A stretch of 64,000 nt of DNA, from IMG/VR virus record IMGVR_UViG_3300008050_000034; one strand, written 5' to 3'. Position 1 is the stretch's first letter. Each line of letters begins with the position of its first letter. The DNA is from an uncultured virus (IMG/VR IMGVR_UViG_3300008050_000034). Taxonomy: Duplodnaviria; Heunggongvirae; Uroviricota; Caudoviricetes. Made by a program: the position numbers and the translations under genes. Positions 1 to 64,000 of the stretch are shown here, piece after piece. The notes beneath the pieces were generated by a model. The model saw nothing but the letters and a program-made list of their open reading frames with translations, was not told the origin of the DNA and did no database searches.

Positions 1-356
1 ATGCACGCCTTCATCTGATAGTTTCCGCAGTACGGACCCTCCTCGTCGTAGAAGAAGGTCGTATGTGCCCGCGCGACTTCATCGTCGATGGTCGCGTCCA
101 CCGTCTCCGCCCCGAACATACGCTCGAGGTGGCGATTGAGGAGTTCCTCACGCCGTTCCTCGGAAGGAGGCTTGATGCCCTTCCGCTCGCAGTCACGAGC
201 CTCACGATTCAGCTTCGTCTCTACGAACTTCCTCATGAGCTCTGGTGTTCTCGGCTGCGTCCCGAGAACGTCTTCGTTGAACTGAAGTTCCACCAAAAAA
301 TTATTGGTGGATGATGACCGAAGATCGGTCAGATTGTCGATTAGGTTAGTACCCAT
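1..356 (-). CDS. Stand-alone Cas7/RAMP-like protein (3' end truncated by window edge)
   Basis: Hand translation, not in the ORF track: MGTNLIDNLTDLRSSSTNNFLVELQFNEDVLGTQPRTPELMRKF...HTTFFYDEEGPYCGNYQMKAC. AAGGAGGA RBS at 363-370 and promoter motif at 404-429. The pattern resembles the RAMP beta1-G and 'P.I....(I/M)K(G/A)' motifs. Confidence 0.55.
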   Translation of the reverse strand, partial: MGTNLIDNLTDLRSSSTNNFLVELQFNEDVLGTQPRTPELMRKFVETKLNREARDCERKGIKPPSEERREELLNRHLERMFGAETVDATIDDEVARAHTTFFYDEEGPYCGNYQMKAC

Positions 357-403
357 TGTCATTCCTCCTTATGGAATATGCAGGTATTTCTCCTGCATCT
401 CCT

Positions 404-429
404 TTATGCCGGATTTAATGGGGTATTTA
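404..429 (-). promoter_or_regulatory. Recurrent phage promoter motif TAAA-N15-GGCATAA
   Basis: One of about 11 copies upstream of minus-strand units. Confidence 0.7.
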
Positions 430-434
430 ATCGA

Positions 435-656
435 CTACGCAGCTCCAAAGAAGTCATCTTGGCAGCCCTGACACCAGGCCGTTAGCGGGTATTCCTTTCG
501 GGAAGCCTCGTTACGGAACTCCTTAGCGTCACCTCCGCACCTTGCGCACTTATCCTGAGCGAGCGCCTCAGAGCGACTCATCCCGGTCTTCTGAGCGATG
601 TCACCAGAAACCACATCTAGGAGGTCACTGATAGATTTAGCTTTGTTGTCTTCCAT
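435..656 (-). CDS. Small zinc-binding phage protein
   Basis: CxxC...CxxC (CARC, CQGC); GGAG RBS upstream of ATG 656. Confidence 0.7.
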   Translation of the reverse strand: MEDNKAKSISDLLDVVSGDIAQKTGMSRSEALAQDKCARCGGDAKEFRNEASRKEYPLTAWCQGCQDDFFGAA

Positions 657-683
657 GTTTTTGTTCTCCATAGTTGGGGGTTA

Positions 684-714
684 AGAAACAAGCCAGCACG
701 TCTAGCTTGTTTCT
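684..714 (-). terminator. Closing hairpin / probable terminator of the large ncRNA
   Basis: AGAAACAAGCTAG-ACGTG-CTGGCTTGTTTCT, 13-bp stem; the U-tract is short. Confidence 0.6.
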
Positions 715-1310
715 ATCCATGACCCTCGGTCTCCCGAGGTACGCACACCGGCGAACAACGCCGTTCACGGACTTCCTCCCTGTTCTTCCCTTTCGAGACG
801 GAACAGCACGCACTACTGCTGGGACATTCTGTGCTTCCGGACCACAGTTGATCAAACTGGAGTCTTTGACACGGCAACGCTCGACCTCTTGGGAAGGTCT
901 CCTGCTACCCCCTTGCGGGACGATTGTCAGATTGCTCCAACAACCAGAGAGGCTTCTGCCTCCAGCAGTTCCGTTCTATTGACCACTTTCGTGACCAACT
1001 ACCCAAGGTTCATTTTGGGTTATGCCCTGCAACCGTTTCCTCGATGAACGAACAAGTCCGAGGATGCTGTTGGCAGCACTCCGATGGTGGAACATCGGCT
1101 CATGCCTTCAACCACTGGACGGTACTCGGAGTTTCCACGCTCCATAACCCGTCCCCCCTCACTGACTGGGCGGCACGTCGAGTGAACGACGATTTCCCAA
1201 TCGGGGTTTTGACTATCTCCTCATAGAGGAGCCAACGACCCGGCAAGGGTACGAAGGTTTGAGACCCCGTCAACAGGGGGTCACCGCAGGACACAAAGTT
1301 CTACAGCAAT
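684..1310 (-). ncRNA. Large highly structured non-coding RNA (~620 nt), family unknown
   Basis: No convincing ORF; promoter at 1315-1340 and hairpin at 684-714; many stems, GNRA tetraloops (GAAA, GCAA, GAGA), kissing-loop complementarities and long-range helices. Confidence 0.75.
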
Positions 1311-1314
1311 ATAT

Positions 1315-1340
1315 TTATGCCTCAAATGCATAAAAATTTA
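1315..1340 (-). promoter_or_regulatory. Phage promoter motif TAAA-N15-GGCATAA driving the ncRNA
   Basis: Exact match to the recurrent motif, with no RBS/ORF following. Confidence 0.7.
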
Positions 1341-1362
1341 AGAAGCGATAGGGGGCCAGGAA

Positions 1363-1434
1363 CCCCACACATCGCCAACCCCCTGTTTGGTTTACGGTAT
1401 TCCTATGCATACCTGGGGCTGACAACATGTGGGG
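1363..1434 (-). ncRNA. Intergenic structured element (20-bp stem with G-U pairs plus inner hairpin)
   Basis: CCCCACATGTTGTCAGCCCC pairs with GGGGTTGGCGATGTGTGGGG using several G-U pairs that work only on the minus strand; inner GGTAT/ATACC helix. Confidence 0.45.
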
Positions 1435-1447
1435 GAACCTTAGCGTC

Positions 1448-1699
1448 CTAGCTCTCTGCTCGCACCGCCTGAGGGTAGAGTCCCTGGACACGCTCGTCCA
1501 TGGGGCTCAGGGACGTCCACGACCCTTCCTGCCGAAGCAGGTACCAGTCGTTCAGGTAGACGATGTCTCCTTCCTCCACAAGCTCTTCAGCTTGCTCGAG
1601 GACATCTCCGACCGGGTCCTGAAGCCCTGCGGAGAGGAAGGTGGTGAGGTTGTGGGTGTATTGTCCGGCAGGGTCTGCCGTGAATACTCGAATTCGCAT
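1448..1699 (-). CDS. Hypothetical protein
   Basis: AAGGAGGA RBS and upstream promoter motif. Confidence 0.7.
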   Translation of the reverse strand: MRIRVFTADPAGQYTHNLTTFLSAGLQDPVGDVLEQAEELVEEGDIVYLNDWYLLRQEGSWTSLSPMDERVQGLYPQAVRAES

Positions 1700-1744
1700 G
1701 AGTCCTCCTTTGCCGATGCAGGTTCATTTTCTGCATCAAAGTAC

Positions 1745-1770
1745 TTATGCCTTCAAAAGGAGGGGGTTAA
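1745..1770 (-). promoter_or_regulatory. Phage promoter motif TTAA-N15-GGCATAA
   Basis: Recurrent motif. Confidence 0.65.
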
Positions 1771-1816
1771 AGAAGCAGAGGTCCCGATGGACTTGCTTCT
1801 CTCGATCACGAGGACC

Positions 1817-2389
1817 CTACAGGGGCGCTGCTACAGTCCCCCAGGTACTCCAGTACTCCTGGATCTCTCGAGCCTCCTCGACCAGTTGCGCTCGGGTCGC
1901 ATTTGCGTAGGCAGCGTTACCGCCGGCCAGGTTGACCGCGAACCGCCAGGCACCTACGGGGGGCTTGGGCCCCTTGTTGCCGAGGGTGGTCACCCAGCAG
2001 TGGGTGTACCCTGCCTCGCTGAAGGCCGCCTTTTCTTCTTCCGAGGTCTGAGGGTCTGCCAGGAAGGCCTCTGCTGTGTACACGATAGCCGCGACCATGT
2101 CGCACTGACCGAGGTCAGCAGTGTTGCGGTTGATGTACTCAGAGATTTCGCCACGGTGTTCCCGCAGACAGTAATCCCCCACATTGGGGGTACGAAGAGC
2201 GACGCCAGGAAGGACACAGTCCTTGGCGGCCTCAGGCAGGACTACGAATCCCTGTCCGTTCTCAGGGAACTCGAAAGAGGCGACAGCCTCACTCACGATT
2301 CGAGACAGAGTCTCCGGGTCCTTTACGAAAGTCCCGATGGCGGCGGCCGTGAACTGATTCGTTACTATTGGGTGTGCAAAGATGTTCAT
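1817..2389 (-). CDS. Hypothetical protein (possibly distant DUF3228-like)
   Basis: 190 aa, GGAG RBS, upstream promoter; the C-terminal 'IVYTAE...NLAGGN...EYW' pattern is only loosely DUF3228-like. Confidence 0.7.
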   Translation of the reverse strand: MNIFAHPIVTNQFTAAAIGTFVKDPETLSRIVSEAVASFEFPENGQGFVVLPEAAKDCVLPGVALRTPNVGDYCLREHRGEISEYINRNTADLGQCDMVAAIVYTAEAFLADPQTSEEEKAAFSEAGYTHCWVTTLGNKGPKPPVGAWRFAVNLAGGNAAYANATRAQLVEEAREIQEYWSTWGTVAAPL

Positions 2390-2440
2390 GTGGTTTCTCC
2401 TACTGAAGAGAGGTTATTTGAAAGTTCTCCAGTAGTATTT

Positions 2441-2466
2441 TTATGCCCTCCTTTTCCGCTAGATTG
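2441..2466 (-). promoter_or_regulatory. Phage promoter motif CAAT-N15-GGCATAA
   Basis: Recurrent motif. Confidence 0.6.
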
Positions 2467-2516
2467 TATTTATCCAGACATTCCGGTACTTTAGGCACAC
2501 AACCTCCGGAGATCCC

Positions 2517-2750
2517 ATGGCAAAAAAGAAAGAGGAAGGGCCCGTTGAAGCCGAGAAAGTAACTAAGACTAAGGCCTATACGGAAGATCTGGCGAGGGCC
2601 CTAAAGCCCTTCGCCAGAATGTCTCGCCCAGAGGAGGACGATTATCCGGAGGGAGTAATCTGCACCCAAGGCAGCCACTGCATTACCTACGGGGATCTAG
2701 CCCTCGCACGGGAGGTGCTCACCTCTTACATAAAGAGTAAGAAGTCTTAG
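2517..2750 (+). CDS. Hypothetical protein
   Basis: GGAG RBS, 77 aa. Confidence 0.65.
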   Translation: MAKKKEEGPVEAEKVTKTKAYTEDLARALKPFARMSRPEEDDYPEGVICTQGSHCITYGDLALAREVLTSYIKSKKS

Positions 2751-3055
2751 TCCGGCTCTACCCATCGGTAGCCTCGGATGACCTCTACCTTGTAAGTAGT
2801 TACCTCTCCTGCAAACTCTCTAACTTGATCTGCCGAGAGCTCTACCCCCCGTAGCTCCGGAGGAATCTTAAGTGGCACGCTAACAACGCATTCGGCTTCG
2901 GCCGCCAAGTCTAAGGGCAGCACTCCGATGACTCTCTTTCCTCGAACCATTTGAGGAGTCGCATGCTCTGTAAACTCTGTGCCTTCCTCGATCACCTTTA
3001 GTTCGATTAGGTACTCTACGAGACCCGGGTGGCGGGTAATGACTACTGTATCCAT
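2747..3055 (-). CDS. csx16: Csx16-like (Cas_VVA1548) protein, putative cyclic-oligoadenylate ring nuclease
   Basis: Motifs ITRHPGLVEYL, VIGVLPLDLAA and ELRGVELSADQ match the Csx16 signatures (SRHPGA, VIGTLPxHLAA, RGxELSADEL); GAAGGAG RBS. Confidence 0.8.
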   Translation of the reverse strand: MDTVVITRHPGLVEYLIELKVIEEGTEFTEHATPQMVRGKRVIGVLPLDLAAEAECVVSVPLKIPPELRGVELSADQVREFAGEVTTYKVEVIRGYRWVEPD

Positions 3056-3149
3056 AGAAGCTCCTTCAAGCATGTATATAGGGAACTGAAGTTAAAAGGA
3101 AACAATGGTTAGATAACTTAAGGTACGAGGTATATCTTCAAGAGGCAGA

Positions 3150-3335
3150 GTGAAAACAGACCCTGACATATTTGTAGAGGTCGACCAGGAGGTCGACGAA
3201 GAAACCGTTAGAAGGTGGCTACGTCGCGCTCGCCTGGATGATCTCAATATCTTTCACGACCGTAATGAGATGATCGAGGTCTTATGTACGGCTCTTCTTC
3301 GTACTTGGGGTAAAGACCCCTATAAAGAAGGATGA
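3150..3335 (+). CDS. Hypothetical protein
   Basis: GAGG RBS, GTG start. Confidence 0.55.
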   Translation: MKTDPDIFVEVDQEVDEETVRRWLRRARLDDLNIFHDRNEMIEVLCTALLRTWGKDPYKEG

Positions 3336-3451
3336 GGCCCTGCTGCGGGGGAGCAGCAGGACCTCTAATCCTTGAAGGAGGGCCCCAAAGGATGGGGAGG
3401 ATGCGGCCCTCGGATTGTCGGCATCGTACCACAACTATGGACCCATACAAG

Positions 3452-3784
3452 TCACTCGAGTTTGTAGCCTCTGCTCATCCATGCTTCCGGCTTTATATTT
3501 CCCAGCCAGTCGGCGACCGTAGGGATCTTTCCACCGCAGTCTTCTTTTATGTGCTGCTCACAAATATATCGGACATTCACCTTCTTGCCATCAGCGTTTA
3601 GGATTTGATGTCCAAATACTCTCTCCGCTTCAAAGATACCTTGGCTGTGATGCCTAAGGGCCCGATGTCGAAAGTCAGCGAGCATTTCTTTGGAAGCATC
3701 CATCCAATCATGGATCGGAAGGTAGTCCTCAATCTTCCCTCCCCATATACGTACGCTCGTCTTTGCATGATCACACGGATGCAT
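3452..3784 (-). CDS. DUF6915-like protein
   Basis: MHPxxHA...WGG..EDYLPIHDW.D.SK...DFRHRALRHHS.GIF...EQHIKED signature. Confidence 0.75.
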   Translation of the reverse strand: MHPCDHAKTSVRIWGGKIEDYLPIHDWMDASKEMLADFRHRALRHHSQGIFEAERVFGHQILNADGKKVNVRYICEQHIKEDCGGKIPTVADWLGNIKPEAWMSRGYKLE

Positions 3785-4292
3785 CTTTGTTGCCGAAGAC
3801 GTACTCACTGTGATCACTCGAGGTGTAATACTGCTCGTGCTCGCACTTGAGGATCTTCTCCTTTGTCTGGAAGACTACTACGCCTCTTCCCCCATCATTG
3901 TTCTCAAACCCCGGTGCGTGGATCTCTACGATGTCACTCGCAATATCCTCTAGAAGGCTTGTAAGCTCCATCCCCTCTCGGACCCTATCTACCCAGCCTT
4001 CTCCTTCTACGAATACTGCGTAGGTGTCTCTGACGTCCACAATGATGGGCTTCTCTAGCTTGAGCACAGAAAAGTCTCCCGGAGCAGTGTAAGGAGAGCC
4101 CCCCTGGCCTTCCGTATACAGGTCTACTCCATTCATCTGCCCGCTATCTCCGTAGCCGTCATACTCGACCTCTGCAATTAAGCACCCTATCTCTGTCAGG
4201 GTCTCCCATACCTTCTCCAGCTTATTACTAATCTCATCTCTCGTAGCTTCTTTCTTGGCCTTCCACCTGGCCTCCCATTCCGTACTGGTCAT
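3771..4292 (-). CDS. DUF6878-like protein
   Basis: YDGYGDSG and GFENNDGGRG motifs; adjacent to the DUF6915-like gene. Confidence 0.7.
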   Translation of the reverse strand: MTSTEWEARWKAKKEATRDEISNKLEKVWETLTEIGCLIAEVEYDGYGDSGQMNGVDLYTEGQGGSPYTAPGDFSVLKLEKPIIVDVRDTYAVFVEGEGWVDRVREGMELTSLLEDIASDIVEIHAPGFENNDGGRGVVVFQTKEKILKCEHEQYYTSSDHSEYVFGNKDASV

Positions 4293-4328
4293 CGCTTCTT
4301 CCTCGTTTAATGTAAAATATGGCAGGAG

Positions 4329-4366
4329 CTTTCTCGGCTGGGCCTTGCGGGGCCCAGCCGAGAAAG
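4329..4366. repeat. Perfect 16-bp inverted repeat (hairpin)
   Basis: CTTTCTCGGCTGGGCC-TTGCGG-GGCCCAGCCGAGAAAG. Confidence 0.85.
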
Positions 4367-4375
4367 AATACTCAC

Positions 4376-4705
4376 TCACCCCTGTAGAACTCGGATCTTG
4401 TTCCGCAGACGACGAGCAAGCTCGTAGTCGTAGTCCGCCTCCGCATCTACCAGTTCGAGCTTCAGCTCCAGGATCCGGTCTTCGCGAGACCGGTAGGAGC
4501 TTCCTCCGAGAACCCTTCGGTTCTCTCGGTGCATCGTATCGATACGATGCTGCTTGAGGCGAGCCTCATTCCGTCTCAGACGGTCTGCCCGCTCCTCTTC
4601 AGTCTCAGGTTCAAAGTCAGAGCACGCTGCAGCAACGATGCCGAGCGTGAGAGCGCCCAGTAGTCCGGCAACGGCAACGCCGCCTATATCATCAGAACTC
4701 GACAT
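4376..4705 (-). CDS. Membrane-anchored hypothetical protein with coiled coil
   Basis: N-terminal hydrophobic segment; UVR-like C-terminal DYELARRLRNKI; AAGGAGG RBS. Confidence 0.7.
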   Translation of the reverse strand: MSSSDDIGGVAVAGLLGALTLGIVAAACSDFEPETEEERADRLRRNEARLKQHRIDTMHRENRRVLGGSSYRSREDRILELKLELVDAEADYDYELARRLRNKIRVLQG

Positions 4706-4763
4706 GATATTCCTCCTTATGTCGACAAGGCCTCTCCCGTGGTTAGGAGGGTCCTTACTATAT

Positions 4764-4789
4764 TTATGACGACAAAAAGGAGGTTTTTA
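4764..4789 (-). promoter_or_regulatory. Phage promoter motif TAAA-N15-GTCATAA
   Basis: Recurrent motif. Confidence 0.65.
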
Positions 4790-4790
4790 G

Positions 4791-5012
4791 ATGAGTGAGG
4801 AAGAGTGCTATACTCCGGTCATGGAGACGCCGATGGATTACACATTCATTTTTGAGCGACTTAACGAAGAGCGCGGACGCTCAGAAGAACGCCCGCGCCT
4901 ACAGATCCCCGTACAAGAAGAACGCCCCTGCGATACTAAGAATCCTCCTCAGGATCAAGAAGCAGAAGAAGGCGTCGTACTCCCAAGCGGGATTGTGAAC
5001 TTCGTAGTCTAG
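4791..5012 (+). CDS. Hypothetical protein
   Basis: AAGGAGG RBS. Confidence 0.65.
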   Translation: MSEEECYTPVMETPMDYTFIFERLNEERGRSEERPRLQIPVQEERPCDTKNPPQDQEAEEGVVLPSGIVNFVV

Positions 5013-5015
5013 CTC

Positions 5016-5381
5016 TTATACGGACTTAATGGCGCTCGTTAGCAAGGCGGCCAGGATGGGACCCATCGTATCGCCTAGCTTAACGAACCAATTTCTGACC
5101 TCGTTCTTGTTAGTGAACTCGTCAGACTGAAGTTTCGCCAGCAAGTCACTAGAGGCACGTAAGCTAAGTCCCGACAGGTCTGGAGTCTCTCCAGACATGG
5201 CCTTATCGAGAGCCTCCCAGGCCATATCCACGCCGGTAGCGCCGTTCTTCTCTACGAAGTCAGCGGCAATCCCAAGGGCCAGTTGCTGCCACGCCTCGTC
5301 TGCCTCAATGTTTCCGAGGGCATCGGCCAGAGCCTTGGACCCCTCTTCTCCTAGAGTTGCTACGATTTGATCCATACTCAT
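5016..5381 (-). CDS. Hypothetical protein
   Basis: Translationally coupled to the upstream lipoprotein gene. Confidence 0.7.
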   Translation of the reverse strand: MSMDQIVATLGEEGSKALADALGNIEADEAWQQLALGIAADFVEKNGATGVDMAWEALDKAMSGETPDLSGLSLRASSDLLAKLQSDEFTNKNEVRNWFVKLGDTMGPILAALLTSAIKSV

Positions 5382-5797
5382 TACTCACCTCCTTCGCCGC
5401 AAAGCGAATCTAGTGATGGAATCTCAGGAGCAGCTTCGGGGTTGAACCCCTCTGGGAGGTTCTTCACTTCGGAAGGATCCCATCCTGCGTTTACCAAAGA
5501 CATAGCAGAATGCCATGCCCACCGGTTACTGCTGACGATCAGGTATACGTCTGCGGCATCGGCGCACTGCTCGTCAGTCAGCCCACTCTCAGGTGCAGCG
5601 GACCACTTGGCGGAGGCGTTGCACTCACACTTGCCGGCCCACAAGGTGTGGATGGCATCGGCGGCTGATCGCACAAGCTTATCGGTGAATTCTACTTCTG
5701 TCTGATAGACTTGGTGATTGCGTACAACATATTTATTACATCCGACTGTGGCGAATAAGCACGCCAAAGCCAGGGAGATAGGTACTATTTTGTTCAT
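5381..5797 (-). CDS. Putative lipoprotein
   Basis: Signal peptide ending in a lipobox-like TVGC. Confidence 0.65.
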   Translation of the reverse strand: MNKIVPISLALACLFATVGCNKYVVRNHQVYQTEVEFTDKLVRSAADAIHTLWAGKCECNASAKWSAAPESGLTDEQCADAADVYLIVSSNRWAWHSAMSLVNAGWDPSEVKNLPEGFNPEAAPEIPSLDSLCGEGGE

Positions 5798-5891
5798 ATC
5801 TGTTCCTATTCTTTTTGTTCTGTAGATCGGCCCGACTACCTATCGAGGCTCGAAGAGATTATCATGCCTGGTAAGTGATAGGTACACTACT

Positions 5892-6242
5892 ATGTACACA
5901 TACAAAGCAGAAATAATCTCCGTCTACGATGGAGATACCGTAACCGCTCTAATCGATCTAGGCTTTACTGTCTCCGTAACAGTGAAATTACGTCTGTATG
6001 GAGTGAACACCCCAGAGATCAGGACCAGGGACGTCGCGGAGAAGAAGGCTGGATATGTCGCACGGGACTTTGTGCGGGAGAGGATATTAGGGAAAACTGT
6101 TCAAGTGAGGACCCATAAGAAGGGGAAATACGGCAGATGGGTGTCTACTATATGGGAGGTAGTAAACGGCACTGTCCTAGATCAGAGCCTAAATGATAAG
6201 CTGATAGAAGAAGGAATGGCCGTGGAGTACTTAAAGGACTGA
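5892..6242 (+). CDS. Thermonuclease (SNase-like) family protein
   Basis: VYDGDT, RLYGVNTPE and KGKYGR motifs. Confidence 0.9.
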   Translation: MYTYKAEIISVYDGDTVTALIDLGFTVSVTVKLRLYGVNTPEIRTRDVAEKKAGYVARDFVRERILGKTVQVRTHKKGKYGRWVSTIWEVVNGTVLDQSLNDKLIEEGMAVEYLKD

Positions 6243-6560
6243 ATGATGGCGAGATGCGGGAGGTGTGGACTATTTGCGAAGTATCCAGATAACCACCATG
6301 AAAAGAAGTGGGCAGGCACCTGTACCTGGTATCAGCACCAACTGACCAGTGACGAGCTGTGGGAGTCCCGAGAGTGCAAAGACTTCTTCGAGAAGATCCC
6401 AGGGTTCCACATCATGGACCACTTCGACTATAAACTAAAGAGAGATAACATCGGAGACGCATACACAGAAGCTAAAAGGAGCAAGCGCATCGCATATATT
6501 GCTCTAGGCATAACCCTAATAGAGTTTGCTTGGTCAATGCTCGATAAATTTGGAGGGTGA
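6243..6560 (+). CDS. Cys-containing hypothetical protein with C-terminal TM helix
   Basis: CxxC, hydrophobic C-terminus. Confidence 0.65.
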   Translation: MMARCGRCGLFAKYPDNHHEKKWAGTCTWYQHQLTSDELWESRECKDFFEKIPGFHIMDHFDYKLKRDNIGDAYTEAKRSKRIAYIALGITLIEFAWSMLDKFGG

Positions 6561-6563
6561 GTC

Positions 6564-6980
6564 ATGCCAGACGCACTCATCTCCCAGCTCCTAGACTTTG
6601 GTGCTTTGGGAATCTTCGCCGGATTTTTAATCTGGCAACACCTTGGAATGCAGAAGAGGCTGGACGCCTTGGTAGAGCGCTTTCAAGGACAACTAGATAA
6701 GATAAACGCAGATTATGATGGCCGAATAGAAGTAATGCGGGAACGGTATGACGTCGTTATTGGCGGTATCCGTTCCGAAGCTTCTGATGCCCAGAAGGAT
6801 TTTCTTCTCATAAGGGAGAAAATACATGACGATCTTGTTGATAAGATCGACGATAATTCTCGGAAGTTAGATTCGGCCCTGAAGAAGATAGAGACGGGAC
6901 TAAAGGAAATGCGAGAGCATTACGTGTCTGTCGAAATCGAGAAGAAGGCGAGAGAGATTGCCTCCAAGGACGTGCCCTAG
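6564..6980 (+). CDS. Single-TM coiled-coil protein (BhlA/UviB holin-like)
   Basis: FGALGIFAGFLIW TM segment followed by coiled coil. Confidence 0.45.
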   Translation: MPDALISQLLDFGALGIFAGFLIWQHLGMQKRLDALVERFQGQLDKINADYDGRIEVMRERYDVVIGGIRSEASDAQKDFLLIREKIHDDLVDKIDDNSRKLDSALKKIETGLKEMREHYVSVEIEKKAREIASKDVP

Positions 6981-7249
6981 TGGGAGAAGCGAGAAAGATG
7001 AAGCCGCCTACACAGGCGTGCATCGATGCGGTTAAGAGCCTCACGGAGCACCATCAAGGAGATAGTGCCGCGTACTACTCACTGGATGGGGAGTCAGCGG
7101 TACTAGTCATTAATGACGAGGAGGCGCTGTCCGCAGTCGTCCATATCCTTCAGATGGTAATGGGCGGAGAGGAAGTTCCTCTTGAGTCTTCGGACGCAGA
7201 GGAGATTCTCGCTATGATGCTAATGCCTAGTGAGCCGATAGAAGCCTAA
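6980..7249 (+). CDS. Hypothetical protein
   Basis: Operon continuity. Confidence 0.6.
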   Translation: MGEARKMKPPTQACIDAVKSLTEHHQGDSAAYYSLDGESAVLVINDEEALSAVVHILQMVMGGEEVPLESSDAEEILAMMLMPSEPIEA

Positions 7250-7296
7250 AAGGAAGACCAGGTGGGTATGCCTGATCTCCTTCCTGTCCAGAGTTG

Positions 7297-7566
7297 CTAC
7301 TCTGTCCAGCCTTCCTCTCCCTCACAGAGAACACTTTCCAGCCCGCAAGGGTCTGGGAAAACATGATCTTCTCCCGCGTGGGCGCGAGCGACTTCCTCGT
7401 CGCTTGGGTAGTACGCCTTGTCAGGCGTTTCGTGTACGAGTTCCTGATCCTGGACAGGAGATAGCACTGCTATTGCTCCTGCAGAGAATAGGGGTACCGC
7501 TATTGCGAACAACGCAAGCAATGAAAGCACAAGAGAGATTTTCGAGCGATTCGACAAGTATGGCAT
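7297..7566 (-). CDS. Membrane/secreted hypothetical protein
   Basis: GGAGG RBS, GGCATAA element at 7586-7592, N-terminal TM segment. Confidence 0.65.
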   Translation of the reverse strand: MPYLSNRSKISLVLSLLALFAIAVPLFSAGAIAVLSPVQDQELVHETPDKAYYPSDEEVARAHAGEDHVFPDPCGLESVLCEGEEGWTE

Positions 7567-7683
7567 TAGAGTTCCTCCATCATACTTATGCCCTAAAAGA
7601 GACAACGATGTGCCCCCGCCGCCCGGTCAGGGGGGCAGCGGAGGCACAAGGTTGCGTCCTCGGACGAAGACGCAGGGAGGTTC

Positions 7684-8016
7684 TTATGATTCTTCTGCAG
7701 GGACCTGGTCGCCGTCTTCACTGGCGCACTGGTCGTCTTCCGATTCTAAAGGCTCGGTTGTTACTCCGCCCGAATCCATAATCCGCTGGCTCAAGAGCTT
7801 CATCATGCTCTGATCTTTGAACAGTTCCTGAACAATCAGGACGAGCCACATTTGCCTGGTAATGGGAGTACCGGGTTCCAGCTTAGGCTGAACATACACG
7901 TTCATGTTGTGATTGGTATCAAACACCACCGCACAGTCCTTCCCCGTCAAGGGAATCTGGTACACCTCGTCCACAGGTTGCTGCCCTGGGCTACTTTCTG
8001 GTGTGGTCGTCGTCAT
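7684..8016 (-). CDS. Hypothetical protein
   Basis: GGAG RBS, overlaps the upstream gene. Confidence 0.65.
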   Translation of the reverse strand: MTTTTPESSPGQQPVDEVYQIPLTGKDCAVVFDTNHNMNVYVQPKLEPGTPITRQMWLVLIVQELFKDQSMMKLLSQRIMDSGGVTTEPLESEDDQCASEDGDQVPAEES

Positions 8017-8716
8017 TAGTCGTCTCTCCTATGTCCTGTACGTACCGGAAGGCCGGTGTGTAACTTTCCCTAGAGATTGCCTCTAGTATAAATTTCCTGA
8101 GCTTTTTAGCACGGGATAGTTGTCGAAATACAGCCTTAGCTTCTGTAACTGTCTTAGGCTTAGAGTGCACTTTTGCTTTGTTGGGATCTTTACCTACCCT
8201 CACCCTACAATACAAGTCCTCTCCCGACTCCTCCTGGGCCACTACCGTAGTCCAGAATTCGTCTATAGAGTTTATAGTGGGGACTCTCCCTCTCCCCTCT
8301 ACTTTAGGGAGAACATCGGGGGTAGTGAGTATCTCTGGAGCCGCCCACCGTACCATCGTGGTTCTTGAGGGAGCCTTCGAAACTCGTACATGGCCTCTGA
8401 CCATTGTTCCGGACTTAGATGCGAAGTCCGGAGGCACTTCATACTTCACAGATTCCCACTCCTCTGAGGTACAGGCATTAGAAGTAGGATTAATGTATAG
8501 AGAGAAGAGCTCCGCAATATCGCCTACTGTTAGGTAGATGTAGTTCTCATCCGATTCTACAAGGACTGTCTCCCCGATCGCATCAGGGGTGCACCGTAGC
8601 CCACTCTCCAGGAGTGTAGAGTTGGCATACATGGACGTAAGCTCATCTTCTCTCGCTGCCAGCTCGGATTTCAGAGCCTCTATGGCATCTCTGGTGGTCT
8701 TTAGATTAATGGCCAT
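7991..8716 (-). CDS. Hypothetical protein
   Basis: Long ORF, GGAGG RBS. Confidence 0.7.
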   Translation of the reverse strand: MAINLKTTRDAIEALKSELAAREDELTSMYANSTLLESGLRCTPDAIGETVLVESDENYIYLTVGDIAELFSLYINPTSNACTSEEWESVKYEVPPDFASKSGTMVRGHVRVSKAPSRTTMVRWAAPEILTTPDVLPKVEGRGRVPTINSIDEFWTTVVAQEESGEDLYCRVRVGKDPNKAKVHSKPKTVTEAKAVFRQLSRAKKLRKFILEAISRESYTPAFRYVQDIGETTNDDDHTRK

Positions 8717-8744
8717 TAGCGCCACCTCCTCTATTTAGTGTGTT

Positions 8745-8829
8745 TGGTGCGGGGTAAGGGACTCGAACCCTTACAGCTAAAGCCGCCGGCTCCTAAAGCC
8801 GGTGCGTCTACCAATTCCGCCAACCCCGC
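8745..8829 (-). tRNA. tRNA-Leu(TAG)
   Basis: GCGGGGTTGGCGGAATTGGTAGACGCA-CCGGC-TTTAGGA-GCCGG...GGTTCGAGTCC...CCA; long variable arm. Confidence 0.95.
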
Positions 8830-8833
8830 AAAG

Positions 8834-8907
8834 TACCCGGGGCGGGATTCGAACCCGCACTTGGGGGATTTTAAGTCCCCTGCCTCTGCCAATTGGGCTA
8901 CCCGGGC
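8834..8907 (-). tRNA. tRNA-Leu(TAA), short variable loop
   Basis: GCCCGGGTAGCCCAATTGGCAGAGGCA-GGGGA-CTTAAAA-TCCCC-CAAGT-GCGGGTTCGAATCCCGC; no encoded CCA. Confidence 0.9.
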
Positions 8908-8919
8908 AGAGGGTAAGGT

Positions 8920-8994
8920 TGGTAGCCGAGGCGGGACTTGAACCCGCGACAAATAGCGTGTAAAGCTACTGCTCTCCCACTGAGCTACCCGGCC
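8920..8994 (-). tRNA. tRNA-Val(TAC)
   Basis: GGCCGGGTAGCTCAGTGGGAGAGCA-GTAGC-TTTACAC-GCTAT...GGTTCAAGTCC...CCA. Confidence 0.95.
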
Positions 8995-9380
8995 ACGGCC
9001 CTTTTTCTCTCGGCATGTCTCGCTCGTGCGTTCTTGTTTGAGCATTCGCGGCTGCAGTATTTTGACCTTGCTCGATGAGGGTTATCACAGGAAGCCCACG
9101 CACATCGAGCAATTTGGAGCTCTCGCCTTCTCCGATCTACCCGTTCTCGCCGAGTAGCCAACCTCCGTTCGCGCTTAATGTCCTCGAGGCGAGCGAGGTA
9201 CTTTTCATGTTGAGGCTCTACTATCAACCGTATTCCCGGTTCTCCGTAGACTCTCTTGCCGCATGCCCAGCACACCAAGACCATAGCGCCCGTGGCACTA
9301 GATACGTCCTTCTCTATGTAAGTGTTGGTGCTGGTGCATTTTGGGCACTGTATCCGGAAGCTTGGCATTTCTGCGGCCAT
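8985..9380 (-). CDS. Zinc-finger protein (two Cys clusters)
   Basis: CPKC...CWAC and CAWASC...KYCSRECSNK (CGNR-like). Confidence 0.7.
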   Translation of the reverse strand: MAAEMPSFRIQCPKCTSTNTYIEKDVSSATGAMVLVCWACGKRVYGEPGIRLIVEPQHEKYLARLEDIKRERRLATRRERVDRRRRELQIARCAWASCDNPHRARSKYCSRECSNKNARARHAERKRAVAG

Positions 9381-9507
9381 CGAGATGTCCTTCCTCGTGC
9401 GTAGTTGTTTTGTATTAGATAGTAACGAACCCGTAAAAAGCAGTCCCTTCTTCGTTACTGACCCGAGCGGAAGCAAATAACCGATCGGTACCCTCTATCT
9501 CGCGATC

Positions 9508-9717
9508 TTAGATTATCTCGGACTCTGAGCACCGAGGAAACTCAGTACCCCTAAGGTGCCTGGTGGCTTTTGCCCAAAGAAGCTCTATCTCTTTCAATGT
9601 AGGCTCTCTTTTTAGTCGAGACAAATAGTTCGACTTGATGACGTCTACAACACTCCCTAGTAGAAAGACCATTGTCTCGTCGACTACGGGAGCTGTTGAT
9701 TTCCGTTTCATATTCAT
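9508..9717 (-). CDS. Hypothetical protein
   Basis: Short ORF between tRNA genes. Confidence 0.55.
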   Translation of the reverse strand: MNMKRKSTAPVVDETMVFLLGSVVDVIKSNYLSRLKREPTLKEIELLWAKATRHLRGTEFPRCSESEII

Positions 9718-9726
9718 CTTCCTGGC

Positions 9727-9802
9727 TGGTAGGCCCGCCGGGAATTGAACCCGGGACTTCTCGCTTATAAGACGAGCGCTCTAACCCCTGAGCTACGGGC
9801 CC
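9727..9802 (-). tRNA. tRNA-Ile(TAT)
   Basis: GGGCCCGTAGCTCAGGGGTTAGAGCG-CTCGT-CTTATAA-GCGAG...GGTTCAATTCC...CCA. Confidence 0.95.
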
Positions 9803-9865
9803 TCAAGGCCAGGGGATTAAAAGAGTGCTTGAGCTGTGCTCCTTAGCGTCTGTAGCGAATCGGAT

Positions 9866-10054
9866 TTATTCCTTCTCGACTTCGATGCTTGCTGCCCTGA
9901 AGTCTTTGAGATCATTACGAACCTCCTGAGCGGTCTTCCTCATTCTCTTGTTGGCTGCCTTCCATCCATAGCCTTTGCTATCTATGAGTTCGGCGTCGTC
10001 AAGGTGGGAAGCGAGGCGCTCCACGAGATCGTTCAGTCTTTCAGAGATGTTCAT
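9866..10054 (-). CDS. Histone H1-like (Hc1-family) small protein
   Basis: DAE...G..KAANKRMRK..QEVRNDLKDFR resembles the GNKAAGTRARK...LKEFR family; AAGGAG RBS. Confidence 0.65.
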   Translation of the reverse strand: MNISERLNDLVERLASHLDDAELIDSKGYGWKAANKRMRKTAQEVRNDLKDFRAASIEVEKE

Positions 10055-10107
10055 TTTTGAACTCCTTTTGGTGTTCTTTGGTTTTAGAGGGGACGACTAA
10101 GATTTAG

Positions 10108-10180
10108 TGAGCCGCCCGGGACTTGAACCCGGAACCGTCGGATTAAAAGTCCGATGCTCTACCAGTTGAGCTAACGGCCC
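10108..10180 (-). tRNA. tRNA-Lys(TTT)
   Basis: GGGCCGTTAGCTCAACTGGTAGAGCA-TCGGA-CTTTTAA-TCCGA...GGTTCAAGTCC. Confidence 0.95.
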
Positions 10181-10191
10181 GGACTCTGCTT

Positions 10192-10217
10192 TTATGACGT
10201 CTCTTCCTCTGTTTTTG
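10192..10217 (-). promoter_or_regulatory. Phage promoter motif CAAA-N15-GTCATAA upstream of tRNA-Lys
   Basis: Recurrent motif, 11 nt from the tRNA 5' end. Confidence 0.6.
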
Positions 10218-10325
10218 TTTTGGTTGCGGAGGTACTCACACCTCTCCTCGTTTAGTCTTATTAGTGTCTTCAAGTCCCACATGAGTATCTCCTTTTGAAA
10301 ACATCATAAGAAGTATAGAAAGAAA

Positions 10326-10402
10326 TGGCACCCCCAGGAGGATTCGAACCTCCGACCCTCGGCTTAGAAGGCCGATGCTCTATCCAGCTGAGCTATGGGG
10401 GC
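10326..10402 (-). tRNA. tRNA-Arg(TCT)
   Basis: GCCCCCATAGCTCAGCTGGATAGAGCA-TCGGC-CTTCTAA-GCCGA...GGTTCGAATCC...CCA. Confidence 0.95.
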
Positions 10403-10433
10403 ACGGGGCTGCCCCCAAGAAAGCGTCGCTTTC

Positions 10434-10958
10434 TCAAGGGCAGCTACTGATTATCTCTCGAAGTACGTCTTCAGAGATAGACCCACTCTCCGCCCTTCCA
10501 GACCAGGAGTGGACTGAGGGTTGAGTAGAGTAGTACATCTCTCCGCAAGAGAGGGCGTGGAGCATTGTGTCCCTGACGTGGACCGGATTCTTCGGCTCGG
10601 GACATGAGGCAGCAGAAACGGCCTCCCCAAACAAAAGCAACTCGGACCTTTCGTCATTCATTGATATCCATCTTAGGATTTCTTCGTCCTCTTCTGCCAG
10701 GGAGACTCGGCCCAGTGCCTTGGTCTCCCCTACTATGAGAGAAGAGTATGAATCTCCAGCCTCCCTCTCTTGAGGGTTCCGGATACTCATACCCCTCACC
10801 CGAGGGTTCCCATCCAAGAGAGACTGCACTTGAGCAATAGCCTCGAGTGCCTTCTCTGCTTGGACAACGTCTACTTCTACGAACATGTAGATGTCGCTCT
10901 CTAGCCGGTCGCTACTCTGGCAAAGAGTGATAGTTCTATACATTTCAAACCTCCTCAT
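10434..10958 (-). CDS. Hypothetical protein
   Basis: Overlaps the upstream gene; GAGGAGG RBS favours a slightly downstream start. Confidence 0.65.
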   Translation of the reverse strand: MRRFEMYRTITLCQSSDRLESDIYMFVEVDVVQAEKALEAIAQVQSLLDGNPRVRGMSIRNPQEREAGDSYSSLIVGETKALGRVSLAEEDEEILRWISMNDERSELLLFGEAVSAASCPEPKNPVHVRDTMLHALSCGEMYYSTQPSVHSWSGRAESGSISEDVLREIISSCP

Positions 10959-12537
10959 TGGAGATCTCTAGTATCTCCAGATCTACTGTTTTGCGATGCA
11001 GTTCCATTTGGACCATCTCTCCCACTTCCGCGTCTAGTAGAGCTATTGCAAGTGGGACATGCAAGCGCAGTAACTTCTCCTCCCCTGACTGTGCTGCCTG
11101 GGGGCTCCACAAGGTGACTGTTCTTTCTCTACCCGTATCGCAGTTTTGGAAGCGGACCTTAGACCCTCTCTTTACAATCAAAGGATCCGGGTAGAGGGGA
11201 GCCGCTTCCTCCTCAACCTCTGTTACCTCCGTGACGGGGTCCGCAGTGACTGGCCTCCTCGACTTAGGGCGATAGATCCCTGTCTGGGATGGCGCATGTC
11301 GTGGCCCAAATCTACGTGGCCTTTCCTGGGGAGGGGCGGAAATGGGAACAGAGACGATCTCGGGAGTTGCCCCGTTCCGGCCCATCACGGGCTGAGTTGG
11401 GTGCAGAGGTAGTTGGGCAGACACCGTCTTGCCCCACCCAAGAGAGGATGCGGTAGCCGGATGACCATTTACCTTAAGTGCCGAAGTCTCGTCATCTCCG
11501 TAGGTCCCTCTCGAGGCATGTGCTTTCCATGCAGCAAGAGTGCGCTTAGGTATGTCGAAGATCATGGCCACTTCCTCGAGTGAGTACGTCCCGATCAAAG
11601 ACAGAGCCGTAGGCCGAAGGGCACTCATCCCGTCCTTCGCAGTCATAGACTTGTAGGACAAGAGATTAGTTCCATTCTCCTCGCACCACTTCACTATAGA
11701 TAGCATCTGAGATTCGTGGACAACGAGGTACCCTACAGTGAAGAAGGGAATCCCAGGATGTCCCTTGTCTTTGGAGTGGTAAGCCAAGATATTGACCGCC
11801 AGAAGTTGGATCTGCTGAGGCAGAAGCACGGCGTCGGCGCACTGACGTATTACGTCAGCCCTAACCATCGCCCTTCCGACAGCAGTCAACGTCCTGTTCT
11901 TTCCTCGAAAGAAAGTCTGATCGTCTCCGACCTTGTCCTCGCTCCAGATCTTACGCATTCTCTTCTCACAGAGAGCATACAGCTCCTTCACTGCGAACTT
12001 CCCGTGAACGTACATCCGGGCTCCGGCCTCGTCTCCCCGGTTGATTGCCTCTTGCTTGAGCTTCTTTCGAAGAGGGCGAGGCAGCGGAGGAACGATTGAG
12101 AACTTGTTCTTACCTAGGTGCTCTCGTCCCTTGATCATGGTTACTCCCAGAAAGGCCGGGAGCGTTGCCACATTCCTGGCAACCTCAACGATGCTCTCGA
12201 TGTTGTCGACAGACAGGCCTCCGCAGAAGTCTAGGTGGACTGCATTGTACTTCAGGTAAGGAGATGCCTTCCCCACTTCCGCATGAACGACAGTGGTCCC
12301 CGGGTACAACTCTTCGCAGAACTCTGCGTACTCCTGCTTCTTATCCACAACACTTATCTGGGACGGGTCAAAGCCCAACCCCACTAGAGTTGAGACATCG
12401 CCGCCCTCTCCTCCCAGAACTAGAGACCCCTGATAGGGAATCCCCAAGCTGTTCATGAAATTAGCGCAGCTAATCCACAGCTTCGTTCTGGTGATCTTCT
12501 TACCGGGGCTGTCCCCTTTGTAGTTACCAGACGACAT
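10945..12537 (-). CDS. Multidomain protein: SAM-methyltransferase-like N-terminus, HTH-like segment, C-terminal GreA/GreB C-domain
   Basis: LVLGGEGGD/VVD/HLDFCG; SLEEVAMIFDIPKRTLAAW; GSKVRF...PLAIALLDAEVGEMV...LEILEI. Confidence 0.65.
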   Translation of the reverse strand: MSSGNYKGDSPGKKITRTKLWISCANFMNSLGIPYQGSLVLGGEGGDVSTLVGLGFDPSQISVVDKKQEYAEFCEELYPGTTVVHAEVGKASPYLKYNAVHLDFCGGLSVDNIESIVEVARNVATLPAFLGVTMIKGREHLGKNKFSIVPPLPRPLRKKLKQEAINRGDEAGARMYVHGKFAVKELYALCEKRMRKIWSEDKVGDDQTFFRGKNRTLTAVGRAMVRADVIRQCADAVLLPQQIQLLAVNILAYHSKDKGHPGIPFFTVGYLVVHESQMLSIVKWCEENGTNLLSYKSMTAKDGMSALRPTALSLIGTYSLEEVAMIFDIPKRTLAAWKAHASRGTYGDDETSALKVNGHPATASSLGWGKTVSAQLPLHPTQPVMGRNGATPEIVSVPISAPPQERPRRFGPRHAPSQTGIYRPKSRRPVTADPVTEVTEVEEEAAPLYPDPLIVKRGSKVRFQNCDTGRERTVTLWSPQAAQSGEEKLLRLHVPLAIALLDAEVGEMVQMELHRKTVDLEILEISNEEV

Positions 12538-12547
12538 GATTCAGTCC

Positions 12548-12585
12548 AAAAAGAAAGCCCCCGCCTCCATACAGGAGGCGAGGGC
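12548..12585 (-). terminator. Rho-independent terminator
   Basis: GCCCTCGCCTCC-TGTAT-GGAGGCGGGGGC followed by TTTCTTTTT. Confidence 0.75.
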
Positions 12586-12607
12586 CCAGTTAGTTTAGTT
12601 AGGTAAG

Positions 12608-12949
12608 CTATTCAGGTATGCGCTGTTGCCAGGTACCTGTAGCTCGGTTTAGGTCATATACCCTGAAGTCCTCCAGGCCGGGTACGCGCCTTCGTATACT
12701 CTGGATTCCCTCTAGCCATTCAGAGGAGTCCGTCTCCGAGTGAATGGTTCGTGGGATGCTCTCATCGAACTCCGAAGAGCGTCCTACCAAGAGAGCGTAC
12801 CGAAATCTCTCTCCAGTATGCTCATCGATGTAGGTGTTAGATTTAGCGCAGACCCATATGACCCCATCAGAGGGGTCTTCTAGTTGGTCTCCGGTTCCGG
12901 GGAAGTACGTCTCTCGTGAGAGAGCTCCTCTTCGTCCTCTTCTTGCCAT
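12608..12949 (-). CDS. Hypothetical protein
   Basis: AAGGAG RBS; promoter variant at 12990-13016. Confidence 0.7.
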   Translation of the reverse strand: MARRGRRGALSRETYFPGTGDQLEDPSDGVIWVCAKSNTYIDEHTGERFRYALLVGRSSEFDESIPRTIHSETDSSEWLEGIQSIRRRVPGLEDFRVYDLNRATGTWQQRIPE

Positions 12950-13029
12950 GGTACTCTCCTTTATAAAGGCCTAGGGCTCTACATGGGACTTATGAGGTAT
13001 TATAGGCTACTTTTTAAGGGGGACATTAG

Positions 13030-13287
13030 ATGAACACCAAGAAAATTCCTATAAGACCTGGTGAGTCTGTGGGCCGATACTACAGACGGATAGGCAAGCT
13101 GAGTGCCGCTTCCAGGCTTGGAGTGCAGAGGAAAGTAGGCAGGGAGTGGCAGAGCATTAAACTCTCCTATAGAACTAAGACAGGAGATATGATTAGGATA
13201 CGTGGGGCGGAAGGAAGATCCTCTCCTGCTGAAGGACTAAAGAGCCTCGCCAAGGCCATAGTCCTGAACCAAAAAGGAAGACCGTAA
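13030..13287 (+). CDS. Basic hypothetical protein (possible beta-grasp fold)
   Basis: IPIRPGESV...SYRTKTGDMIRI pattern. Confidence 0.55.
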   Translation: MNTKKIPIRPGESVGRYYRRIGKLSAASRLGVQRKVGREWQSIKLSYRTKTGDMIRIRGAEGRSSPAEGLKSLAKAIVLNQKGRP

Positions 13288-14151
13288 ATGTCCTATCACC
13301 TCTCAACGTCACTATCGGAGCAAGTAGCTAATCTGGCCGATGTCTACTCTCAGGTCCGGGTCCTGCCTACGGCCAGGGACGAGATCCTCAGGAACTCTAG
13401 AATGGGGACCCGCCCCAAAGACAGCCCTATTGACCTAACGTCCCTAATGACCCTGGTGGACGCATTTATAGCGTACCGGTACGTGTGGTGGGATCCTGCC
13501 TCCCCTGCTATGGAGCTAACCAACCCCTATCTGGCTACTCCAAGAACGTCCCTCTTTACCGCTTGGAGGAGGAGGAAGTGCCGACTTCAGTCCCGAGTAG
13601 AGTTAGGGGCTATGCCCGAACCGACCCCGGAGCTCATAGACTCTGACGCCCCACACTATACGACCCCTCCGATGGCACCTAGGATCCTTGCGGGCCACAG
13701 CAGCCCCGAGCCCTATACGGAGAAGATTTGGGTCTCCAACCCCTGGCAGGGAGCCGACTTCCCTCGGTACATAGGGTGGCCTTATGCTATTCACCAGGAC
13801 ACCAACCCTCTAGAGTTTGACGTCTATGTGGTGTACGCGGACGGGTCGATTCCGAGCCATGTTGAGATGAACGGAACTCCGGATGTGGTGTCTCGCAACT
13901 ATACCTTCCAGTCACACTCGGTCTCTGGTAACCGCATTAGGCTTGAGTTCTCTGAGGGCCCGGCAGGAGATGGGTACGACGATCACCATGTGGTTATCGA
14001 CTTGAAGTTCATCGCATGGGAGGAGACTCCCTGGTCCGAAGAGACTCCGCTCCTTGGGGAGTTTCAAAACGGATACGACAAGTCTCCGGTTGTGGCCCAC
14101 GGCCAACATACTCTTATCTTGGATACGGTCAACAATGACTCAGGAATGTAG
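13288..14151 (+). CDS. Hypothetical protein
   Basis: 287-aa ORF adjoining the previous stop codon. Confidence 0.75.
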   Translation: MSYHLSTSLSEQVANLADVYSQVRVLPTARDEILRNSRMGTRPKDSPIDLTSLMTLVDAFIAYRYVWWDPASPAMELTNPYLATPRTSLFTAWRRRKCRLQSRVELGAMPEPTPELIDSDAPHYTTPPMAPRILAGHSSPEPYTEKIWVSNPWQGADFPRYIGWPYAIHQDTNPLEFDVYVVYADGSIPSHVEMNGTPDVVSRNYTFQSHSVSGNRIRLEFSEGPAGDGYDDHHVVIDLKFIAWEETPWSEETPLLGEFQNGYDKSPVVAHGQHTLILDTVNNDSGM

Positions 14152-14326
14152 CACCAACGATGCCCCGAACTCTCCGCCCAGAGTTATAGCCTCCGCCCTG
14201 TGTTCGGAGTGCAAAAGCACGAAGACCGCTAGGATAGGCGTCAGTAAGGAGAGGCCCGAATCTATCTGGAAATGCGTAGAGTGCGGGCACGTTTTTAGAA
14301 TAAAGAGAGTGAAAAGTTTCAAGTAG
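14135..14326 (+). CDS. Zinc-ribbon protein
   Basis: CSEC...WKCVECGHVF. Confidence 0.55.
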   Translation: MTQECSTNDAPNSPPRVIASALCSECKSTKTARIGVSKERPESIWKCVECGHVFRIKRVKSFK

Positions 14327-14366
14327 CTCCTTGACTGTCCGTACAAACGTTAGTACATAAGACAGT

Positions 14367-14783
14367 ATGAACGACCCCAGTGACATTGATGAGCTGCTGA
14401 AGGGAGACCCTTCTCAGTTTCATAAGGACCTGCAAGAGGCAACTCCGCAGAAGTCAGAGCTGAAGTCTGCTGCAGACGAGCTCATAGATGTTATTGGAGA
14501 GGTCGAAGCCCCTAGACGGGTCTTGACCTGCCCCTCCTGCAAGGGAACAGAGTTTACGACTCGGAAGTCTGTAGGGGCTGGGGCTACTATCCACGTCTGC
14601 GCTTCTTGCCGAACTAAGGTTCACGGACCCTCCAGAACCAACGCAAGGATGATTGCCTGCAAGAAGTCTAGTACTCCTGCAGGTCCGTACTACAAACCCT
14701 CTAGACCCCAATCACCGGTAGGCAAGAACACTCCCAAGCATCGACGTAAGGGAAGATCTATGTCCGCACTAAAGAAGGATTAA
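14367..14783 (+). CDS. Zinc-ribbon protein
   Basis: CPSC...CASC. Confidence 0.65.
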   Translation: MNDPSDIDELLKGDPSQFHKDLQEATPQKSELKSAADELIDVIGEVEAPRRVLTCPSCKGTEFTTRKSVGAGATIHVCASCRTKVHGPSRTNARMIACKKSSTPAGPYYKPSRPQSPVGKNTPKHRRKGRSMSALKKD

Positions 14784-14785
14784 AA

Positions 14786-15619
14786 ATGGCGAAACAAGTA
14801 AGACCCAAGGGCGGCGGAGCTGTCTCTTTTCACGATCCACCCCCGGACGAGGATAAGAAGTCCCGATATGCCAACATTATCGCCAGAGCTAAGGCCGGGA
14901 ATAAGGATAAGCCTGGAGACCTAGAAGGCACTCCTCGGTTTGAGGACGTGAATACTGGGTGGGATGCTCCAAGAAAGCCTTCTGCTGGCGGTGTCGTATC
15001 CAAGGGTACATCCGACGGACTCCAAGCAGTCGCTGAGGCCTCCGCAGCCGCAGCCGCAGTAAAGGCAGCTGCAGAGGAAGAAGAGAACCGGGGGTCTGGA
15101 ATTGGGGATGGAGTCAGCGCAGAGGCGGTTGCCTCTGTAGCTCGAGTCCCAGACAGCGATCCTGTAGAGGTTGAGGCCTCTAAAGAGGAGGCTCTCAAAG
15201 CGAAGATCGAGACTCGAGTGGACAAGCTGGACATCGGGCAGTACCTGATGAACGGAGAGCTCACTCAGTCTGTTCCCATCATTCCTGGGAAGCTAGTAGT
15301 TACCTTCAGGACTGTTACGGATCTCGAGGAGTGTTTTGTAGATGATGAGCTCTCTGCAGGTGGAGAACTAACTGCCAGAGCGTTCCTACGCAGAGCTAAC
15401 GAGTGGGCCCTGGCATTCCACATAGCGGAGGTCAACGGATCCAAGTGGCCGACGACTATCGATGGAGATGGGACCGTAAGCGAGAAGTCTGTCAAGAGAA
15501 GGCTATCCCATGTGCGGAAGCTGTCCTCGCCCATCTTCCACCTTCTATCTCAGAATCTAGCGTGGTTCCTCGAGAGAGTTAACGACTCTTTGAACATGGA
15601 AGCGTTGGGAAATGGATAG
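14786..15619 (+). CDS. Putative tail assembly chaperone (G-like)
   Basis: Ends at the slippery heptamer G GGA AAT; 'VTFRTVT' strand in the C-terminal domain. Confidence 0.65.
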   Translation: MAKQVRPKGGGAVSFHDPPPDEDKKSRYANIIARAKAGNKDKPGDLEGTPRFEDVNTGWDAPRKPSAGGVVSKGTSDGLQAVAEASAAAAAVKAAAEEEENRGSGIGDGVSAEAVASVARVPDSDPVEVEASKEEALKAKIETRVDKLDIGQYLMNGELTQSVPIIPGKLVVTFRTVTDLEECFVDDELSAGGELTARAFLRRANEWALAFHIAEVNGSKWPTTIDGDGTVSEKSVKRRLSHVRKLSSPIFHLLSQNLAWFLERVNDSLNMEALGNG

Positions 15620-15972
15620 ACACCCCGCTGGGTTGGGCCAGAGCCAACTTGATTTACGACTCCAAGAAGATCGTACCTCAGTTTGGCTCTCTGGCGGAGG
15701 CTGTCCATCTCCTAGTCTGGAAATCGAGAGTTACCGAAGAGTTTCACAAGACTCGAGCTACCGCCCAAGCTGCCATAGGAGGCGACAAAGCTTCAGAAGC
15801 ATTTGATGACTACCGGAGAGTCCTAGATCGTAGGGTCGAGGAGAAGAAGGAAGAGTCTATGCGCGAGAAGCTAGATCGACTGAAAGACATGAAAGCCATT
15901 TCGTTTAAACCCGCAGAAGGAGGAGTCAGAAAGAAGAGCTCCTCATTAAAGACGGTAAGGAGAAAGAGATGA
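15607..15972 (+). CDS. -1 frameshift extension of the tail assembly chaperone (T-like)
   Basis: The -1 frame is open from GGGAAAT (KWIDTPLGWARANLIYD...) to the stop at 15972. Confidence 0.65.
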   Translation, partial: GKWIDTPLGWARANLIYDSKKIVPQFGSLAEAVHLLVWKSRVTEEFHKTRATAQAAIGGDKASEAFDDYRRVLDRRVEEKKEESMREKLDRLKDMKAISFKPAEGGVRKKSSSLKTVRRKR

Positions 15973-16262
15973 AAATTCTTGCAGTAGTAGACGTACACCC
16001 CCTCGGAGAAGGAAGAGGTAGGGGACTGTTCGCTCGGATTTCTAAGGGAGGGACTCGTACGTTCGATCTTCCCATTAGTAGAGAGCAGGCAGGAATCCTT
16101 CTCTCTAATGTAGAGTCCTTGATCGATAGGGATATTGCGGCTCCCCAGACGCCGGAGGAAGAGAACCTCTTCTCCGAGTTTGCAGCCAATGTCCAAATGG
16201 CTGTCGGAGACGATAGTTCCTACGACAGTCCGCAGATAGTGGACGACGAGGATGACCTATGA
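15969..16262 (+). CDS. Hypothetical protein
   Basis: ATGA overlap. Confidence 0.7.
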   Translation: MKILAVVDVHPLGEGRGRGLFARISKGGTRTFDLPISREQAGILLSNVESLIDRDIAAPQTPEEENLFSEFAANVQMAVGDDSSYDSPQIVDDEDDL

Positions 16263-16612
16263 GTGGATCTTCTGACGATCTGGTCAGGCTTGAGTACAAG
16301 CTAGACCTAATTATTCGCGCACTCCAACATAACGACCTGATGTTGGATAGCCGCATGATTCCTCCGCTGGAGGGGATCTCAGAAGACAGCTGCCCTGTCT
16401 GTTCGGGGTCCATAAGACTTGAGGTCGACTTTGATAAAGAGACAACAACCTATTCCTGTCTATGCCAACTCCCAGTCTCTGCTGTAGATGGGATTTCGGC
16501 ACTAAGACAATCACCAGAGCCCTCCAAGGAGAATAACGATGCCAATAGAAGGAATGACGCAAACCCCGAAGTTTCACGGGTCGAAGCGACGAGAAGTAAT
16601 AGCGACCGCTGA
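16259..16612 (+). CDS. Hypothetical protein with CxxC/CxC
   Basis: ATGA overlap. Confidence 0.65.
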   Translation: MSGSSDDLVRLEYKLDLIIRALQHNDLMLDSRMIPPLEGISEDSCPVCSGSIRLEVDFDKETTTYSCLCQLPVSAVDGISALRQSPEPSKENNDANRRNDANPEVSRVEATRSNSDR

Positions 16613-16895
16613 TGTAAGCATTAGGCAGGTCCAGGTCCTCGATAAGAACAGCCAAGTCAGAACTCTAATTGTCTGGCAGTGCGGTCCGGACATTATGTAC
16701 GCAGACAGCATGGATGGCCTGTTCGACCTAACTCGTCGGAAGACCGCACCTAGTTGGGTAGTAGATCAGCTACGAGCCCTTCCCTCGGATAGGCAGTTCG
16801 ATCACTTAGGAAACTCCAAGTCTAATGGAGTCTCCATAGAGAGCCACGTTCCTACTACAGAAGACGACGATCTTCCTGATTTCGTCCAAGGATAA
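16539..16895 (+). CDS. Hypothetical protein
   Basis: AAGGAG RBS. Confidence 0.65.
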   Translation: MPIEGMTQTPKFHGSKRREVIATADVSIRQVQVLDKNSQVRTLIVWQCGPDIMYADSMDGLFDLTRRKTAPSWVVDQLRALPSDRQFDHLGNSKSNGVSIESHVPTTEDDDLPDFVQG

Positions 16896-16898
16896 GCT

Positions 16899-17240
16899 GT
16901 GAAGAAGATTCGCCCAATGCCAGGATGGGTCCTATGTATGGCCCTAAAAGAGGCGGAGAAGTCCGCGTCCGGACTAATAATACCTGGCAGTGCGGACGAA
17001 AACGTTACGTCTGAGGGAGTAGCAGAGGTAATAGAGATTACGCCTAAGAGGGGGCAATCTGCTCCGTTTAAGGTGGGAGACAAGATTGTATATAGGGGCT
17101 TCTTGAGGTTTTGTAACCAGCTTGGTCATCTCTACGATGACCATCGGGCGTGCAAATACTTCCTTCTGAACGTCGACGATGCCCTCGCTGTCGTAACAGG
17201 ACCAGGTCGTATTGGTCTCTACGGGGAATATGAGGTCTAA
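16899..17240 (+). CDS. groES: GroES-like co-chaperonin
   Basis: IRPMPGWVL, KSASGLIIPG mobile loop, FKVGDKIVY, YFLLNVDDALAVV. Confidence 0.85.
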   Translation: MKKIRPMPGWVLCMALKEAEKSASGLIIPGSADENVTSEGVAEVIEITPKRGQSAPFKVGDKIVYRGFLRFCNQLGHLYDDHRACKYFLLNVDDALAVVTGPGRIGLYGEYEV

Positions 17241-17241
17241 T

Positions 17242-17424
17242 ATGAAGAAGGAAGAGCGCCTACAAATTAGAGTGGAATCGGAGCAACTAGAGTTCCTCAG
17301 AACATACGCTTCTAAAAAGAACATCACTATAAGTAAAATGGTCAGAGATTTTATCGACTGGCTGATGCGTAGAGATAAGCAACAAGAGGATTCAAGTGGA
17401 ACTCCAGGAACGCCGCAGAGTTAG
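17242..17424 (+). CDS. Ribbon-helix-helix DNA-binding protein
   Basis: RLQIRV...LRTYASKKNITISKMVRDFI. Confidence 0.7.
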   Translation: MKKEERLQIRVESEQLEFLRTYASKKNITISKMVRDFIDWLMRRDKQQEDSSGTPGTPQS

Positions 17425-17905
17425 AATAACCGAAGTTATTCCTATCTCCCGTCCAACAGTTACGGGACTGATAGAGACATTCCGGACTGCCTTTACGGGC
17501 AAGGACAAGCCGGTGCGCGTTCTCTACATTAAGGGCGAAGACCTTATTGTAGAGAGGACTGTCTTGACTACGGACTCCCCCGGAGAGGACCCATTCCTAA
17601 CTCCATACCAGATGGTACGGCAGCACTCTGAATTAGAGATTCAAGAAGCTGCTCCAGCTCTTATAGCTTGCTGTAGGGCTGCCCAGGAGATCCGGAAGCA
17701 AGGGTTCGACTTGACAGGAATAGTCTCTAGGTCCCCCGAAGAAGTTAATGCCTGGCTACCCGAGGAATTAGACTTAGGAAAAACATTCGGGGTAGAGGTA
17801 TTTATCGATCCTGAGTGTCCAGAGGGGTGCCTGTTTTTCTGCGGGTCCTCCTCTAGTCCCATGATCCGAGACATTGAGAAGTCGATTCTCTGTAGGATGG
17901 ATTAG
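17396..17905 (+). CDS. Hypothetical protein
   Basis: GAGG RBS, operon continuity. Confidence 0.7.
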   Translation: MELQERRRVRITEVIPISRPTVTGLIETFRTAFTGKDKPVRVLYIKGEDLIVERTVLTTDSPGEDPFLTPYQMVRQHSELEIQEAAPALIACCRAAQEIRKQGFDLTGIVSRSPEEVNAWLPEELDLGKTFGVEVFIDPECPEGCLFFCGSSSSPMIRDIEKSILCRMD

Positions 17906-17907
17906 TT

Positions 17908-18258
17908 ATGGCTTGTGTTGGACGTTGCAGTATTTATAAGGACCGGCCTCAGTTTTGTAGAGACTACCCAAAGGTCGCCGATTTTATCCCACCAGGATGC
18001 ACACATCACTTTGTTGGAGACGAACGAAGGGGAGAGTGTCAGCCCGAGGTGTGCCAGGAAAGTAACTGCTGTTCCTATCCCCGAGAGGGCGGAGAGCCTA
18101 CAGGTAAGGCATTAGATTCTCTAGCCGGTGGAGAGTCCTGCAAGCATTTGCGATGGGAAGAATCCCCAATAGTCGCCATTAAGGTCGCCTCGGACGCAAC
18201 CCCCTCCGCTACTTCAGAGCTCGTAGGTCATGTAGCCCGTATCTTGAAGGAGATCTGA
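17908..18258 (+). CDS. YkgJ/FliB-like cysteine-cluster protein
   Basis: CSIYKDRPQFCRDYP motif. Confidence 0.7.
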   Translation: MACVGRCSIYKDRPQFCRDYPKVADFIPPGCTHHFVGDERRGECQPEVCQESNCCSYPREGGEPTGKALDSLAGGESCKHLRWEESPIVAIKVASDATPSATSELVGHVARILKEI

Positions 18259-18764
18259 TGTACTCGGATAATATAAATACGGAGACTATAGAGATCGTCC
18301 ACGAGGAGCCCGATGAAGGAGGCGATAGCTACAAGGTCCTGCTCAAGGTCTCAGATAGGAAGACTTGGAGCAAGTGCGTTGTACAGATGCTCGAAGCCCA
18401 AGAGGGGGCGGAATTCGGAGTCTCTGTCCGAAAAGAATACTATCTGCATGAAGGCGCTCCCTCTTACATATGGGTATTGCTGATTTGGGGAGACCTGGAA
18501 GATGCCCAATTGGAGCTCCTGCCCATCCTAAACTATAAGGCCCCTGCCAAGACCAACGGCACTGCAGTGAAGGCCGTACCTCCCACTACATCCTCTCAGA
18601 TAAAGAGGAAGGTCTACCAGACCGCAGACGGGCCCAGAGCGATTACCACCGTTGCCTTACCTCATTACCGAGGCCCGCGTACCGCTGATCCTGGAACTGT
18701 AAAGAAGATGGGCCAGAAGGGGTTCGGTGCGACCGTTACAAACCTTAATGCGAGTGAATTATGA
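18258..18764 (+). CDS. Hypothetical protein
   Basis: TGATG coupling, AAGGAG RBS. Confidence 0.7.
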   Translation: MYSDNINTETIEIVHEEPDEGGDSYKVLLKVSDRKTWSKCVVQMLEAQEGAEFGVSVRKEYYLHEGAPSYIWVLLIWGDLEDAQLELLPILNYKAPAKTNGTAVKAVPPTTSSQIKRKVYQTADGPRAITTVALPHYRGPRTADPGTVKKMGQKGFGATVTNLNASEL

Positions 18765-19414
18765 TGGCGTCTGCTGAAGAGAAATACAAAGTCCTGGCGG
18801 ACAAGATCGCGGAGGAGAACCGTAAGTCTGCCGAGAGAATGGCTAAAAAAGCGGACTATAAGATCCAGATCTGGTTCAGATCTGATCGGTCTATGCACAA
18901 GCCAATTGCGTACACCCTTTCCTTTTGGGAATCGGGAAAGAGACTTCATGGGGGCGGGGACGAGATGATGTACGTCTGCCGAAGGCACGCAGATGCTCCA
19001 AAGATAGCCCCGTTCGAGATCGCTAACGTGTCTCGGATCAAGAATATTACGGAGAAGGGGTGTGATAAGCTGATTCCGGGAGGGCTCCTCGATACGTCTG
19101 GACTCGTAGTCTGTCCTCACTGTGGAATACGGCACAGATCTGACCAAGTCGGAGACTCCATCTTCTACAGGACCTCCATAGATCAAGCAGCTCGCATCTT
19201 AGTGACCTGGTGGCGTAAGATGGAATGCAACGCAGACATCTATGCGAAGTACTCTCCACAAGACCCGAGAACTGTAATGATGCTTCAGAACTACAACCCA
19301 CGAGTGGCAAGAGAGAAGAAGGGCCTGACCATCTATCCACTAGAGAATATCCTGAAAGACACGATGTCAGGAGCAACTGTAGAGAGTAGATTCAAGGCAT
19401 TTATTACGGCGTAG
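18761..19414 (+). CDS. Hypothetical protein with CPHCG
   Basis: ATGA overlap. Confidence 0.7.
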   Translation: MMASAEEKYKVLADKIAEENRKSAERMAKKADYKIQIWFRSDRSMHKPIAYTLSFWESGKRLHGGGDEMMYVCRRHADAPKIAPFEIANVSRIKNITEKGCDKLIPGGLLDTSGLVVCPHCGIRHRSDQVGDSIFYRTSIDQAARILVTWWRKMECNADIYAKYSPQDPRTVMMLQNYNPRVAREKKGLTIYPLENILKDTMSGATVESRFKAFITA

Positions 19415-19423
19415 GAAGGCTCA

Positions 19424-20170
19424 ATGGATCACTCAATATTCTCAGAGTTTTGCGGGGAGATGGCTAAGAAAGCTATGTCTGCCAAAGCAGTATCTGACTC
19501 TGGGATGCAGCCTGGGGATGTGGTCCTAACTTCGATGGGTCCAGAGACCTACATCGGCAATCCCAGCTCTTCTGCTTTTAAGAGAGCTAAGGAGCGGTTG
19601 TATAGAACATTCTCCCCAAAACTCCAGGGATCGTACACGCATACGGCCCTTTATGTGGGGGATGGAGATGTAATCGAGGCCAGAGGTGACGGAGTTAAGA
19701 GAAGATCTCTCAAGGCCGCCCTAAAGAAGATCGACGGGGCGGTAGTAGTACGTCCCAAGGCGTCTTCGAAGGTTAGGCGAGGGGCCGTAGAGTTCGCTAA
19801 GAAACAAGTAGGTAAGCCCTACGAATCCGAGACTTTCCTCGGGGTGCAGGGAGCCGCACTAATTCTACCCAGAAAGATGGATAAGCTCCTAGAACGTGGA
19901 GGAACAATAAGGGACGCAGATAGGTTCACATGTGCGAACCTGGCATCGGCTTCTTATGTCTCTCAGGGATTCACTCCTAGGGAAGACAAGGGCTCTTGGT
20001 CCCTTACGACGTCCGGGGACTTTCTCAACCCGAAGACGGTGAGGAAGGTAAAAAACCTAGGTCAGAAGTTCACTGGAAGGCCCGTTGTGGGAAGACTCAA
20101 GGAGACAGTAAAGGTCTCCCATGCTCCCGGACTGGAGAAGATAGTGAGGAGGCACCATGCCGCACTCTGA
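19424..20170 (+). CDS. Permuted papain-like NlpC/P60 (YiiX/YebB-like) protein
   Basis: QPGDVVL, YTHTALYVGDGDVIEA, QVGKPY, FTCANL (His before Cys). Confidence 0.85.
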   Translation: MDHSIFSEFCGEMAKKAMSAKAVSDSGMQPGDVVLTSMGPETYIGNPSSSAFKRAKERLYRTFSPKLQGSYTHTALYVGDGDVIEARGDGVKRRSLKAALKKIDGAVVVRPKASSKVRRGAVEFAKKQVGKPYESETFLGVQGAALILPRKMDKLLERGGTIRDADRFTCANLASASYVSQGFTPREDKGSWSLTTSGDFLNPKTVRKVKNLGQKFTGRPVVGRLKETVKVSHAPGLEKIVRRHHAAL

Positions 20171-20840
20171 AAAGCTAACTGACTTTGTACTGAAGGAGGC
20201 ATCTATCTTCTCTCCTTTGGCAAACTTCTTCGAGTCCCGAGAGAATAAGAAAGCGTTAAAGAGAATAGACAGTCACTTCCGGACTGATGACAAGAGTAAG
20301 TGGGACAGCTTTCTTCGCAATACGGGAAGGAAGTCCTTCGTAAAGAACTTATCTCGAGACCCCCGGTCCGATGAGAAGTTAGTTATGCATGCGGACAACA
20401 TGAACCGCATGCGATCGGGGAAGAAGCTTGGAACGGTCTCGGGATCTACCGGGAAGAGGTACGACATTGTTAAGCTAAGGGGGAGCCCCCGCCTCGGCTG
20501 TAACTGTAATGACTGGCGGTATAAGAGGTCAGTAGCCCTCGCAAGTTCTCCAGATAGTGAGAAGGACTGCCGGCATATCAAACAGTGGAAGAGGGAGAAG
20601 CAAACCAAAGTGGCTGGGATGTCATTTCTTAAACAAGATCGACCAGAGAAGGTAAAGGACATCTACAAGGCCCTAAAGAGAGACCATCCCACTATGCCGG
20701 CCGAAATGAAGGCACGGATCGCTGCGCGCCAGGGCAAACCTGGCAAGCAGAAGCAGGGGCCTCCGTACAAAGGACCGATAAAATCCGCATCAATCCCTCT
20801 CTCCTTTTTTAACGCACTAAGTGAAATACTTTCCCCGTAG
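20157..20840 (+). CDS. Basic protein with SWIM-type zinc finger
   Basis: CNCNDWRYKR...CRHI. Confidence 0.7.
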   Translation: MPHSEKLTDFVLKEASIFSPLANFFESRENKKALKRIDSHFRTDDKSKWDSFLRNTGRKSFVKNLSRDPRSDEKLVMHADNMNRMRSGKKLGTVSGSTGKRYDIVKLRGSPRLGCNCNDWRYKRSVALASSPDSEKDCRHIKQWKREKQTKVAGMSFLKQDRPEKVKDIYKALKRDHPTMPAEMKARIAARQGKPGKQKQGPPYKGPIKSASIPLSFFNALSEILSP

Positions 20841-20846
20841 GTACCT

Positions 20847-21092
20847 ATGACCGAGAACATGCCGAAACCCAGCGTCCTGATAATGGGAGCTCTAGCTCTC
20901 ATTGCTGCTGGAGGAGCTGGGTCCATGCTGGGAGTAACTATAGAGCCCCAAAGTACGACCGAGCTCCGGGTGGAAAGGGCACAGTTGGCAGAGAGAGTGA
21001 TATCTCTTGAGTCGAGAGTAGAACTACTAGAGGGAATTGTTAATGACTGTCAGGCAGTCATAGCAGCCTCTAGAACAAGGCTGGAGGACTAA
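20847..21092 (+). CDS. TM + coiled-coil protein (possible i-spanin)
   Basis: N-terminal TM segment, heptad-like C-terminus. Confidence 0.45.
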   Translation: MTENMPKPSVLIMGALALIAAGGAGSMLGVTIEPQSTTELRVERAQLAERVISLESRVELLEGIVNDCQAVIAASRTRLED

Positions 21093-21400
21093 TGTTCCAT
21101 ACACAAGATACCGTCGTCCGTCCTGACGGGAGAGTAGTGTTCTGCGGAGTAATCGTAGGACTGGCTGTGCTGGGTTGCACGGTTGCTGCGGCAGGCCCAG
21201 ACGATGCCTACGAAACCCAATTGGATGCTCTACAGGAACGCATAAATGCGGCTCAGAGTGGAGAGGTGCCTTCCGAACTACCGACAGCTAAAGAAATAGA
21301 GCTCCAGGAGCAGATAACTGCCATGGAGATCCGAGTAGCGAGGGCAGAGACTGACCTCGCTTCGTGTAAAGTAGAGTTAATTCTGGCTAAAGAGAGATAG
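21092..21400 (+). CDS. TM/lipoprotein + coiled-coil protein (possible o-spanin)
   Basis: TAATG coupling; VLGC lipobox-like motif. Confidence 0.45.
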   Translation: MFHTQDTVVRPDGRVVFCGVIVGLAVLGCTVAAAGPDDAYETQLDALQERINAAQSGEVPSELPTAKEIELQEQITAMEIRVARAETDLASCKVELILAKER

Positions 21401-21406
21401 CTTTGA

Positions 21407-21499
21407 CTCACCCCCGCTTTCACGGAGTTTCCATTACGCCCGGGGGTGAGGCGGGTACTGCGTCTGTAGCTCGAGTTCCTCTGGTTCGCCGCAGTAGCC
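21407..21499 (-). ncRNA. Candidate small two-hairpin RNA
   Basis: Stems TACTGCG/CGCAGTA and CTCACCCCCG/CGGGGGTGAG; GTCATAA element at 21500-21506 points into it. Confidence 0.4.
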
Positions 21500-21529
21500 T
21501 TATGACAGCAAAAGAGGACATATAAAACG

Positions 21530-21811
21530 ATGCCAAGAGCAAAAAGAAAGACCCTTGGAGATGCAATAGTCGAGATTAAAGACTTGCAACAGAGGGCAGC
21601 AGTACAACGAGCGATGGTTTCTATTCTTAGATCCAGGTACCTCCCCAGAGATGGAGTCCCAGACCCGCAGGCACAGATAGCTTGTGAGGGGGCTCCCGTG
21701 TCTCACGACTTGATCGATGAGATGGCGTGTGAATTAGAGGAAGGTGCGGAAGAGATGGAGAAAGCAGTAAGCTCATATATGGCCGAGGAGATCACCAATG
21801 GCGCGCAATAA
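21530..21811 (+). CDS. Hypothetical protein
   Basis: GAGG RBS. Confidence 0.7.
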   Translation: MPRAKRKTLGDAIVEIKDLQQRAAVQRAMVSILRSRYLPRDGVPDPQAQIACEGAPVSHDLIDEMACELEEGAEEMEKAVSSYMAEEITNGAQ

Positions 21812-22169
21812 AGACGTTTCTAAAATCACAGAGAGAGTTGAGTGCATCGAGAAGATCCAAGCGGATGGAATCGATTGGCTCGCTAACGAAATTAAGGTTC
21901 TGTTCCAGAATGACTCGGTAATCGGCTCAGCTGTTGAGGAGCACGATACTACCATTGGAGCGATCAGAGCTCTGTTGGTGTCTAAAGGGATCCTCACAGA
22001 TGAGGAGATCGACAAGAAGAGGACAGAGCTGGATAAGATTCGAGCTGACGCGATGGAGCACCAGCAGGCAGTAGCTAAGCAGAAGGCAGAGCTAAACGCC
22101 CTGAGTGATGCCGCTGATGCCGCCGGAAAAGAGGGCCATCCTCCCGAGGCATTCATATTTGGGAGCTAA
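21798..22169 (+). CDS. Hypothetical coiled-coil protein
   Basis: GAGGAG RBS. Confidence 0.7.
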   Translation: MARNKDVSKITERVECIEKIQADGIDWLANEIKVLFQNDSVIGSAVEEHDTTIGAIRALLVSKGILTDEEIDKKRTELDKIRADAMEHQQAVAKQKAELNALSDAADAAGKEGHPPEAFIFGS

Positions 22170-22275
22170 AGAAAGCCTACCGCCCGTACTCCCGTGAGGG
22201 TTGGGGACTCGGGACTTGAGATACGGCCATATACGATGGCTACTCCAAGTGACCCCTTTCGGCTTTCCTTTGACC

Positions 22276-22626
22276 TTAGTCGCTCCCTCCAACGGAGGCG
22301 AGCGGCAGGTCGAACTCTATCAGTACTCCGTCTCTTCGGGTCCAGATCTCTCCGCCCTTGGATTTGTTTGAGTACGAGATAGTTTCTATCATGTCTTCGT
22401 CGAGCCATCTCCCCAAACAAGACCGCTTGTTATAGACAATAAGCGGCCTGGCGGCAGATCCATGCTCAGCATATTTGGGCTTTCGTCGTATGTATCCTAC
22501 AAGTGGTTTGGGATGTAGGTACTTCTTAACTCTGACTCTCGTCTCTTCTAGTCGAAGCCATTCAAAGAGCTTGGCTAGGTCTTTAGAACACTCATAGAGA
22601 GTGCCGTTTAGTTCAATTACTTCCAT
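22276..22626 (-). CDS. Hypothetical protein
   Basis: Overlapping minus-strand operon. Confidence 0.6.
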   Translation of the reverse strand: MEVIELNGTLYECSKDLAKLFEWLRLEETRVRVKKYLHPKPLVGYIRRKPKYAEHGSAARPLIVYNKRSCLGRWLDEDMIETISYSNKSKGGEIWTRRDGVLIEFDLPLASVGGSD

Positions 22627-22954
22627 CAGGTATTGGTCCCTCTTCGGTGTAAGTGATGTTGTGCGCGTAAGCAGCGGCTTTGCGCTCAATGAGTTCCGCC
22701 ATGTAGGCGCAGAACGCATTATCGGTATTGTGCTTTTTCTTTAGCCCCATGGCCTCGTCATGTGGGAGCTTGTTCCAGTCATTGAACATCCCCGCGACAT
22801 TCGCAGGATGTAGGCCGGTCTCTCTAAAGAAGATTTCATAGAATCTGTCTCTAGATTTCTCTGCTTTAAAGCGGGTCATCTCTCCTGGGTCGTGGAACCC
22901 GGAGGTCTTTGATGCCTTCTCCCACGCGGTGGCAAGTCTACTTGCAGTATTCAT
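22613..22954 (-). CDS. Hypothetical protein
   Basis: ATGA overlap. Confidence 0.7.
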   Translation of the reverse strand: MNTASRLATAWEKASKTSGFHDPGEMTRFKAEKSRDRFYEIFFRETGLHPANVAGMFNDWNKLPHDEAMGLKKKHNTDNAFCAYMAELIERKAAAYAHNITYTEEGPIPDGSN

Positions 22955-23163
22955 CCTCTCTCCCTATTGGAATCAAAGGCCAGATCTCCTTCGATGTCAC
23001 ATTTGTTACATCCGTCGTTTAGGATGTTCCCGTGTGGACACTCCACCGTCTTCGCACACTCCCCACAGTACTGGCACTCTGTAGGGACTAAGCAGGACCG
23101 ACATAGGTTCTCTATCGAGAAGGGATCTATGTAAGGTTCCTTTATAGGTCTGGGTTTAGACAT
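22951..23163 (-). CDS. Cys-rich small protein
   Basis: Multiple CxxC; GGAGG RBS. Confidence 0.65.
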   Translation of the reverse strand: MSKPRPIKEPYIDPFSIENLCRSCLVPTECQYCGECAKTVECPHGNILNDGCNKCDIEGDLAFDSNRERG

Positions 23164-24455
23164 TCTTCCTCCGATTTGTCTGTCCGCTCCTGTACGAATC
23201 TAGGGAACTGGAGCGCATCGGTATCCCCTCCCTTAGATTTGTAGGTTCGGCTCTCGTACTTGACTTGTATGACTTTGGGCCAGCAGTCCAAGGTTGAGTT
23301 CTGGGCTATATACTCCTTGGACCAGCCGTTTCCGCAGCTGCAGATATACGTCATCTCTCCCGAAGAGTTCCTTTGGTAGAGCTCGACTGCGCCCAACATC
23401 CCTCGATACTTGCCGTTGCCGTACTTTCCAATCCCGTTCTCAGGATCCCACATGGCTACGAAGTCATCCTCATAGACAGGTTTGATCTTGCAACAGGCGG
23501 TGCGCGGCCGTTCTGCCTTACCTCGCAGGTTGAAGCCTTTATCTCCGTAAGTGGCCTCAGGATCGATAGCCACCAGGCCTTCCCATCCGAGAGTCTCAAT
23601 GTCCTCTTGGATTGCTTCAATCGGCCAGATAGGATCTAGAATGTCCGGCAGGAGTAAATAGTCTCCTTCGGTGTTGTCTACATAGTAGCTGGCCTCACCT
23701 CTACGGCTCTTATAGGCCATCTGCCCCAGTAGAATTCCTCCGTCCGCCCAGGCTACATCCCAAATTACAAACCTCAACCACCCTGAGGTCTCTTGGAGGC
23801 GAAGGGCTTTCCGGCACTTGCTCTTCAGTATTTGAGCTACGGCCCATCGGTCGTCCTCCTCCCCGGCAGCCGCGATCATCTCTCCGAGGAGAACAGTCCC
23901 ATTGGGGATGTTGCTGTTCCCTTCGATCTCCATGACGATCTGAGGAAATCGTTCCTCCCAGGGAATGTCAGTCTCGAGATGGTGGGTTCTCAGCATTCGA
24001 CGAGAGTACATCTTGCACTTCCCCGCCATAGTCTTCTGGACGACCATCATCTCCCCGTCATACTTCCGCACCAACCAAGCTTGGCCCGCCTTTAGGAGTG
24101 CGGTCATGCGAGAGCTAAGACTGTTGTAGGGCTTGTAGAAGCAGAGGTTCTCCGGCAGAGGGTCGCACTCTGGAAGATCGTATGGATTTAGTTCCATGCG
24201 TCCCTGTTCGCCCGTCTCCCGGTATCCCTTTCTTGTCTTACTCAGGATAGTTCTCTCTGCTATATTCAAAGCATCTTGTTCGGCACTAACTTCATTGGAC
24301 TTGCCGAGATTCTTGGCCTTGCCGACATCTACGACTTCTTGCATTTTTCCTCCGAGTTGCCCAAACTCGGTATAGATCTGGCTGCCTTCGACGGCGATTC
24401 GCCAAACTCTAGTGGCCCCTGACCGGGCCGTGTTATGAAACTCACGATAATCCAT
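23142..24455 (-). CDS. lig: ATP-dependent DNA ligase with N-terminal WGR-like domain
   Basis: KYDG (motif I), LLGEM, FVIWDV, WEGLV, KIKP, LQFPRFV.ERTDK; N-terminal W.I...TEFGQLG...SKTRKGY. Confidence 0.85.
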   Translation of the reverse strand: MDYREFHNTARSGATRVWRIAVEGSQIYTEFGQLGGKMQEVVDVGKAKNLGKSNEVSAEQDALNIAERTILSKTRKGYRETGEQGRMELNPYDLPECDPLPENLCFYKPYNSLSSRMTALLKAGQAWLVRKYDGEMMVVQKTMAGKCKMYSRRMLRTHHLETDIPWEERFPQIVMEIEGNSNIPNGTVLLGEMIAAAGEEDDRWAVAQILKSKCRKALRLQETSGWLRFVIWDVAWADGGILLGQMAYKSRRGEASYYVDNTEGDYLLLPDILDPIWPIEAIQEDIETLGWEGLVAIDPEATYGDKGFNLRGKAERPRTACCKIKPVYEDDFVAMWDPENGIGKYGNGKYRGMLGAVELYQRNSSGEMTYICSCGNGWSKEYIAQNSTLDCWPKVIQVKYESRTYKSKGGDTDALQFPRFVQERTDKSEEECLNPDL

Positions 24456-24473
24456 TACTTACCTCCGAGGACT

Positions 24474-24499
24474 TTATGGCCCCAAACCGAAAAAAATTG
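24474..24499 (-). promoter_or_regulatory. Phage promoter motif CAAT-N15-GCCATAA upstream of the ligase
   Basis: Recurrent motif. Confidence 0.55.
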
Positions 24500-24685
24500 C
24501 TAGACGAGGCCGAAGAAGAAATCGACCTCTTTGAAAAGTGGTTTACTGCTCAAGGGGCACAACCCCTGGCCCGATTCGAGAGGGCTATCTTGAAGACTTA
24601 CATTGTCGCCAAGGATGAGGGGAAGCTCACAGAACCTTTGGCCCAAGATGAGACTCCCACGCCAACTGGCGAAGCCGTGGCCTAG
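24476..24685 (+). CDS. Hypothetical protein
   Basis: GAGGA RBS, divergent from the ligase. Confidence 0.55.
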   Translation: MAPNRKKLLDEAEEEIDLFEKWFTAQGAQPLARFERAILKTYIVAKDEGKLTEPLAQDETPTPTGEAVA

Positions 24686-25019
24686 GCCCCTCGTTAGTTT
24701 GGTAAATGGCAGGTAGAGGACTACCTCCCTTCTCGGCCTTAGTAGAGATATACTCTAAGAGGTCTTCGTCGACAGTCCCAGGGAGGACCTTTCCTTCCTC
24801 ATCGACGATCCACCGGAGACAACTAGAAACATATGCGTCTAGTCGACAGTCATACTTAATAGCGAGAGCCTCAGCTTCATGGTCTACGATGTCCACACAA
24901 CTAATGGCCCAAAAAGGGAAAGAGCCATCGATGGTAGGACCAAATCCGCATTTCGGACACTGCCAAAGTCCCGGTGCGATCTCTATAAGTCTGTGCCTAC
25001 CGTTAAGAGGACAAAACAT
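24627..25019 (-). CDS. Hypothetical protein with zinc-ribbon N-terminus
   Basis: CP..H...WQCPKCG; AAGGA RBS. Confidence 0.6.
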   Translation of the reverse strand: MFCPLNGRHRLIEIAPGLWQCPKCGFGPTIDGSFPFWAISCVDIVDHEAEALAIKYDCRLDAYVSSCLRWIVDEEGKVLPGTVDEDLLEYISTKAEKGGSPLPAIYQTNEGPRPRLRQLAWESHLGPKVL

Positions 25020-25072
25020 AATATTTCCTTAAAGGGGGGCGAACCCCTCTGGGGGGAAGCCCCCCAGAGAGA

Positions 25073-25471
25073 TCACGCCGCATTGAGCTCGGCGATTTTG
25101 CGTCGCCGGGCTGGTTGCTGCTTTTCGATGAACTTCACGAGTGGAGCCACCTTCTTTAGCTCCTCGGCATCGATACTTGGAGATCCCAGTTCCACCCACC
25201 AGATATATTCTTCGTGGGTGAGAAAGGCTTCTCCCTCCTGGAAGGCCAAGCTCTCGATGTACGCGAACTCGTTGAGCTCGGGCTTCTCAGCCTTGAACTC
25301 GTCGTCGTACACGGGACTTGCCAGAACCCGAGCAGCGATCTCCAGACGCTTCCGCTTACTGGCAGCGTCAACCTCGGCCTTGAAGGCCTTTTCCTTCGCC
25401 GATACCTTCTCCTCGACGACAAGGCACTGTGATACAACAGTACCTACAATGGCGCTGATTACTACGAACAT
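25073..25471 (-). CDS. Hypothetical protein
   Basis: AAGGAGGA RBS; promoter TAAA-N14-GGCATAA at 25497-25521; downstream hairpin ~25047-25069. Confidence 0.7.
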   Translation of the reverse strand: MFVVISAIVGTVVSQCLVVEEKVSAKEKAFKAEVDAASKRKRLEIAARVLASPVYDDEFKAEKPELNEFAYIESLAFQEGEAFLTHEEYIWWVELGSPSIDAEELKKVAPLVKFIEKQQPARRRKIAELNAA

Positions 25472-25531
25472 ACTATGTCCTCCTTTGCTGATATATTTAT
25501 GCCGTGTTTCTCAGGTATTTAGGGGGTCTGC

Positions 25532-28500
25532 GTGATCACGTCCGGGCAAGTAAATCAGATGATGATGCAGCAACAGCAGCAGCATCAAATGATGACAACA
25601 CAGGCAGGGATGATGCCCCATCGTGCCGCCCCGGGTATGTCGTCCTACCCGCCACAGTTCTCCTTTGGGATGGCCCACAACGCGAACCAGAGAGCTTCCA
25701 GTCGCGGATTCGACGGAATGATGGGTGCGGCTGGAGGGGTGGTCGGGGCGGCAGGCACTGCCTCTGGAGTTATAGGCCTCGGCACGATGGCAGCCGGAAT
25801 GGCGGGGATAGCTGTCCCCGGAGCACTCGCTGCCGCAGGAGCCCTCCCTACAATGATTGGGCTGGGGGCTGGCGGAGCCATGATCGGTGGCATGGCCCAA
25901 GGTGGGCGGCAGCTTGGCCAAGTAAATCAGATGTTTGGCAACATGGCGTTTGCCAATCCTCAAGCCAGGTACGGCAGAGGTATGTCTACCGGAGACATGC
26001 GCACCATGTATGGCGCTATCCGGTCTATCGAGGCGAATGATCCATTCGTAGGCATGAAGGATGCGATGCAGGTGGCGAATAAGTTCACCGAGATGGGCAT
26101 GCATCAAGGCGTTCAAGACGCAGAAAAACTAGCAGGAAAGGTAAAGGACCTAGGAAAGACACTCGCTAAGATGGCTCGAACGATGGGTACTTCCATCGAA
26201 GAGGCTACTCAGGCATTCGGTCAGATGAGACAGGCAGGGTTCTATACGGCCCAGGATGTCATGGGCAATACCTCCCAAATGAACATCATGCGCGGGCACG
26301 GAATGACTTCTGGTCAGTTCGGGTCTATGCAAGCTGGCGGCGCTGCGATGGCTCGCGGGATGGGTCACTCAGGAAGGACAGGTGCTCGGTTCACTGGGAA
26401 TATGGCCCAGGACTTGATGGGAGCAGTTAGTGCAGGAGCACTTACTGGCGAGCAGCTTATGGACATCACAGGGGCCGGGACCGCCACTGAGGCAGCCTCG
26501 GCTTTCTCCCAGAGAACTATGGGCAACATGTCCAACTTCATGATGAACCAAGGTGCAGGACAAGCGATGCTTGCCGGCCTGGGGGAGATGCGTGACGGGA
26601 AGTTCACTGGAGGAATTAACCAGGCGACTCTACGAAAGATACAGAGCGGAGAGCTGGACCTTAACTCTATTCAGGAGAGAGGCCGTCAGGCTATGTCTAC
26701 TAGGGGCGGAGCTTCCTCTTTTATGCAGATGAGGGAAGACATCAGCGAGAGCGTCCTGGGGAACTCAGAAGGTACGTCTTCTATCGTCAACATCGTCAGA
26801 AATACTCTGAAGGAGAATGCAGGGTACGACGATTCCGACCGGGAGATCTTGCTAAGGCAGCTAACTGGAGCAGATAGGAGACAGGCTCGAGTACTGACTC
26901 AACTTGCTGAAAGGCACATGGAAATTAGGCGTAGACGGCAGGGGGATATGCGGCGAGAGCAGGCTGCTGCAGGCTTTGGTACAGAGATGCGCGAGAATTA
27001 CACGATTGGAGGACAGCTACAGCAAATCAAGGGAAGTATGTCTGAGACCTTTGTTCGCCCGTTCCAGCAAGCGGGGGCAGACATGAAGACCGCCTTTACG
27101 CAAGGAGTGGAAGGATTCTTTGATCGGGCCCTAGGAGTCGAGAGACTGTCTGCAAGTTCTGGAATGTTAGGTCGGAATACAAATGACCTGACCTTAGCGA
27201 GTATGGCTTCCGGGGGAGCAGGAGGCATCGGTGAGAAGGGGTCTGCTCAGAGACGACGACTCATGGAGATGGGTATCGGGTCTGAGCAATTAGCAGCGTT
27301 CCAAGGAGCGTCTACACACAGGACCGGCGGGGATATGGCCGGGAACTATGCGAGAATGGGCAAGATGGACCTGATGCAGAGATCTCTTGCTCACGGGAAC
27401 GGAGGTGCTCGGGACCTCTCCGTCACCGCTCAAGGACAGGTAGCAGATCTGGCAGCTCAACTTCACCTCGCTGACGAGGGCAAGAGGGAGAGCATCCTCG
27501 GCAAAATGCGGGATGTCGTGAAGGGAGAGGCAGGAGATATGAGCGACGATGAGGCAGACGCCACAATCGCAGCTGTCGGGGAGGGATCTGCGAGGGCCGT
27601 GGCTCGGATTAGAGGAAGGAGTGAAGAAGGGGGAGGCCTTGGAAGAAGCATGCTCGGGATCTTCGCCGCCTCGCATGGGCTTGATACTAGGAGTGGGCCT
27701 GCGTCCGATGTGAGAAGACAGCTAAGGGAATTGGGGGATGCGACTCGACCCGCAGGAGCAGATATCAACTGGAACACTGTAGGTGCGTCTGCGATAGCGG
27801 GTGCCACAGTTGTAGGCGGCGTTGGGGCCGGAATAGGAGGAGCTATCGCCGTAGGGACCGCAGGAGTCGGAACTCCGGTCGGAATCGGTACCACTCTTGT
27901 CGGCGCAGGCATTGGCCTCGTAGGCGGCGCTATCATCGGAGGTGCGGGAGTCGCTGCCGCAGTAATCAAATCGGGGCTGGCCGAGGGTGAGCACTCCCAG
28001 ATGATGAAGGAGTTGGAGGGCGGCACAGGGGTTGAGCTTATGGCCAAGCTCAACACCTCAGAGAATATGGCACTGTTCGATCAGATCTACAAAAAGCATG
28101 CGGAGACGACACGCAATGAAGAGGACCGAAACAAAGCGGTAGCTGCGGAATTGAGTCAGAGACTTGGGATCAACGTCAAACCGGCGGACGTAAAGATGGC
28201 CGAGAGGATGTTTACGGCCAAGGCAGGGCGCGGCGCACAAACAAGGACATCCGCTGACCGAAGAGAAACAGTATCCCTGGCAGGCCAAGTAGCGGGACTT
28301 CAGGCGGAGCTGACTACTCAGGCATCTGTAGAGCAGTTCCAGTCTTTCGCTGCTCTTTCTAGAATGGGCTCGGGGATTGATATCCAGGCTGGGGGCGATC
28401 TCGATAAAGCCCTGACCACTCTGGCCGCGAATGATGGTCTCTCTGGCATTGAGGCACACGGACTTATTGGCGATGCTGTCGCTGCTGCGGCCGAGGCAGG

Positions 28501-28975
28501 CATGAGCACCTCGAATTTAGCCTCTAACGCAACCGACTCAACGAGGCTCCTGGCTCAAGGAGCCGAGCAATATAGGGAGCTCCAAGGCCTCGCAGGAGAT
28601 GACGACGGACTAACTCTAGATGAGCTGGCGGCTAAGACCGGTAAGTCCAAGGAAGCCATCCGAGAGGAGTTAGCCGCAGTAGGAATTACTGTATCTGGAG
28701 AGAGGATCTCAGATACAGAGACAGAGAGGGTGATCCGAGGTTACTCCGCCGGGGGAGTGGCAGGTATTGCATCTGAGGGAGCGGCCGGAATCACAGCCTT
28801 CTTGGACGAAGGTAAATCGGACATAGAGAGGCAGACAGAGTCGGTGAGGAAACTAGCCGGAATGGTGGATGCTATGGCCGCTCACCTCACGAACACTCAG
28901 CCCCTCACCGAGGAGGCTAGGGCGTACTTAGATGGTCGGGGCAATCTAACGACCCCAGACGGAGATAGGAGATAA
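25532..28975 (+). CDS. Tape measure protein (putative)
   Basis: 1147 aa, Ala/Gly/Met-rich and helical with Gly-rich hydrophobic stretches; heads the tail module. Confidence 0.7.
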   Translation: MITSGQVNQMMMQQQQQHQMMTTQAGMMPHRAAPGMSSYPPQFSFGMAHNANQRASSRGFDGMMGAAGGVVGAAGTASGVIGLGTMAAGMAGIAVPGALAAAGALPTMIGLGAGGAMIGGMAQGGRQLGQVNQMFGNMAFANPQARYGRGMSTGDMRTMYGAIRSIEANDPFVGMKDAMQVANKFTEMGMHQGVQDAEKLAGKVKDLGKTLAKMARTMGTSIEEATQAFGQMRQAGFYTAQDVMGNTSQMNIMRGHGMTSGQFGSMQAGGAAMARGMGHSGRTGARFTGNMAQDLMGAVSAGALTGEQLMDITGAGTATEAASAFSQRTMGNMSNFMMNQGAGQAMLAGLGEMRDGKFTGGINQATLRKIQSGELDLNSIQERGRQAMSTRGGASSFMQMREDISESVLGNSEGTSSIVNIVRNTLKENAGYDDSDREILLRQLTGADRRQARVLTQLAERHMEIRRRRQGDMRREQAAAGFGTEMRENYTIGGQLQQIKGSMSETFVRPFQQAGADMKTAFTQGVEGFFDRALGVERLSASSGMLGRNTNDLTLASMASGGAGGIGEKGSAQRRRLMEMGIGSEQLAAFQGASTHRTGGDMAGNYARMGKMDLMQRSLAHGNGGARDLSVTAQGQVADLAAQLHLADEGKRESILGKMRDVVKGEAGDMSDDEADATIAAVGEGSARAVARIRGRSEEGGGLGRSMLGIFAASHGLDTRSGPASDVRRQLRELGDATRPAGADINWNTVGASAIAGATVVGGVGAGIGGAIAVGTAGVGTPVGIGTTLVGAGIGLVGGAIIGGAGVAAAVIKSGLAEGEHSQMMKELEGGTGVELMAKLNTSENMALFDQIYKKHAETTRNEEDRNKAVAAELSQRLGINVKPADVKMAERMFTAKAGRGAQTRTSADRRETVSLAGQVAGLQAELTTQASVEQFQSFAALSRMGSGIDIQAGGDLDKALTTLAANDGLSGIEAHGLIGDAVAAAAEAGMSTSNLASNATDSTRLLAQGAEQYRELQGLAGDDDGLTLDELAAKTGKSKEAIREELAAVGITVSGERISDTETERVIRGYSAGGVAGIASEGAAGITAFLDEGKSDIERQTESVRKLAGMVDAMAAHLTNTQPLTEEARAYLDGRGNLTTPDGDRR

Positions 28976-28978
28976 ACA

Positions 28979-29245
28979 ATGGCGTACGAAGAAATAGATA
29001 TGGAGAACGTTCAGATAGCGTCCATGATCTCTGATACCAGGACGGAAGCGGGCTGGACTTATCGTGACGTGTCCGGAATTAAACAGTCCGTAACTATTGT
29101 AGAATTCCCGACAGTAGACGATATGTTGGAGTTGGGAATGAAGAACATCGCGGCACAGAAGAAGTTCGGGGTCGAGTACACCTCGATCATGTCGTACGAC
29201 ATAGTCACTCAGATAGTTAGAGTGCACCTACCTGTGGAGCGATAA
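28979..29245 (+). CDS. Hypothetical protein
   Basis: AGGAG RBS. Confidence 0.65.
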   Translation: MAYEEIDMENVQIASMISDTRTEAGWTYRDVSGIKQSVTIVEFPTVDDMLELGMKNIAAQKKFGVEYTSIMSYDIVTQIVRVHLPVER

Positions 29246-30964
29246 ATGGGAAATCCGACAACAGTCTTCCAAGAGATTGGCAATGAACTATTTGATGCAG
29301 TACACAGTTCCTCGGACGGCCTATTCTCTAGTGCCCCTACAGCCGACTCCTGGACAGGAAGCCGCTCCGTAGCAGGCGACCGGTTCATTCGACGGCCTAT
29401 GCGAGGTATCACCGTAAAGGCCGACACCTACGCTACGCTCGCTATTACTGGAATTAATCAAGGCCTTTACAACTCTTCGGTTAGGCCGAGGGAGTCGGAT
29501 GAGACTCTCATGAGCGACTACCAGTACACTACCAACTTCCTTCTGCAATCCATCACTGAAACACGAAATGAGAAGACGCAGTTAGTTACTACATTTGGCG
29601 CTACATACGCATTCTTCTTCGGTGAGCAGCCTAGAATACTCAACTGCTCTGCAATCCTGCTGAACGCTGCCAACTTTGATTGGGAGCGTGAATGGTGGGC
29701 TAACTATTCTGAGTTCTTGAGGGGGACCAGCTTAGCTGCCCTAAATGCTAAAGCTACTCTCGAGTACGACGGCTATGTAATAACTGGGTACCTGACGAAC
29801 TCAACGACTATTAAACAGGCATCTGATCCTCAAGTCGTACAGCTGAACTTCTCTATGTTTGTAGAGAGCGTTAGTGGGATGGACGGTGTTGGGGACACAA
29901 GAGCTGTAGCGATGGGGGCTAGACAGAATGCGGAGCTGCTAGGAGTAGGGGACGCAACTGGGCGATCGGCAGAATCGTACACCTCGACGACCGCAGCCGT
30001 GAGAAAAGCCAACATAGCCTTACAGCAGCAGGGAGGGTTTCTTGGGTTTGTGAGCAAAGCTGCGGGAGCTATCTCCGATGCGGGAGCTCTGCTCGATCAA
30101 GGTATTCACAAGATGCGGAACATGCTCTACGGCAGGAACCTTATTCTGCCCGTTGGGTATACGAGTGCTCGTGCGAGCGTCCCCATCTTCCCGGAAGGAA
30201 CCGGGGTAGATGACTTAGCGGGGCAAACGTTCAGCACGGGGACCTTTACAGGAGACCTAAGTTTCATATCCACGGACGCTAACCCTAGTCCCGGAGCCCA
30301 CAATATAGTGGTGCGGTCCAATACCGATGGCTACTTAGGCACTGATGCGAGGACTTCAAAGTTCCAGACTGAGGCCCAGCACTACTATCAGAACTTCGAC
30401 GAATACGTGAACTACCCTCCAAATACGACGGCAGACGCGCTTACTGAGGCCCTCTTAAGTGAGTCAGTTATAGATCAAGCGGCTGTCGGCTACCCACTAA
30501 ACGCCTCAGCTGTCTCTGCATTTACGGCTATGGGGCTATCCAAGCACGTGAAGCCTCTCACCGACTTGGGGGATCCGTTCACCACTGCCATGACGCTTAA
30601 CAAGGCGGCGGTTGCTCAAGAGGTTGCGTTCACAGTGATCAATACCCTTGCTAGGGTGGCCTACGGGGGAATGGTTATGGCCATCGGAGATAGTATCGTC
30701 AACAGCCGAAAGGAACTACAGGACTCTATTGAGAATCCGAACTCAGGGAACCTTGATGCGGCTGTCTTGGAGTCCACGTTAGCCTCTATGACCGAAGAAT
30801 CCCTCTCGGCCGAGCAAGAGCGCCTCGTAAATGAGGCCCAAGCAAATAACAATACAGTCTACAAACCTACCCAATCTGCCTCGGATTCCGAGGTTGCAGA
30901 CCTGCGTGGAGAGACTGGTACCACTTACAACGTGGCAGAAGCCATCTTGTCGACGATATTGTAG
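29246..30964 (+). CDS. Putative tail tube-fold / baseplate initiator protein
   Basis: Position after the TMP; NFLLQSITE..EK.Q...TFG..YAFFFGEQPR beta-rich domain. Confidence 0.5.
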   Translation: MGNPTTVFQEIGNELFDAVHSSSDGLFSSAPTADSWTGSRSVAGDRFIRRPMRGITVKADTYATLAITGINQGLYNSSVRPRESDETLMSDYQYTTNFLLQSITETRNEKTQLVTTFGATYAFFFGEQPRILNCSAILLNAANFDWEREWWANYSEFLRGTSLAALNAKATLEYDGYVITGYLTNSTTIKQASDPQVVQLNFSMFVESVSGMDGVGDTRAVAMGARQNAELLGVGDATGRSAESYTSTTAAVRKANIALQQQGGFLGFVSKAAGAISDAGALLDQGIHKMRNMLYGRNLILPVGYTSARASVPIFPEGTGVDDLAGQTFSTGTFTGDLSFISTDANPSPGAHNIVVRSNTDGYLGTDARTSKFQTEAQHYYQNFDEYVNYPPNTTADALTEALLSESVIDQAAVGYPLNASAVSAFTAMGLSKHVKPLTDLGDPFTTAMTLNKAAVAQEVAFTVINTLARVAYGGMVMAIGDSIVNSRKELQDSIENPNSGNLDAAVLESTLASMTEESLSAEQERLVNEAQANNNTVYKPTQSASDSEVADLRGETGTTYNVAEAILSTIL

Positions 30965-30971
30965 GTGATGC

Positions 30972-33900
30972 ATGAGTAACTATGAGCTATCAGGTACGGG
31001 CGTAGCGCAGTATATAGACTGTAGGCTGTTCTTAGAGGGGGTTGAAGTTCCCGTTATCAGTGCGTCGGTCACTGCGAACCTAAACAGTCCCGCCTCTGCA
31101 AGTATTCAGATCATCCCGGAAGATAGCTTAGCTACGTTTCAGGCCAGGACGGTAGTCCACCTATTCTACTTAGACACTGATAGTTACGTAGGAAGTGGAG
31201 ATCAAAGGCCGGCAGACCGGCACTATAAGCTCATGTTTTGCGGTGAGGTATTCTCCACAGCCTTGAGCAAGTCAGGATCTGGGGCCCGATCTTGTACTTT
31301 AAGCTGCCTGGATTTCTCTAATGTTTGGGATACGAACTACTCCTACATCCTGCGGTACGGACAAGATGCTAACCAGACTGGCGGCGCTATCGTAGCTAAC
31401 CAGGGCGTCTTCCTTGGTGCAGGTAGCAATACCTCAAACCCGTTTGATGACATCGTGAGCTCCCCTGCCATGGTGGTGCGGAGATTTTCCTCCGCAACGC
31501 CAGGTCATCCAAACATCAATGGGACAGGCAATAGTTGCCTGGGAGGGCTTCTCTCTATTCTAGAGCTATTGAGCGGAGTCCAAGGACTCTACTTCGGAGT
31601 CAACCCTTGGGCTACTGTGACAGAGCGCAGAACCCGAGTACTAGAATCGATAATCACAGACTCAGGGGAAGTTGCCGCAGCTTTGTACGACCAGCAGGTC
31701 TTCGCAGACTGGCTCCAGAATAAGACTGGACACGCTGGGTCGGTAATTAGCTTCCGACAGATCGTCGACATGATTCTTGGATATGTCTACTACGACTTCG
31801 TTCCCAATCCGACTCCTTATTACACTCGAGGGTCGGATGGGTCTGGGAACCCAGGAAGGCACACTCCGGCATATCGAGTAGAGGAGGGATCTGCGACAGG
31901 CAGCGCCCTGATGACGACACTTACCGAGACCTTTGGGGTAAGCGCGAAGATAGGGGGCCTTAGGGAGGAGTTCGCCGAAAAGTGCGTTGAGGTCCTGACG
32001 AAGCTGAAAGAGTCCAACATTAAGGACACCGTCAGCCAGGTAGAGGGAGTTCTCAGCCGAGGTTGGGCAGTTACTTCCGCTTACAGAGAAGTGGATGACA
32101 GGATGCGTATATCGAAGGTGACCAGGGCGAAAGCAATCGAGATGAGGCCCGACTACGCGCACGATAACGGATTCGCGATGGACATCAGCCTCGTCAAGAG
32201 GTCTACTTATAACTGTGGTAACCATCCTTGGAGGCTGTCTACCGACAGTACCAATGTAATTGGCCTTCAGCCTGACGGAAGTAACAGCTCTCACATTCTA
32301 AGAAGATGGCGGCACGCCCTGTGGTACCTACAGGGAGTCGAAGGGGGAGCCCTATACAATCAAGCAGTCACAGAGGATGTGGATGCTGTAGCCGCCCTTA
32401 TAATGAACAATAGATCGTCAATGGCAGGGTTTGGAGGCCAGAACGAAGCAGGCAATGCGAAGTTAGAGTCAGATGTGGTGTTTATCAAGGAGGCGATGGT
32501 CCCTTTTTACAACAAGCTGGAAGAGATACTCGACGAAGTGGGAGGCCTCTCCTGGGGAGGTAGCTGGACTAATAGGAAGTGCCCCTTCTACAACATGATG
32601 GGAATCGGTTGGGATCCGGTCCACTTTCAGCTGGCCGGCTGGAAAGGGAAGATGGACGAGCCAACAATCGGAGGAGTATCCGCCCCAACTATCACCGTCT
32701 CCGATGGTCGAGAGCGAGAAAGGCTTCACTCTTTTATCTTCAGGCCCAACATCTGGTTCGCTGCTCCCCCTCGATGTAATGTCATGTTCCCCGATGACAT
32801 AGAGAACTTCTCTTACCAACGACAGATGATGAGAGAGACAACGAGGCTCCAGCTAGACTCGTACAACCAGTTCTACGAAAGTGCGATTGTTAATCAGTAC
32901 TACTTCGCTCCTCAGTTCGAGGAGGGATCTAGTCTCGAGATCGGAGGGATCGGTAGTGTCTCCAAACTGATTGTGTACGAGCACGAGAAGTTCAGTGGGA
33001 TTATCCCGAAGATGGAAAGGATCTCTGAGATCTCCTTCTATGCAAAGCAAGAAGGAGGCAGGCAAGATCTTCGCTACAACACCGATAACCAGGTCATCGG
33101 AGGAATGGATAGCAGCGGACAGAACGTATCCGCTGTAGTGGAGAATGAGGCCGGGACGGACTCCAAGAAGACTCTCGAGGACTATGCTCAGCAAGTTGCT
33201 CACTTCAATCTACTGACTCATAGATATGACTCTAGGACGGGTTCCTTCTCTGCAAGATTCTTGCCCCGACTGGCCGTAGGCTTCCCTGCAGTAATCATAG
33301 ATAAGCCTCTGAACCAGGCGCAGGTGGACGGTTCTGATGTCAAAGTCGAGACGCGTCCCATTCCCCTGGGGGAGACTCGTCCCGTACACTGGCTGGGCAT
33401 GATTGATAGTCTTACGCACACCATTAACCAGTCAGGTGCGCGCTCTTCCGGAAGTCTGAAGTACGTCAGGTCTCACCGTACTGGAGACGAGACCGATGAC
33501 CTATTCTGTGAGAATCTGACTGATCAGGCGAAATTGGCCATCCAAGACACGTCATTCAAGATAGATACGGGAGACCAACTCTACAATCTTGCGGAGACCG
33601 CTTGGGCCTCGGACGGCACTACAGGCACCGATGACTGGATGATGCAACGACTCGTTGCATCTACTATGGGCTTGCCAACCTCTGCAGGCCTCGTGGCGAC
33701 TTGTCATGCCTGGGGCTCTCTCCAGGCTCAAACCAAGGGAGAGTGGGCACAACAGCTATCGAGCTCGGCGCTGGGGCGGGGAATTGAGAACCAAGCAACA
33801 TCCCAAACTCGCAGGCCCGTACCGTCGGACCAAAAGGGCTTTACGGGGAGAATATCAGTCCCTGCATCTCTTAAGACCGGTGCAGGTGAGGTAATTCGTC

Positions 33901-34973
33901 GGGCCTACTACACCGGAGAACCTACTCCCGTGATTGTGTATTGGAAGTGGGATCATGACTCAGTCGGTATGGCATCTGCCATTTCAATCTTCCCCGTAGA
34001 GGGGGCCAGCGCTCCTGCACTAAAGGAGAGAGGGTTTAGGCCTCTATCGCAGTCTGAGCTCCTCACCGGGGACCTGCAGGAGAAGATCAAGGGCAGCCCT
34101 GGGGTGGCCGTTAGGCTGGACTGGGAGGTTCGGGTTGAGGCCGTGGCTGGGCCGGCCGACAGTGAGTCCACCGCTTTTTATGACTATGTTGCCCTCCGAG
34201 AGCAAGTCATTTGGCTTCCCGGAGACACCCTAAACGTTCAGGTACAGGATACCTCCAGTGCGGGAGGAGGTAGGCAGCTACCGGTAGAGGAAGCCATCAT
34301 GCCTCCCTGGGTTTCTGATGAGTACAAGAATGCAAACATCGGAGATAAGATATACCTGCCGTTTTTTGGGTGCAGCTCCATTGTCGATGCGATAAAAGGC
34401 CATGAAACATACGATGATTTGAGCACCCACTCAGTTGAGCAGGCCGTAGATCAGATCGCTATGGAGTATTCCATCCATACGAACAGTGGCAGGACCCAAG
34501 CACTCAGCTATACAAGAAGCTTCAGCAGGCCTGTTGCAACGTTCCCGGATGTTCTGTATCCCAAGGGATGGCATATCTCGCAAGCATTCCCGGAGGGGGA
34601 CGGGTATGTCGTTAGTACTTGGACAGTCCTCGATACGGCGGATGCTAGTGATCCGGAGAAGGTTAAGATGAGTGGCGGATTTCACTCAGGGTGCGTATCT
34701 GGAACATCTCTAGAGTTCGGCAACGCATTAGAGTATCTAGATATCGTAGGCAAGAGGATGTCCTCTAGGATGTCTCTGTCTGAGAAAGACACCATTAGTG
34801 AAGCAGAGGCAGAGAAGCTAGATCCTCGCGCAGAAAGAGCCTCCCGTGTTATAAGATACCGGACTGCTATCCGGGGTGCATCAGCTCTCAAGAGCCTCGG
34901 GAGTGTGACAGGGGATCAACATGTTCTACCGGGCGCACTAGGCAAAGTAGTAGGAATAGGAAGACTAGGATGA
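30972..34973 (+). CDS. Putative baseplate hub protein with inserted peptidase M15 domain
   Basis: N-terminal RLFLEGVEVPV...ASIQI hub-like strands; VTSAYR, AHDNGFAMDI, WGGSW, DPVHFQL. Confidence 0.65.
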   Translation: MSNYELSGTGVAQYIDCRLFLEGVEVPVISASVTANLNSPASASIQIIPEDSLATFQARTVVHLFYLDTDSYVGSGDQRPADRHYKLMFCGEVFSTALSKSGSGARSCTLSCLDFSNVWDTNYSYILRYGQDANQTGGAIVANQGVFLGAGSNTSNPFDDIVSSPAMVVRRFSSATPGHPNINGTGNSCLGGLLSILELLSGVQGLYFGVNPWATVTERRTRVLESIITDSGEVAAALYDQQVFADWLQNKTGHAGSVISFRQIVDMILGYVYYDFVPNPTPYYTRGSDGSGNPGRHTPAYRVEEGSATGSALMTTLTETFGVSAKIGGLREEFAEKCVEVLTKLKESNIKDTVSQVEGVLSRGWAVTSAYREVDDRMRISKVTRAKAIEMRPDYAHDNGFAMDISLVKRSTYNCGNHPWRLSTDSTNVIGLQPDGSNSSHILRRWRHALWYLQGVEGGALYNQAVTEDVDAVAALIMNNRSSMAGFGGQNEAGNAKLESDVVFIKEAMVPFYNKLEEILDEVGGLSWGGSWTNRKCPFYNMMGIGWDPVHFQLAGWKGKMDEPTIGGVSAPTITVSDGRERERLHSFIFRPNIWFAAPPRCNVMFPDDIENFSYQRQMMRETTRLQLDSYNQFYESAIVNQYYFAPQFEEGSSLEIGGIGSVSKLIVYEHEKFSGIIPKMERISEISFYAKQEGGRQDLRYNTDNQVIGGMDSSGQNVSAVVENEAGTDSKKTLEDYAQQVAHFNLLTHRYDSRTGSFSARFLPRLAVGFPAVIIDKPLNQAQVDGSDVKVETRPIPLGETRPVHWLGMIDSLTHTINQSGARSSGSLKYVRSHRTGDETDDLFCENLTDQAKLAIQDTSFKIDTGDQLYNLAETAWASDGTTGTDDWMMQRLVASTMGLPTSAGLVATCHAWGSLQAQTKGEWAQQLSSSALGRGIENQATSQTRRPVPSDQKGFTGRISVPASLKTGAGEVIRRAYYTGEPTPVIVYWKWDHDSVGMASAISIFPVEGASAPALKERGFRPLSQSELLTGDLQEKIKGSPGVAVRLDWEVRVEAVAGPADSESTAFYDYVALREQVIWLPGDTLNVQVQDTSSAGGGRQLPVEEAIMPPWVSDEYKNANIGDKIYLPFFGCSSIVDAIKGHETYDDLSTHSVEQAVDQIAMEYSIHTNSGRTQALSYTRSFSRPVATFPDVLYPKGWHISQAFPEGDGYVVSTWTVLDTADASDPEKVKMSGGFHSGCVSGTSLEFGNALEYLDIVGKRMSSRMSLSEKDTISEAEAEKLDPRAERASRVIRYRTAIRGASALKSLGSVTGDQHVLPGALGKVVGIGRLG

Positions 34974-35182
34974 TTGATCAAACAACACTCGCAATCTTTT
35001 TTGATGAAATGAAGACGGCTATGGCCCCTCCTCCTGCTGCAGTAGGAAAGATGTCCAAGTCTATGAAAGCCCTTCTTGGCGTAACTGCCGTCGGCGGTGT
35101 CGCCGCTGGAGTCAAGGGCGACCAGGCACGAAGAGACCTGATGACAGGTCGAGCCATGCGTCGGTCACAGAGAGGTTACTAA
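34970..35182 (+). CDS. Small hypothetical (possibly virion) protein
   Basis: ATGA overlap; FFDEMKTA motif. Confidence 0.6.
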   Translation: MIDQTTLAIFFDEMKTAMAPPPAAVGKMSKSMKALLGVTAVGGVAAGVKGDQARRDLMTGRAMRRSQRGY

Positions 35183-35695
35183 ATGTCCGAGAAAGGAGAT
35201 AAAGCATTAGAGGCTTACTCTAAGGCGCGCCCCTACGTGTATCGTGGGGCTAAGTTCGCAGTACCTGCTGCTCTCCTGTCAAAGATGTATTCTACTAAGA
35301 AGCTCGGCCCCGGAGTTATAACGGCGGGGGCCTTCGCTGCAGGCGTAGGGGACAAGGCCCTAGAGGAAGCGGGAAGGCTTAGTTCCATTAGGAAAGAAAA
35401 AAGGAGACTCCAAATGAAAGAAAAGAAGGCCAATTTTAGTATGGATGAGGATCCAGGACAGGGCGTCTTCCAGAGAAATCCAGAAGCTATGCTCAGTCAA
35501 GGCATGGAACTCTCTAATGTAGAGAACACCAATGCTGCTCTTTCTCGACTGTTTGACCGAAAAGATGAGATGGCTCGTCAGTCTAAGGACCAACTAGGGT
35601 CTCTGTTCTCTAGTAAAGATCACTACGGTCGACAGACTAGATTGGGAATGTCAGCAGACGAAGCGTCGAAGGTGATCAATAGAGCATTTAAATGA
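35183..35695 (+). CDS. Hypothetical protein
   Basis: Operon continuity. Confidence 0.7.
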   Translation: MSEKGDKALEAYSKARPYVYRGAKFAVPAALLSKMYSTKKLGPGVITAGAFAAGVGDKALEEAGRLSSIRKEKRRLQMKEKKANFSMDEDPGQGVFQRNPEAMLSQGMELSNVENTNAALSRLFDRKDEMARQSKDQLGSLFSSKDHYGRQTRLGMSADEASKVINRAFK

Positions 35696-36513
35696 GTAGT
35701 AAGATCCTCGACAGGTTGCAGAAAGAAGCAGCCAAAGACCCTTATCAGTTCCCCAAATCTTGGACAGCGAGCAAGTCCCCGAAGGATTCGGGGTCTAATA
35801 AGTCGTTGCAGGAGATGGATATGTGGAGGACTTGGAAGTCTTCCGGAGAAGATCCGGACGATCTTCAGCCCCTCTTGACTGCGCTGAATCCGATTATAAC
35901 AAGTCGGGTGAATCGCCAAAGAGCCCCTAGAATTCATAAGCCCGCTATCGAGGCACATGCTCGGACTCTTACTGTCCAGGCCCTGAGAAGATTTGATCCC
36001 AGCAGAAAAGCGACAGTCTCAACTCATGTGTACAACAACCTAAAAGGACTGAATCGCTACGTAAAGAAGCACCAGAACTTTACTAGGATTGTTGAGCAAA
36101 GAGCGTCTAAGATTGGAGACTACCAACGAGGGGCACAAACCTTAAGAGAAGACTTAGGAAGGGACCCAACCTCGCATGAACTGGCCGACTCCCTGAAGAT
36201 GTCGGTTAGGAATGTGGAGAGGCTTCAGAAGGAGCTAAGGCCTGACATCTTCGCCATGCCAGATCCAGCGACGGGAGCTATGTACTCCTTCGAGGAGGAG
36301 TTGCCCGTCCACAGAGAAATTCTCGAGATGCTTCCTTATGAGCTCACATTAGATGAGAAGAGAGTCTTCGATGTTTTGTTTGGGAGAAGCGGCCAAAGGG
36401 CCGAGAAAAGTACCAACCTAATCGCTCAAAGATTAGGTTGGTCTCCGTCAAAGGTCTCTCAGGTAAAGGGCAGCATTGGAGAGAAATACAAGAAGTATAT
36501 GGAGGCCTTCTAA
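35692..36513 (+). CDS. Sigma-70 family RNA polymerase sigma factor (group 3, FliA/SigF-like)
   Basis: Region 2 ALRRFDPSRKATVSTHV, region 3 LGRDPTSHELADSL, region 4 LTLDEKRVF...IAQRLGWSPSKVSQV. Confidence 0.85.
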   Translation: MSSKILDRLQKEAAKDPYQFPKSWTASKSPKDSGSNKSLQEMDMWRTWKSSGEDPDDLQPLLTALNPIITSRVNRQRAPRIHKPAIEAHARTLTVQALRRFDPSRKATVSTHVYNNLKGLNRYVKKHQNFTRIVEQRASKIGDYQRGAQTLREDLGRDPTSHELADSLKMSVRNVERLQKELRPDIFAMPDPATGAMYSFEEELPVHREILEMLPYELTLDEKRVFDVLFGRSGQRAEKSTNLIAQRLGWSPSKVSQVKGSIGEKYKKYMEAF

Positions 36514-36755
36514 TGTCGACGAGCGTAGAAGATATCTCAGAGATCCTGGGAGCGCTGAAGGAGGCCCTTGATGGTCCTCTCGAGGACGCCGAGAAAGCTG
36601 TCCTTGAGGAGAAGTCCTGGCTGGAGACTGTTTACAAAGGGCTGACAGGATCTGATAGTGTGTCGAATGCCCAGATAGAACTAACTTCTGCGTACACCTA
36701 TGGCTTTTTGTCAGAGAAGTTACCGGATTTGGCCCAAACCATTGAGATAGACTAA
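36513..36755 (+). CDS. Hypothetical protein
   Basis: TAATG coupling, GGAGG RBS. Confidence 0.65.
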   Translation: MSTSVEDISEILGALKEALDGPLEDAEKAVLEEKSWLETVYKGLTGSDSVSNAQIELTSAYTYGFLSEKLPDLAQTIEID

Positions 36756-36778
36756 GGTACCCACCGACAGAGAGACCC

Positions 36779-37000
36779 ATGAGCAACGACTACGAAACCC
36801 AAGACATGGCATTTGCCGCATACCTTGTTGAGAAGGGCTGCCAGATCTCCAAGGTAAAGAGAGTGGGTCGCAGAGTTGTGTGGTCTTTTTCTGTTCCTGA
36901 TGATAGGTTATCTACCTTAGAGGCCGACTGGCCTTCTAGCGCAGAATCTAGGTACTTTAATGTCTATCAGACCTTGAAGACGCAGATAAGAAAGATATAG
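36779..37000 (+). CDS. DUF5659-like small protein
   Basis: YETQDMAFAAYL...G...RRVVWSF pattern. Confidence 0.6.
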   Translation: MSNDYETQDMAFAAYLVEKGCQISKVKRVGRRVVWSFSVPDDRLSTLEADWPSSAESRYFNVYQTLKTQIRKI

Positions 37001-37003
37001 AAT
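36974..37003 (+). promoter_or_regulatory. Sigma70-like promoter TTGAAG-N18-TAGAAT
   Basis: Directly upstream of the structured leader. Confidence 0.4.
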
Positions 37004-37009
37004 AGACTA

Positions 37010-37167
37010 TCGGTTGAAGAGGCGAGCGGCAAAAGCTTCGTCCATTTACAGACCCCCTCCAATTCTACCTTCGGCAATGCTGAGGTAAGGTAGTGGGGCA
37101 GTCGTACATGGATATTGGGATAAGTCCCAAACGGAGCTCTAATGAATCGCCACCGCAATAAAACCGA
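37010..37167 (+). ncRNA. Structured leader / candidate ncRNA
   Basis: Eight mutually compatible, mostly nested helices (see findings). Confidence 0.55.
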
Positions 37168-37317
37168 GAGTGCCTACATGGCCTCCTATATCGGTACCCA
37201 GAGCGCGGTGTCCCTACCAGGTAAGGCCCAAGAGTGGCCTCCTTTACATCTTAGTGGGCTTCAACTTGCCCCAATCAATCGTTCTACTGGGCCTCTCACG
37301 GCTTAAGGAGTCATTCA

Positions 37318-40300
37318 ATGCCTTTACTGACCACTTCCGCTACTTTCGATGTTCTTGACTGGCAAACGTCCAATGGTGGGGCCGACGGTACCCTAACTCT
37401 TGGGTACATAATGTCCTCGCCCTTCAAGCTAGGTGAGGGTACCCAGCAGATTGTCGTATATGATGGCAGGATTCTGAAGTACGGCGATGCCGTAAGCTTC
37501 AGTACTGGTGGTGGCCCTCAGCTTGGTGTTGTCTCGGATCTCTTTCAAGGCGACGGTACGGCAACGTACCACGGCATCGTGTACTTCCAGTTTACCGGGA
37601 ACGCGGCCAGCGTAAATGCAGATTTCGCGGCCCTGGCCGCCGGTCCCAGCATCTCCGCTGACTTCGTGTGGACGGGCTACGACCTTAGCGGCCTCCAGGA
37701 GAATCTCCAGGTTATCGGCCAAGCTCAGATAGACAGTACGGAAGTCAAGTACACGTTTTCGGCCCCATCCGGAGCTATTCCGACAGACGATAGTGGGAAT
37801 GACCTTCAATGGAAGATTAGGGCTACCGACTCTAATTCTGAGTCCATGACGAGTCCGGCGATCTCGATTCCTGTCGATGAGGGTGCCAACATCTGGTCGG
37901 TTTTGCACACCTTCGACTTTTCTAACTTCTCTTCCCCTCCTGCTCCCGGCGAAGACGTCTACATGGAGCTGTTGATAGGTCACGCTGACCTGACCGGGGC
38001 CGCCAGCGTCGTCGAGAACGACGACTTTGTCGCCACGATGTCAATCCTGCCCGTCACGATGGCTTCCCCGAGTCTCAATGTAGACGTTGGCTTCGCTGGA
38101 GGACTCGTCCTAGACGACTACGCCGATGAGGCGCGGATGACGTGGCAGGTGTGGAACCCTGCGAACGCGTCCTGGGTTACTATTGTGGATTCTGATGCGG
38201 ACTCGGAAGGGTATTACGGAGGAACCTCCCCCAGGCTCTCCGCTGATGTCTCGTCGGTGCCCGTCGCTGTGTACAGTCCCTTCGGGTCTGTAGGAAACGG
38301 CATCCATCGGTTCATTGCCTGGGATGAGTGGGGAGATTCCTCGTTCCAGACGATGGGAGACTTTGGAAATGAGGCCCAGTTCACCGTATCTCTAGATAAC
38401 GGTGCGCAGGATAGTGCGTACATCGACCAGAGGTTGGAGCACTACCTAGACGGAAGGCTTAAGTACGACACAGGTGACGGAGATGAGTGGCTCCTCAGTT
38501 ACTTCAGTGACGTCTACTCGACCGCAACAGACCTCCATACGGTATTTGCATTCCGGATCGACGATGACTACGCGGACGCGGTGTACGTTCAGGACAATAG
38601 TTCAGTTCATGCGGACGGCCTAGCTTCTCAGTCCGGAAGTCCCGACCAGATCAAGATTGACTTCGCACAGGGCGCGGGCGCTACATCCCTCGAGGTTATT
38701 GCTGACATCCAGAATGTCTATGCCGGAGGCGGCTATGTATTCTTGGTCGCGCAGGGAGGGAACCCAAACGACCGAGCAAACGAACTGACTGAACTTAACC
38801 CCGCCAGCCTGCAAGATGGCGGCGGCGGCGTAAATGAGATCTACGTAGAAGTCGATAGCGCCTGGCACGCAGGGTGGACCGTTCCCGCACATGTAGAGAT
38901 CTACGCGGTATACTCCAACGGCCAGACCGTTCAGATCGGCCAGGTTAATGAGGCTGGAGAGTTCTCTCCTCTAGGTAACGGCCAGTTCCCTGCAGGGTTC
39001 GACGCGGAGTCCGATCTTGCGGCAGGTTCTGTACATGCCGGTGACGGCTCTTTCATTACGGACAACTACCTCGCTTACGCGCAGGCTGTAGTTATCGATT
39101 GGGTGTCTGCGACAGACACCACCATTTCGGTACGTCTCCTGGCCCTGACGGATCCCACTAACCGTCTCACGTCGTTCAGGCTGCATGACCAATCCAACAG
39201 CGCCGACCTTGGGATTTGGTCTCTGTCCACTGATGGTTCTGGAGACTTCGACTGGGTAGACAATGGCGACGGTTTCTGGCAGGTGAACATCATCGCAGAT
39301 CCTGCCTCGGGGATTGGAGACGATATCATCCTCTTTGGTTTCGTCCAGGATGATCAGTTAGGCGAAGAGTGGCAGGCTGCCGGAGGCAGGAACTTCGGAG
39401 TTCTCTCTGGAGGAGCCGGAGCCGGAGGCGGAGCCGCCGGCCTATGGGATGGTGTCTACAACTCTCCAGTAGTGTTCGAGAGAGTTGTTCCTACCGGAGC
39501 CGACGCTTACTTCCCCTTCCAGGCATCCACAAATGGCATTACTGACTGGGCCGCGACCCTCTACCAGGTAGATGATTCTGGCCAAGACCAGGCAGTAAGC
39601 ACGTTCTCTGGTGGGGTCTCCCAGACGGGGTCCATGATTATTGAGGAGCAGAGTGGTGGCATCTACGCGATGCAGGTCCCTGATGGGGATATGTCCGATG
39701 GAAGTATGTACTACGGTGTCGTCAGTTCGGTGGCTACCGGAGAGCAGATTCGTATTCCTCTCTGGGTCAAGGGCCCAAGTGGACACATCGCAGATGTCTT
39801 AGCCAACCAAGTCCATCTTAAGGACTTCATGACCTCGAATTTTGGCGGCATTCTGAACCAGATCCAAGGCGGTCAGCTTCTCGAGGATATCTTCGTAGGT
39901 AGTGACCTCCTGGACGGCATTGACAACCTTGGAGAGGCCCTTTTGGCCATCTCCCAGGACTCGCACAACTCGACAGTTTCCCTTGGAGATCTTCAGAACG
40001 AGATCGGCCAGATCAACGGTAGTGGCTCTCTCCTAGAGACCCATCTGGAGAATAACTACCCTGATGAGACCCATGCTAGCGCACTCGCTGCTCTGTATGA
40101 CGGTCAGGTTGCTCTAGAGGCGTCTATCGATGAGATCGTCAACGACAACGGCGACGGAATCCTCGATACAGTGCAGTCTCAGCTCGGAGAGATTTCAAGC
40201 TCTTCAGATCAGTCAGGGAGTCCATCTTCCCTGTCCAATGGCATGCAGGCGGACGGTAGTGACGAGAACGTAGCTAACGCCCTCGCTTACATCTTCCATG

Positions 40301-42180
40301 CTGTCGGAGAGAACAGCGATCATCTCGCTTCGCTCTCTAATGACAACAGTGACGGTCTTGTAGACGGAATCATTACGGAGCTGGGGAGTATCGAAGGCTC
40401 CCGAGACGACGTGAATGGCAACTCTACCTTGGATGCAGACATCAACGGAAACGGGGATGATCGAAATGTTGCCAATGCACTGGCCTATATCTACCAGAGA
40501 GGACAGGAAAGAGCAGGGGTCCTCAACAGCATCACCGATGGCGGCGGTACCGGCCTCTTGGATGTCCTTACCACTCAGGTAGGAGACGTAGATGGGTCCC
40601 AGGATAAGCAGGGAGCCTCTATTCTCGCCTCAGACCTGAACGGTGACGGGAACGATAAGAATGTCGCCAATGCTTTGGCCTACATCTATGAGGGCACGCA
40701 AGTCGCCATCTCCGATGTTGGAAGTCTCCAGTCTGACGTGACCGAGCTTATTAGCCGGGTAGCGGATGTCGAGGGCAGTCAGTACGACGGGACCACAAGT
40801 GCCCTAGACTCCGATATGAACGGTATGGGAGAAGACAGGAACGTGGCCAACGCCCTGGCCCACATCTACCAGAAGGTGATCGACCAGGAAGCCACGGATG
40901 TTTGGGGCTTTAACATTGACCAGGATGGAGGCACTCAGGAAGCTGGGGCTGCCCTTGACCATATCTACGACGAAATCGGAGAGATCGGGGCACTACCGGG
41001 CGGCGCGAGCCTCTCCAATGATGGACACACCACTCAGGCCGCAGCTCTCGAGGCGATCTACAATCGACTCGGAGGAGATCTGGACCTGAACGTCTGGGAT
41101 ACTCTCCTAGATGATGGTGCGGCCGGAGAAGCATGGAATGGTATGGAGGCCCAGCAGGTACTGGGAGCCATCCACAAGGTGACAGCCGCCCTGCCTGACG
41201 CAGGTGCTCTATCCTCTCTGGCGACAGCCGCCTCTTTGACAGCCCTCCAGGGTGACGCCACGGCTATCAAGGCCAAGACGGACAACCTACCGGCAGACAC
41301 TGCACAGGAGCTTACTGATATTGATAGCGCTCTTACCTCTCTCGATAACGAGGTGTCGGGTGTTTCGACAGACATCGGAAATCTCGATACTAAGATCGGT
41401 ACTCCGGCATCAGCGGCGGGGACGGTTTCGGGAGACATCGCGGACATAGCGACCGCAGTAGGTAACTTGGGTACCTCGAGTTACAGCGCAGGGGAGGACT
41501 GGGATCAGCAGACCGGTTCCCATAACATTGCAGGGTCCTTCGGAGAGCAGCAGAGTCAGATCCACGCAGAGGCTACAACTGCAGCTACGCAGGCGTCCGC
41601 CTCAGCAATCTCTGCAGCGTCTGTCGATGCCAATGTAGGCGCAGATGGTGGCGGAGCCGCTACGGTCTTCGGCAAGATTGCCGCTGTTCAGGCAGTTGTC
41701 GACACCCTGATGGTTCAGACCAACGCCCGCTTGCTTGTCGCGGTCCCCTCGGAGTTCTACTCCGGGGCGGTTCCAGTGTACTTGTCGGTAAGTGTTACGG
41801 TTGTGGACGGAGTAGACGGTGCTCTTGAGGACCCGGACGACAGCGAGGTGGGCATGAGAGTCTACTTCGCCGATGCGAATGGAAGTGATTACCACGCTCA
41901 GAGTGAACTGTGGGCTGACTCCGGTCAGAGCGCAAATCTGCAGAACACGTCGTTCCGTAATGCAGGGAACGCAAACTGGTACGCCATGAATGTTCAGGGC
42001 ACCGGAAAGTTCGCAGCCTGGATTGAAATCGAGGCCTATGCCCAAGGGAGTATGCTCCTCGAGTTCGAAATGCAGGACAGTGATCCGTCGAACACAGCTC
42101 AGCTGTTCTCCTCGGTTAAGAGCGTCCTGGTCCGATCCCCGGTCCTTCAGACCGCAGTCGGGATGGGTGGAGCGTTCTAA
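37318..42180 (+). CDS. Large acidic virion protein with internal repeats (fiber/appendage-like)
   Basis: 1620 aa; AAGGAG RBS; NVANALA(Y/H)I repeats; coiled-coil-like C-terminal half. Confidence 0.65.
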   Translation: MPLLTTSATFDVLDWQTSNGGADGTLTLGYIMSSPFKLGEGTQQIVVYDGRILKYGDAVSFSTGGGPQLGVVSDLFQGDGTATYHGIVYFQFTGNAASVNADFAALAAGPSISADFVWTGYDLSGLQENLQVIGQAQIDSTEVKYTFSAPSGAIPTDDSGNDLQWKIRATDSNSESMTSPAISIPVDEGANIWSVLHTFDFSNFSSPPAPGEDVYMELLIGHADLTGAASVVENDDFVATMSILPVTMASPSLNVDVGFAGGLVLDDYADEARMTWQVWNPANASWVTIVDSDADSEGYYGGTSPRLSADVSSVPVAVYSPFGSVGNGIHRFIAWDEWGDSSFQTMGDFGNEAQFTVSLDNGAQDSAYIDQRLEHYLDGRLKYDTGDGDEWLLSYFSDVYSTATDLHTVFAFRIDDDYADAVYVQDNSSVHADGLASQSGSPDQIKIDFAQGAGATSLEVIADIQNVYAGGGYVFLVAQGGNPNDRANELTELNPASLQDGGGGVNEIYVEVDSAWHAGWTVPAHVEIYAVYSNGQTVQIGQVNEAGEFSPLGNGQFPAGFDAESDLAAGSVHAGDGSFITDNYLAYAQAVVIDWVSATDTTISVRLLALTDPTNRLTSFRLHDQSNSADLGIWSLSTDGSGDFDWVDNGDGFWQVNIIADPASGIGDDIILFGFVQDDQLGEEWQAAGGRNFGVLSGGAGAGGGAAGLWDGVYNSPVVFERVVPTGADAYFPFQASTNGITDWAATLYQVDDSGQDQAVSTFSGGVSQTGSMIIEEQSGGIYAMQVPDGDMSDGSMYYGVVSSVATGEQIRIPLWVKGPSGHIADVLANQVHLKDFMTSNFGGILNQIQGGQLLEDIFVGSDLLDGIDNLGEALLAISQDSHNSTVSLGDLQNEIGQINGSGSLLETHLENNYPDETHASALAALYDGQVALEASIDEIVNDNGDGILDTVQSQLGEISSSSDQSGSPSSLSNGMQADGSDENVANALAYIFHAVGENSDHLASLSNDNSDGLVDGIITELGSIEGSRDDVNGNSTLDADINGNGDDRNVANALAYIYQRGQERAGVLNSITDGGGTGLLDVLTTQVGDVDGSQDKQGASILASDLNGDGNDKNVANALAYIYEGTQVAISDVGSLQSDVTELISRVADVEGSQYDGTTSALDSDMNGMGEDRNVANALAHIYQKVIDQEATDVWGFNIDQDGGTQEAGAALDHIYDEIGEIGALPGGASLSNDGHTTQAAALEAIYNRLGGDLDLNVWDTLLDDGAAGEAWNGMEAQQVLGAIHKVTAALPDAGALSSLATAASLTALQGDATAIKAKTDNLPADTAQELTDIDSALTSLDNEVSGVSTDIGNLDTKIGTPASAAGTVSGDIADIATAVGNLGTSSYSAGEDWDQQTGSHNIAGSFGEQQSQIHAEATTAATQASASAISAASVDANVGADGGGAATVFGKIAAVQAVVDTLMVQTNARLLVAVPSEFYSGAVPVYLSVSVTVVDGVDGALEDPDDSEVGMRVYFADANGSDYHAQSELWADSGQSANLQNTSFRNAGNANWYAMNVQGTGKFAAWIEIEAYAQGSMLLEFEMQDSDPSNTAQLFSSVKSVLVRSPVLQTAVGMGGAF

Positions 42181-42201
42181 GAAGACTATTTAGTCGAGAT
42201 A

Positions 42202-42243
42202 AAGAGGCCCCTCCTACCGAAAGATAGGAGGGGCTTTCTTTTG
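42202..42243 (+). terminator. Rho-independent terminator
   Basis: GGCCCCTCCTA...TAGGAGGGGCT followed by TTCTTTT. Confidence 0.8.
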
Positions 42244-42269
42244 CAAGAGTACCTCCGTAGTGATACATT
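42241..42269 (+). promoter_or_regulatory. Sigma70-like promoter TTGCAA-N17-TACATT (TGn extended)
   Basis: Upstream of the 42320 operon. Confidence 0.4.
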
Positions 42270-42319
42270 CCGTGCAGAGAAACACCTCTACTTCTGCACT
42301 TTTTACTTAGGAGCCCAGA

Positions 42320-42718
42320 ATGGCAGCAAGACACTGGAAATTCGTAGGCGGAGACAAGTCTCCAAGAACCAGCTTAAACGCCGCAACTGCGGCAGTTCAA
42401 AAGGATAACGCAGGAGAGACCGCCATCTTTAACTGCAAGACCGGAGAGCTGTACGATCTTCTAGGAGACAAATACCCTCCCCTGGTTCGTCATCAGTACG
42501 ACAAGGTGATCCAGGTACTGAGCCTAATCGTGGTACATCACCAGCTAGGCGTACCGATCGACCCAAAGAACTTGCTCCCCATCATCACTCAGGTAGGTGG
42601 GCCTGTTCTGGAAGATGTTAAGGGCCAGGCAGGAGATCTTGCAATACAATTAAAGAGACTAACTGAGGCGGCAGAAGATGGCAGTAGCGGACCTATCGAG
42701 AGCAACAACCAAGTATGA
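42320..42718 (+). CDS. Hypothetical protein
   Basis: GGAG RBS. Confidence 0.7.
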   Translation: MAARHWKFVGGDKSPRTSLNAATAAVQKDNAGETAIFNCKTGELYDLLGDKYPPLVRHQYDKVIQVLSLIVVHHQLGVPIDPKNLLPIITQVGGPVLEDVKGQAGDLAIQLKRLTEAAEDGSSGPIESNNQV

Positions 42719-43208
42719 GGCAGCATTATCCTGGAGTAGATTTCTAGTAAATGACCTCATAGAGAAGCGCGAGAATCGTCTTCAGGCGCTCGCCCCGCTC
42801 CTATACGTCTTCGAACTTGCAGAAGACGGTAATGTAACCCTGCCCTCAATAGGCCACCAACTCTCGCATCCTCCTGGGGCTGAGCAGGCCAAAGTAATTC
42901 TTAGTGCCTACAAAGACCCGTTTGCCTACTTAGTGGTCTTACCGGGCATGCCTGTACCGGAGAGAGTGTGGACAGGCCCTACCTATTCTGTGAAAAAGAG
43001 AAATGAGATCCCCATCTGTATCCCAGGGGCTATGATCGATCTCGGCAAGTTCGATTTTTACCTTATGGGGGCGTTTATCAGTAGAGAGGACAAGAGGACA
43101 TTCTGCTCTTCGTTCGGAAATGAGAAATTCGGCCCCGTTCGAGAGAGCAGGGAGGTCACTGGAGGAGCTCTTTCTAATCTCTGTAGGATTGGGGGAGTAG
43201 AAAACTAA
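42678..43208 (+). CDS. Hypothetical protein
   Basis: Operon continuity. Confidence 0.7.
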   Translation: MAVADLSRATTKYEAALSWSRFLVNDLIEKRENRLQALAPLLYVFELAEDGNVTLPSIGHQLSHPPGAEQAKVILSAYKDPFAYLVVLPGMPVPERVWTGPTYSVKKRNEIPICIPGAMIDLGKFDFYLMGAFISREDKRTFCSSFGNEKFGPVRESREVTGGALSNLCRIGGVEN

Positions 43209-43474
43209 TGAATCCAATTCCCATAGGAGAAGAGTACCCGCTGTTCGTATATGACCCTCCTTCCGGAAACGTGGTGAGCGTAAGAGTATCTCACGTTGAT
43301 GATCCAGAGGACGCAGAGGCATTGGTCTTGGATGCGGAACCTTCAGTTCCGGGGCATCCAGTAGTATACTCAAGTGGCTTTACTCCCTCTAAACTGGGCT
43401 GGCATATTGCCACCTTTTCTGTAGATGACCGTTTGCCGGCGGGAGTGCACAGGTTCTATGTAAGTGAGGACTAA
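43208..43474 (+). CDS. Small beta-rich (Ig-like?) protein
   Basis: TAATG coupling; FTP..GW motif. Confidence 0.6.
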   Translation: MNPIPIGEEYPLFVYDPPSGNVVSVRVSHVDDPEDAEALVLDAEPSVPGHPVVYSSGFTPSKLGWHIATFSVDDRLPAGVHRFYVSED

Positions 43475-43872
43475 TGGGTATGGAGTATAGAGACCGAGTA
43501 CAGGTTGGGAAGCCTATCCTCCTCACGTTCCAAGTGACTGCAGGATACACCGTAACTGCCAGGATCCAGAGGTCAGATGATGACTCTGGGGCATACATTA
43601 CTCTGCCATTACCTGAGACCCATACCTCGACTGGCCACCCCTCTGTGTATACTGCGAACTACTACCCTCCCGTGCAGGGTTGGTACTTCGTCACATATAA
43701 GGCCATTGGGAGCTCTGGGGACCCTTCCGATGTGTCCATAGATGCTACTAGATTCTTTGCCCACGAACGAGTTATGAGTGAGGAGTCTGCGACAGGTAAG
43801 GCGTCTGCCAGTGGCATATTTAATGGTGAGGCAGGGCAGTACACCTTTACGTCGTCCACTGGAGGCTCCTAA
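43474..43872 (+). CDS. Beta-rich (Ig-like?) structural protein
   Basis: YTANYYP..QGWYFVTY. Confidence 0.6.
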   Translation: MGMEYRDRVQVGKPILLTFQVTAGYTVTARIQRSDDDSGAYITLPLPETHTSTGHPSVYTANYYPPVQGWYFVTYKAIGSSGDPSDVSIDATRFFAHERVMSEESATGKASASGIFNGEAGQYTFTSSTGGS

Positions 43873-44531
43873 TGGCATTTAAGACGGTCGGCGAAGAGAC
43901 CACAACTTCGCTAACGATTCAATTTACTACCGAAGCTGGGGCTGAGTATCTGATCAACGCGGATGCGACCCCAACTCTGACGATCACCTTAGAAGGCGAC
44001 CCCTTCTCTACAGTAACCGACGCAACGAATGACTCGACAGGAGAGTACTCGGCAGCGTGGACTCCTACTTCTGGTGGGGAGTACCTACTGACCTGGTCCT
44101 TCGTCGTAGAAGGCACATCATACGAGACCACAGAGACCATCTTTGCGCTGACTGACGCGTCAACGAGTGCCACGGAGACCTCCGCAGATCCAAGTACCGT
44201 ATGCGCATTGACCGCTACTTTCGTTGATGCCGGAGGCCTGGCTCTTGAGGGAGTCTATGTCCGTTTCTCTGTAGGAACGACGGCTTCGGCCCTGTCTAGC
44301 ATTGGATTCGTGGCAGGGGACGCTACCGCAGTGTCCGACGAGTCTGGAGAGGTTTCATTGTCTGTGGTCAGAGGGGCCACCGGGCTCCTAACGGTCAGTG
44401 ACGTTGGAATAGTTCGGCGAGTGACAATCCCCGACGCCACAACGAAGGACCTCTTCGATATGCTCGCAGAGGGAGAGGATCTCCTGGAAGTCCAGGAACT
44501 AGAACTCGTAGACATCCCTCGGAGGTCATAG
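43872..44531 (+). CDS. Ig-like virion structural protein
   Basis: TGEYSAAWTP..GEYLLTW. Confidence 0.6.
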   Translation: MAFKTVGEETTTSLTIQFTTEAGAEYLINADATPTLTITLEGDPFSTVTDATNDSTGEYSAAWTPTSGGEYLLTWSFVVEGTSYETTETIFALTDASTSATETSADPSTVCALTATFVDAGGLALEGVYVRFSVGTTASALSSIGFVAGDATAVSDESGEVSLSVVRGATGLLTVSDVGIVRRVTIPDATTKDLFDMLAEGEDLLEVQELELVDIPRRS

Positions 44532-44533
44532 TC

Positions 44534-45451
44534 GTGACTGTTTGTATGTTTCATCTGTATGACAATTCGGACCCGACCGCAGGGACTCCCATAGATAGCG
44601 CGCAGGTCCGCATCTACTCTGAAGACGGCACAACTTTCGTCACCATGGGGACTACGGACGCTACGGGGGAGGTCTCGTTTGATATTCCGGACAGTACTTA
44701 TTGGGTTAGGTTTTTTAAGACTGGGTTCTCTTTTGATACCAGGCAAAGCGCGACGATTGACGCGGCTTTGCCGAATAATGACTTCGACATCCCAGGCGAT
44801 AATCTGGAGACCCTTCCTCCTTCCGCAGCAGAGAACATCTGTAGGGTTAGTGGTTACCTGGTAGGGGCAGGAGGAGAGCCTTTCTCTGGAGCTACCGTCC
44901 AGTTTTTAGTCAATAGTGACTTTTCTAGGATTGTGGGCTCTCGAGCAATGGTTGCCTCCAAGACTACGGCAAGAACTGACGAATGGGGCCGTATTGAGGT
45001 GGAGCTCATTCAGGGAGGAGTGTACGACGCCGTCATAGAGGGGTGGGACGACCAGCCTCTAATAGTCAAGGTGCCTCCCGTACAGGCAGTCAGCTTTACC
45101 GAGCTGATTTGGCCGTACCCCGCTCGAGTAGATTTAGGAGTCAGCGCTCTATTTATGAGTCCAGAGGACACAGCGGATGTGGCGGTCTCCGTAACTACGT
45201 CCAGCCTTCTAGAGACTCCCTATGAGATATTCACAACTTCCGTAGCAACTGTAGGGGCAGTCTCCTGGGTATCTGCTTCTTCCTCTGATGACTCCGTAGC
45301 TACAGTTTCTCTTGGCGTAGAAACGCTGTGTATCACTGCCGTAGATCCGGGAGTGGCTACTATCACCTTCGCTATGAAAGATACTGTGGTGGAGAGGAGA
45401 ATGCCGGCTCTGTCCCCTACCTACAGTACCTTGACAGTTACGGTGGCGTAG
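44534..45451 (+). CDS. Virion protein with carboxypeptidase-regulatory-like and Big_2-like domains
   Basis: PIDSAQV...TTDATGEV.F...YWVRFFKTGF; SSSDDSVATV...ITAVDPGVATIT. Confidence 0.65.
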   Translation: MTVCMFHLYDNSDPTAGTPIDSAQVRIYSEDGTTFVTMGTTDATGEVSFDIPDSTYWVRFFKTGFSFDTRQSATIDAALPNNDFDIPGDNLETLPPSAAENICRVSGYLVGAGGEPFSGATVQFLVNSDFSRIVGSRAMVASKTTARTDEWGRIEVELIQGGVYDAVIEGWDDQPLIVKVPPVQAVSFTELIWPYPARVDLGVSALFMSPEDTADVAVSVTTSSLLETPYEIFTTSVATVGAVSWVSASSSDDSVATVSLGVETLCITAVDPGVATITFAMKDTVVERRMPALSPTYSTLTVTVA

Positions 45452-45452
45452 G

Positions 45453-46904
45453 ATGGGGACCAAGCTCACAGCAGCCGATATAGAGGCGGCCGCATCTAAG
45501 GCCGCCGAGTCTGCAGTCTCTCTCAGAGGAGGGAGGGGAGGGAACGATTCCCGTCAGGTAGACTGGACTGACGCCAGAGCTAAGGCATGTCAGAAGATCC
45601 TGGCAGATCCCGATATCATCGTTTACTACTCGTATTTGGCATCTAATGGCCTCAGGGCCCAGGTAAAGATCCTACATGGGTTTCTGTGCGAGGCCATAGT
45701 TCTCGCAGAGTCCTGCACTTATCGAATTCCGGCTAGTCGGCAAAGCTCTACAGCTGGGGCAGACAGAGCAGATGCACAGAATAAGCTACTTACTGAGTTG
45801 AGATCTGTAGGTGGCGGGTCTGGAAGCGTAGAGCGGTTGAAGGCTCGGGCGAGTGACTTCATAAGTCCCATAGCAGACGCCCTAATAAGCAAGTCTGGGG
45901 TCGAGAGGGGCTCCAGCTCTCCAAAGTATTTCCGCGCAGTCCTGGGAGAGTGCCTCCTTCTGGCAAAGGAGTTCCAAGACAGGATGCTAGACCTGCCGGG
46001 CCCAGTTGGACGACTCAATGCAGTACTTACTAAAGGGGCAATCAATCCCCTATTAGGGAAATCGTACCGGGCCATATCAGAGATTAGCTCGGAAGAGGGA
46101 ATCTCTCAGGTTATGGACTTGGTCACCTCTGTAGCTGCGATGGATGCGTACTCGAGGCCGGCGAGTAGCGCATACAAGGTCCACACAGGTAAAGACCATC
46201 CCTATCCAGTTCTCATAGAGATTGACCTGACTGAAGGAACTATCCTTCTGTACGGAGAGAGCAAGAACTCTTTAGACCCGTCTCTGCTCTCCATATCCCA
46301 AGGAGATATAGTATCCTCCGCTTCGGGGATGCGGGCAGAGATCCTAAGCATAGAGGACGGCAAGATCTTTCTTCCAGTAGAAGATATGCCAGCAGTCGTT
46401 CCGTCCTCAATCATGATTCGAAGTCCTGCCCAAGAAGCTTATTTAGGGCTGTTTCCTATACTTAATGGAGTATCTCTCAGTGCTCTACCGGAGTTGGGGG
46501 CCTTATATCGGCAGCCTGCGGTTCGGGAAATGACACGACCAGACTCTGCGAAGTTCGCGGAGAAATTAGCAAAGCTGGCAGCGGAGCTTAGTCCTCTAAC
46601 CTCAGAGGCGGAACTATCCCTTCAGAGACTTAGTCTATCTGTTCCTCTCACAGAGGACGGAGGACTGGTTACTGCACTCGAAGGGTACTCTCCTACCTTC
46701 AAGACAACTACAGTATCCGCAGGGGACTCGGTACTTGATATGATGCGAGACCGGGGGTTCAATTTAGTAGAGTCAAAGCTACTCAGAGGGAGGTTGGATA
46801 GCCTCCAGGAGGACAACGCTTTCCGTGGATCTTCGGTAGGTGTGGTAGAGACCGCAGTGTCTACCTTTAACGGTTTAATGTACCCAGAATCAGACACCAT
46901 ATAG
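45453..46904 (+). CDS. Hypothetical (structural module) protein
   Basis: 483-aa ORF. Confidence 0.7.
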   Translation: MGTKLTAADIEAAASKAAESAVSLRGGRGGNDSRQVDWTDARAKACQKILADPDIIVYYSYLASNGLRAQVKILHGFLCEAIVLAESCTYRIPASRQSSTAGADRADAQNKLLTELRSVGGGSGSVERLKARASDFISPIADALISKSGVERGSSSPKYFRAVLGECLLLAKEFQDRMLDLPGPVGRLNAVLTKGAINPLLGKSYRAISEISSEEGISQVMDLVTSVAAMDAYSRPASSAYKVHTGKDHPYPVLIEIDLTEGTILLYGESKNSLDPSLLSISQGDIVSSASGMRAEILSIEDGKIFLPVEDMPAVVPSSIMIRSPAQEAYLGLFPILNGVSLSALPELGALYRQPAVREMTRPDSAKFAEKLAKLAAELSPLTSEAELSLQRLSLSVPLTEDGGLVTALEGYSPTFKTTTVSAGDSVLDMMRDRGFNLVESKLLRGRLDSLQEDNAFRGSSVGVVETAVSTFNGLMYPESDTI

Positions 46905-46919
46905 GGTGTTGGAGGCAAT

Positions 46920-47309
46920 GTGTCAGAGACATTTGATTCCCAATCAGAGGCGATATGGAACAAATTTAAGATGACGATCGGAGAGTGCCTCTCCTATCTG
47001 ACATCCGAAGATGCCCGAAACTCTGTGGAAGCTGTCTCTTTAGAGAGCTCTCTATTGGACGCTATATTTGAAATAGACTCAGCCCCGGATATGGTGGATC
47101 CGGGAGCAGGATACTTGGTGTCCGCCGAGGAGGGAGGGGCCTATTCGGGAGGAGTTCTGCCCACTCTGACGAAGATGGGGAAGTTGCAGCGGATACGTCT
47201 CCTAAAGCTGGCCCTTTTTGGAGGACAATACACCCAAGACACTGGCGATGTTATTGATATAACGGGGATGTTTGACTCACTAGAAGAACTACCTCTTGAG
47301 GGCGAATAA
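46920..47309 (+). CDS. Hypothetical protein
   Basis: Operon continuity. Confidence 0.6.
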   Translation: MSETFDSQSEAIWNKFKMTIGECLSYLTSEDARNSVEAVSLESSLLDAIFEIDSAPDMVDPGAGYLVSAEEGGAYSGGVLPTLTKMGKLQRIRLLKLALFGGQYTQDTGDVIDITGMFDSLEELPLEGE

Positions 47310-47953
47310 TGAACGACTATCACCTACTTTCCTTTCAGCAGGTTGCCAAAGTCAGCAATATCGACTTCTTTGGGGCGAACCTGTCTATGGATATAGAGGG
47401 TGTCGGATTTACCAATTTGACGGCCGTGATGGTCAATGGCCATCGATCTCCAGCCTTTGTGGTGATGAGCCCGACTAGAGTACTGGCCCACCAGCCGGCT
47501 GTGGTTGTAGGAAAGCCAATAACCTCGATCACAGTGCTAAAGAGTGATATTCGAGAAAGCAAAGCGTCCGTCATCTCGTTCGAAGCCAGTACGCCTCCCA
47601 TCGCATATTCTCCTCAGACCTTACTTGTTCAGCGATTTCTTAAGCTCCTGTTGACGAACAAGGGCAGTGACATCTTCTCTCCCTCTCATGGAGGGGACCT
47701 ACTTCGGTTAGTTGGGGGGGTGTCCAGTGGAGTCAATATTGGCAATCTAAGTGCCTACGCTTCCATATACGTACAAGATGCGGCGAACCAGTTGATAGAG
47801 GCCCAGTCTAAGAGAAGCGACAGTCCCGATGCAAAGCTCAAATCAGTTACCGTACTCTCCTCCGAGTACAAATTAGAAGACACTGCGCTGGACATTAGAC
47901 TGTCCATCGAGGCAATGGACGGCTCTCGTGCTATTGCAGGCCTGGTGTTGTAG
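47309..47953 (+). CDS. Putative baseplate wedge / sheath initiator (gp25-like C-terminal domain)
   Basis: LVQRFLKLLLTNKGSDIFSPSHGGDL resembles the gp25/GPW L.T..G.R...P.FG..L motif; precedes the baseplate J-like gene. Confidence 0.55.
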   Translation: MNDYHLLSFQQVAKVSNIDFFGANLSMDIEGVGFTNLTAVMVNGHRSPAFVVMSPTRVLAHQPAVVVGKPITSITVLKSDIRESKASVISFEASTPPIAYSPQTLLVQRFLKLLLTNKGSDIFSPSHGGDLLRLVGGVSSGVNIGNLSAYASIYVQDAANQLIEAQSKRSDSPDAKLKSVTVLSSEYKLEDTALDIRLSIEAMDGSRAIAGLVL

Positions 47954-47962
47954 GATTCTATA

Positions 47963-50900
47963 ATGGCAAATACTAATTCCCAGGCAGAGCAGATCAGAGA
48001 TCTCCTCGTAGAGAAACTAGAGGCGTATGACCCTACTCTGAATATTGCAGAGGGCAGCGCCTTCTATAATCAAGTAGTTGCCCCTGTTTTCTCCGTCTTA
48101 GACGTAGACCCTTTCGATACGGACATTGAGGAGTTCCTTCTTACTCGCCTCAGGCAAGAGTTCCCTACCGTATCTGCCCAGGAAGGCGACGCCATCGTCG
48201 ACCTCCTTGTGCGCCCTCTCCAGCTGCTCCTGGAGTCCTTTAAGAGAGAGTTGCAGATCATTCGGACTGGGCAGTCCGTTGTTAACTCAGATCTGATCCG
48301 CTTAGAAGATGCAGAGGACCTGGCAGCCAACTTTTTTGTTGAGAGAAGAAGTGGGTCCAAAGCGACTGGAACCGTTAGAATCTATTTCTCTAACCCTACC
48401 TTCGTAAGCATCCTAACTACCGCTACTTTCACGTCTTCTGAGGGACAAGTATTCAGCCCCCTTACTCCACAATTCTTCCGGCCAGAGACCCTGGCGGTCC
48501 AGAAATCTGGAGTGTATTACTACATAGATACAGTAGTTACTGCGGCTTCAGAAGGAGCTGAGTACAACATCCCCGCGAATACTCTCACCCAACTGACCGG
48601 AGTCGAGGGGTCTGTACGCTGTACTAACCTTTATTCGTTTGGAGGCGGGAGCGTCTCCGAGACTGGGGCGGAGCTCCTAACTCGCACTAAGCAAGCCCTC
48701 ACAGAACGTGCACTGAATACCCGTCGCGGTATTCGTGCAAGGCTCTTTAATGACTTTCCAGATATCAGGAACATGGAAGTCGTGGGCTTTGGCGATGCAG
48801 AGATGCAGCGCGACATCGTTACTGGCGGTGGAGGCATGGACGTCATCTCCTCCGGAATGTGCTTTATCGTCGGTAGGTACGTTCTCCTGTTTTCAATGTT
48901 CGAGGATTCGTCCTTAGACGAGGATCGGTACATCGAAGAGGGCACTGTACTGGACCTTAACTTTTGGAAGTTCCTATACGAGACCACCACAGAGAAGGCG
49001 CACCAGCACTTTACGGTGCAGGAAGTCATCTATAACTCTAAAGATGACTTAGAAAGTATCCCAACAGTCTACATCCTTAAGATAGATGAGGCTCCAGATG
49101 TTGATCCTCCCGTAGTCGGCTCCTTGCCTGGAGTCCTGCCCGGAGTCTTTGCAGTAGCTTACGACACCGCAAAGATTCGTATCTCTGACATTCCAGGAGG
49201 CATCACAAACCCGGACGATGAGGGCGCTATCGTCGTAACTGATGGGGACGTGCACATTGGCGGCCACTATGATGTGTACCTGCGTCCTGCAGAGTCTAGA
49301 TCAGCCACAAATAGCTTAACTGTCACACGCAGTGAGGTGCAGCTATCCGAAGGCTCTGACCTGGTCACGTCGGGGGAGATTCCGGATGACCTCGTCACGC
49401 TAGGGGCACTGAAGAACAAAGTCACTGCAAAGTACCGACTTCTTATTGCTCCCCTAACTGGAACCCTTGGCGAAGGGGAGATCCTTACTCGAGTAGATCC
49501 CACGACTCTCTTAGAAGATCCAGACACTTCGGCATATGCCTTGGACTTGGACACTGCAGAGGGCTACGTAGATTTGGCATGCCTATCTAGCGATAATGTC
49601 TTCTCAGTTAATGACATCATCGTAGGTAAGACTACCGGCGCGACCGCAGTGATTTTAGATGTGGAGTCCGTCCTTTGGGATGACCTGGGAGTGGCCCGGG
49701 GAATGAGCCTCCAAGTGATTAGTGGTGCCGATGCAGGTGTCTATAAGATTCTGGATGTTCGAGGAGTAGAGCTAGTACTGGATCTGGAGATGACTGTCCG
49801 AGGTCAGGGGTACCAGTACCGGGTCGTAGATGAGTCGGTAGTTCATGCGTTCACGCCCAAGGCCAAGATCTACCCCTTTGGAGAAGAGACAGCCAACGAC
49901 CTGGACACTGTGATCGGTAGCGAGACCGTAAAGGTGACTGTGGACCTAACCCAGTATGGGGTTGTATCGGGCCACACTCTGGAGATCTTGGGAGGAGACA
50001 ACAAAGGTGAGTACACCATATTGGACTTTGATGAGTTCCTAGGAGGAAAGGCCCCTATTCTGGATAGAGCACTGCGGGCTACCGATTCTAATCTCGAGTA
50101 CATCATTCATCAGGTAACTTCTGGGCTGACTTCTCCCCTAGTTAGGATCGCTCCCGGAGGAGTTGAAGTTCTGGATGCCTCTGGGCAGCCAGCAGGCTTT
50201 ACCGTACCTCCCGCCCTGCCTGCCGGAGCTCGAGCCTACCAATCATTCTCCGGAGCTAAGGCTTCCTATCTAGGGAAGAATGGCTTTATTCTTCCAGATC
50301 CGGGACCTACCTGGAAGCCTAGTGGGGACGTCTATGTCAACGCTGACGACTTCGATCCCGCAACAGATTTAATCTTCCAGTACAGTGGGGGCCCTCAGGC
50401 TTGCTACTCTGGAGGACATGACCACGACCCTGCCTATGCTCAGTACGAGCCCTGCGATGTCTGCGAAGACGGGTACGTAGCGGTTGTAACTATTGCAGAT
50501 ATGCCCACCTCCGCCGGAGGGCATGATGTTCGAGTTCACCTAAACATCGATATTCCTCCAGAGCAGAAGCTCTTCTTGCAGCAGCTCAGAGACTGGATGG
50601 TCAACGTTGTCGAAAACTTTCAGTTGGGAGATGACTTCCGATCATTCGTAGATCTGTTTGCCCCGATAACTTTCGATCCAGTAGACACTTCGGCTTGGAA
50701 TATCCTGGCCCAGTATGAAATCTGCCTCCCAAAACAGCTGTGGGACGGATGTAACAATGTCTTTGTGGCTATCCCAGAGTTTGACTGGGCGAATGAGTTT
50801 GCGGATGACGTCCTCTTTGAGGATGCGATGGACATGTCCAATAACGGTGAGCTCGCTGGGACTGACCCCGCGCTCACAAAGGCAGAGCCAGGATCTGTAT

Positions 50901-53900
50901 TGACCGTACTGTCCGGCAGCAACGCAGGCTCTTACATCGTAGATCGAGTGTATAAGTACTCTCTTGTCCACGGAGGAACGGTCCAGACAGGAGACGACGG
51001 CACTGCCTATACCGGAGATGATTACGTCGATCGAGAAAAGGGGTATCAGATTGCAGTTGTCTGCATTGAAGACGAATTCCCCGTAGAGGCATTTAGAGAT
51101 CTCTCTGAGTACATGAGCCTCACTACGCCTACCGTGGCACTTCCTCCTGCCCCAGTATTCAACGTAGAGTCCATTATCACTTCTGGTGCGTCCGCCGGGA
51201 CGGTACTCGGTCCTTGGGAAGTAGTGCAGCACGCAGCTACCTGGCTGTTCCAGTATCTGACTTCTATTGGATTTGATGTCCCAGACGAATTCATTGTGAA
51301 TCCTGACTCTGTCCTAAAGACAATAACCCAGACTTTTTTCACTGATTATGTCGTAGGGCATCCAACCTGTGAGCAGATGGTTCGGATGCTGTTCACTGAG
51401 CCCACATCGGTCACTGCCTATGGAAGTAGACCGTGTGAGGACTACACGTGGAATGAGACAGATATGGAGTCCGCCTCCGTACTCAGTGCTCCCCTCCTTG
51501 GGACAGTTCTTCCTCTCCCCAATATCGTAGGTACTGACCTGACGGTATACATTAAGACTATCGACGGAAGCACGGTAGAGATTACCGAGGCCGCAGACTC
51601 GGCAGTAGCCGAGGCGGAGACCGCTGGAGATTTGGTTACTGCGCTACAGGAGCTACTAGACAGTACTCACGAGACCTTTACGGTACCGACCCACCAGGAG
51701 CCAAGTGGAGACGGAAGTGACCCCATCGCCTTTATAGCTCTAACTACTGTAGAGCAGGGGCAGGACTGTGAGATACGAGTAAAGGCAGTCAACTCCGAGG
51801 ATGGATTCCGACAGTTAGGGTTCTATGACACAGAGGGCGGCATCCCGGACATGGTCTCCCACGGTATTCCGACCATCGCCGAGTCCGATTGCATATTTCC
51901 GATCAAAGACTCCATGGGAGTACAAAAAGAGTTCTCCTACGATGAGACTGACTCTATGGAAGTGGAGATAGACTTCGACCCTAGTGGAGCCTCTCCCAAT
52001 GCAACTATCCTGCTCTCTGCGATAGACACCACCGGTAGTGCAGAAGACCTGACCCTGGGCGAGCAGGCGACCCTTGTCTCGAGCGGAGGCTACTCGATGG
52101 TGACTGTAGTCTTCTTAGGCTACATCGAGTACCCCGTTACTGAAGCTACGGACCACGGCATTGCATTTTACGTTACGTCCACAAGTGGCCTACCCGCACA
52201 TCAAACCACGTGGGACAGTACCGGAGATACCTGGACCCTGACAGGGAACTCCTCAGGGAACACAGTAGGCCTCAAACCTGGTGGAGGACTGTACTACGCC
52301 ACCGATGCCACTATGCCTGCTTCGGCCTCAGTCCCCTTTACTGGCTCCAGTACGTACGGAGCCTCCTTAGCCTCCGAGATCGAGGCCTCACTAGATCATG
52401 CTTTTGCCTACTACCTCATGAGTCTATGGAACGGAGGAGTATCCGCCATCTTTCCAGATCCAACTGACTACCAAGCGGTTGTCTGTGCAGATCTATGGGG
52501 CTGGACCGCCGCCCTCAGTGACAACGGAATAAGCGCCAGCATTGAGGTGACCCTTGATGCGGGGGAAACGGCACTCACAGCGGATTCCTACGTAACGATG
52601 GGCTTCCCAATAGATTCAGGAGCAGGAGCCACTACATGGACTGCTGTGGGAGAGACCCACACTATCGACTCAGCCAACTACACCCTATTTGACATAGAGG
52701 TGACCGTCGATTCGGACACAATTTTGTCTAACTCCCTGTCCCTCGAGGAATTCTTGGAGATAAACGCGGAGTTCCAGGATTGGACTGAGACGTATGCGGC
52801 TGATTCGTGGGTAATTAAACATACTCAGAAGATGAATTCGATTGAGCACTTTTCTGTGGGATTGGGCCTCTCAGATAAAGTTGAGATTGTCTGGAGCGCA
52901 GTAGCGAACTCTTCAGCCACGGTAGACACTCCCGTGGGGCTGGTACTCAACTCCGAGATGACCACAGATCCTGCCACCACCACGGCCGCCTGGCTGCTGA
53001 GTGTCTCGTCTACAGCAGGGGTAGCCACGAATGCCATAGGGACCGGGACATCTATGCCGGGAGAGGAGCATACGAAGTACCTCCGCCCGAAACCCCCTAC
53101 TCTGTTTAGTACGGACTGTGGGGCATCAGAGCTCTTGTTCGTTGCCACTGCAAGTGAGGACCCTTTTCAGGTGTTCCCTGGAGAGTCTCGATCTGGGAAA
53201 ACAGCGCCCACTGCCCTACCGAGAGACACATCGTTCTCGTCTCATTACAGTGACGCAGGGCCTCCCATACTCGAGGCTACGGCGTTTAGGGCCGTGTTCG
53301 AGGACGGGGCGCTAGTCTCTCCACTCCTTGCCGGGGTCCAGAAGGGTACGGATGTTCTTGAGGTATATGAGCAGAGAACCTTGCTAGAGCTCGCAGACAC
53401 TGGAGCGGAGAGCTCTCCTGCGAAGCAAGATAGGGTCGTTGCGGTTACGACCTCATATAACTCTAACGAGGTAGCGATCCACAGCCTCCAGTACGGTACT
53501 TCAGACTTCACGTTTATGACCGCAGAGTCGACTCTGGAGGCCGACGAAGTAGTTCCCGGAGACATTCTCTTTATCGAAGAGGGCACGGATAAGGGAGGCT
53601 ATACCGTTATTACGGTCTCAGATACGGCCCTCACTTTGGACAGGGCACTAACCGAGACCACCTTGCAGACGTATTCCTCGGGGAATGAGGGAGCCATCGA
53701 CGAAGGGGAGACTCTTACCGATCTCAATAGTCCTTTTACCTCCGATGACGTAGGAAGGTACCTAACGATCTACGCCTCCGCGTATGAGAATGTAGACGGG
53801 AGTTACCAGATACTGGAGGTCAGTAGTGACGGGGCCACCGTTACCTTGGACCTGTCTGGAGAAGTTTTCCCAGTCACGGAGACGAACGTCCGGTGGATAG

Positions 53901-54898
53901 TGGTTAAGGCTCCGGTGGACGACGTGGAGGACTCAGAGATAGACGGATTCTCCGCCCTACTGGGAGTGAGGCCTATTCGGATCTACAGTGGCGCTCCTAC
54001 AGAGTGGCGAGTAGTGGACTACCATCCCTCTGTCAGCCGCCTAGAGTCCTTCGTTACCTGTTCCTACGGACGCTCCACTGAGGGGCCGAGAAGGGGACAC
54101 AAACAGCCATATAAGATAACCCGCCCACATACGGTCCACATCTCGTCTACCGCTATGAAGGAGCAGGGGAGAGAGAACGGCTTCTACTACTTCGACGTGA
54201 GAGCACGGTCCCTGGGGGGAGACTCGGTATACAACTTGCCTAAAGATACGCCTCTGACTCCCGTCTTCGGGACTTTCGACTCAGATGGCTATCGCTTCGA
54301 GGTAGAGGATGCCCTCTATACCTACTCCACCAAAGAAGACAGCCGGCTCCACTTCAGTTCCCGGTTCCTTCCTAATGAGCTGGACGATACGGAAGACAAC
54401 AAGATCAGCTTGGAGGGAGCTACCTTCTCCATTACGCATGACTTCTCTGAGTTGGTAAACCAGGTCCAGTCCCTCCTTCTGAGCGATGAGAACAGGATTC
54501 TATGTGCTGACCCACTAGCTCGGCACTTTATCCCGTCCTACGTGTACTTAGATGTAGCAGCTCAAGGAGGGGACATGACGAGGATGTCCACTACGATTGT
54601 GGACTTCATCAATGCCCTGGAGCCCGAGGCTGTGCTGGATGTCTCCCAAATGGAGAAGTACCTGCACGATGCTGATGTGACTTCGTACTCACACCCTATC
54701 TATATCCACATCCTGACTCACGACTTGGATAGAAGGATGGTCTTAACGAGGTCGGACGACGCCATAGGCCTCGAGTCAGCGGCCTTCTCGGGCACTCACA
54801 GGACTACATTCTATATCCCAGGAGAGCCGAGGACAGACGGGTCAGAGACATCTATTCCCGACGGAGAGAGAATCTATATACGGTCGAGGGATAGTTAA
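47963..54898 (+). CDS. Very large baseplate J-like (wedge) protein
   Basis: RRSGSKATGTVRI, AASEGAEYNIPANT, N...FGGGSVSETGAELL.R baseplate-J motifs; 2311 aa. Confidence 0.75.
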   Translation: MANTNSQAEQIRDLLVEKLEAYDPTLNIAEGSAFYNQVVAPVFSVLDVDPFDTDIEEFLLTRLRQEFPTVSAQEGDAIVDLLVRPLQLLLESFKRELQIIRTGQSVVNSDLIRLEDAEDLAANFFVERRSGSKATGTVRIYFSNPTFVSILTTATFTSSEGQVFSPLTPQFFRPETLAVQKSGVYYYIDTVVTAASEGAEYNIPANTLTQLTGVEGSVRCTNLYSFGGGSVSETGAELLTRTKQALTERALNTRRGIRARLFNDFPDIRNMEVVGFGDAEMQRDIVTGGGGMDVISSGMCFIVGRYVLLFSMFEDSSLDEDRYIEEGTVLDLNFWKFLYETTTEKAHQHFTVQEVIYNSKDDLESIPTVYILKIDEAPDVDPPVVGSLPGVLPGVFAVAYDTAKIRISDIPGGITNPDDEGAIVVTDGDVHIGGHYDVYLRPAESRSATNSLTVTRSEVQLSEGSDLVTSGEIPDDLVTLGALKNKVTAKYRLLIAPLTGTLGEGEILTRVDPTTLLEDPDTSAYALDLDTAEGYVDLACLSSDNVFSVNDIIVGKTTGATAVILDVESVLWDDLGVARGMSLQVISGADAGVYKILDVRGVELVLDLEMTVRGQGYQYRVVDESVVHAFTPKAKIYPFGEETANDLDTVIGSETVKVTVDLTQYGVVSGHTLEILGGDNKGEYTILDFDEFLGGKAPILDRALRATDSNLEYIIHQVTSGLTSPLVRIAPGGVEVLDASGQPAGFTVPPALPAGARAYQSFSGAKASYLGKNGFILPDPGPTWKPSGDVYVNADDFDPATDLIFQYSGGPQACYSGGHDHDPAYAQYEPCDVCEDGYVAVVTIADMPTSAGGHDVRVHLNIDIPPEQKLFLQQLRDWMVNVVENFQLGDDFRSFVDLFAPITFDPVDTSAWNILAQYEICLPKQLWDGCNNVFVAIPEFDWANEFADDVLFEDAMDMSNNGELAGTDPALTKAEPGSVLTVLSGSNAGSYIVDRVYKYSLVHGGTVQTGDDGTAYTGDDYVDREKGYQIAVVCIEDEFPVEAFRDLSEYMSLTTPTVALPPAPVFNVESIITSGASAGTVLGPWEVVQHAATWLFQYLTSIGFDVPDEFIVNPDSVLKTITQTFFTDYVVGHPTCEQMVRMLFTEPTSVTAYGSRPCEDYTWNETDMESASVLSAPLLGTVLPLPNIVGTDLTVYIKTIDGSTVEITEAADSAVAEAETAGDLVTALQELLDSTHETFTVPTHQEPSGDGSDPIAFIALTTVEQGQDCEIRVKAVNSEDGFRQLGFYDTEGGIPDMVSHGIPTIAESDCIFPIKDSMGVQKEFSYDETDSMEVEIDFDPSGASPNATILLSAIDTTGSAEDLTLGEQATLVSSGGYSMVTVVFLGYIEYPVTEATDHGIAFYVTSTSGLPAHQTTWDSTGDTWTLTGNSSGNTVGLKPGGGLYYATDATMPASASVPFTGSSTYGASLASEIEASLDHAFAYYLMSLWNGGVSAIFPDPTDYQAVVCADLWGWTAALSDNGISASIEVTLDAGETALTADSYVTMGFPIDSGAGATTWTAVGETHTIDSANYTLFDIEVTVDSDTILSNSLSLEEFLEINAEFQDWTETYAADSWVIKHTQKMNSIEHFSVGLGLSDKVEIVWSAVANSSATVDTPVGLVLNSEMTTDPATTTAAWLLSVSSTAGVATNAIGTGTSMPGEEHTKYLRPKPPTLFSTDCGASELLFVATASEDPFQVFPGESRSGKTAPTALPRDTSFSSHYSDAGPPILEATAFRAVFEDGALVSPLLAGVQKGTDVLEVYEQRTLLELADTGAESSPAKQDRVVAVTTSYNSNEVAIHSLQYGTSDFTFMTAESTLEADEVVPGDILFIEEGTDKGGYTVITVSDTALTLDRALTETTLQTYSSGNEGAIDEGETLTDLNSPFTSDDVGRYLTIYASAYENVDGSYQILEVSSDGATVTLDLSGEVFPVTETNVRWIVVKAPVDDVEDSEIDGFSALLGVRPIRIYSGAPTEWRVVDYHPSVSRLESFVTCSYGRSTEGPRRGHKQPYKITRPHTVHISSTAMKEQGRENGFYYFDVRARSLGGDSVYNLPKDTPLTPVFGTFDSDGYRFEVEDALYTYSTKEDSRLHFSSRFLPNELDDTEDNKISLEGATFSITHDFSELVNQVQSLLLSDENRILCADPLARHFIPSYVYLDVAAQGGDMTRMSTTIVDFINALEPEAVLDVSQMEKYLHDADVTSYSHPIYIHILTHDLDRRMVLTRSDDAIGLESAAFSGTHRTTFYIPGEPRTDGSETSIPDGERIYIRSRDS

Positions 54899-57369
54899 TG
54901 ACTACGCCTACGATCATCAACCTAAAGCCCGGCGAGTCGGGAAGCTTTACTCCAACAGATCCTGTGTACGTGTCCGTGCGGGACCAAGAGACGCGGCTAC
55001 AGCAGACCGCGTCTCATTTACTGTCTACATTCTCGTTGACCAACTACGTCCCCACGGGACTACCGACCCACTTCTTCGCCGGGTCTACGGTCGACGCAGT
55101 CTTGGATGTGTTTAGTGACGCAGCCCCCGTCTCACGCCCCGAGGCCTTCATTGATCAGTACATCACAGAAGAAGTCCCCTATGACTCAGACGGCGATGGG
55201 GTAGATGATTCCGTATACGGCCCAGTCCTAGTATTGGAGAAGGCGGTAGACGGAGAGGCTGTAGAGAGAGGCACCCTATATGTCTCCGAGTCAGTGACTA
55301 CGGGAACTCCCGTTGGATGCCAGGTTCAGTTCTCCATCCAAGCGTATACGCGAGGAGCCACTTCCTACATGCCCGATGGGGATTTTGTGGGAGTCATGGT
55401 GTCCTTTATTCATTGGCCCGCCAACAGTTCTGTCTCTCTTTTCTTTACTGAAGATGGAGGAGGAAACAGAGGAATCACTGTCTCCGGGCCGGCGCAAGAC
55501 GCGGCTGGAGCAGTTCGCACTTCTAGTAATCACGCCTTTGACTGGGCAGACCACGCCCCGGGAGCGCCCTTTAGCTACAGAGTGGTCTGGGATGACTCCG
55601 GCCACACTAATAAAGTCTACGTACTGGTTACAGACGAGAGTACCTCGGAAGAGACTCTTCTCTGGGAAGAGTCGATCGGCTCCATGGGAACTCTGCTGGC
55701 GAGCGCCCGTATGGGCTCATACTATTCAGAGGCCTCCCCTAATAGCGTGACGGGGGTTGTAGGAATAGACTCCGGGCAGATGGGAGACTTCATAGAGGTC
55801 CATGGCGTTAACGTAGAGACTTTTGGAGTTCCTCTCCTCTCCTCAGGCTACGGAACAGTCTCATCTCTGGTAGAGAGAACCACCTCAGACTCTACTGTAG
55901 TCGCAGGCTACGAGGATACGGTTGCCTGGGACCGGAGCCAAGTAGAGAACAAGGTTACGGATCAGGAGACTTACTTTCAGATAGAGCAGAGTGACACAGC
56001 TACAACAGGTAACACTTCAATCGGCTGGCAAGAGACGCACTTATCGTCGGAGTCGTTTCTTCTTCTGTTCCAGGGGTCTGTACGATCTTCTCTACATGAG
56101 GGGTCCTTCAGTACGGGGGCAGGACTAGACATCCGAGACGGGACCCAGGTCTGCTCTCTGAGATTCCTAGACGACTTCGACTCAGAGTACATAGGGGTCC
56201 TAAACGGGTCGAATAGAGACACAATTGCAGACTTTGAGTCCTCTACCTTGGGGTGGTCAGACTGCACTCCCGAGCTTCTGCTGATGGGCTCAGGGGATTA
56301 CGCCGGAAGCTCGTTTCTACATGTGTACACTAGCCGAGATGATGATATCGATCCCGGCCTTATGGATAAGGTAGCTCCCTTAATAGAGGTCTCTACCGGA
56401 TACACGGTCTCTGACGGAGTTTACAACGTAGATGACGATTCGGACCCTAGAGTAGATATAGGGTTTGTAGACACGGCAGAGACTTTGCTCCCCTACTCCG
56501 GGACGATGACGATCAGTAAGTTCATCCTCCTTCCGAAGTGTACGTTTTACTACCCCTATCAGGCCGTCACAGAGCCTGAGGCATACGTGGATAGTCCTTG
56601 GGCACTCACAAATAGCTCTTCTTTCGGGGGAATGTATACGACGGTCCTGACGGCAGATGGCGCTACTCGATCCACTCTACTCATATCTCCTACGACGTAC
56701 GACCAGTATTGCTACTACTCTCTGCTGTTCTCCGACTCGGAGTATGTAGCGGGCGAGACAGGAGTCACCGTCCTGGCGAAGTTGCGTGTGAATACCTGGT
56801 GGGATCAGTTCGGAGTATCGGAGTCGGTACGAATCCCAATCTCTCCAGTGATTGCGATAGACACAGGAGACGACCTGTTTATGCAGATGCAGTTCGTACG
56901 GTCTGAATCAGGAGAGAGCTTTGTATACTTCTCTCAAGACGCACAAGACTACTTGGAGGTCCTTAATCAGACGGAATTAGGGGCTAAGATATCTGCGCCA
57001 GTAGACTTCACAGAGACCCACGCATACCAGGTGTCTTACAAGCCAGGTGCGCATATTCGTCTCTATTTAGATTACTCGGATACCCCTTCCATTGACATTC
57101 CTTGGGAGGATAACGATGTAGTCAGTCGGCAGAGCCAGAACTCAAACCTGCTCTCTTCGACCGCAAGTGTTGCGTTTGGGGCAATCGCAGAAGCCAATGT
57201 TACCGATAGCCATCCTGGGGCCATTGGTCTGGATATTGAGCTCGTAGCAGTCTCCCTCGGCAGTGGATTTGACTTCACATGTAACCTAGCTCTCGAACAA
57301 GATGACCTAGAAGACAAGGTCTACGGAGCACAGGCTAACGTCCTTGTAGACGTCACGGATATGGACTGA
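54898..57369 (+). CDS. Large virion structural protein
   Basis: 823 aa, acidic and beta-rich, TAATG coupling. Confidence 0.7.
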   Translation: MTTPTIINLKPGESGSFTPTDPVYVSVRDQETRLQQTASHLLSTFSLTNYVPTGLPTHFFAGSTVDAVLDVFSDAAPVSRPEAFIDQYITEEVPYDSDGDGVDDSVYGPVLVLEKAVDGEAVERGTLYVSESVTTGTPVGCQVQFSIQAYTRGATSYMPDGDFVGVMVSFIHWPANSSVSLFFTEDGGGNRGITVSGPAQDAAGAVRTSSNHAFDWADHAPGAPFSYRVVWDDSGHTNKVYVLVTDESTSEETLLWEESIGSMGTLLASARMGSYYSEASPNSVTGVVGIDSGQMGDFIEVHGVNVETFGVPLLSSGYGTVSSLVERTTSDSTVVAGYEDTVAWDRSQVENKVTDQETYFQIEQSDTATTGNTSIGWQETHLSSESFLLLFQGSVRSSLHEGSFSTGAGLDIRDGTQVCSLRFLDDFDSEYIGVLNGSNRDTIADFESSTLGWSDCTPELLLMGSGDYAGSSFLHVYTSRDDDIDPGLMDKVAPLIEVSTGYTVSDGVYNVDDDSDPRVDIGFVDTAETLLPYSGTMTISKFILLPKCTFYYPYQAVTEPEAYVDSPWALTNSSSFGGMYTTVLTADGATRSTLLISPTTYDQYCYYSLLFSDSEYVAGETGVTVLAKLRVNTWWDQFGVSESVRIPISPVIAIDTGDDLFMQMQFVRSESGESFVYFSQDAQDYLEVLNQTELGAKISAPVDFTETHAYQVSYKPGAHIRLYLDYSDTPSIDIPWEDNDVVSRQSQNSNLLSSTASVAFGAIAEANVTDSHPGAIGLDIELVAVSLGSGFDFTCNLALEQDDLEDKVYGAQANVLVDVTDMD

Positions 57370-60300
57370 TGCCTACTAGACACATACAGACCCATAGATT
57401 CGCAGTTGACGAGTTCAAGGCTCGCCCTGAGGCGAAGATTGTCCCGGAGGAGGCCACCAGTATCTTGGGGGCATCAATCACTTTCAGCGCAGCAGCGTCT
57501 ACTGTAGAGGAAGAAAGTGGGGAAGGCCTTACCTATGAGTGGGGCTTATCTGCTCCGGACGGGTCAGCACTACCGGGGGTGACGCTGGTTGAGGATGACG
57601 GCTCGGTAGTTAGGATCGATGGAGACGTTACAGGTACCTATATCCTGACGCTTAAGGTGTATAACGGAGGAGTAGCAAGTGATGCCGTTACTGCGGCAGC
57701 ATTCTTCTCCCCAGTCATTGTTCCTGCCGTAAAGAGACTGGCCTCCGATGGCCGTTTCATGTTCCGAGTGCTTTCTAACTTCTGGTCACTTGTAAACGAC
57801 AAAGAAGTATTTCCCGTACTGTGGTCTTCCTACTCTCAGGCAGTCGCTTCGGACTTACTCCAGGCTTTGCAAATCGACAGAGCCAAGTCCATTAGGACGA
57901 TTCAGCCGCTGTACCAGAAGAGATGGATTGCATATAAGCCCGGCCTGGACATAGATCCGGCCCAAACAACGATGATCCTAGGGAATCATCAGAGCGGGGG
58001 CGGAGCATTTACGGGGGATATCACATTCGTAGACGCCGGCATCTTAGTGTCTCCGACAGAGTTTGTCCTATTGACTGCGACTACCTCCAAGGCAGTGGGG
58101 TCCACCCTTACCTTGTTTGAAGGGGACAATATTGGAGAGTACCTAATCAATCGGCTCAACTCGTCTGGAGATGGGTACATAGTATCTTCGTCTGATCCGT
58201 TCCCCAACTATGCCGGCGACATCGTAGTCTCTGGCTCTACTTTGGTATATCCCTCTACGCTGTCTAGTCTGGTGTACTCAACTACTGTTGACTTTACTGC
58301 AGCCAATGTCGAAGCAGGAGACGTACTTCGAATCGACGAGGGAGGGAACACCGGCTACTACACTATTTCAAAAGTAGGAACTGCAGACGGCCTCTCCTCC
58401 GACTTCTACCTGGAGTTGGAGACTTCTCCAGTCTCTACGGCCTCGGACATCAAGTTCACCGTCTTTAGTGCTGTGCGGGCGAGTTACCTCAAGGACGACA
58501 ATGCCTTAACAAATACAGTTTATATTCCTCAGGACGAGGCCGACCTAGACGCATACTCCCTCACCGCCCTGTCCTCAACAGGTGGTGAGATTAAGTCTAA
58601 TTTTGAGATATCAGTCGTACCTCACCACGTTATTGAATCTTCCCTGGGGGCTGAGATCTCCATCAAGACGGGGGCTCGAGCAGGTACGACAGCAACCATC
58701 GCGGACTTTAATGAGTCCATGACGGGATTCATTGTATCGGTCGATCTAGGGAGTGATTCTCTGCCAGAGGAAGTCTCTTACGAGATCACTATTAACTCTG
58801 ACGTCTCTAATCGTCTTCTGATCCTAGATGGAGAAGCCCATAGGATAGCGGGATACGAGCTCCTAGAGGGACTCCCATCTGTAGAAGAGGGCGGGCGTGG
58901 GAATCTGTGGGCCGTCATCTTAGAGGATTCGACTGCCCCCTCGAAGAGGGAAGGCATTGAGTGGCGAATTGGGTCTACTGTTACTTCGGATGAGTTTGAG
59001 GACTTCGAGGCCTACGGGGTCCGGGATGGGGACTTGCTGGAGCTACAAGTATTTCGGCCCGATGTGGACGCTACCGGCACGCTATACGCAAGGATCACTG
59101 GTGCCTCCGAGAATGAGTTCTCTTTTGAGATAGGAACAGATGATCTGGTCTTCGGAGTACCGGGCAATGCCACGGTGTTTGGGGAGCCGTCTGCCAAGAC
59201 CCTAGTGACCTTCAGTGAAGACTTGTCGGTGCCCACAGTTACAGAGTCTTCTGTGACCTCGGATCCCATCTTTACCTCTACCGCTATCGATATCAGGTCT
59301 TTCGTCTACTCCACTTCCTTCACGGCCCAGTTCTTTAATATCCCCATAGAGAGCACTACTAGGCTGAACATTGATTCTTATTTCGATATTCAGTTGAAGC
59401 CCAATAGGATCATCCGTAATTCGAGAGTGGCTCTGGACCCGGAAAGGGAGTACGAGGACTCTCCCGTATATTCTATCCCGGCCCTATACGAGTATATCTC
59501 TCCAGAGCAAGTATCTAAGCTAGACACGGGAGAGTACCAGGTAGCGACCGCAGATATGTTTCTCTTGAGTAGAGAGACAGAGCCTGTTGGTCTTGTAGAA
59601 AATGGGGACTATACCGTAGCTAGAACTGAGCTCTCCGGAGCTGCGGGAGGGACGTCTCCGGGGGCAGCCTCTATCTTTGTTGGGGACACCGATCTAGTAG
59701 CAAATGATGTTCGTCCGGGAGACGTGATAGTCCTTGAGTCAGGGATGAGTCAGGGATCCTATCCGATCTCTGCCATTATATCCTCGAACAGCCTACGAGT
59801 AGGCGGGAGAGATGTGGACGCCAGTCTGCCAATAGCAGATGAGGCGGGAATTATATACAGGATTGAGCGCAGAGTAGACGGGAACTTTATCCGGTTTATG
59901 CGAGAGTTCACTCCCAAGACTCCAGCCCCGGAGACCCTTTGGGCCCCTCTAACGCTCATAGATAACTTCAAGTACATCGAAGACAACTTCGGAGTCTTGG
60001 TAGGAGTAACTAAGGCGGAACTGGATGAGTTCGGGACTACCCAGGTCTCCTTTAAGGCCGCTATATCCGGACTCATGTATGCCTGGTCCCGGGGACCGAC
60101 ATTCCGATCGGCGGAGATCGGTGCCCATATTCTCTTGGATCTTCCTGTTACGGAGATGCGTGGAGAGATCCTAGAAATTGACCATGAGTATTCCGATGGA
60201 AAGGGGCGGGTTCTTCTAGAGGATGTAACCGCAGATGGAATAGGAAAAGGCATCTACCGGACTTATCTCTTTACTAGAGATGACCAATACAACGTAGAGC

Positions 60301-62573
60301 AGTTTAATGGACTAGGGATAAACCCAAGTACGGGTGCACAATTCCAGGAAGGAGATGTAGTCGAAAGGTACATCCCTCTGTCCAATAGTGTGGTCATCAG
60401 TGACAGAATAAAGGACCCGTTCTGGTGGAATGCCTATGCAGAAGTTCCAGGGTCTGATGAGCTGCAGAAGTACCATACCTGGCAGGCAGAGTTTGATCTC
60501 AAGGCTGTAGACTCTCGCGATGTCCCCCTTGCGGCGGACTTCCTGATGAAGATCCGCCCGATCTACACGAAGCCTAAGATTGTCGGAGTACTGGCACTAC
60601 TGGATGAAGTAATTGTAGAAGACGACTTCTATCTGGACCTAGATCTGTTTCTCTACGACGACCCCGCATTTAGTCGAGAATCTGCCCACATGGTGGATTC
60701 GATGAATGACAGCGGAGCCAGTACTCGAATTTTGGACATGAGCTCCTACGGCACTCGTACCTTCTTCCGTGGAGACGATCTGTCGGTGGAGGCTCTAGAT
60801 GAGCAAACTGAGGTCGTTGGGATCGGAGCACTCAGTACTACTACATTCGAGGCCACCCTGTCGGATGCCGGCTACGAGGGGTACCACAGCGTAAGTTGGG
60901 TGCACTCTGGTGGAGACTTTGTAGCTTCCGACGAAGGAGGAATCTTCGCTTCCGCTGACGACGTGTCCATGTCAGGGACGGTGGATTACCTCACGGGAGA
61001 GATTACTCTAGATCTGGGATCTTCCATTCCAGACGTAGATACTGAGATAACGATCACCTACCTACCGGCAGCAAAAGTGGTCTCTGAGCGTGGAGGTTTC
61101 GTTAAAGGGACCGAAATGGACGGGAAGTATGAGCTTCCGTACATCAACTCATACTTCCAAGACCCTGTAGAAGTTCTAACTGAAGAGGGAGTTCGGGAGG
61201 GAGATGTCCTTTTCGTAACCACAGGAAGGAACCGAGGCAGGTTCGTTATTTCTTCTGTGATTTCAGACACAGAGCTGAGAATTCTAGAATACGCAGGTGC
61301 CCCTCCCAGGGGAGTGCCAATTACTCATATCCGTAGTGATGAGAATGCCGGCTTTCATATCCAGCGAAGGCAGGCACACGTCATTATGGGCGGAGAGGGA
61401 CTGACCACTACCGCAGGAAGTAACCTCGTCCAGTTGGAAGGAGGGACATTCAGATCTTCCGGAGTGACGACTCAAGACGTCCTGCGGATCAGCCACACTA
61501 CTGGAGAACAGGAAGTGGCGGATATTGCAGAGCTAGGCGAGTACGATCCTGTTTCTCTGACCTTTGGAGAAGATGTAGAGACAAAACTGACCCTGGTGAG
61601 TCCCTTGACGGTAACGGACGAGGGAGCCTCGTTTGAGATCCTCCGCTATGCATTGAACGAGAACCCTGTGCTCACGGGAGAGGGAGATGTCAGTGCGGGA
61701 GGAAACTACATAGACGTTAATGAGGACATCTCTGTAGAGCCGGTCTTCCCCGGAGACCGCCTACTAGCGGTCGATGGTGATGACTCCGGGAAGTACTTCG
61801 AAGTCATCGGAGTCTCTCCCTACGAGGAGTTTACAGCGGGCAACACCCGTATCTTCGTAGAGAGGCCCTTTTCCTCCTTTGTGGACCCTATTCTGTTCCA
61901 GGTAGTACATCGTTCGTTCGAAGAGGACGAAGAAGATAGTGACTATCGACTCGAGCGGCTGCATGCATACGATGCTGTCGACATCGATATCTACAGGCCA
62001 GTAACTACGGTCCTGGCTTCTACTGACTTTGTATTGAGTGATGATGAGGGGACCCCGATGCCTCTCGCGATAGCTACGCACGGCTCCGGGACAGACCTCG
62101 CTACCCTGGGAGTGGAGATAGGAATGTGGCTGGAAGTCGAAGTGGTCGATGATGGAGGGATCCCGGCTGAGACGACCAGTACCTCTCACGGCATTTACGA
62201 AATCGTCGACCTCATAAACGCCCCATCAGATAATGACACCGTAGTAGTGTCTAGCTACTTCCCAGGAGTGATAGGATCGTGGTCAGGAAGTGCCCCAGTG
62301 ACGGAGATTTCTCCGTGTAGGGTGCTTACCGCAGACCCCAACTTTCAAGTTACGGGAGATACTGTTACTTTAGTAAGCCCTGTACTAGACTCCTCAGCAG
62401 GAGCCACGACCTTGGAAGCAATTGGGGTCCGGCCCGGGGATCAGATTGAGATAGAGTCATTTGATTCCCCGATTACGATTATTTCCGTCTCCGGGTCTAC
62501 TCTCACTCTGGTATTAGATACTGGTCTGGCAGAGGCTAAAACAGGTAGAATCTTCCGGCGAGAGAGACCATGA
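57369..62573 (+). CDS. Large baseplate-associated structural protein
   Basis: 1734 aa; PKD-like N-terminus; repeated GD.L.I..G...G.Y.I modules. Confidence 0.7.
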   Translation: MPTRHIQTHRFAVDEFKARPEAKIVPEEATSILGASITFSAAASTVEEESGEGLTYEWGLSAPDGSALPGVTLVEDDGSVVRIDGDVTGTYILTLKVYNGGVASDAVTAAAFFSPVIVPAVKRLASDGRFMFRVLSNFWSLVNDKEVFPVLWSSYSQAVASDLLQALQIDRAKSIRTIQPLYQKRWIAYKPGLDIDPAQTTMILGNHQSGGGAFTGDITFVDAGILVSPTEFVLLTATTSKAVGSTLTLFEGDNIGEYLINRLNSSGDGYIVSSSDPFPNYAGDIVVSGSTLVYPSTLSSLVYSTTVDFTAANVEAGDVLRIDEGGNTGYYTISKVGTADGLSSDFYLELETSPVSTASDIKFTVFSAVRASYLKDDNALTNTVYIPQDEADLDAYSLTALSSTGGEIKSNFEISVVPHHVIESSLGAEISIKTGARAGTTATIADFNESMTGFIVSVDLGSDSLPEEVSYEITINSDVSNRLLILDGEAHRIAGYELLEGLPSVEEGGRGNLWAVILEDSTAPSKREGIEWRIGSTVTSDEFEDFEAYGVRDGDLLELQVFRPDVDATGTLYARITGASENEFSFEIGTDDLVFGVPGNATVFGEPSAKTLVTFSEDLSVPTVTESSVTSDPIFTSTAIDIRSFVYSTSFTAQFFNIPIESTTRLNIDSYFDIQLKPNRIIRNSRVALDPEREYEDSPVYSIPALYEYISPEQVSKLDTGEYQVATADMFLLSRETEPVGLVENGDYTVARTELSGAAGGTSPGAASIFVGDTDLVANDVRPGDVIVLESGMSQGSYPISAIISSNSLRVGGRDVDASLPIADEAGIIYRIERRVDGNFIRFMREFTPKTPAPETLWAPLTLIDNFKYIEDNFGVLVGVTKAELDEFGTTQVSFKAAISGLMYAWSRGPTFRSAEIGAHILLDLPVTEMRGEILEIDHEYSDGKGRVLLEDVTADGIGKGIYRTYLFTRDDQYNVEQFNGLGINPSTGAQFQEGDVVERYIPLSNSVVISDRIKDPFWWNAYAEVPGSDELQKYHTWQAEFDLKAVDSRDVPLAADFLMKIRPIYTKPKIVGVLALLDEVIVEDDFYLDLDLFLYDDPAFSRESAHMVDSMNDSGASTRILDMSSYGTRTFFRGDDLSVEALDEQTEVVGIGALSTTTFEATLSDAGYEGYHSVSWVHSGGDFVASDEGGIFASADDVSMSGTVDYLTGEITLDLGSSIPDVDTEITITYLPAAKVVSERGGFVKGTEMDGKYELPYINSYFQDPVEVLTEEGVREGDVLFVTTGRNRGRFVISSVISDTELRILEYAGAPPRGVPITHIRSDENAGFHIQRRQAHVIMGGEGLTTTAGSNLVQLEGGTFRSSGVTTQDVLRISHTTGEQEVADIAELGEYDPVSLTFGEDVETKLTLVSPLTVTDEGASFEILRYALNENPVLTGEGDVSAGGNYIDVNEDISVEPVFPGDRLLAVDGDDSGKYFEVIGVSPYEEFTAGNTRIFVERPFSSFVDPILFQVVHRSFEEDEEDSDYRLERLHAYDAVDIDIYRPVTTVLASTDFVLSDDEGTPMPLAIATHGSGTDLATLGVEIGMWLEVEVVDDGGIPAETTSTSHGIYEIVDLINAPSDNDTVVVSSYFPGVIGSWSGSAPVTEISPCRVLTADPNFQVTGDTVTLVSPVLDSSAGATTLEAIGVRPGDQIEIESFDSPITIISVSGSTLTLVLDTGLAEAKTGRIFRRERP

Positions 62574-62755
62574 AGTCCATAAAAGATATAGCCAAAATCA
62601 AAGATAAGATCTCAGTCCTAGGCGGATTAAGGGGAGAGAAGCGCGGAGGTCTGCGCTCTAAGGACGGGAAGCCCGTCGACCCTCAAACTATTGCCAGGGC
62701 CTTTGGGGTTGATATAGAGAGGGCTAAGCGAATTAGCAGGAGATTGTCACTATGA
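62570..62755 (+). CDS. Small basic hypothetical protein
   Basis: ATGA overlaps on both sides. Confidence 0.6.
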   Translation: MKSIKDIAKIKDKISVLGGLRGEKRGGLRSKDGKPVDPQTIARAFGVDIERAKRISRRLSL

Positions 62756-63369
62756 TTCCTATACATAAACTCTTGCGATGGTTCAGTCCCGACGTAGTAG
62801 AAGACCACAAGTCTGCTGCAGCGATTCAGGGGTTCTTCCAGGCTGAGACCAGAGAAAGAGGAAAGATCGTTTCCAGGACAGAAGGAAACAACATTTGGAC
62901 GCTCACAGGTAGAGAGTACCTGGCCGAGCTAATTGCGCTCCGGGCCAGCAGCCCAAGGGCGACATTTAGAGACGATAGGGTTGCGTACATTGGTCTCGGG
63001 TCCGGGTCTCAGGCAGAGGTGGCCAACATCAGCTCACTAGTGGACCCTATTCCTTACTCTCCCGGAGAGTTTTTAGCTCCTACTGCCACTCCCGCAACCT
63101 TCCCTGCCTCCGCTACTACTTCTACCAAGACTGCCGTTAGATTCATTCGTGAGTACGGCCTGTCGGAGATTAGCCTGGGGTATGATGTAGTCTTGACGGA
63201 GGCTGGCCTTTTCACCGATGGAAACCCCGACGATGACTGGGCACTTACGGCCCTGACAGGATTGGATTCATCAGGAGATAGAGCTCCCGTGGCTTACAAG
63301 ACTTACGAACCCATTACTAAGACTACTCAGTTTACCCTTCGAGTAATCTGGGAGGTCCGATTCATATGA
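62752..63369 (+). CDS. Putative tail fiber-collar/baseplate protein
   Basis: N.WT..GR.YLA, YIGLGSG, LTEAGLF, PITKT..FTL.VIW: tail-collar-like pattern. Confidence 0.55.
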   Translation: MIPIHKLLRWFSPDVVEDHKSAAAIQGFFQAETRERGKIVSRTEGNNIWTLTGREYLAELIALRASSPRATFRDDRVAYIGLGSGSQAEVANISSLVDPIPYSPGEFLAPTATPATFPASATTSTKTAVRFIREYGLSEISLGYDVVLTEAGLFTDGNPDDDWALTALTGLDSSGDRAPVAYKTYEPITKTTQFTLRVIWEVRFI

Positions 63370-64000
63370 GTCAATTTAAACGCCGACCATTTATGGCGGG
63401 ACATACTGACGTATTCATCCTGTCACAGCCGTATATCTCCGGAACAGAGCACATCAACTCTGACGGAGAGCTGGATAGTATCGTTGCGCTTACTGCGCCA
63501 TTTACTCTCGAGCTGTCTGTAGAGACGGAAGCAGGTAATGCTGACGTCCAGTGGACGGATGCAGATACCCTGACTTTGGCCCAGATGGTCGAAGATATCA
63601 ACGGCTCTGCCCTCTCCTCCCTCGTCCTGGCCGAAGACTTTGAAGGATGCCTCCGACTATCGAGCTTGGGCTCCGGATACGTCTCCTCTGCCGGGTCTAA
63701 TGCCTACATAAAAATCGTTCCTAATTCTTCAGGGGCTACGTTCATTGATGCGGCTGAGCTGTTTGGGTTTCCTCGAGACCCCCACCCTCACTCAATAGTT
63801 ACCGCAGGAGACCTAGCCTCTGCCCCAGTAAGGCCCCTTACTCAGGTCAACCGACCAGGCGTCTCCTACATTGCTCGAGGAGAGGATAGGGTCTCTCAAA
63901 ACTTCAACCGAGCGCTTCATCAGCTAGGAATAAATGACGATAGCCTGAACACGCGGCTGAAGACCAGAGTACCTATCCCTACCGTTCTTGATCTGGGAGA
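63366..64000 (+). CDS. Structural protein, truncated by window end
   Basis: ATGA overlap; frame begins MSQFKRRPFMAGHTDVFIL and appears to run off the end. Confidence 0.6.
   Translation, partial: MSQFKRRPFMAGHTDVFILSQPYISGTEHINSDGELDSIVALTAPFTLELSVETEAGNADVQWTDADTLTLAQMVEDINGSALSSLVLAEDFEGCLRLSSLGSGYVSSAGSNAYIKIVPNSSGATFIDAAELFGFPRDPHPHSIVTAGDLASAPVRPLTQVNRPGVSYIARGEDRVSQNFNRALHQLGINDDSLNTRLKTRVPIPTVLDLG

Follow-up and report, generated by a model that had tools for sequence, protein, structure and literature searches.

A large structured non-coding RNA gene, absent from Rfam, in large marine tailed phages

The minus strand of an uncultured Caudoviricetes virus (IMG/VR record IMGVR_UViG_3300008050_000034) carries, between about positions 1307 and 684 of the window (the whole 64,000-nt stretch of DNA that was analysed), a genuine free-standing gene for a non-coding RNA of about 625-630 nt with approximately 29 conserved helices. 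Judging from sequence comparison, the RNA represents a new family, which is absent from Rfam and present in large marine tailed phages. A sequence-only reading of this DNA had proposed a structured non-coding RNA of about 620 nt, belonging either to the GOLLD, ROOL or OLE class or to a new one. The RNA itself was borne out, as its folding surpasses that of shuffled sequences and its homologues retain the base pairs, and it is the new-class branch of the assignment that holds, the Rfam models giving no match. We regard the explanation as a whole, namely an uncatalogued non-coding RNA gene with a proposed architectural role in trans, as probable on balance, while the architectural role by itself is put forward tentatively. 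The main features are the following.

1352 to 1366, minus strand: GC hairpin closely behind the upstream 83-aa ORF (1448-1699), with an AT-rich stretch next to it on the RNA side
1308 to 1340, minus strand: putative promoter-like AT-rich region with the -10-like hexamers TAAATA (1317-1312) and TATATT (1313-1308)
684 to 1307, minus strand: RNA gene, about 625 nt, some 29 helices, conserved against the homologues from near 1290 to 684
1263 to 1282, minus strand: H2, GACCCC/GGGGUC, 3 of 6 pairs changed on both sides
1232 to 1257, minus strand: H3, irregular hairpin with U/U internal loops, all 8 pairs invariant, sequence strongly conserved
1155 to 1206, minus strand: long arm H5-H6-H7, with 3 of 7 pairs of H7 compensatory
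1185-1181 with 1163-1159, minus strand: candidate pseudoknot of the H7 loop, 5 pairs, paired in all three sequences
1081 to 1154, minus strand: H8/H9 (GUGGAA loop) and H11 (UUCCAC loop), with 2 of 6, 3 of 5 and 2 of 6 pairs covarying
1024 to 1079, minus strand: H12 and H13, the latter a local UCCUCGG/UCGAGGA hairpin with a 13-nt loop and 3 of 7 pairs compensatory
815 to 969, minus strand: central multi-branch domain closed by ACUGCUG/CAGCAGU, with H19 (GCAA), H20 (GNRA), H21/22 and H23/24
848 to 856, minus strand: apical loop of H24, UUUGAUCAA, with the palindrome UGAUCA (854-849)
763 to 811, minus strand: most widely conserved core, comprising H25 (806-780, GAAA-capped), GGAGGAA (779-773) and the start of H26 (771-765)
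684 to 714, minus strand: H29, the 3' closing hairpin, 12 pairs, 2 of them compensatory

Homologues in distant phages

Full-length homologues were found on two other IMG/VR phage contigs, namely locus L198 on contig G006 (nhmmer E-value 2.9e-85) and locus L205 on contig G008 (1.8e-83). A first pattern scan had returned five matches, one of which (L198) was real by nhmmer, and both matches of a second scan were real (L205, and L204 on the contig that also bears L198). The resulting alignment holds three full-length sequences, of about 625 nt in the window and 655-690 nt in the relatives, which fall into two main lineages. Since L198 and L205 are close to each other and the alignment counts only three sequences, many of the compensatory changes described below amount to one event between two lineages.

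When the window was compared with G006 and G008 by blastn, the RNA alone aligned (75.5% over 546 nt and 74.6% over 547 nt, respectively), and between G006 and G008 the RNA was also the best match (85.7% over 691 nt). Seven of the 148 window ORFs of at least 80 aa matched G006 or G008, four of them overlapping the RNA or the tRNA genes, and the real proteins shared by the window with these contigs number three, at 23-34% identity. Protein identity among the RNA-bearing phages reaches at most 35%, as opposed to 75-86% for the RNA. On this comparison, the RNA is the most conserved DNA common to these otherwise very distant phages.

The genes that flank the RNA are different in each of the three phages. 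A small protein with an N-terminal membrane helix and a coiled coil is present in all three RNA-bearing contigs, 4-26 kb from the RNA, and in none of three RNA-less ones. Phage hallmarks were detected in the window, G006 and G008; the RNA-bearing marine tailed phages are large, and two of them look huge by the CheckV estimate. A model built on the central domain (R1, 815-969) found a single copy in each of G006 and G008. The RNA is also carried by a contig nearly identical to the window (L033), in which none of the 17 differences from the window falls within the RNA (P of about 0.1, not significant), 15 of them being concentrated in a single gene.

Folding, covariation and coding status

The minus strand between 672 and 1310 folds with a minimum free energy of -267.1 kcal/mol, versus -227.6 ± 5.6 for shuffled sequences (z -7.10). 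None of 20 shuffles reached this value, and the centroid lies near the minimum. The z-score of the plus strand is -2.72, and those of the two homologous RNAs are -4.7 and -3.3.

The consensus structure comprises 191 pairs in 29 helices, and 96.0% of its 570 cells in the three sequences are paired. Changes on both sides affect 54 of the 191 pairs, compared with 4-8 in six slid controls, and none of 500 shuffles attained that number. An independent RNAalifold prediction contained 53 compensatory pairs among 212. As regards single elements, H3 is uninformative for pairing because none of its eight pairs ever varies, and the central domain includes a 44-nt stretch identical to L198. The long helix between 1064-1024 and 809-774 in the single-sequence minimum free energy structure is replaced in the alignment by two local hairpins, H13 and H25. 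Contigs from RNA libraries (X5/X3) represent a fourth lineage, with 14 differences over 706-1099, mapped by hand; of the nine that are listed, four lie in H21, where all keep or improve pairing, and five at unpaired positions.

Most of the individual elements of the sequence-only reading can be recognized in this consensus. Eight of nine proposed hairpins are supported by the two homologues; support was found for GACCCC/GGGGUC, CUCCUC/GAGGAG, GGACGG/CCGUCC, a GCAA-capped 11-bp hairpin, CCC-GCAA-GGG, UCUC-GAAA-GGGA, CCUCGG-GAGA-CCGAGG and the closing hairpin 714-684. At 999-978, the window has the proposed GAAA-capped hairpin, but the relatives have a shorter one in its place. The local CGAUU-GGGA-AAUCG hairpin is not supported; it is disrupted in the relatives, and the partner of GAUUGGG (1202-1196) is CCCAGUC (1170-1164). 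With respect to the two long-range helices, 969-963 with 821-815 was retained, whereas 974-969 with 803-798 was not, 806-801 being engaged in a local GAAA-capped hairpin with 785-780. The search for homologues in related phages that had been suggested as a check yielded the two full-length sequences, with covariation above the controls.

No conserved reading frame was detected in the three-sequence alignment, and each of the six frames contains stops in every one of the sequences. The indels, of 1, 1, 2, 4, 1, 23, 1, 3, 7 and 1 nt, do not keep the frame, substitutions by phase (52/62/51 and 48/65/56) lack three-base periodicity, and tblastx matches are spread over all frames. The frame-breaking indels, the missing periodicity and the stops in every frame all speak against a protein-coding gene. 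It had been claimed that the promoter is followed by no ORF, and the minus strand of the stretch indeed contains only ORFs of 33-72 aa, none of them conserved. A small peptide starting at the GUG at 768 was also considered and rejected, as the ORFs there are not conserved and that of L205 stops after 11 codons by hand translation. It had further been stated that a fold no better than shuffles, or homologues keeping a frame rather than base pairs, would speak against such an RNA; the fold beats all 20 shuffles, and the homologues keep the pairs but no reading frame.

Loop-loop contacts, palindrome and core

Six loop motifs for which contacts had been proposed were verified on the sequence, namely GUGGAA (1138-1133), UUCCAC (1092-1087), GUUCAU (1049-1044), AUGAAC (1013-1008), UUCACU (1186-1181) and AGUGAG (1163-1158). 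Their proposed pairings fared differently. UUCACU/AGUGA(G) is kept as the candidate pseudoknot of the H7 loop, with one compensatory pair and one one-sided change. GUGGAA/UUCCAC, a candidate kiss, is conserved (17 of 18 cells paired, no covariation) and too invariant to test, and GUUCAU/AUGAAC is not conserved. Taken together, the pseudoknot and the kissing pair are not significant, as 165 of 500 shuffles reach the observed values in three sequences.

The apical loop of H24 reads AAGUGUACAG in the relatives, with the palindrome UGUACA. Of the 11 hairpin loops, no other contains a 6-nt palindrome, and this one is palindromic in both lineages. Shuffling gave P values, computed post hoc on two observations, of 0.011 for the H24 loop and 0.022 for any loop. 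In the window, UGAUCA overlaps a possible extension of the H24 stem.

The core at 763-811 is the most widely conserved part of the RNA. Several X3/X5 contigs, some at a depth of about 30, match only at about 745-821 and are then unlike the window. GGAGGAA (779-773) is invariant, single-stranded in the consensus and Shine-Dalgarno-like, and it is followed by H26, which covaries and contains the GUG at 768-766. The purine stretch could equally belong to a pseudoknot, e.g., with the invariant CUUCCC of H22.

Comparison with known RNA classes

At the gathering score, Rfam 15 gave six matches in the whole window, all of them to tRNA. With the threshold relaxed to E<=10, two matches were obtained at 500-1500, both to snoRNA models on the other strand, and at E<=5 the L198 and L205 loci gave five, of which one was a tRNA in the flanks and the other four, to unrelated families, stayed below the threshold. 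The sole sub-threshold match touching an RNA locus was sobemo_FSE (E 3.4), on the terminator hairpin of L205. The covariance models of GOLLD, with its conserved 3' domain, and of ROOL and OLE found no match at the gathering score or when the threshold was relaxed to E<=10 (500-1500) and E<=5 (L198 and L205), and there was likewise no Rfam match to RNase P, group I and II introns, GIR1, HEARO or small ribozymes, even at E<=10. The Rfam search that had been recommended for GOLLD, ROOL, OLE, HEARO, RNase P, tmRNA and introns thus leaves the novelty standing.

RNase P and tmRNA were also considered individually. The conserved P4 motif of RNase P is expected near the 5' end. The GGAGGAAGUCC-like stretch at 779-769 recalls P4 only loosely, differs in two letters in the relatives and sits in the 3' quarter of the RNA. 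For tmRNA, ARAGORN returned only six tRNAs, at 8745-10402, and Rfam nothing on the stretch.

To our knowledge, very few large, highly structured RNAs of bacteria or phages have been recognized, and their functions are mostly open. ROOL (Rumen-Originating, Ornate, Large) is roughly 600 nt long and forms nanocages. OLE (Ornate Large Extremophilic) is encoded on the chromosomes of extremophilic Firmicutes, at a locus with OLE-associated protein genes, and has partner proteins of its own. Each new class is valuable because cryo-EM has shown that GOLLD, ROOL and OLE build RNA-only assemblies.

GOLLD is carried by phages and prophages and occurs in marine metagenomes. According to a cryo-EM study, GOLLD is found near tRNA genes, with many members longer than 800 nt, and ROOL is phage-borne and often located near tRNA islands (PMC12286853). 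The same study describes an OLE dimer that includes a symmetric kissing loop with a covarying palindrome (GGCC, GAUC, AGCU), palindrome switching in one loop being taken to support symmetric intermolecular kissing loops in both OLE and GOLLD (PMC12286853).

The RNA described here resembles GOLLD in being phage-encoded, in its length of several hundred nucleotides and in its many helices and GNRA loops. The likeness extends to marine occurrence, to the neighbourhood of tRNA genes and to one loop switching between palindromes. Contig G008 (58 kb) has a single tRNA, found about 20 nt beyond the terminator of the RNA; contig G006 (152 kb) also has a single one, which precedes the RNA by 2.9 kb, and the six-tRNA cluster of the window is 7.4 kb from the RNA. 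The RNA differs from GOLLD in its length of about 625-690 nt, compared with more than 800 nt for many GOLLD members, and no sequence similarity was found. It shares with ROOL a similar size class, a phage-borne nature, proximity to tRNAs and the lack of a known protein partner, but it has no Rfam match, comes from marine huge phages and follows another helix plan. Like OLE, it is ornate and about 600 nt long, and the internal GAUC of H24 (GUAC in the relatives) recalls the OLE kissing palindromes; unlike OLE, it is phage-borne, lies amid phage genes and is not matched by Rfam. It shares two unexplained habits of GOLLD and ROOL, i.e., phage origin and closeness to tRNA genes. The palindromic H24 loop and the exposed GGAGGAA core offer handles that can be mutated and assayed, and the alignment can seed a covariance model with which a seemingly "empty" 0.6-kb gap in marine phage genomes could be annotated.

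Distribution

No match to the RNA was found among GenBank phages. A 25-nt match in the huge-phage record LR756511 was rejected as a chance hit located in coding DNA, as were weak second matches in G006 and G008 (L203 and L207), which fall in long ORFs. The 78-aa, 190-aa and 572-aa neighbour proteins, used as queries, gave no usable relative in IMG/VR, and the RNA occurred in none of the 32 DUF6915 loci examined. The 35 homologues of the 190-aa protein family led to 36 metagenome loci and six IMG/VR loci, among which only L033 carries the RNA, and synteny stops directly after the 190-aa gene. A pattern from 1047-1033 returned at least 117 chance matches and none that was real, while a core pattern applied to GTDB genomes gave 11 loci, none of which matches the profile.

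The RNA is missing from all six phage contigs carrying the neighbouring p190 gene. BLAST of the RNA against G001-G005 gave only chance-level matches (best E 0.1), BLAST against G007 gave none, and model R1 found nothing in these six contigs. Only G003 and G004 are complete genomes, for which this absence can be taken as secure; the other four contigs are incomplete. No description of the RNA was found in the accessible literature, 2026 preprints included and bioRxiv supplements excepted.

Proposed function and alternatives

We tentatively propose that the RNA acts in trans as an RNA-only, self-associating architectural molecule of the GOLLD/ROOL/OLE kind. The monomer fold would be held by the GNRA loops, the pseudoknot of the H7 loop with 1163-1159 and the hairpin kiss between GUGGAA and UUCCAC. 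Two such monomers would then make a symmetric kissing contact through their palindromic H24 loops, by UGAUCA in the window and by UGUACA in the relatives, so that a dimer would be the minimal product and a larger body a possible one. The exposed, invariant GGAGGAA next to H26 would be the best candidate for a partner-contact site. Possible partners are the 30S subunit, by way of the anti-Shine-Dalgarno end of its 16S rRNA, and a different segment of the RNA itself. A broader scenario, which we consider rather unlikely, is that of a new class of marine huge-phage RNAs, a counterpart of GOLLD and ROOL, self-assembling via H24 into a dimer or a larger RNA-only body, in which a start-site-like GGAGG...GUG core would engage host ribosomes or the phage tRNA supply. 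No other gene of this deeply branching set of large marine phages would then be as well conserved.

Alternatively, the RNA may be mainly a monomer that serves as a decoy for ribosomes or proteins, or as a ribonucleoprotein scaffold, binding a host or phage factor and tuning translation during infection. The start-like core (GGAGG, six bases, then GUG AAC, with the GUG locked in H26) could capture the 30S subunit, S1 or initiation factors, or dock a phage protein. In its favour, 811-763 is the most widely conserved segment and the only one matched by several divergent X3/X5 contigs, GGAGGAA is invariant and unpaired next to a covarying, GUG-bearing H26, and the start-like site does not serve for making a peptide, because the ORFs from that GUG are not conserved. 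However, no protein gene travels with the RNA, whose neighbours differ in the three phages, the shared small membrane-helix/coiled-coil protein encoded 4-26 kb away is unlike an RNA-binding partner, and the purine stretch may pair within the RNA. We thus believe this alternative to be worth keeping in mind, although it is rather doubtful.

A catalytic or mobile RNA, i.e., a ribozyme, an intron-like or a self-propagating element, seems improbable to us. Mobility would account for an RNA far more similar between phages (75-86%) than their proteins (at most 35%), set in a different context in each phage and missing from six of six p190-bearing contigs, and in size and complexity it is comparable to large ribozymes. 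However, no intron, RNase P, GIR1 or small-ribozyme model of Rfam matches at E<=10, the RNA is intergenic rather than within a gene, no reverse transcriptase or homing endonuclease is found among the neighbours tested, and there is one copy per contig. Strong purifying selection gives the same contrast between RNA and protein, as is also seen when rRNA is compared with proteins.

Transcription unit, remaining alternatives and RNA libraries

Upstream of the RNA, the hairpin at 1352-1366 is possibly the terminator of the preceding gene, in which case the RNA would be a unit of its own, and L198 has a comparable terminator-like hairpin ahead of its RNA. As regards the promoter that had been placed at 1315-1340, a simple sigma-70 scan called none on the RNA strand of the window, where there is only an AT-rich region bearing the -10-like hexamers at 1317-1308. 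At the matching place, upstream of a shared UUGC, L198 has TACAAT, which was called by the scan, and L205 has CATATT. The promoter motif is not repeated within the window.

At the other end, a second GC-rich hairpin and a T run follow H29 in L198 and L205, where strong terminators were called, while no canonical terminator was called after H29 in the window. There, H29 is followed by UUAACCCCC and, 13 nt on, by the ATG (671) of the next ORF. The unit of the window is hence less clear than those of its relatives; since the next ORF begins 13 nt after H29 and no terminator was called, read-through or a leader role is conceivable in the phage of the window. That the RNA is a cis-acting leader of this downstream 78-aa zinc-ribbon-like ORF (671-435) is nevertheless very improbable in our view, as the flanking ORFs of 78, 83 and 120 aa occur only in the near-identical L033 and not beside the homologues, L198 and L205 end in strong terminators with unrelated genes downstream, and the contigs from RNA libraries fall inside the RNA. 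The last alternative, chance structure or an overlooked protein-coding gene, is most improbable, for although each strand of the stretch is overlapped by spurious ORFs (33-102 aa) and some homologue frames are open for 129-149 codons, the z-score of -7.1, the 54 compensatory pairs against 4-8 in controls, the frame-breaking indels and the lack of periodicity all oppose it.

Contigs matching the RNA were found in RNA libraries of three marine studies, covering 968-1260 (X2) and 817-1079 (X4), both identical to the window, and 706-1099 (X5). In four runs, the contigs pointed to at least four additional lineages. Being Logan contigs, they document presence in RNA libraries but neither transcription nor the strand or ends of a transcript, and positions 600-1400 of the window had served to find the runs. 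The three runs contained no pieces of at least 31 nt on the flanks (1-683 and 1311-3000), a gap that is not used as evidence because of the way the runs were found and because contigs drop rare sequence. Finally, in run X2, a variant contig reads, by eye, as carrying a different hairpin beyond 1260, at the location of H2, after the same preceding sequence.

The RNA locus and its fold

The RNA, a structured stretch on the minus strand of the window (~1307-684, ~625 nt) with helices numbered H, is very probably a non-coding RNA gene, conserved and structured, whose uncatalogued family occurs in large marine phages. Its minus-strand ORFs are only short (33-72 aa), and the following hairpins were found:

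Upstream end of 1360-660, minus strand: GC hairpin, 3' of the upstream 83-aa ORF and followed by an AT-rich stretch
714-684, minus strand: 13-bp hairpin at the 3' end of the RNA stretch

All motif coordinates of the sequence-only reading that were checked against the sequence proved correct. That reading had proposed to compare the folding with dinucleotide-shuffled controls; the MFE of the RNA strand (1310-672) is -267.1 kcal/mol versus -227.6 +/- 5.6 for 20 shuffles (z -7.10), and the centroid is near the MFE structure. The opposite strand reached z -2.72, and the two homologues presented below also fold beyond their shuffles (z -4.7 and -3.3). A sigma-70 scan called no promoter on the RNA strand of the window, where the sequence-only reading had suggested one. 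Since the 3' hairpin in the window is also not followed by an intrinsic terminator such as that of the homologues, we infer the ends of the RNA unit in the window phage.

Homologues in other phages

The window is a tailed-phage contig. PHROG matches to baseplate-wedge and tail-fibre proteins are present, as are a DNA ligase and six tRNAs; the majority of its proteins are without known function. In the protein index, the contig with its 190-aa gene has 75,451 bases, and the four sequencing runs compared with window 1-3000 are all labelled marine metagenomes. The 35 homologues of this upstream 190-aa gene led to 36 metagenome and six IMG/VR loci, among which the RNA was found only in L033, a near-identical metagenome contig, and the RNA-flanking ORFs in no other locus. 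In the four runs, a 5,979-nt DNA contig carries a diverged RNA copy matching window 763-821 and 930-1105, with a replaced stretch in between and a further joint that leads from 1105 to 1227. Of five IMG/VR stretches matched by an 18-nt pattern taken from hairpin 1098-1081, one was real; a core-derived pattern recovered the same real contig and one more. Homologues with the whole RNA aligned are present at two IMG/VR loci:

L198: record G006, contig of 152.5 kb, CheckV completeness 36%, nhmmer E 2.9e-85
L205: record G008, contig of 58 kb, CheckV completeness 13%, nhmmer E 1.8e-83

Both contigs carry phage-type genes (DNA polymerase, helicases, clamp loader, UvsX-like recombinase, ribonucleotide reductase, GroEL, baseplate wedge protein), and the CheckV estimates suggest genomes of roughly 400 kb. 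In blastn, the RNA was the only region of the window aligning with G006 (75.5%) or with G008 (74.6%), and it was the best match between these two contigs (85.7% over 691 nt). No more than three real proteins of the 64-kb window have a relative in G006 or G008, at 23-34% identity. Searched with a covariance model built on the central domain, G006 and G008 each had a single copy, and six phage contigs with the 190-aa gene, two of them complete genomes, had none. These comparisons indicate a gene of its own under strong constraint. The genes neighbouring the RNA are different in each case:

Window: small unknown ORFs
G006: 300-aa gene without known function; a topoisomerase-IB/HAD fusion is close by
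G008: patatin-like and fatty-acid-hydroxylase-like genes

Covariation and coding potential

The alignment of the window, L198 and L205 (760 columns, 82% mean column identity) is a thin sample of three sequences from two main lineages. Conservation extends from ~20 nt 5' of H2 to the end of the 3' hairpin, and the flanks are unalignable. RNAalifold predicted 212 pairs, 53 with compensatory changes; the cleaned structure comprises 191 pairs in 29 helices, with 96.0% of cells paired. Two-sided changes occur at 54 of the 191 pairs, compared with 4-8 when partners were slid by 1-3 columns, and none of 500 shuffles reached the observed pairing and compensation values. At least one compensatory pair is found in 22 of the 29 helices, within these three sequences. 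Compared with the single-sequence fold, the long helix of 1064-1024 with 809-774 is replaced by two local hairpins:

H13: UCCUCGG/UCGAGGA, three of seven pairs compensatory
H25: CUGUUC...GAACAG, capped by GAAA

A fourth lineage, found in contigs of sequencing runs X5 and X3, has 14 differences over 706-1099. Nine listed changes were mapped by hand: four are in H21 and keep or improve pairing in all cases (G-C to G-U, U-G to C-G, G-U to A-U, A.C to A-U), and five are at unpaired positions. For H12, H13 and the junctions, the changes listed in the diverged X3 contig fit the structure as well.

The RNA shows no evidence of protein coding. Indels among the homologues measure 1, 1, 2, 4, 1, 23, 1, 3, 7 and 1 nt, substitutions are even across the three codon phases, stops are present in every frame, and tblastx gives matches in all six frames. 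Homologues keeping a frame rather than base pairs would have spoken against the sequence-only reading; instead, the pairs covary and no frame is conserved.

Comparison with known RNA families

At the gathering score, Rfam 15 revealed only the six tRNAs in the whole window, and at E<=10 within 500-1500 two snoRNA models and nothing else, both lying on the plus strand. ARAGORN found no tmRNA in the window. No real match to the window RNA was obtained by blastn against GenBank phages (three chance-sized ones at E<=10), and the L198 homologue had no match. Of these three, the one in a huge phage sits in coding DNA. Full-text literature searches and main-text passages of 2026 preprints gave no description of the RNA. 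For GOLLD, ROOL and OLE, the Rfam model is the sole testable membership criterion, and the RNA matches none of the three. Membership in one of these classes or a new class had both been considered, and we thus file the RNA as a new class among large ornate phage RNAs.

GOLLD and ROOL are described in parts of PMC12286853 as frequently located near tRNA islands. The RNA likewise has tRNA genes ~20 nt to 7.4 kb away:

Window 8745-10402, minus strand (same as the RNA), 7.4 kb upstream: six-tRNA cluster (Leu-UAG, Leu-UAA, Val-UAC, Ile-UAU, Lys-UUU, Arg-UCU)
G006 (152 kb): only tRNA gene, 2.9 kb upstream of the RNA
G008 (58 kb): only tRNA gene, starting ~20 nt past the RNA's terminator

Conserved loops and possible modes of action

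The RNA has three or four conserved GNRA tetraloops (H19 GCAA, H20 GCAA/GAAA, H25 GAAA). The proposed loop-loop contacts fared unequally. The UUCACU/AGUGAG contact is a candidate pseudoknot, in which the H7 loop could form five pairs with 1163-1159 in all three sequences; one of these pairs is compensatory (U-A to A-U), and another goes from A-U to G-U. The GUGGAA/UUCCAC kiss between the H9 and H11 loops is conserved as complementarity, apart from one break in L198, but without covariation. The GUUCAU/AUGAAC kiss is absent from the relatives, whose H14 is capped by a GAAA tetraloop.

Among 11 loops, a 6-nt palindrome occurs in the apical loop of H24 alone, and there in both lineages: the window has UGAUCA, whereas L198 and L205 share UGUACA (composition-keeping shuffles, P 0.011 for the H24 loop and 0.022 for any loop). 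For OLE and GOLLD, a palindrome-switching loop is treated in parts of PMC12286853 as evidence for symmetric intermolecular kissing loops. Tentatively, the RNA could act in trans as a GOLLD/ROOL/OLE-like ornate RNA that associates with itself, its molecules being joined via the H24 palindrome.

A somewhat more doubtful reading is that of a monomeric decoy or scaffold working through the GGAGG...GUG core. GGAGGAA (779-773) does not vary and is unpaired, and six bases 3' of it an invariant GUG AAC is located within the covarying helix H26; judged from sequence comparison, H25, GGAGGAA and the start of H26 are the most conserved block of the family. ORFs from this GUG are not conserved (stop after 11 codons in L205), which makes the core either a mimic of a start site or a partner for pairing rather than a gene. 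A ribozyme or mobile RNA seems improbable. It is very improbable that the RNA is the leader of the next ORF in the window phage. The ATG of that 78-aa ORF is 13 nt past the hairpin 714-684, the ORF has no relative in an IMG/VR search, and L198 and L205 have a strong intrinsic terminator 3' of the closing hairpin. A chance structure or a coding sequence is hardly credible, and the remaining probability goes to some mechanism not thought of.

RNA libraries and breadth of the family

Contigs of the RNA are present in RNA libraries from three studies:

X2: window 968-1260, identical to the window
X4: window 817-1079, identical to the window
X5: window 706-1099, 3.5% different

These contigs show no strand, ends or level, and the runs were chosen with the RNA stretch itself; they are therefore a hint of expression, not proof. 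Several X3 and X5 contigs, with a depth near 30 in some cases, agree with the window over just ~745-821 and go on with sequence of their own; the family is therefore broader than the window, L198 and L205. Judged by eye, some of the sequence beyond this block looks like the matching parts of L205. In addition, the identical part of X2 record 1 is followed by 32 differing letters (window ~1261-1292), which by eye show the same preceding sequence and another hairpin in place of H2, as if this hairpin had been swapped between strains.

Other genes of the RNA-bearing contigs

A 530-aa protein of the window (10945-12537, minus strand) ends in ~75 residues that match the GreA/GreB C-terminal domain (Pfam E 2e-10) and may be a transcription factor of the phage. 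Window proteins with a relative in G006 number only three, and this is one of them (34% identity). Another protein, small and with a membrane helix at its N-terminus plus a coiled coil, is encoded in all three RNA-bearing contigs (window 6564-6980, plus; G008 50727-51044, minus; G006 20694-21017, minus) and in none of three RNA-less relatives that were searched for it (G001, G003, G004). Since it resembles a membrane or lysis-type protein more than an RNA partner, the co-occurrence may reflect kinship only.

The 78-aa ORF directly after the RNA (435-671, minus) has two Cys pairs (CARC...CQGC) and is small-zinc-ribbon-like. Three adjoining small genes (2747-4379, minus) match Cas_VVA1548 (Pfam E 4e-19, putative CRISPR-associated), DUF6915 (E 3e-46) and DUF6878. 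Of these, DUF6915 is common among IMG/VR phages, with 32 loci at 61-75% identity. In L033, 15 of the 17 differences from the window fall in a 67-nt patch (57-123) of a 120-aa ORF (3-362, minus), a local hypervariable spot in a contig otherwise 99.7% identical across 5.1 kb.

In G008, a WGR-domain gene accompanies the patatin-like and fatty-acid-hydroxylase-like genes around the RNA, and a 1,147-aa protein (L209 1283-4726, minus) combines an N-terminal C39-like peptidase domain with EF-hand calcium-binding motifs. A 1,042-aa protein of G006 (L208 9153-12281, minus), encoded 1.7 kb downstream of the RNA, is a fusion unusual for phages: the catalytic core of a eukaryotic-type topoisomerase I (E 2e-26) is linked to a HAD domain (E 9e-12), the latter being that of 'Swiss Army Knife' RNA-repair proteins. 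The same contig carries giant ORFs of ~4,346 (L227 5854-18891, minus), ~4,164 (L229 4661-17152, minus) and ~3,064 codons (L224 6476-15667, minus).
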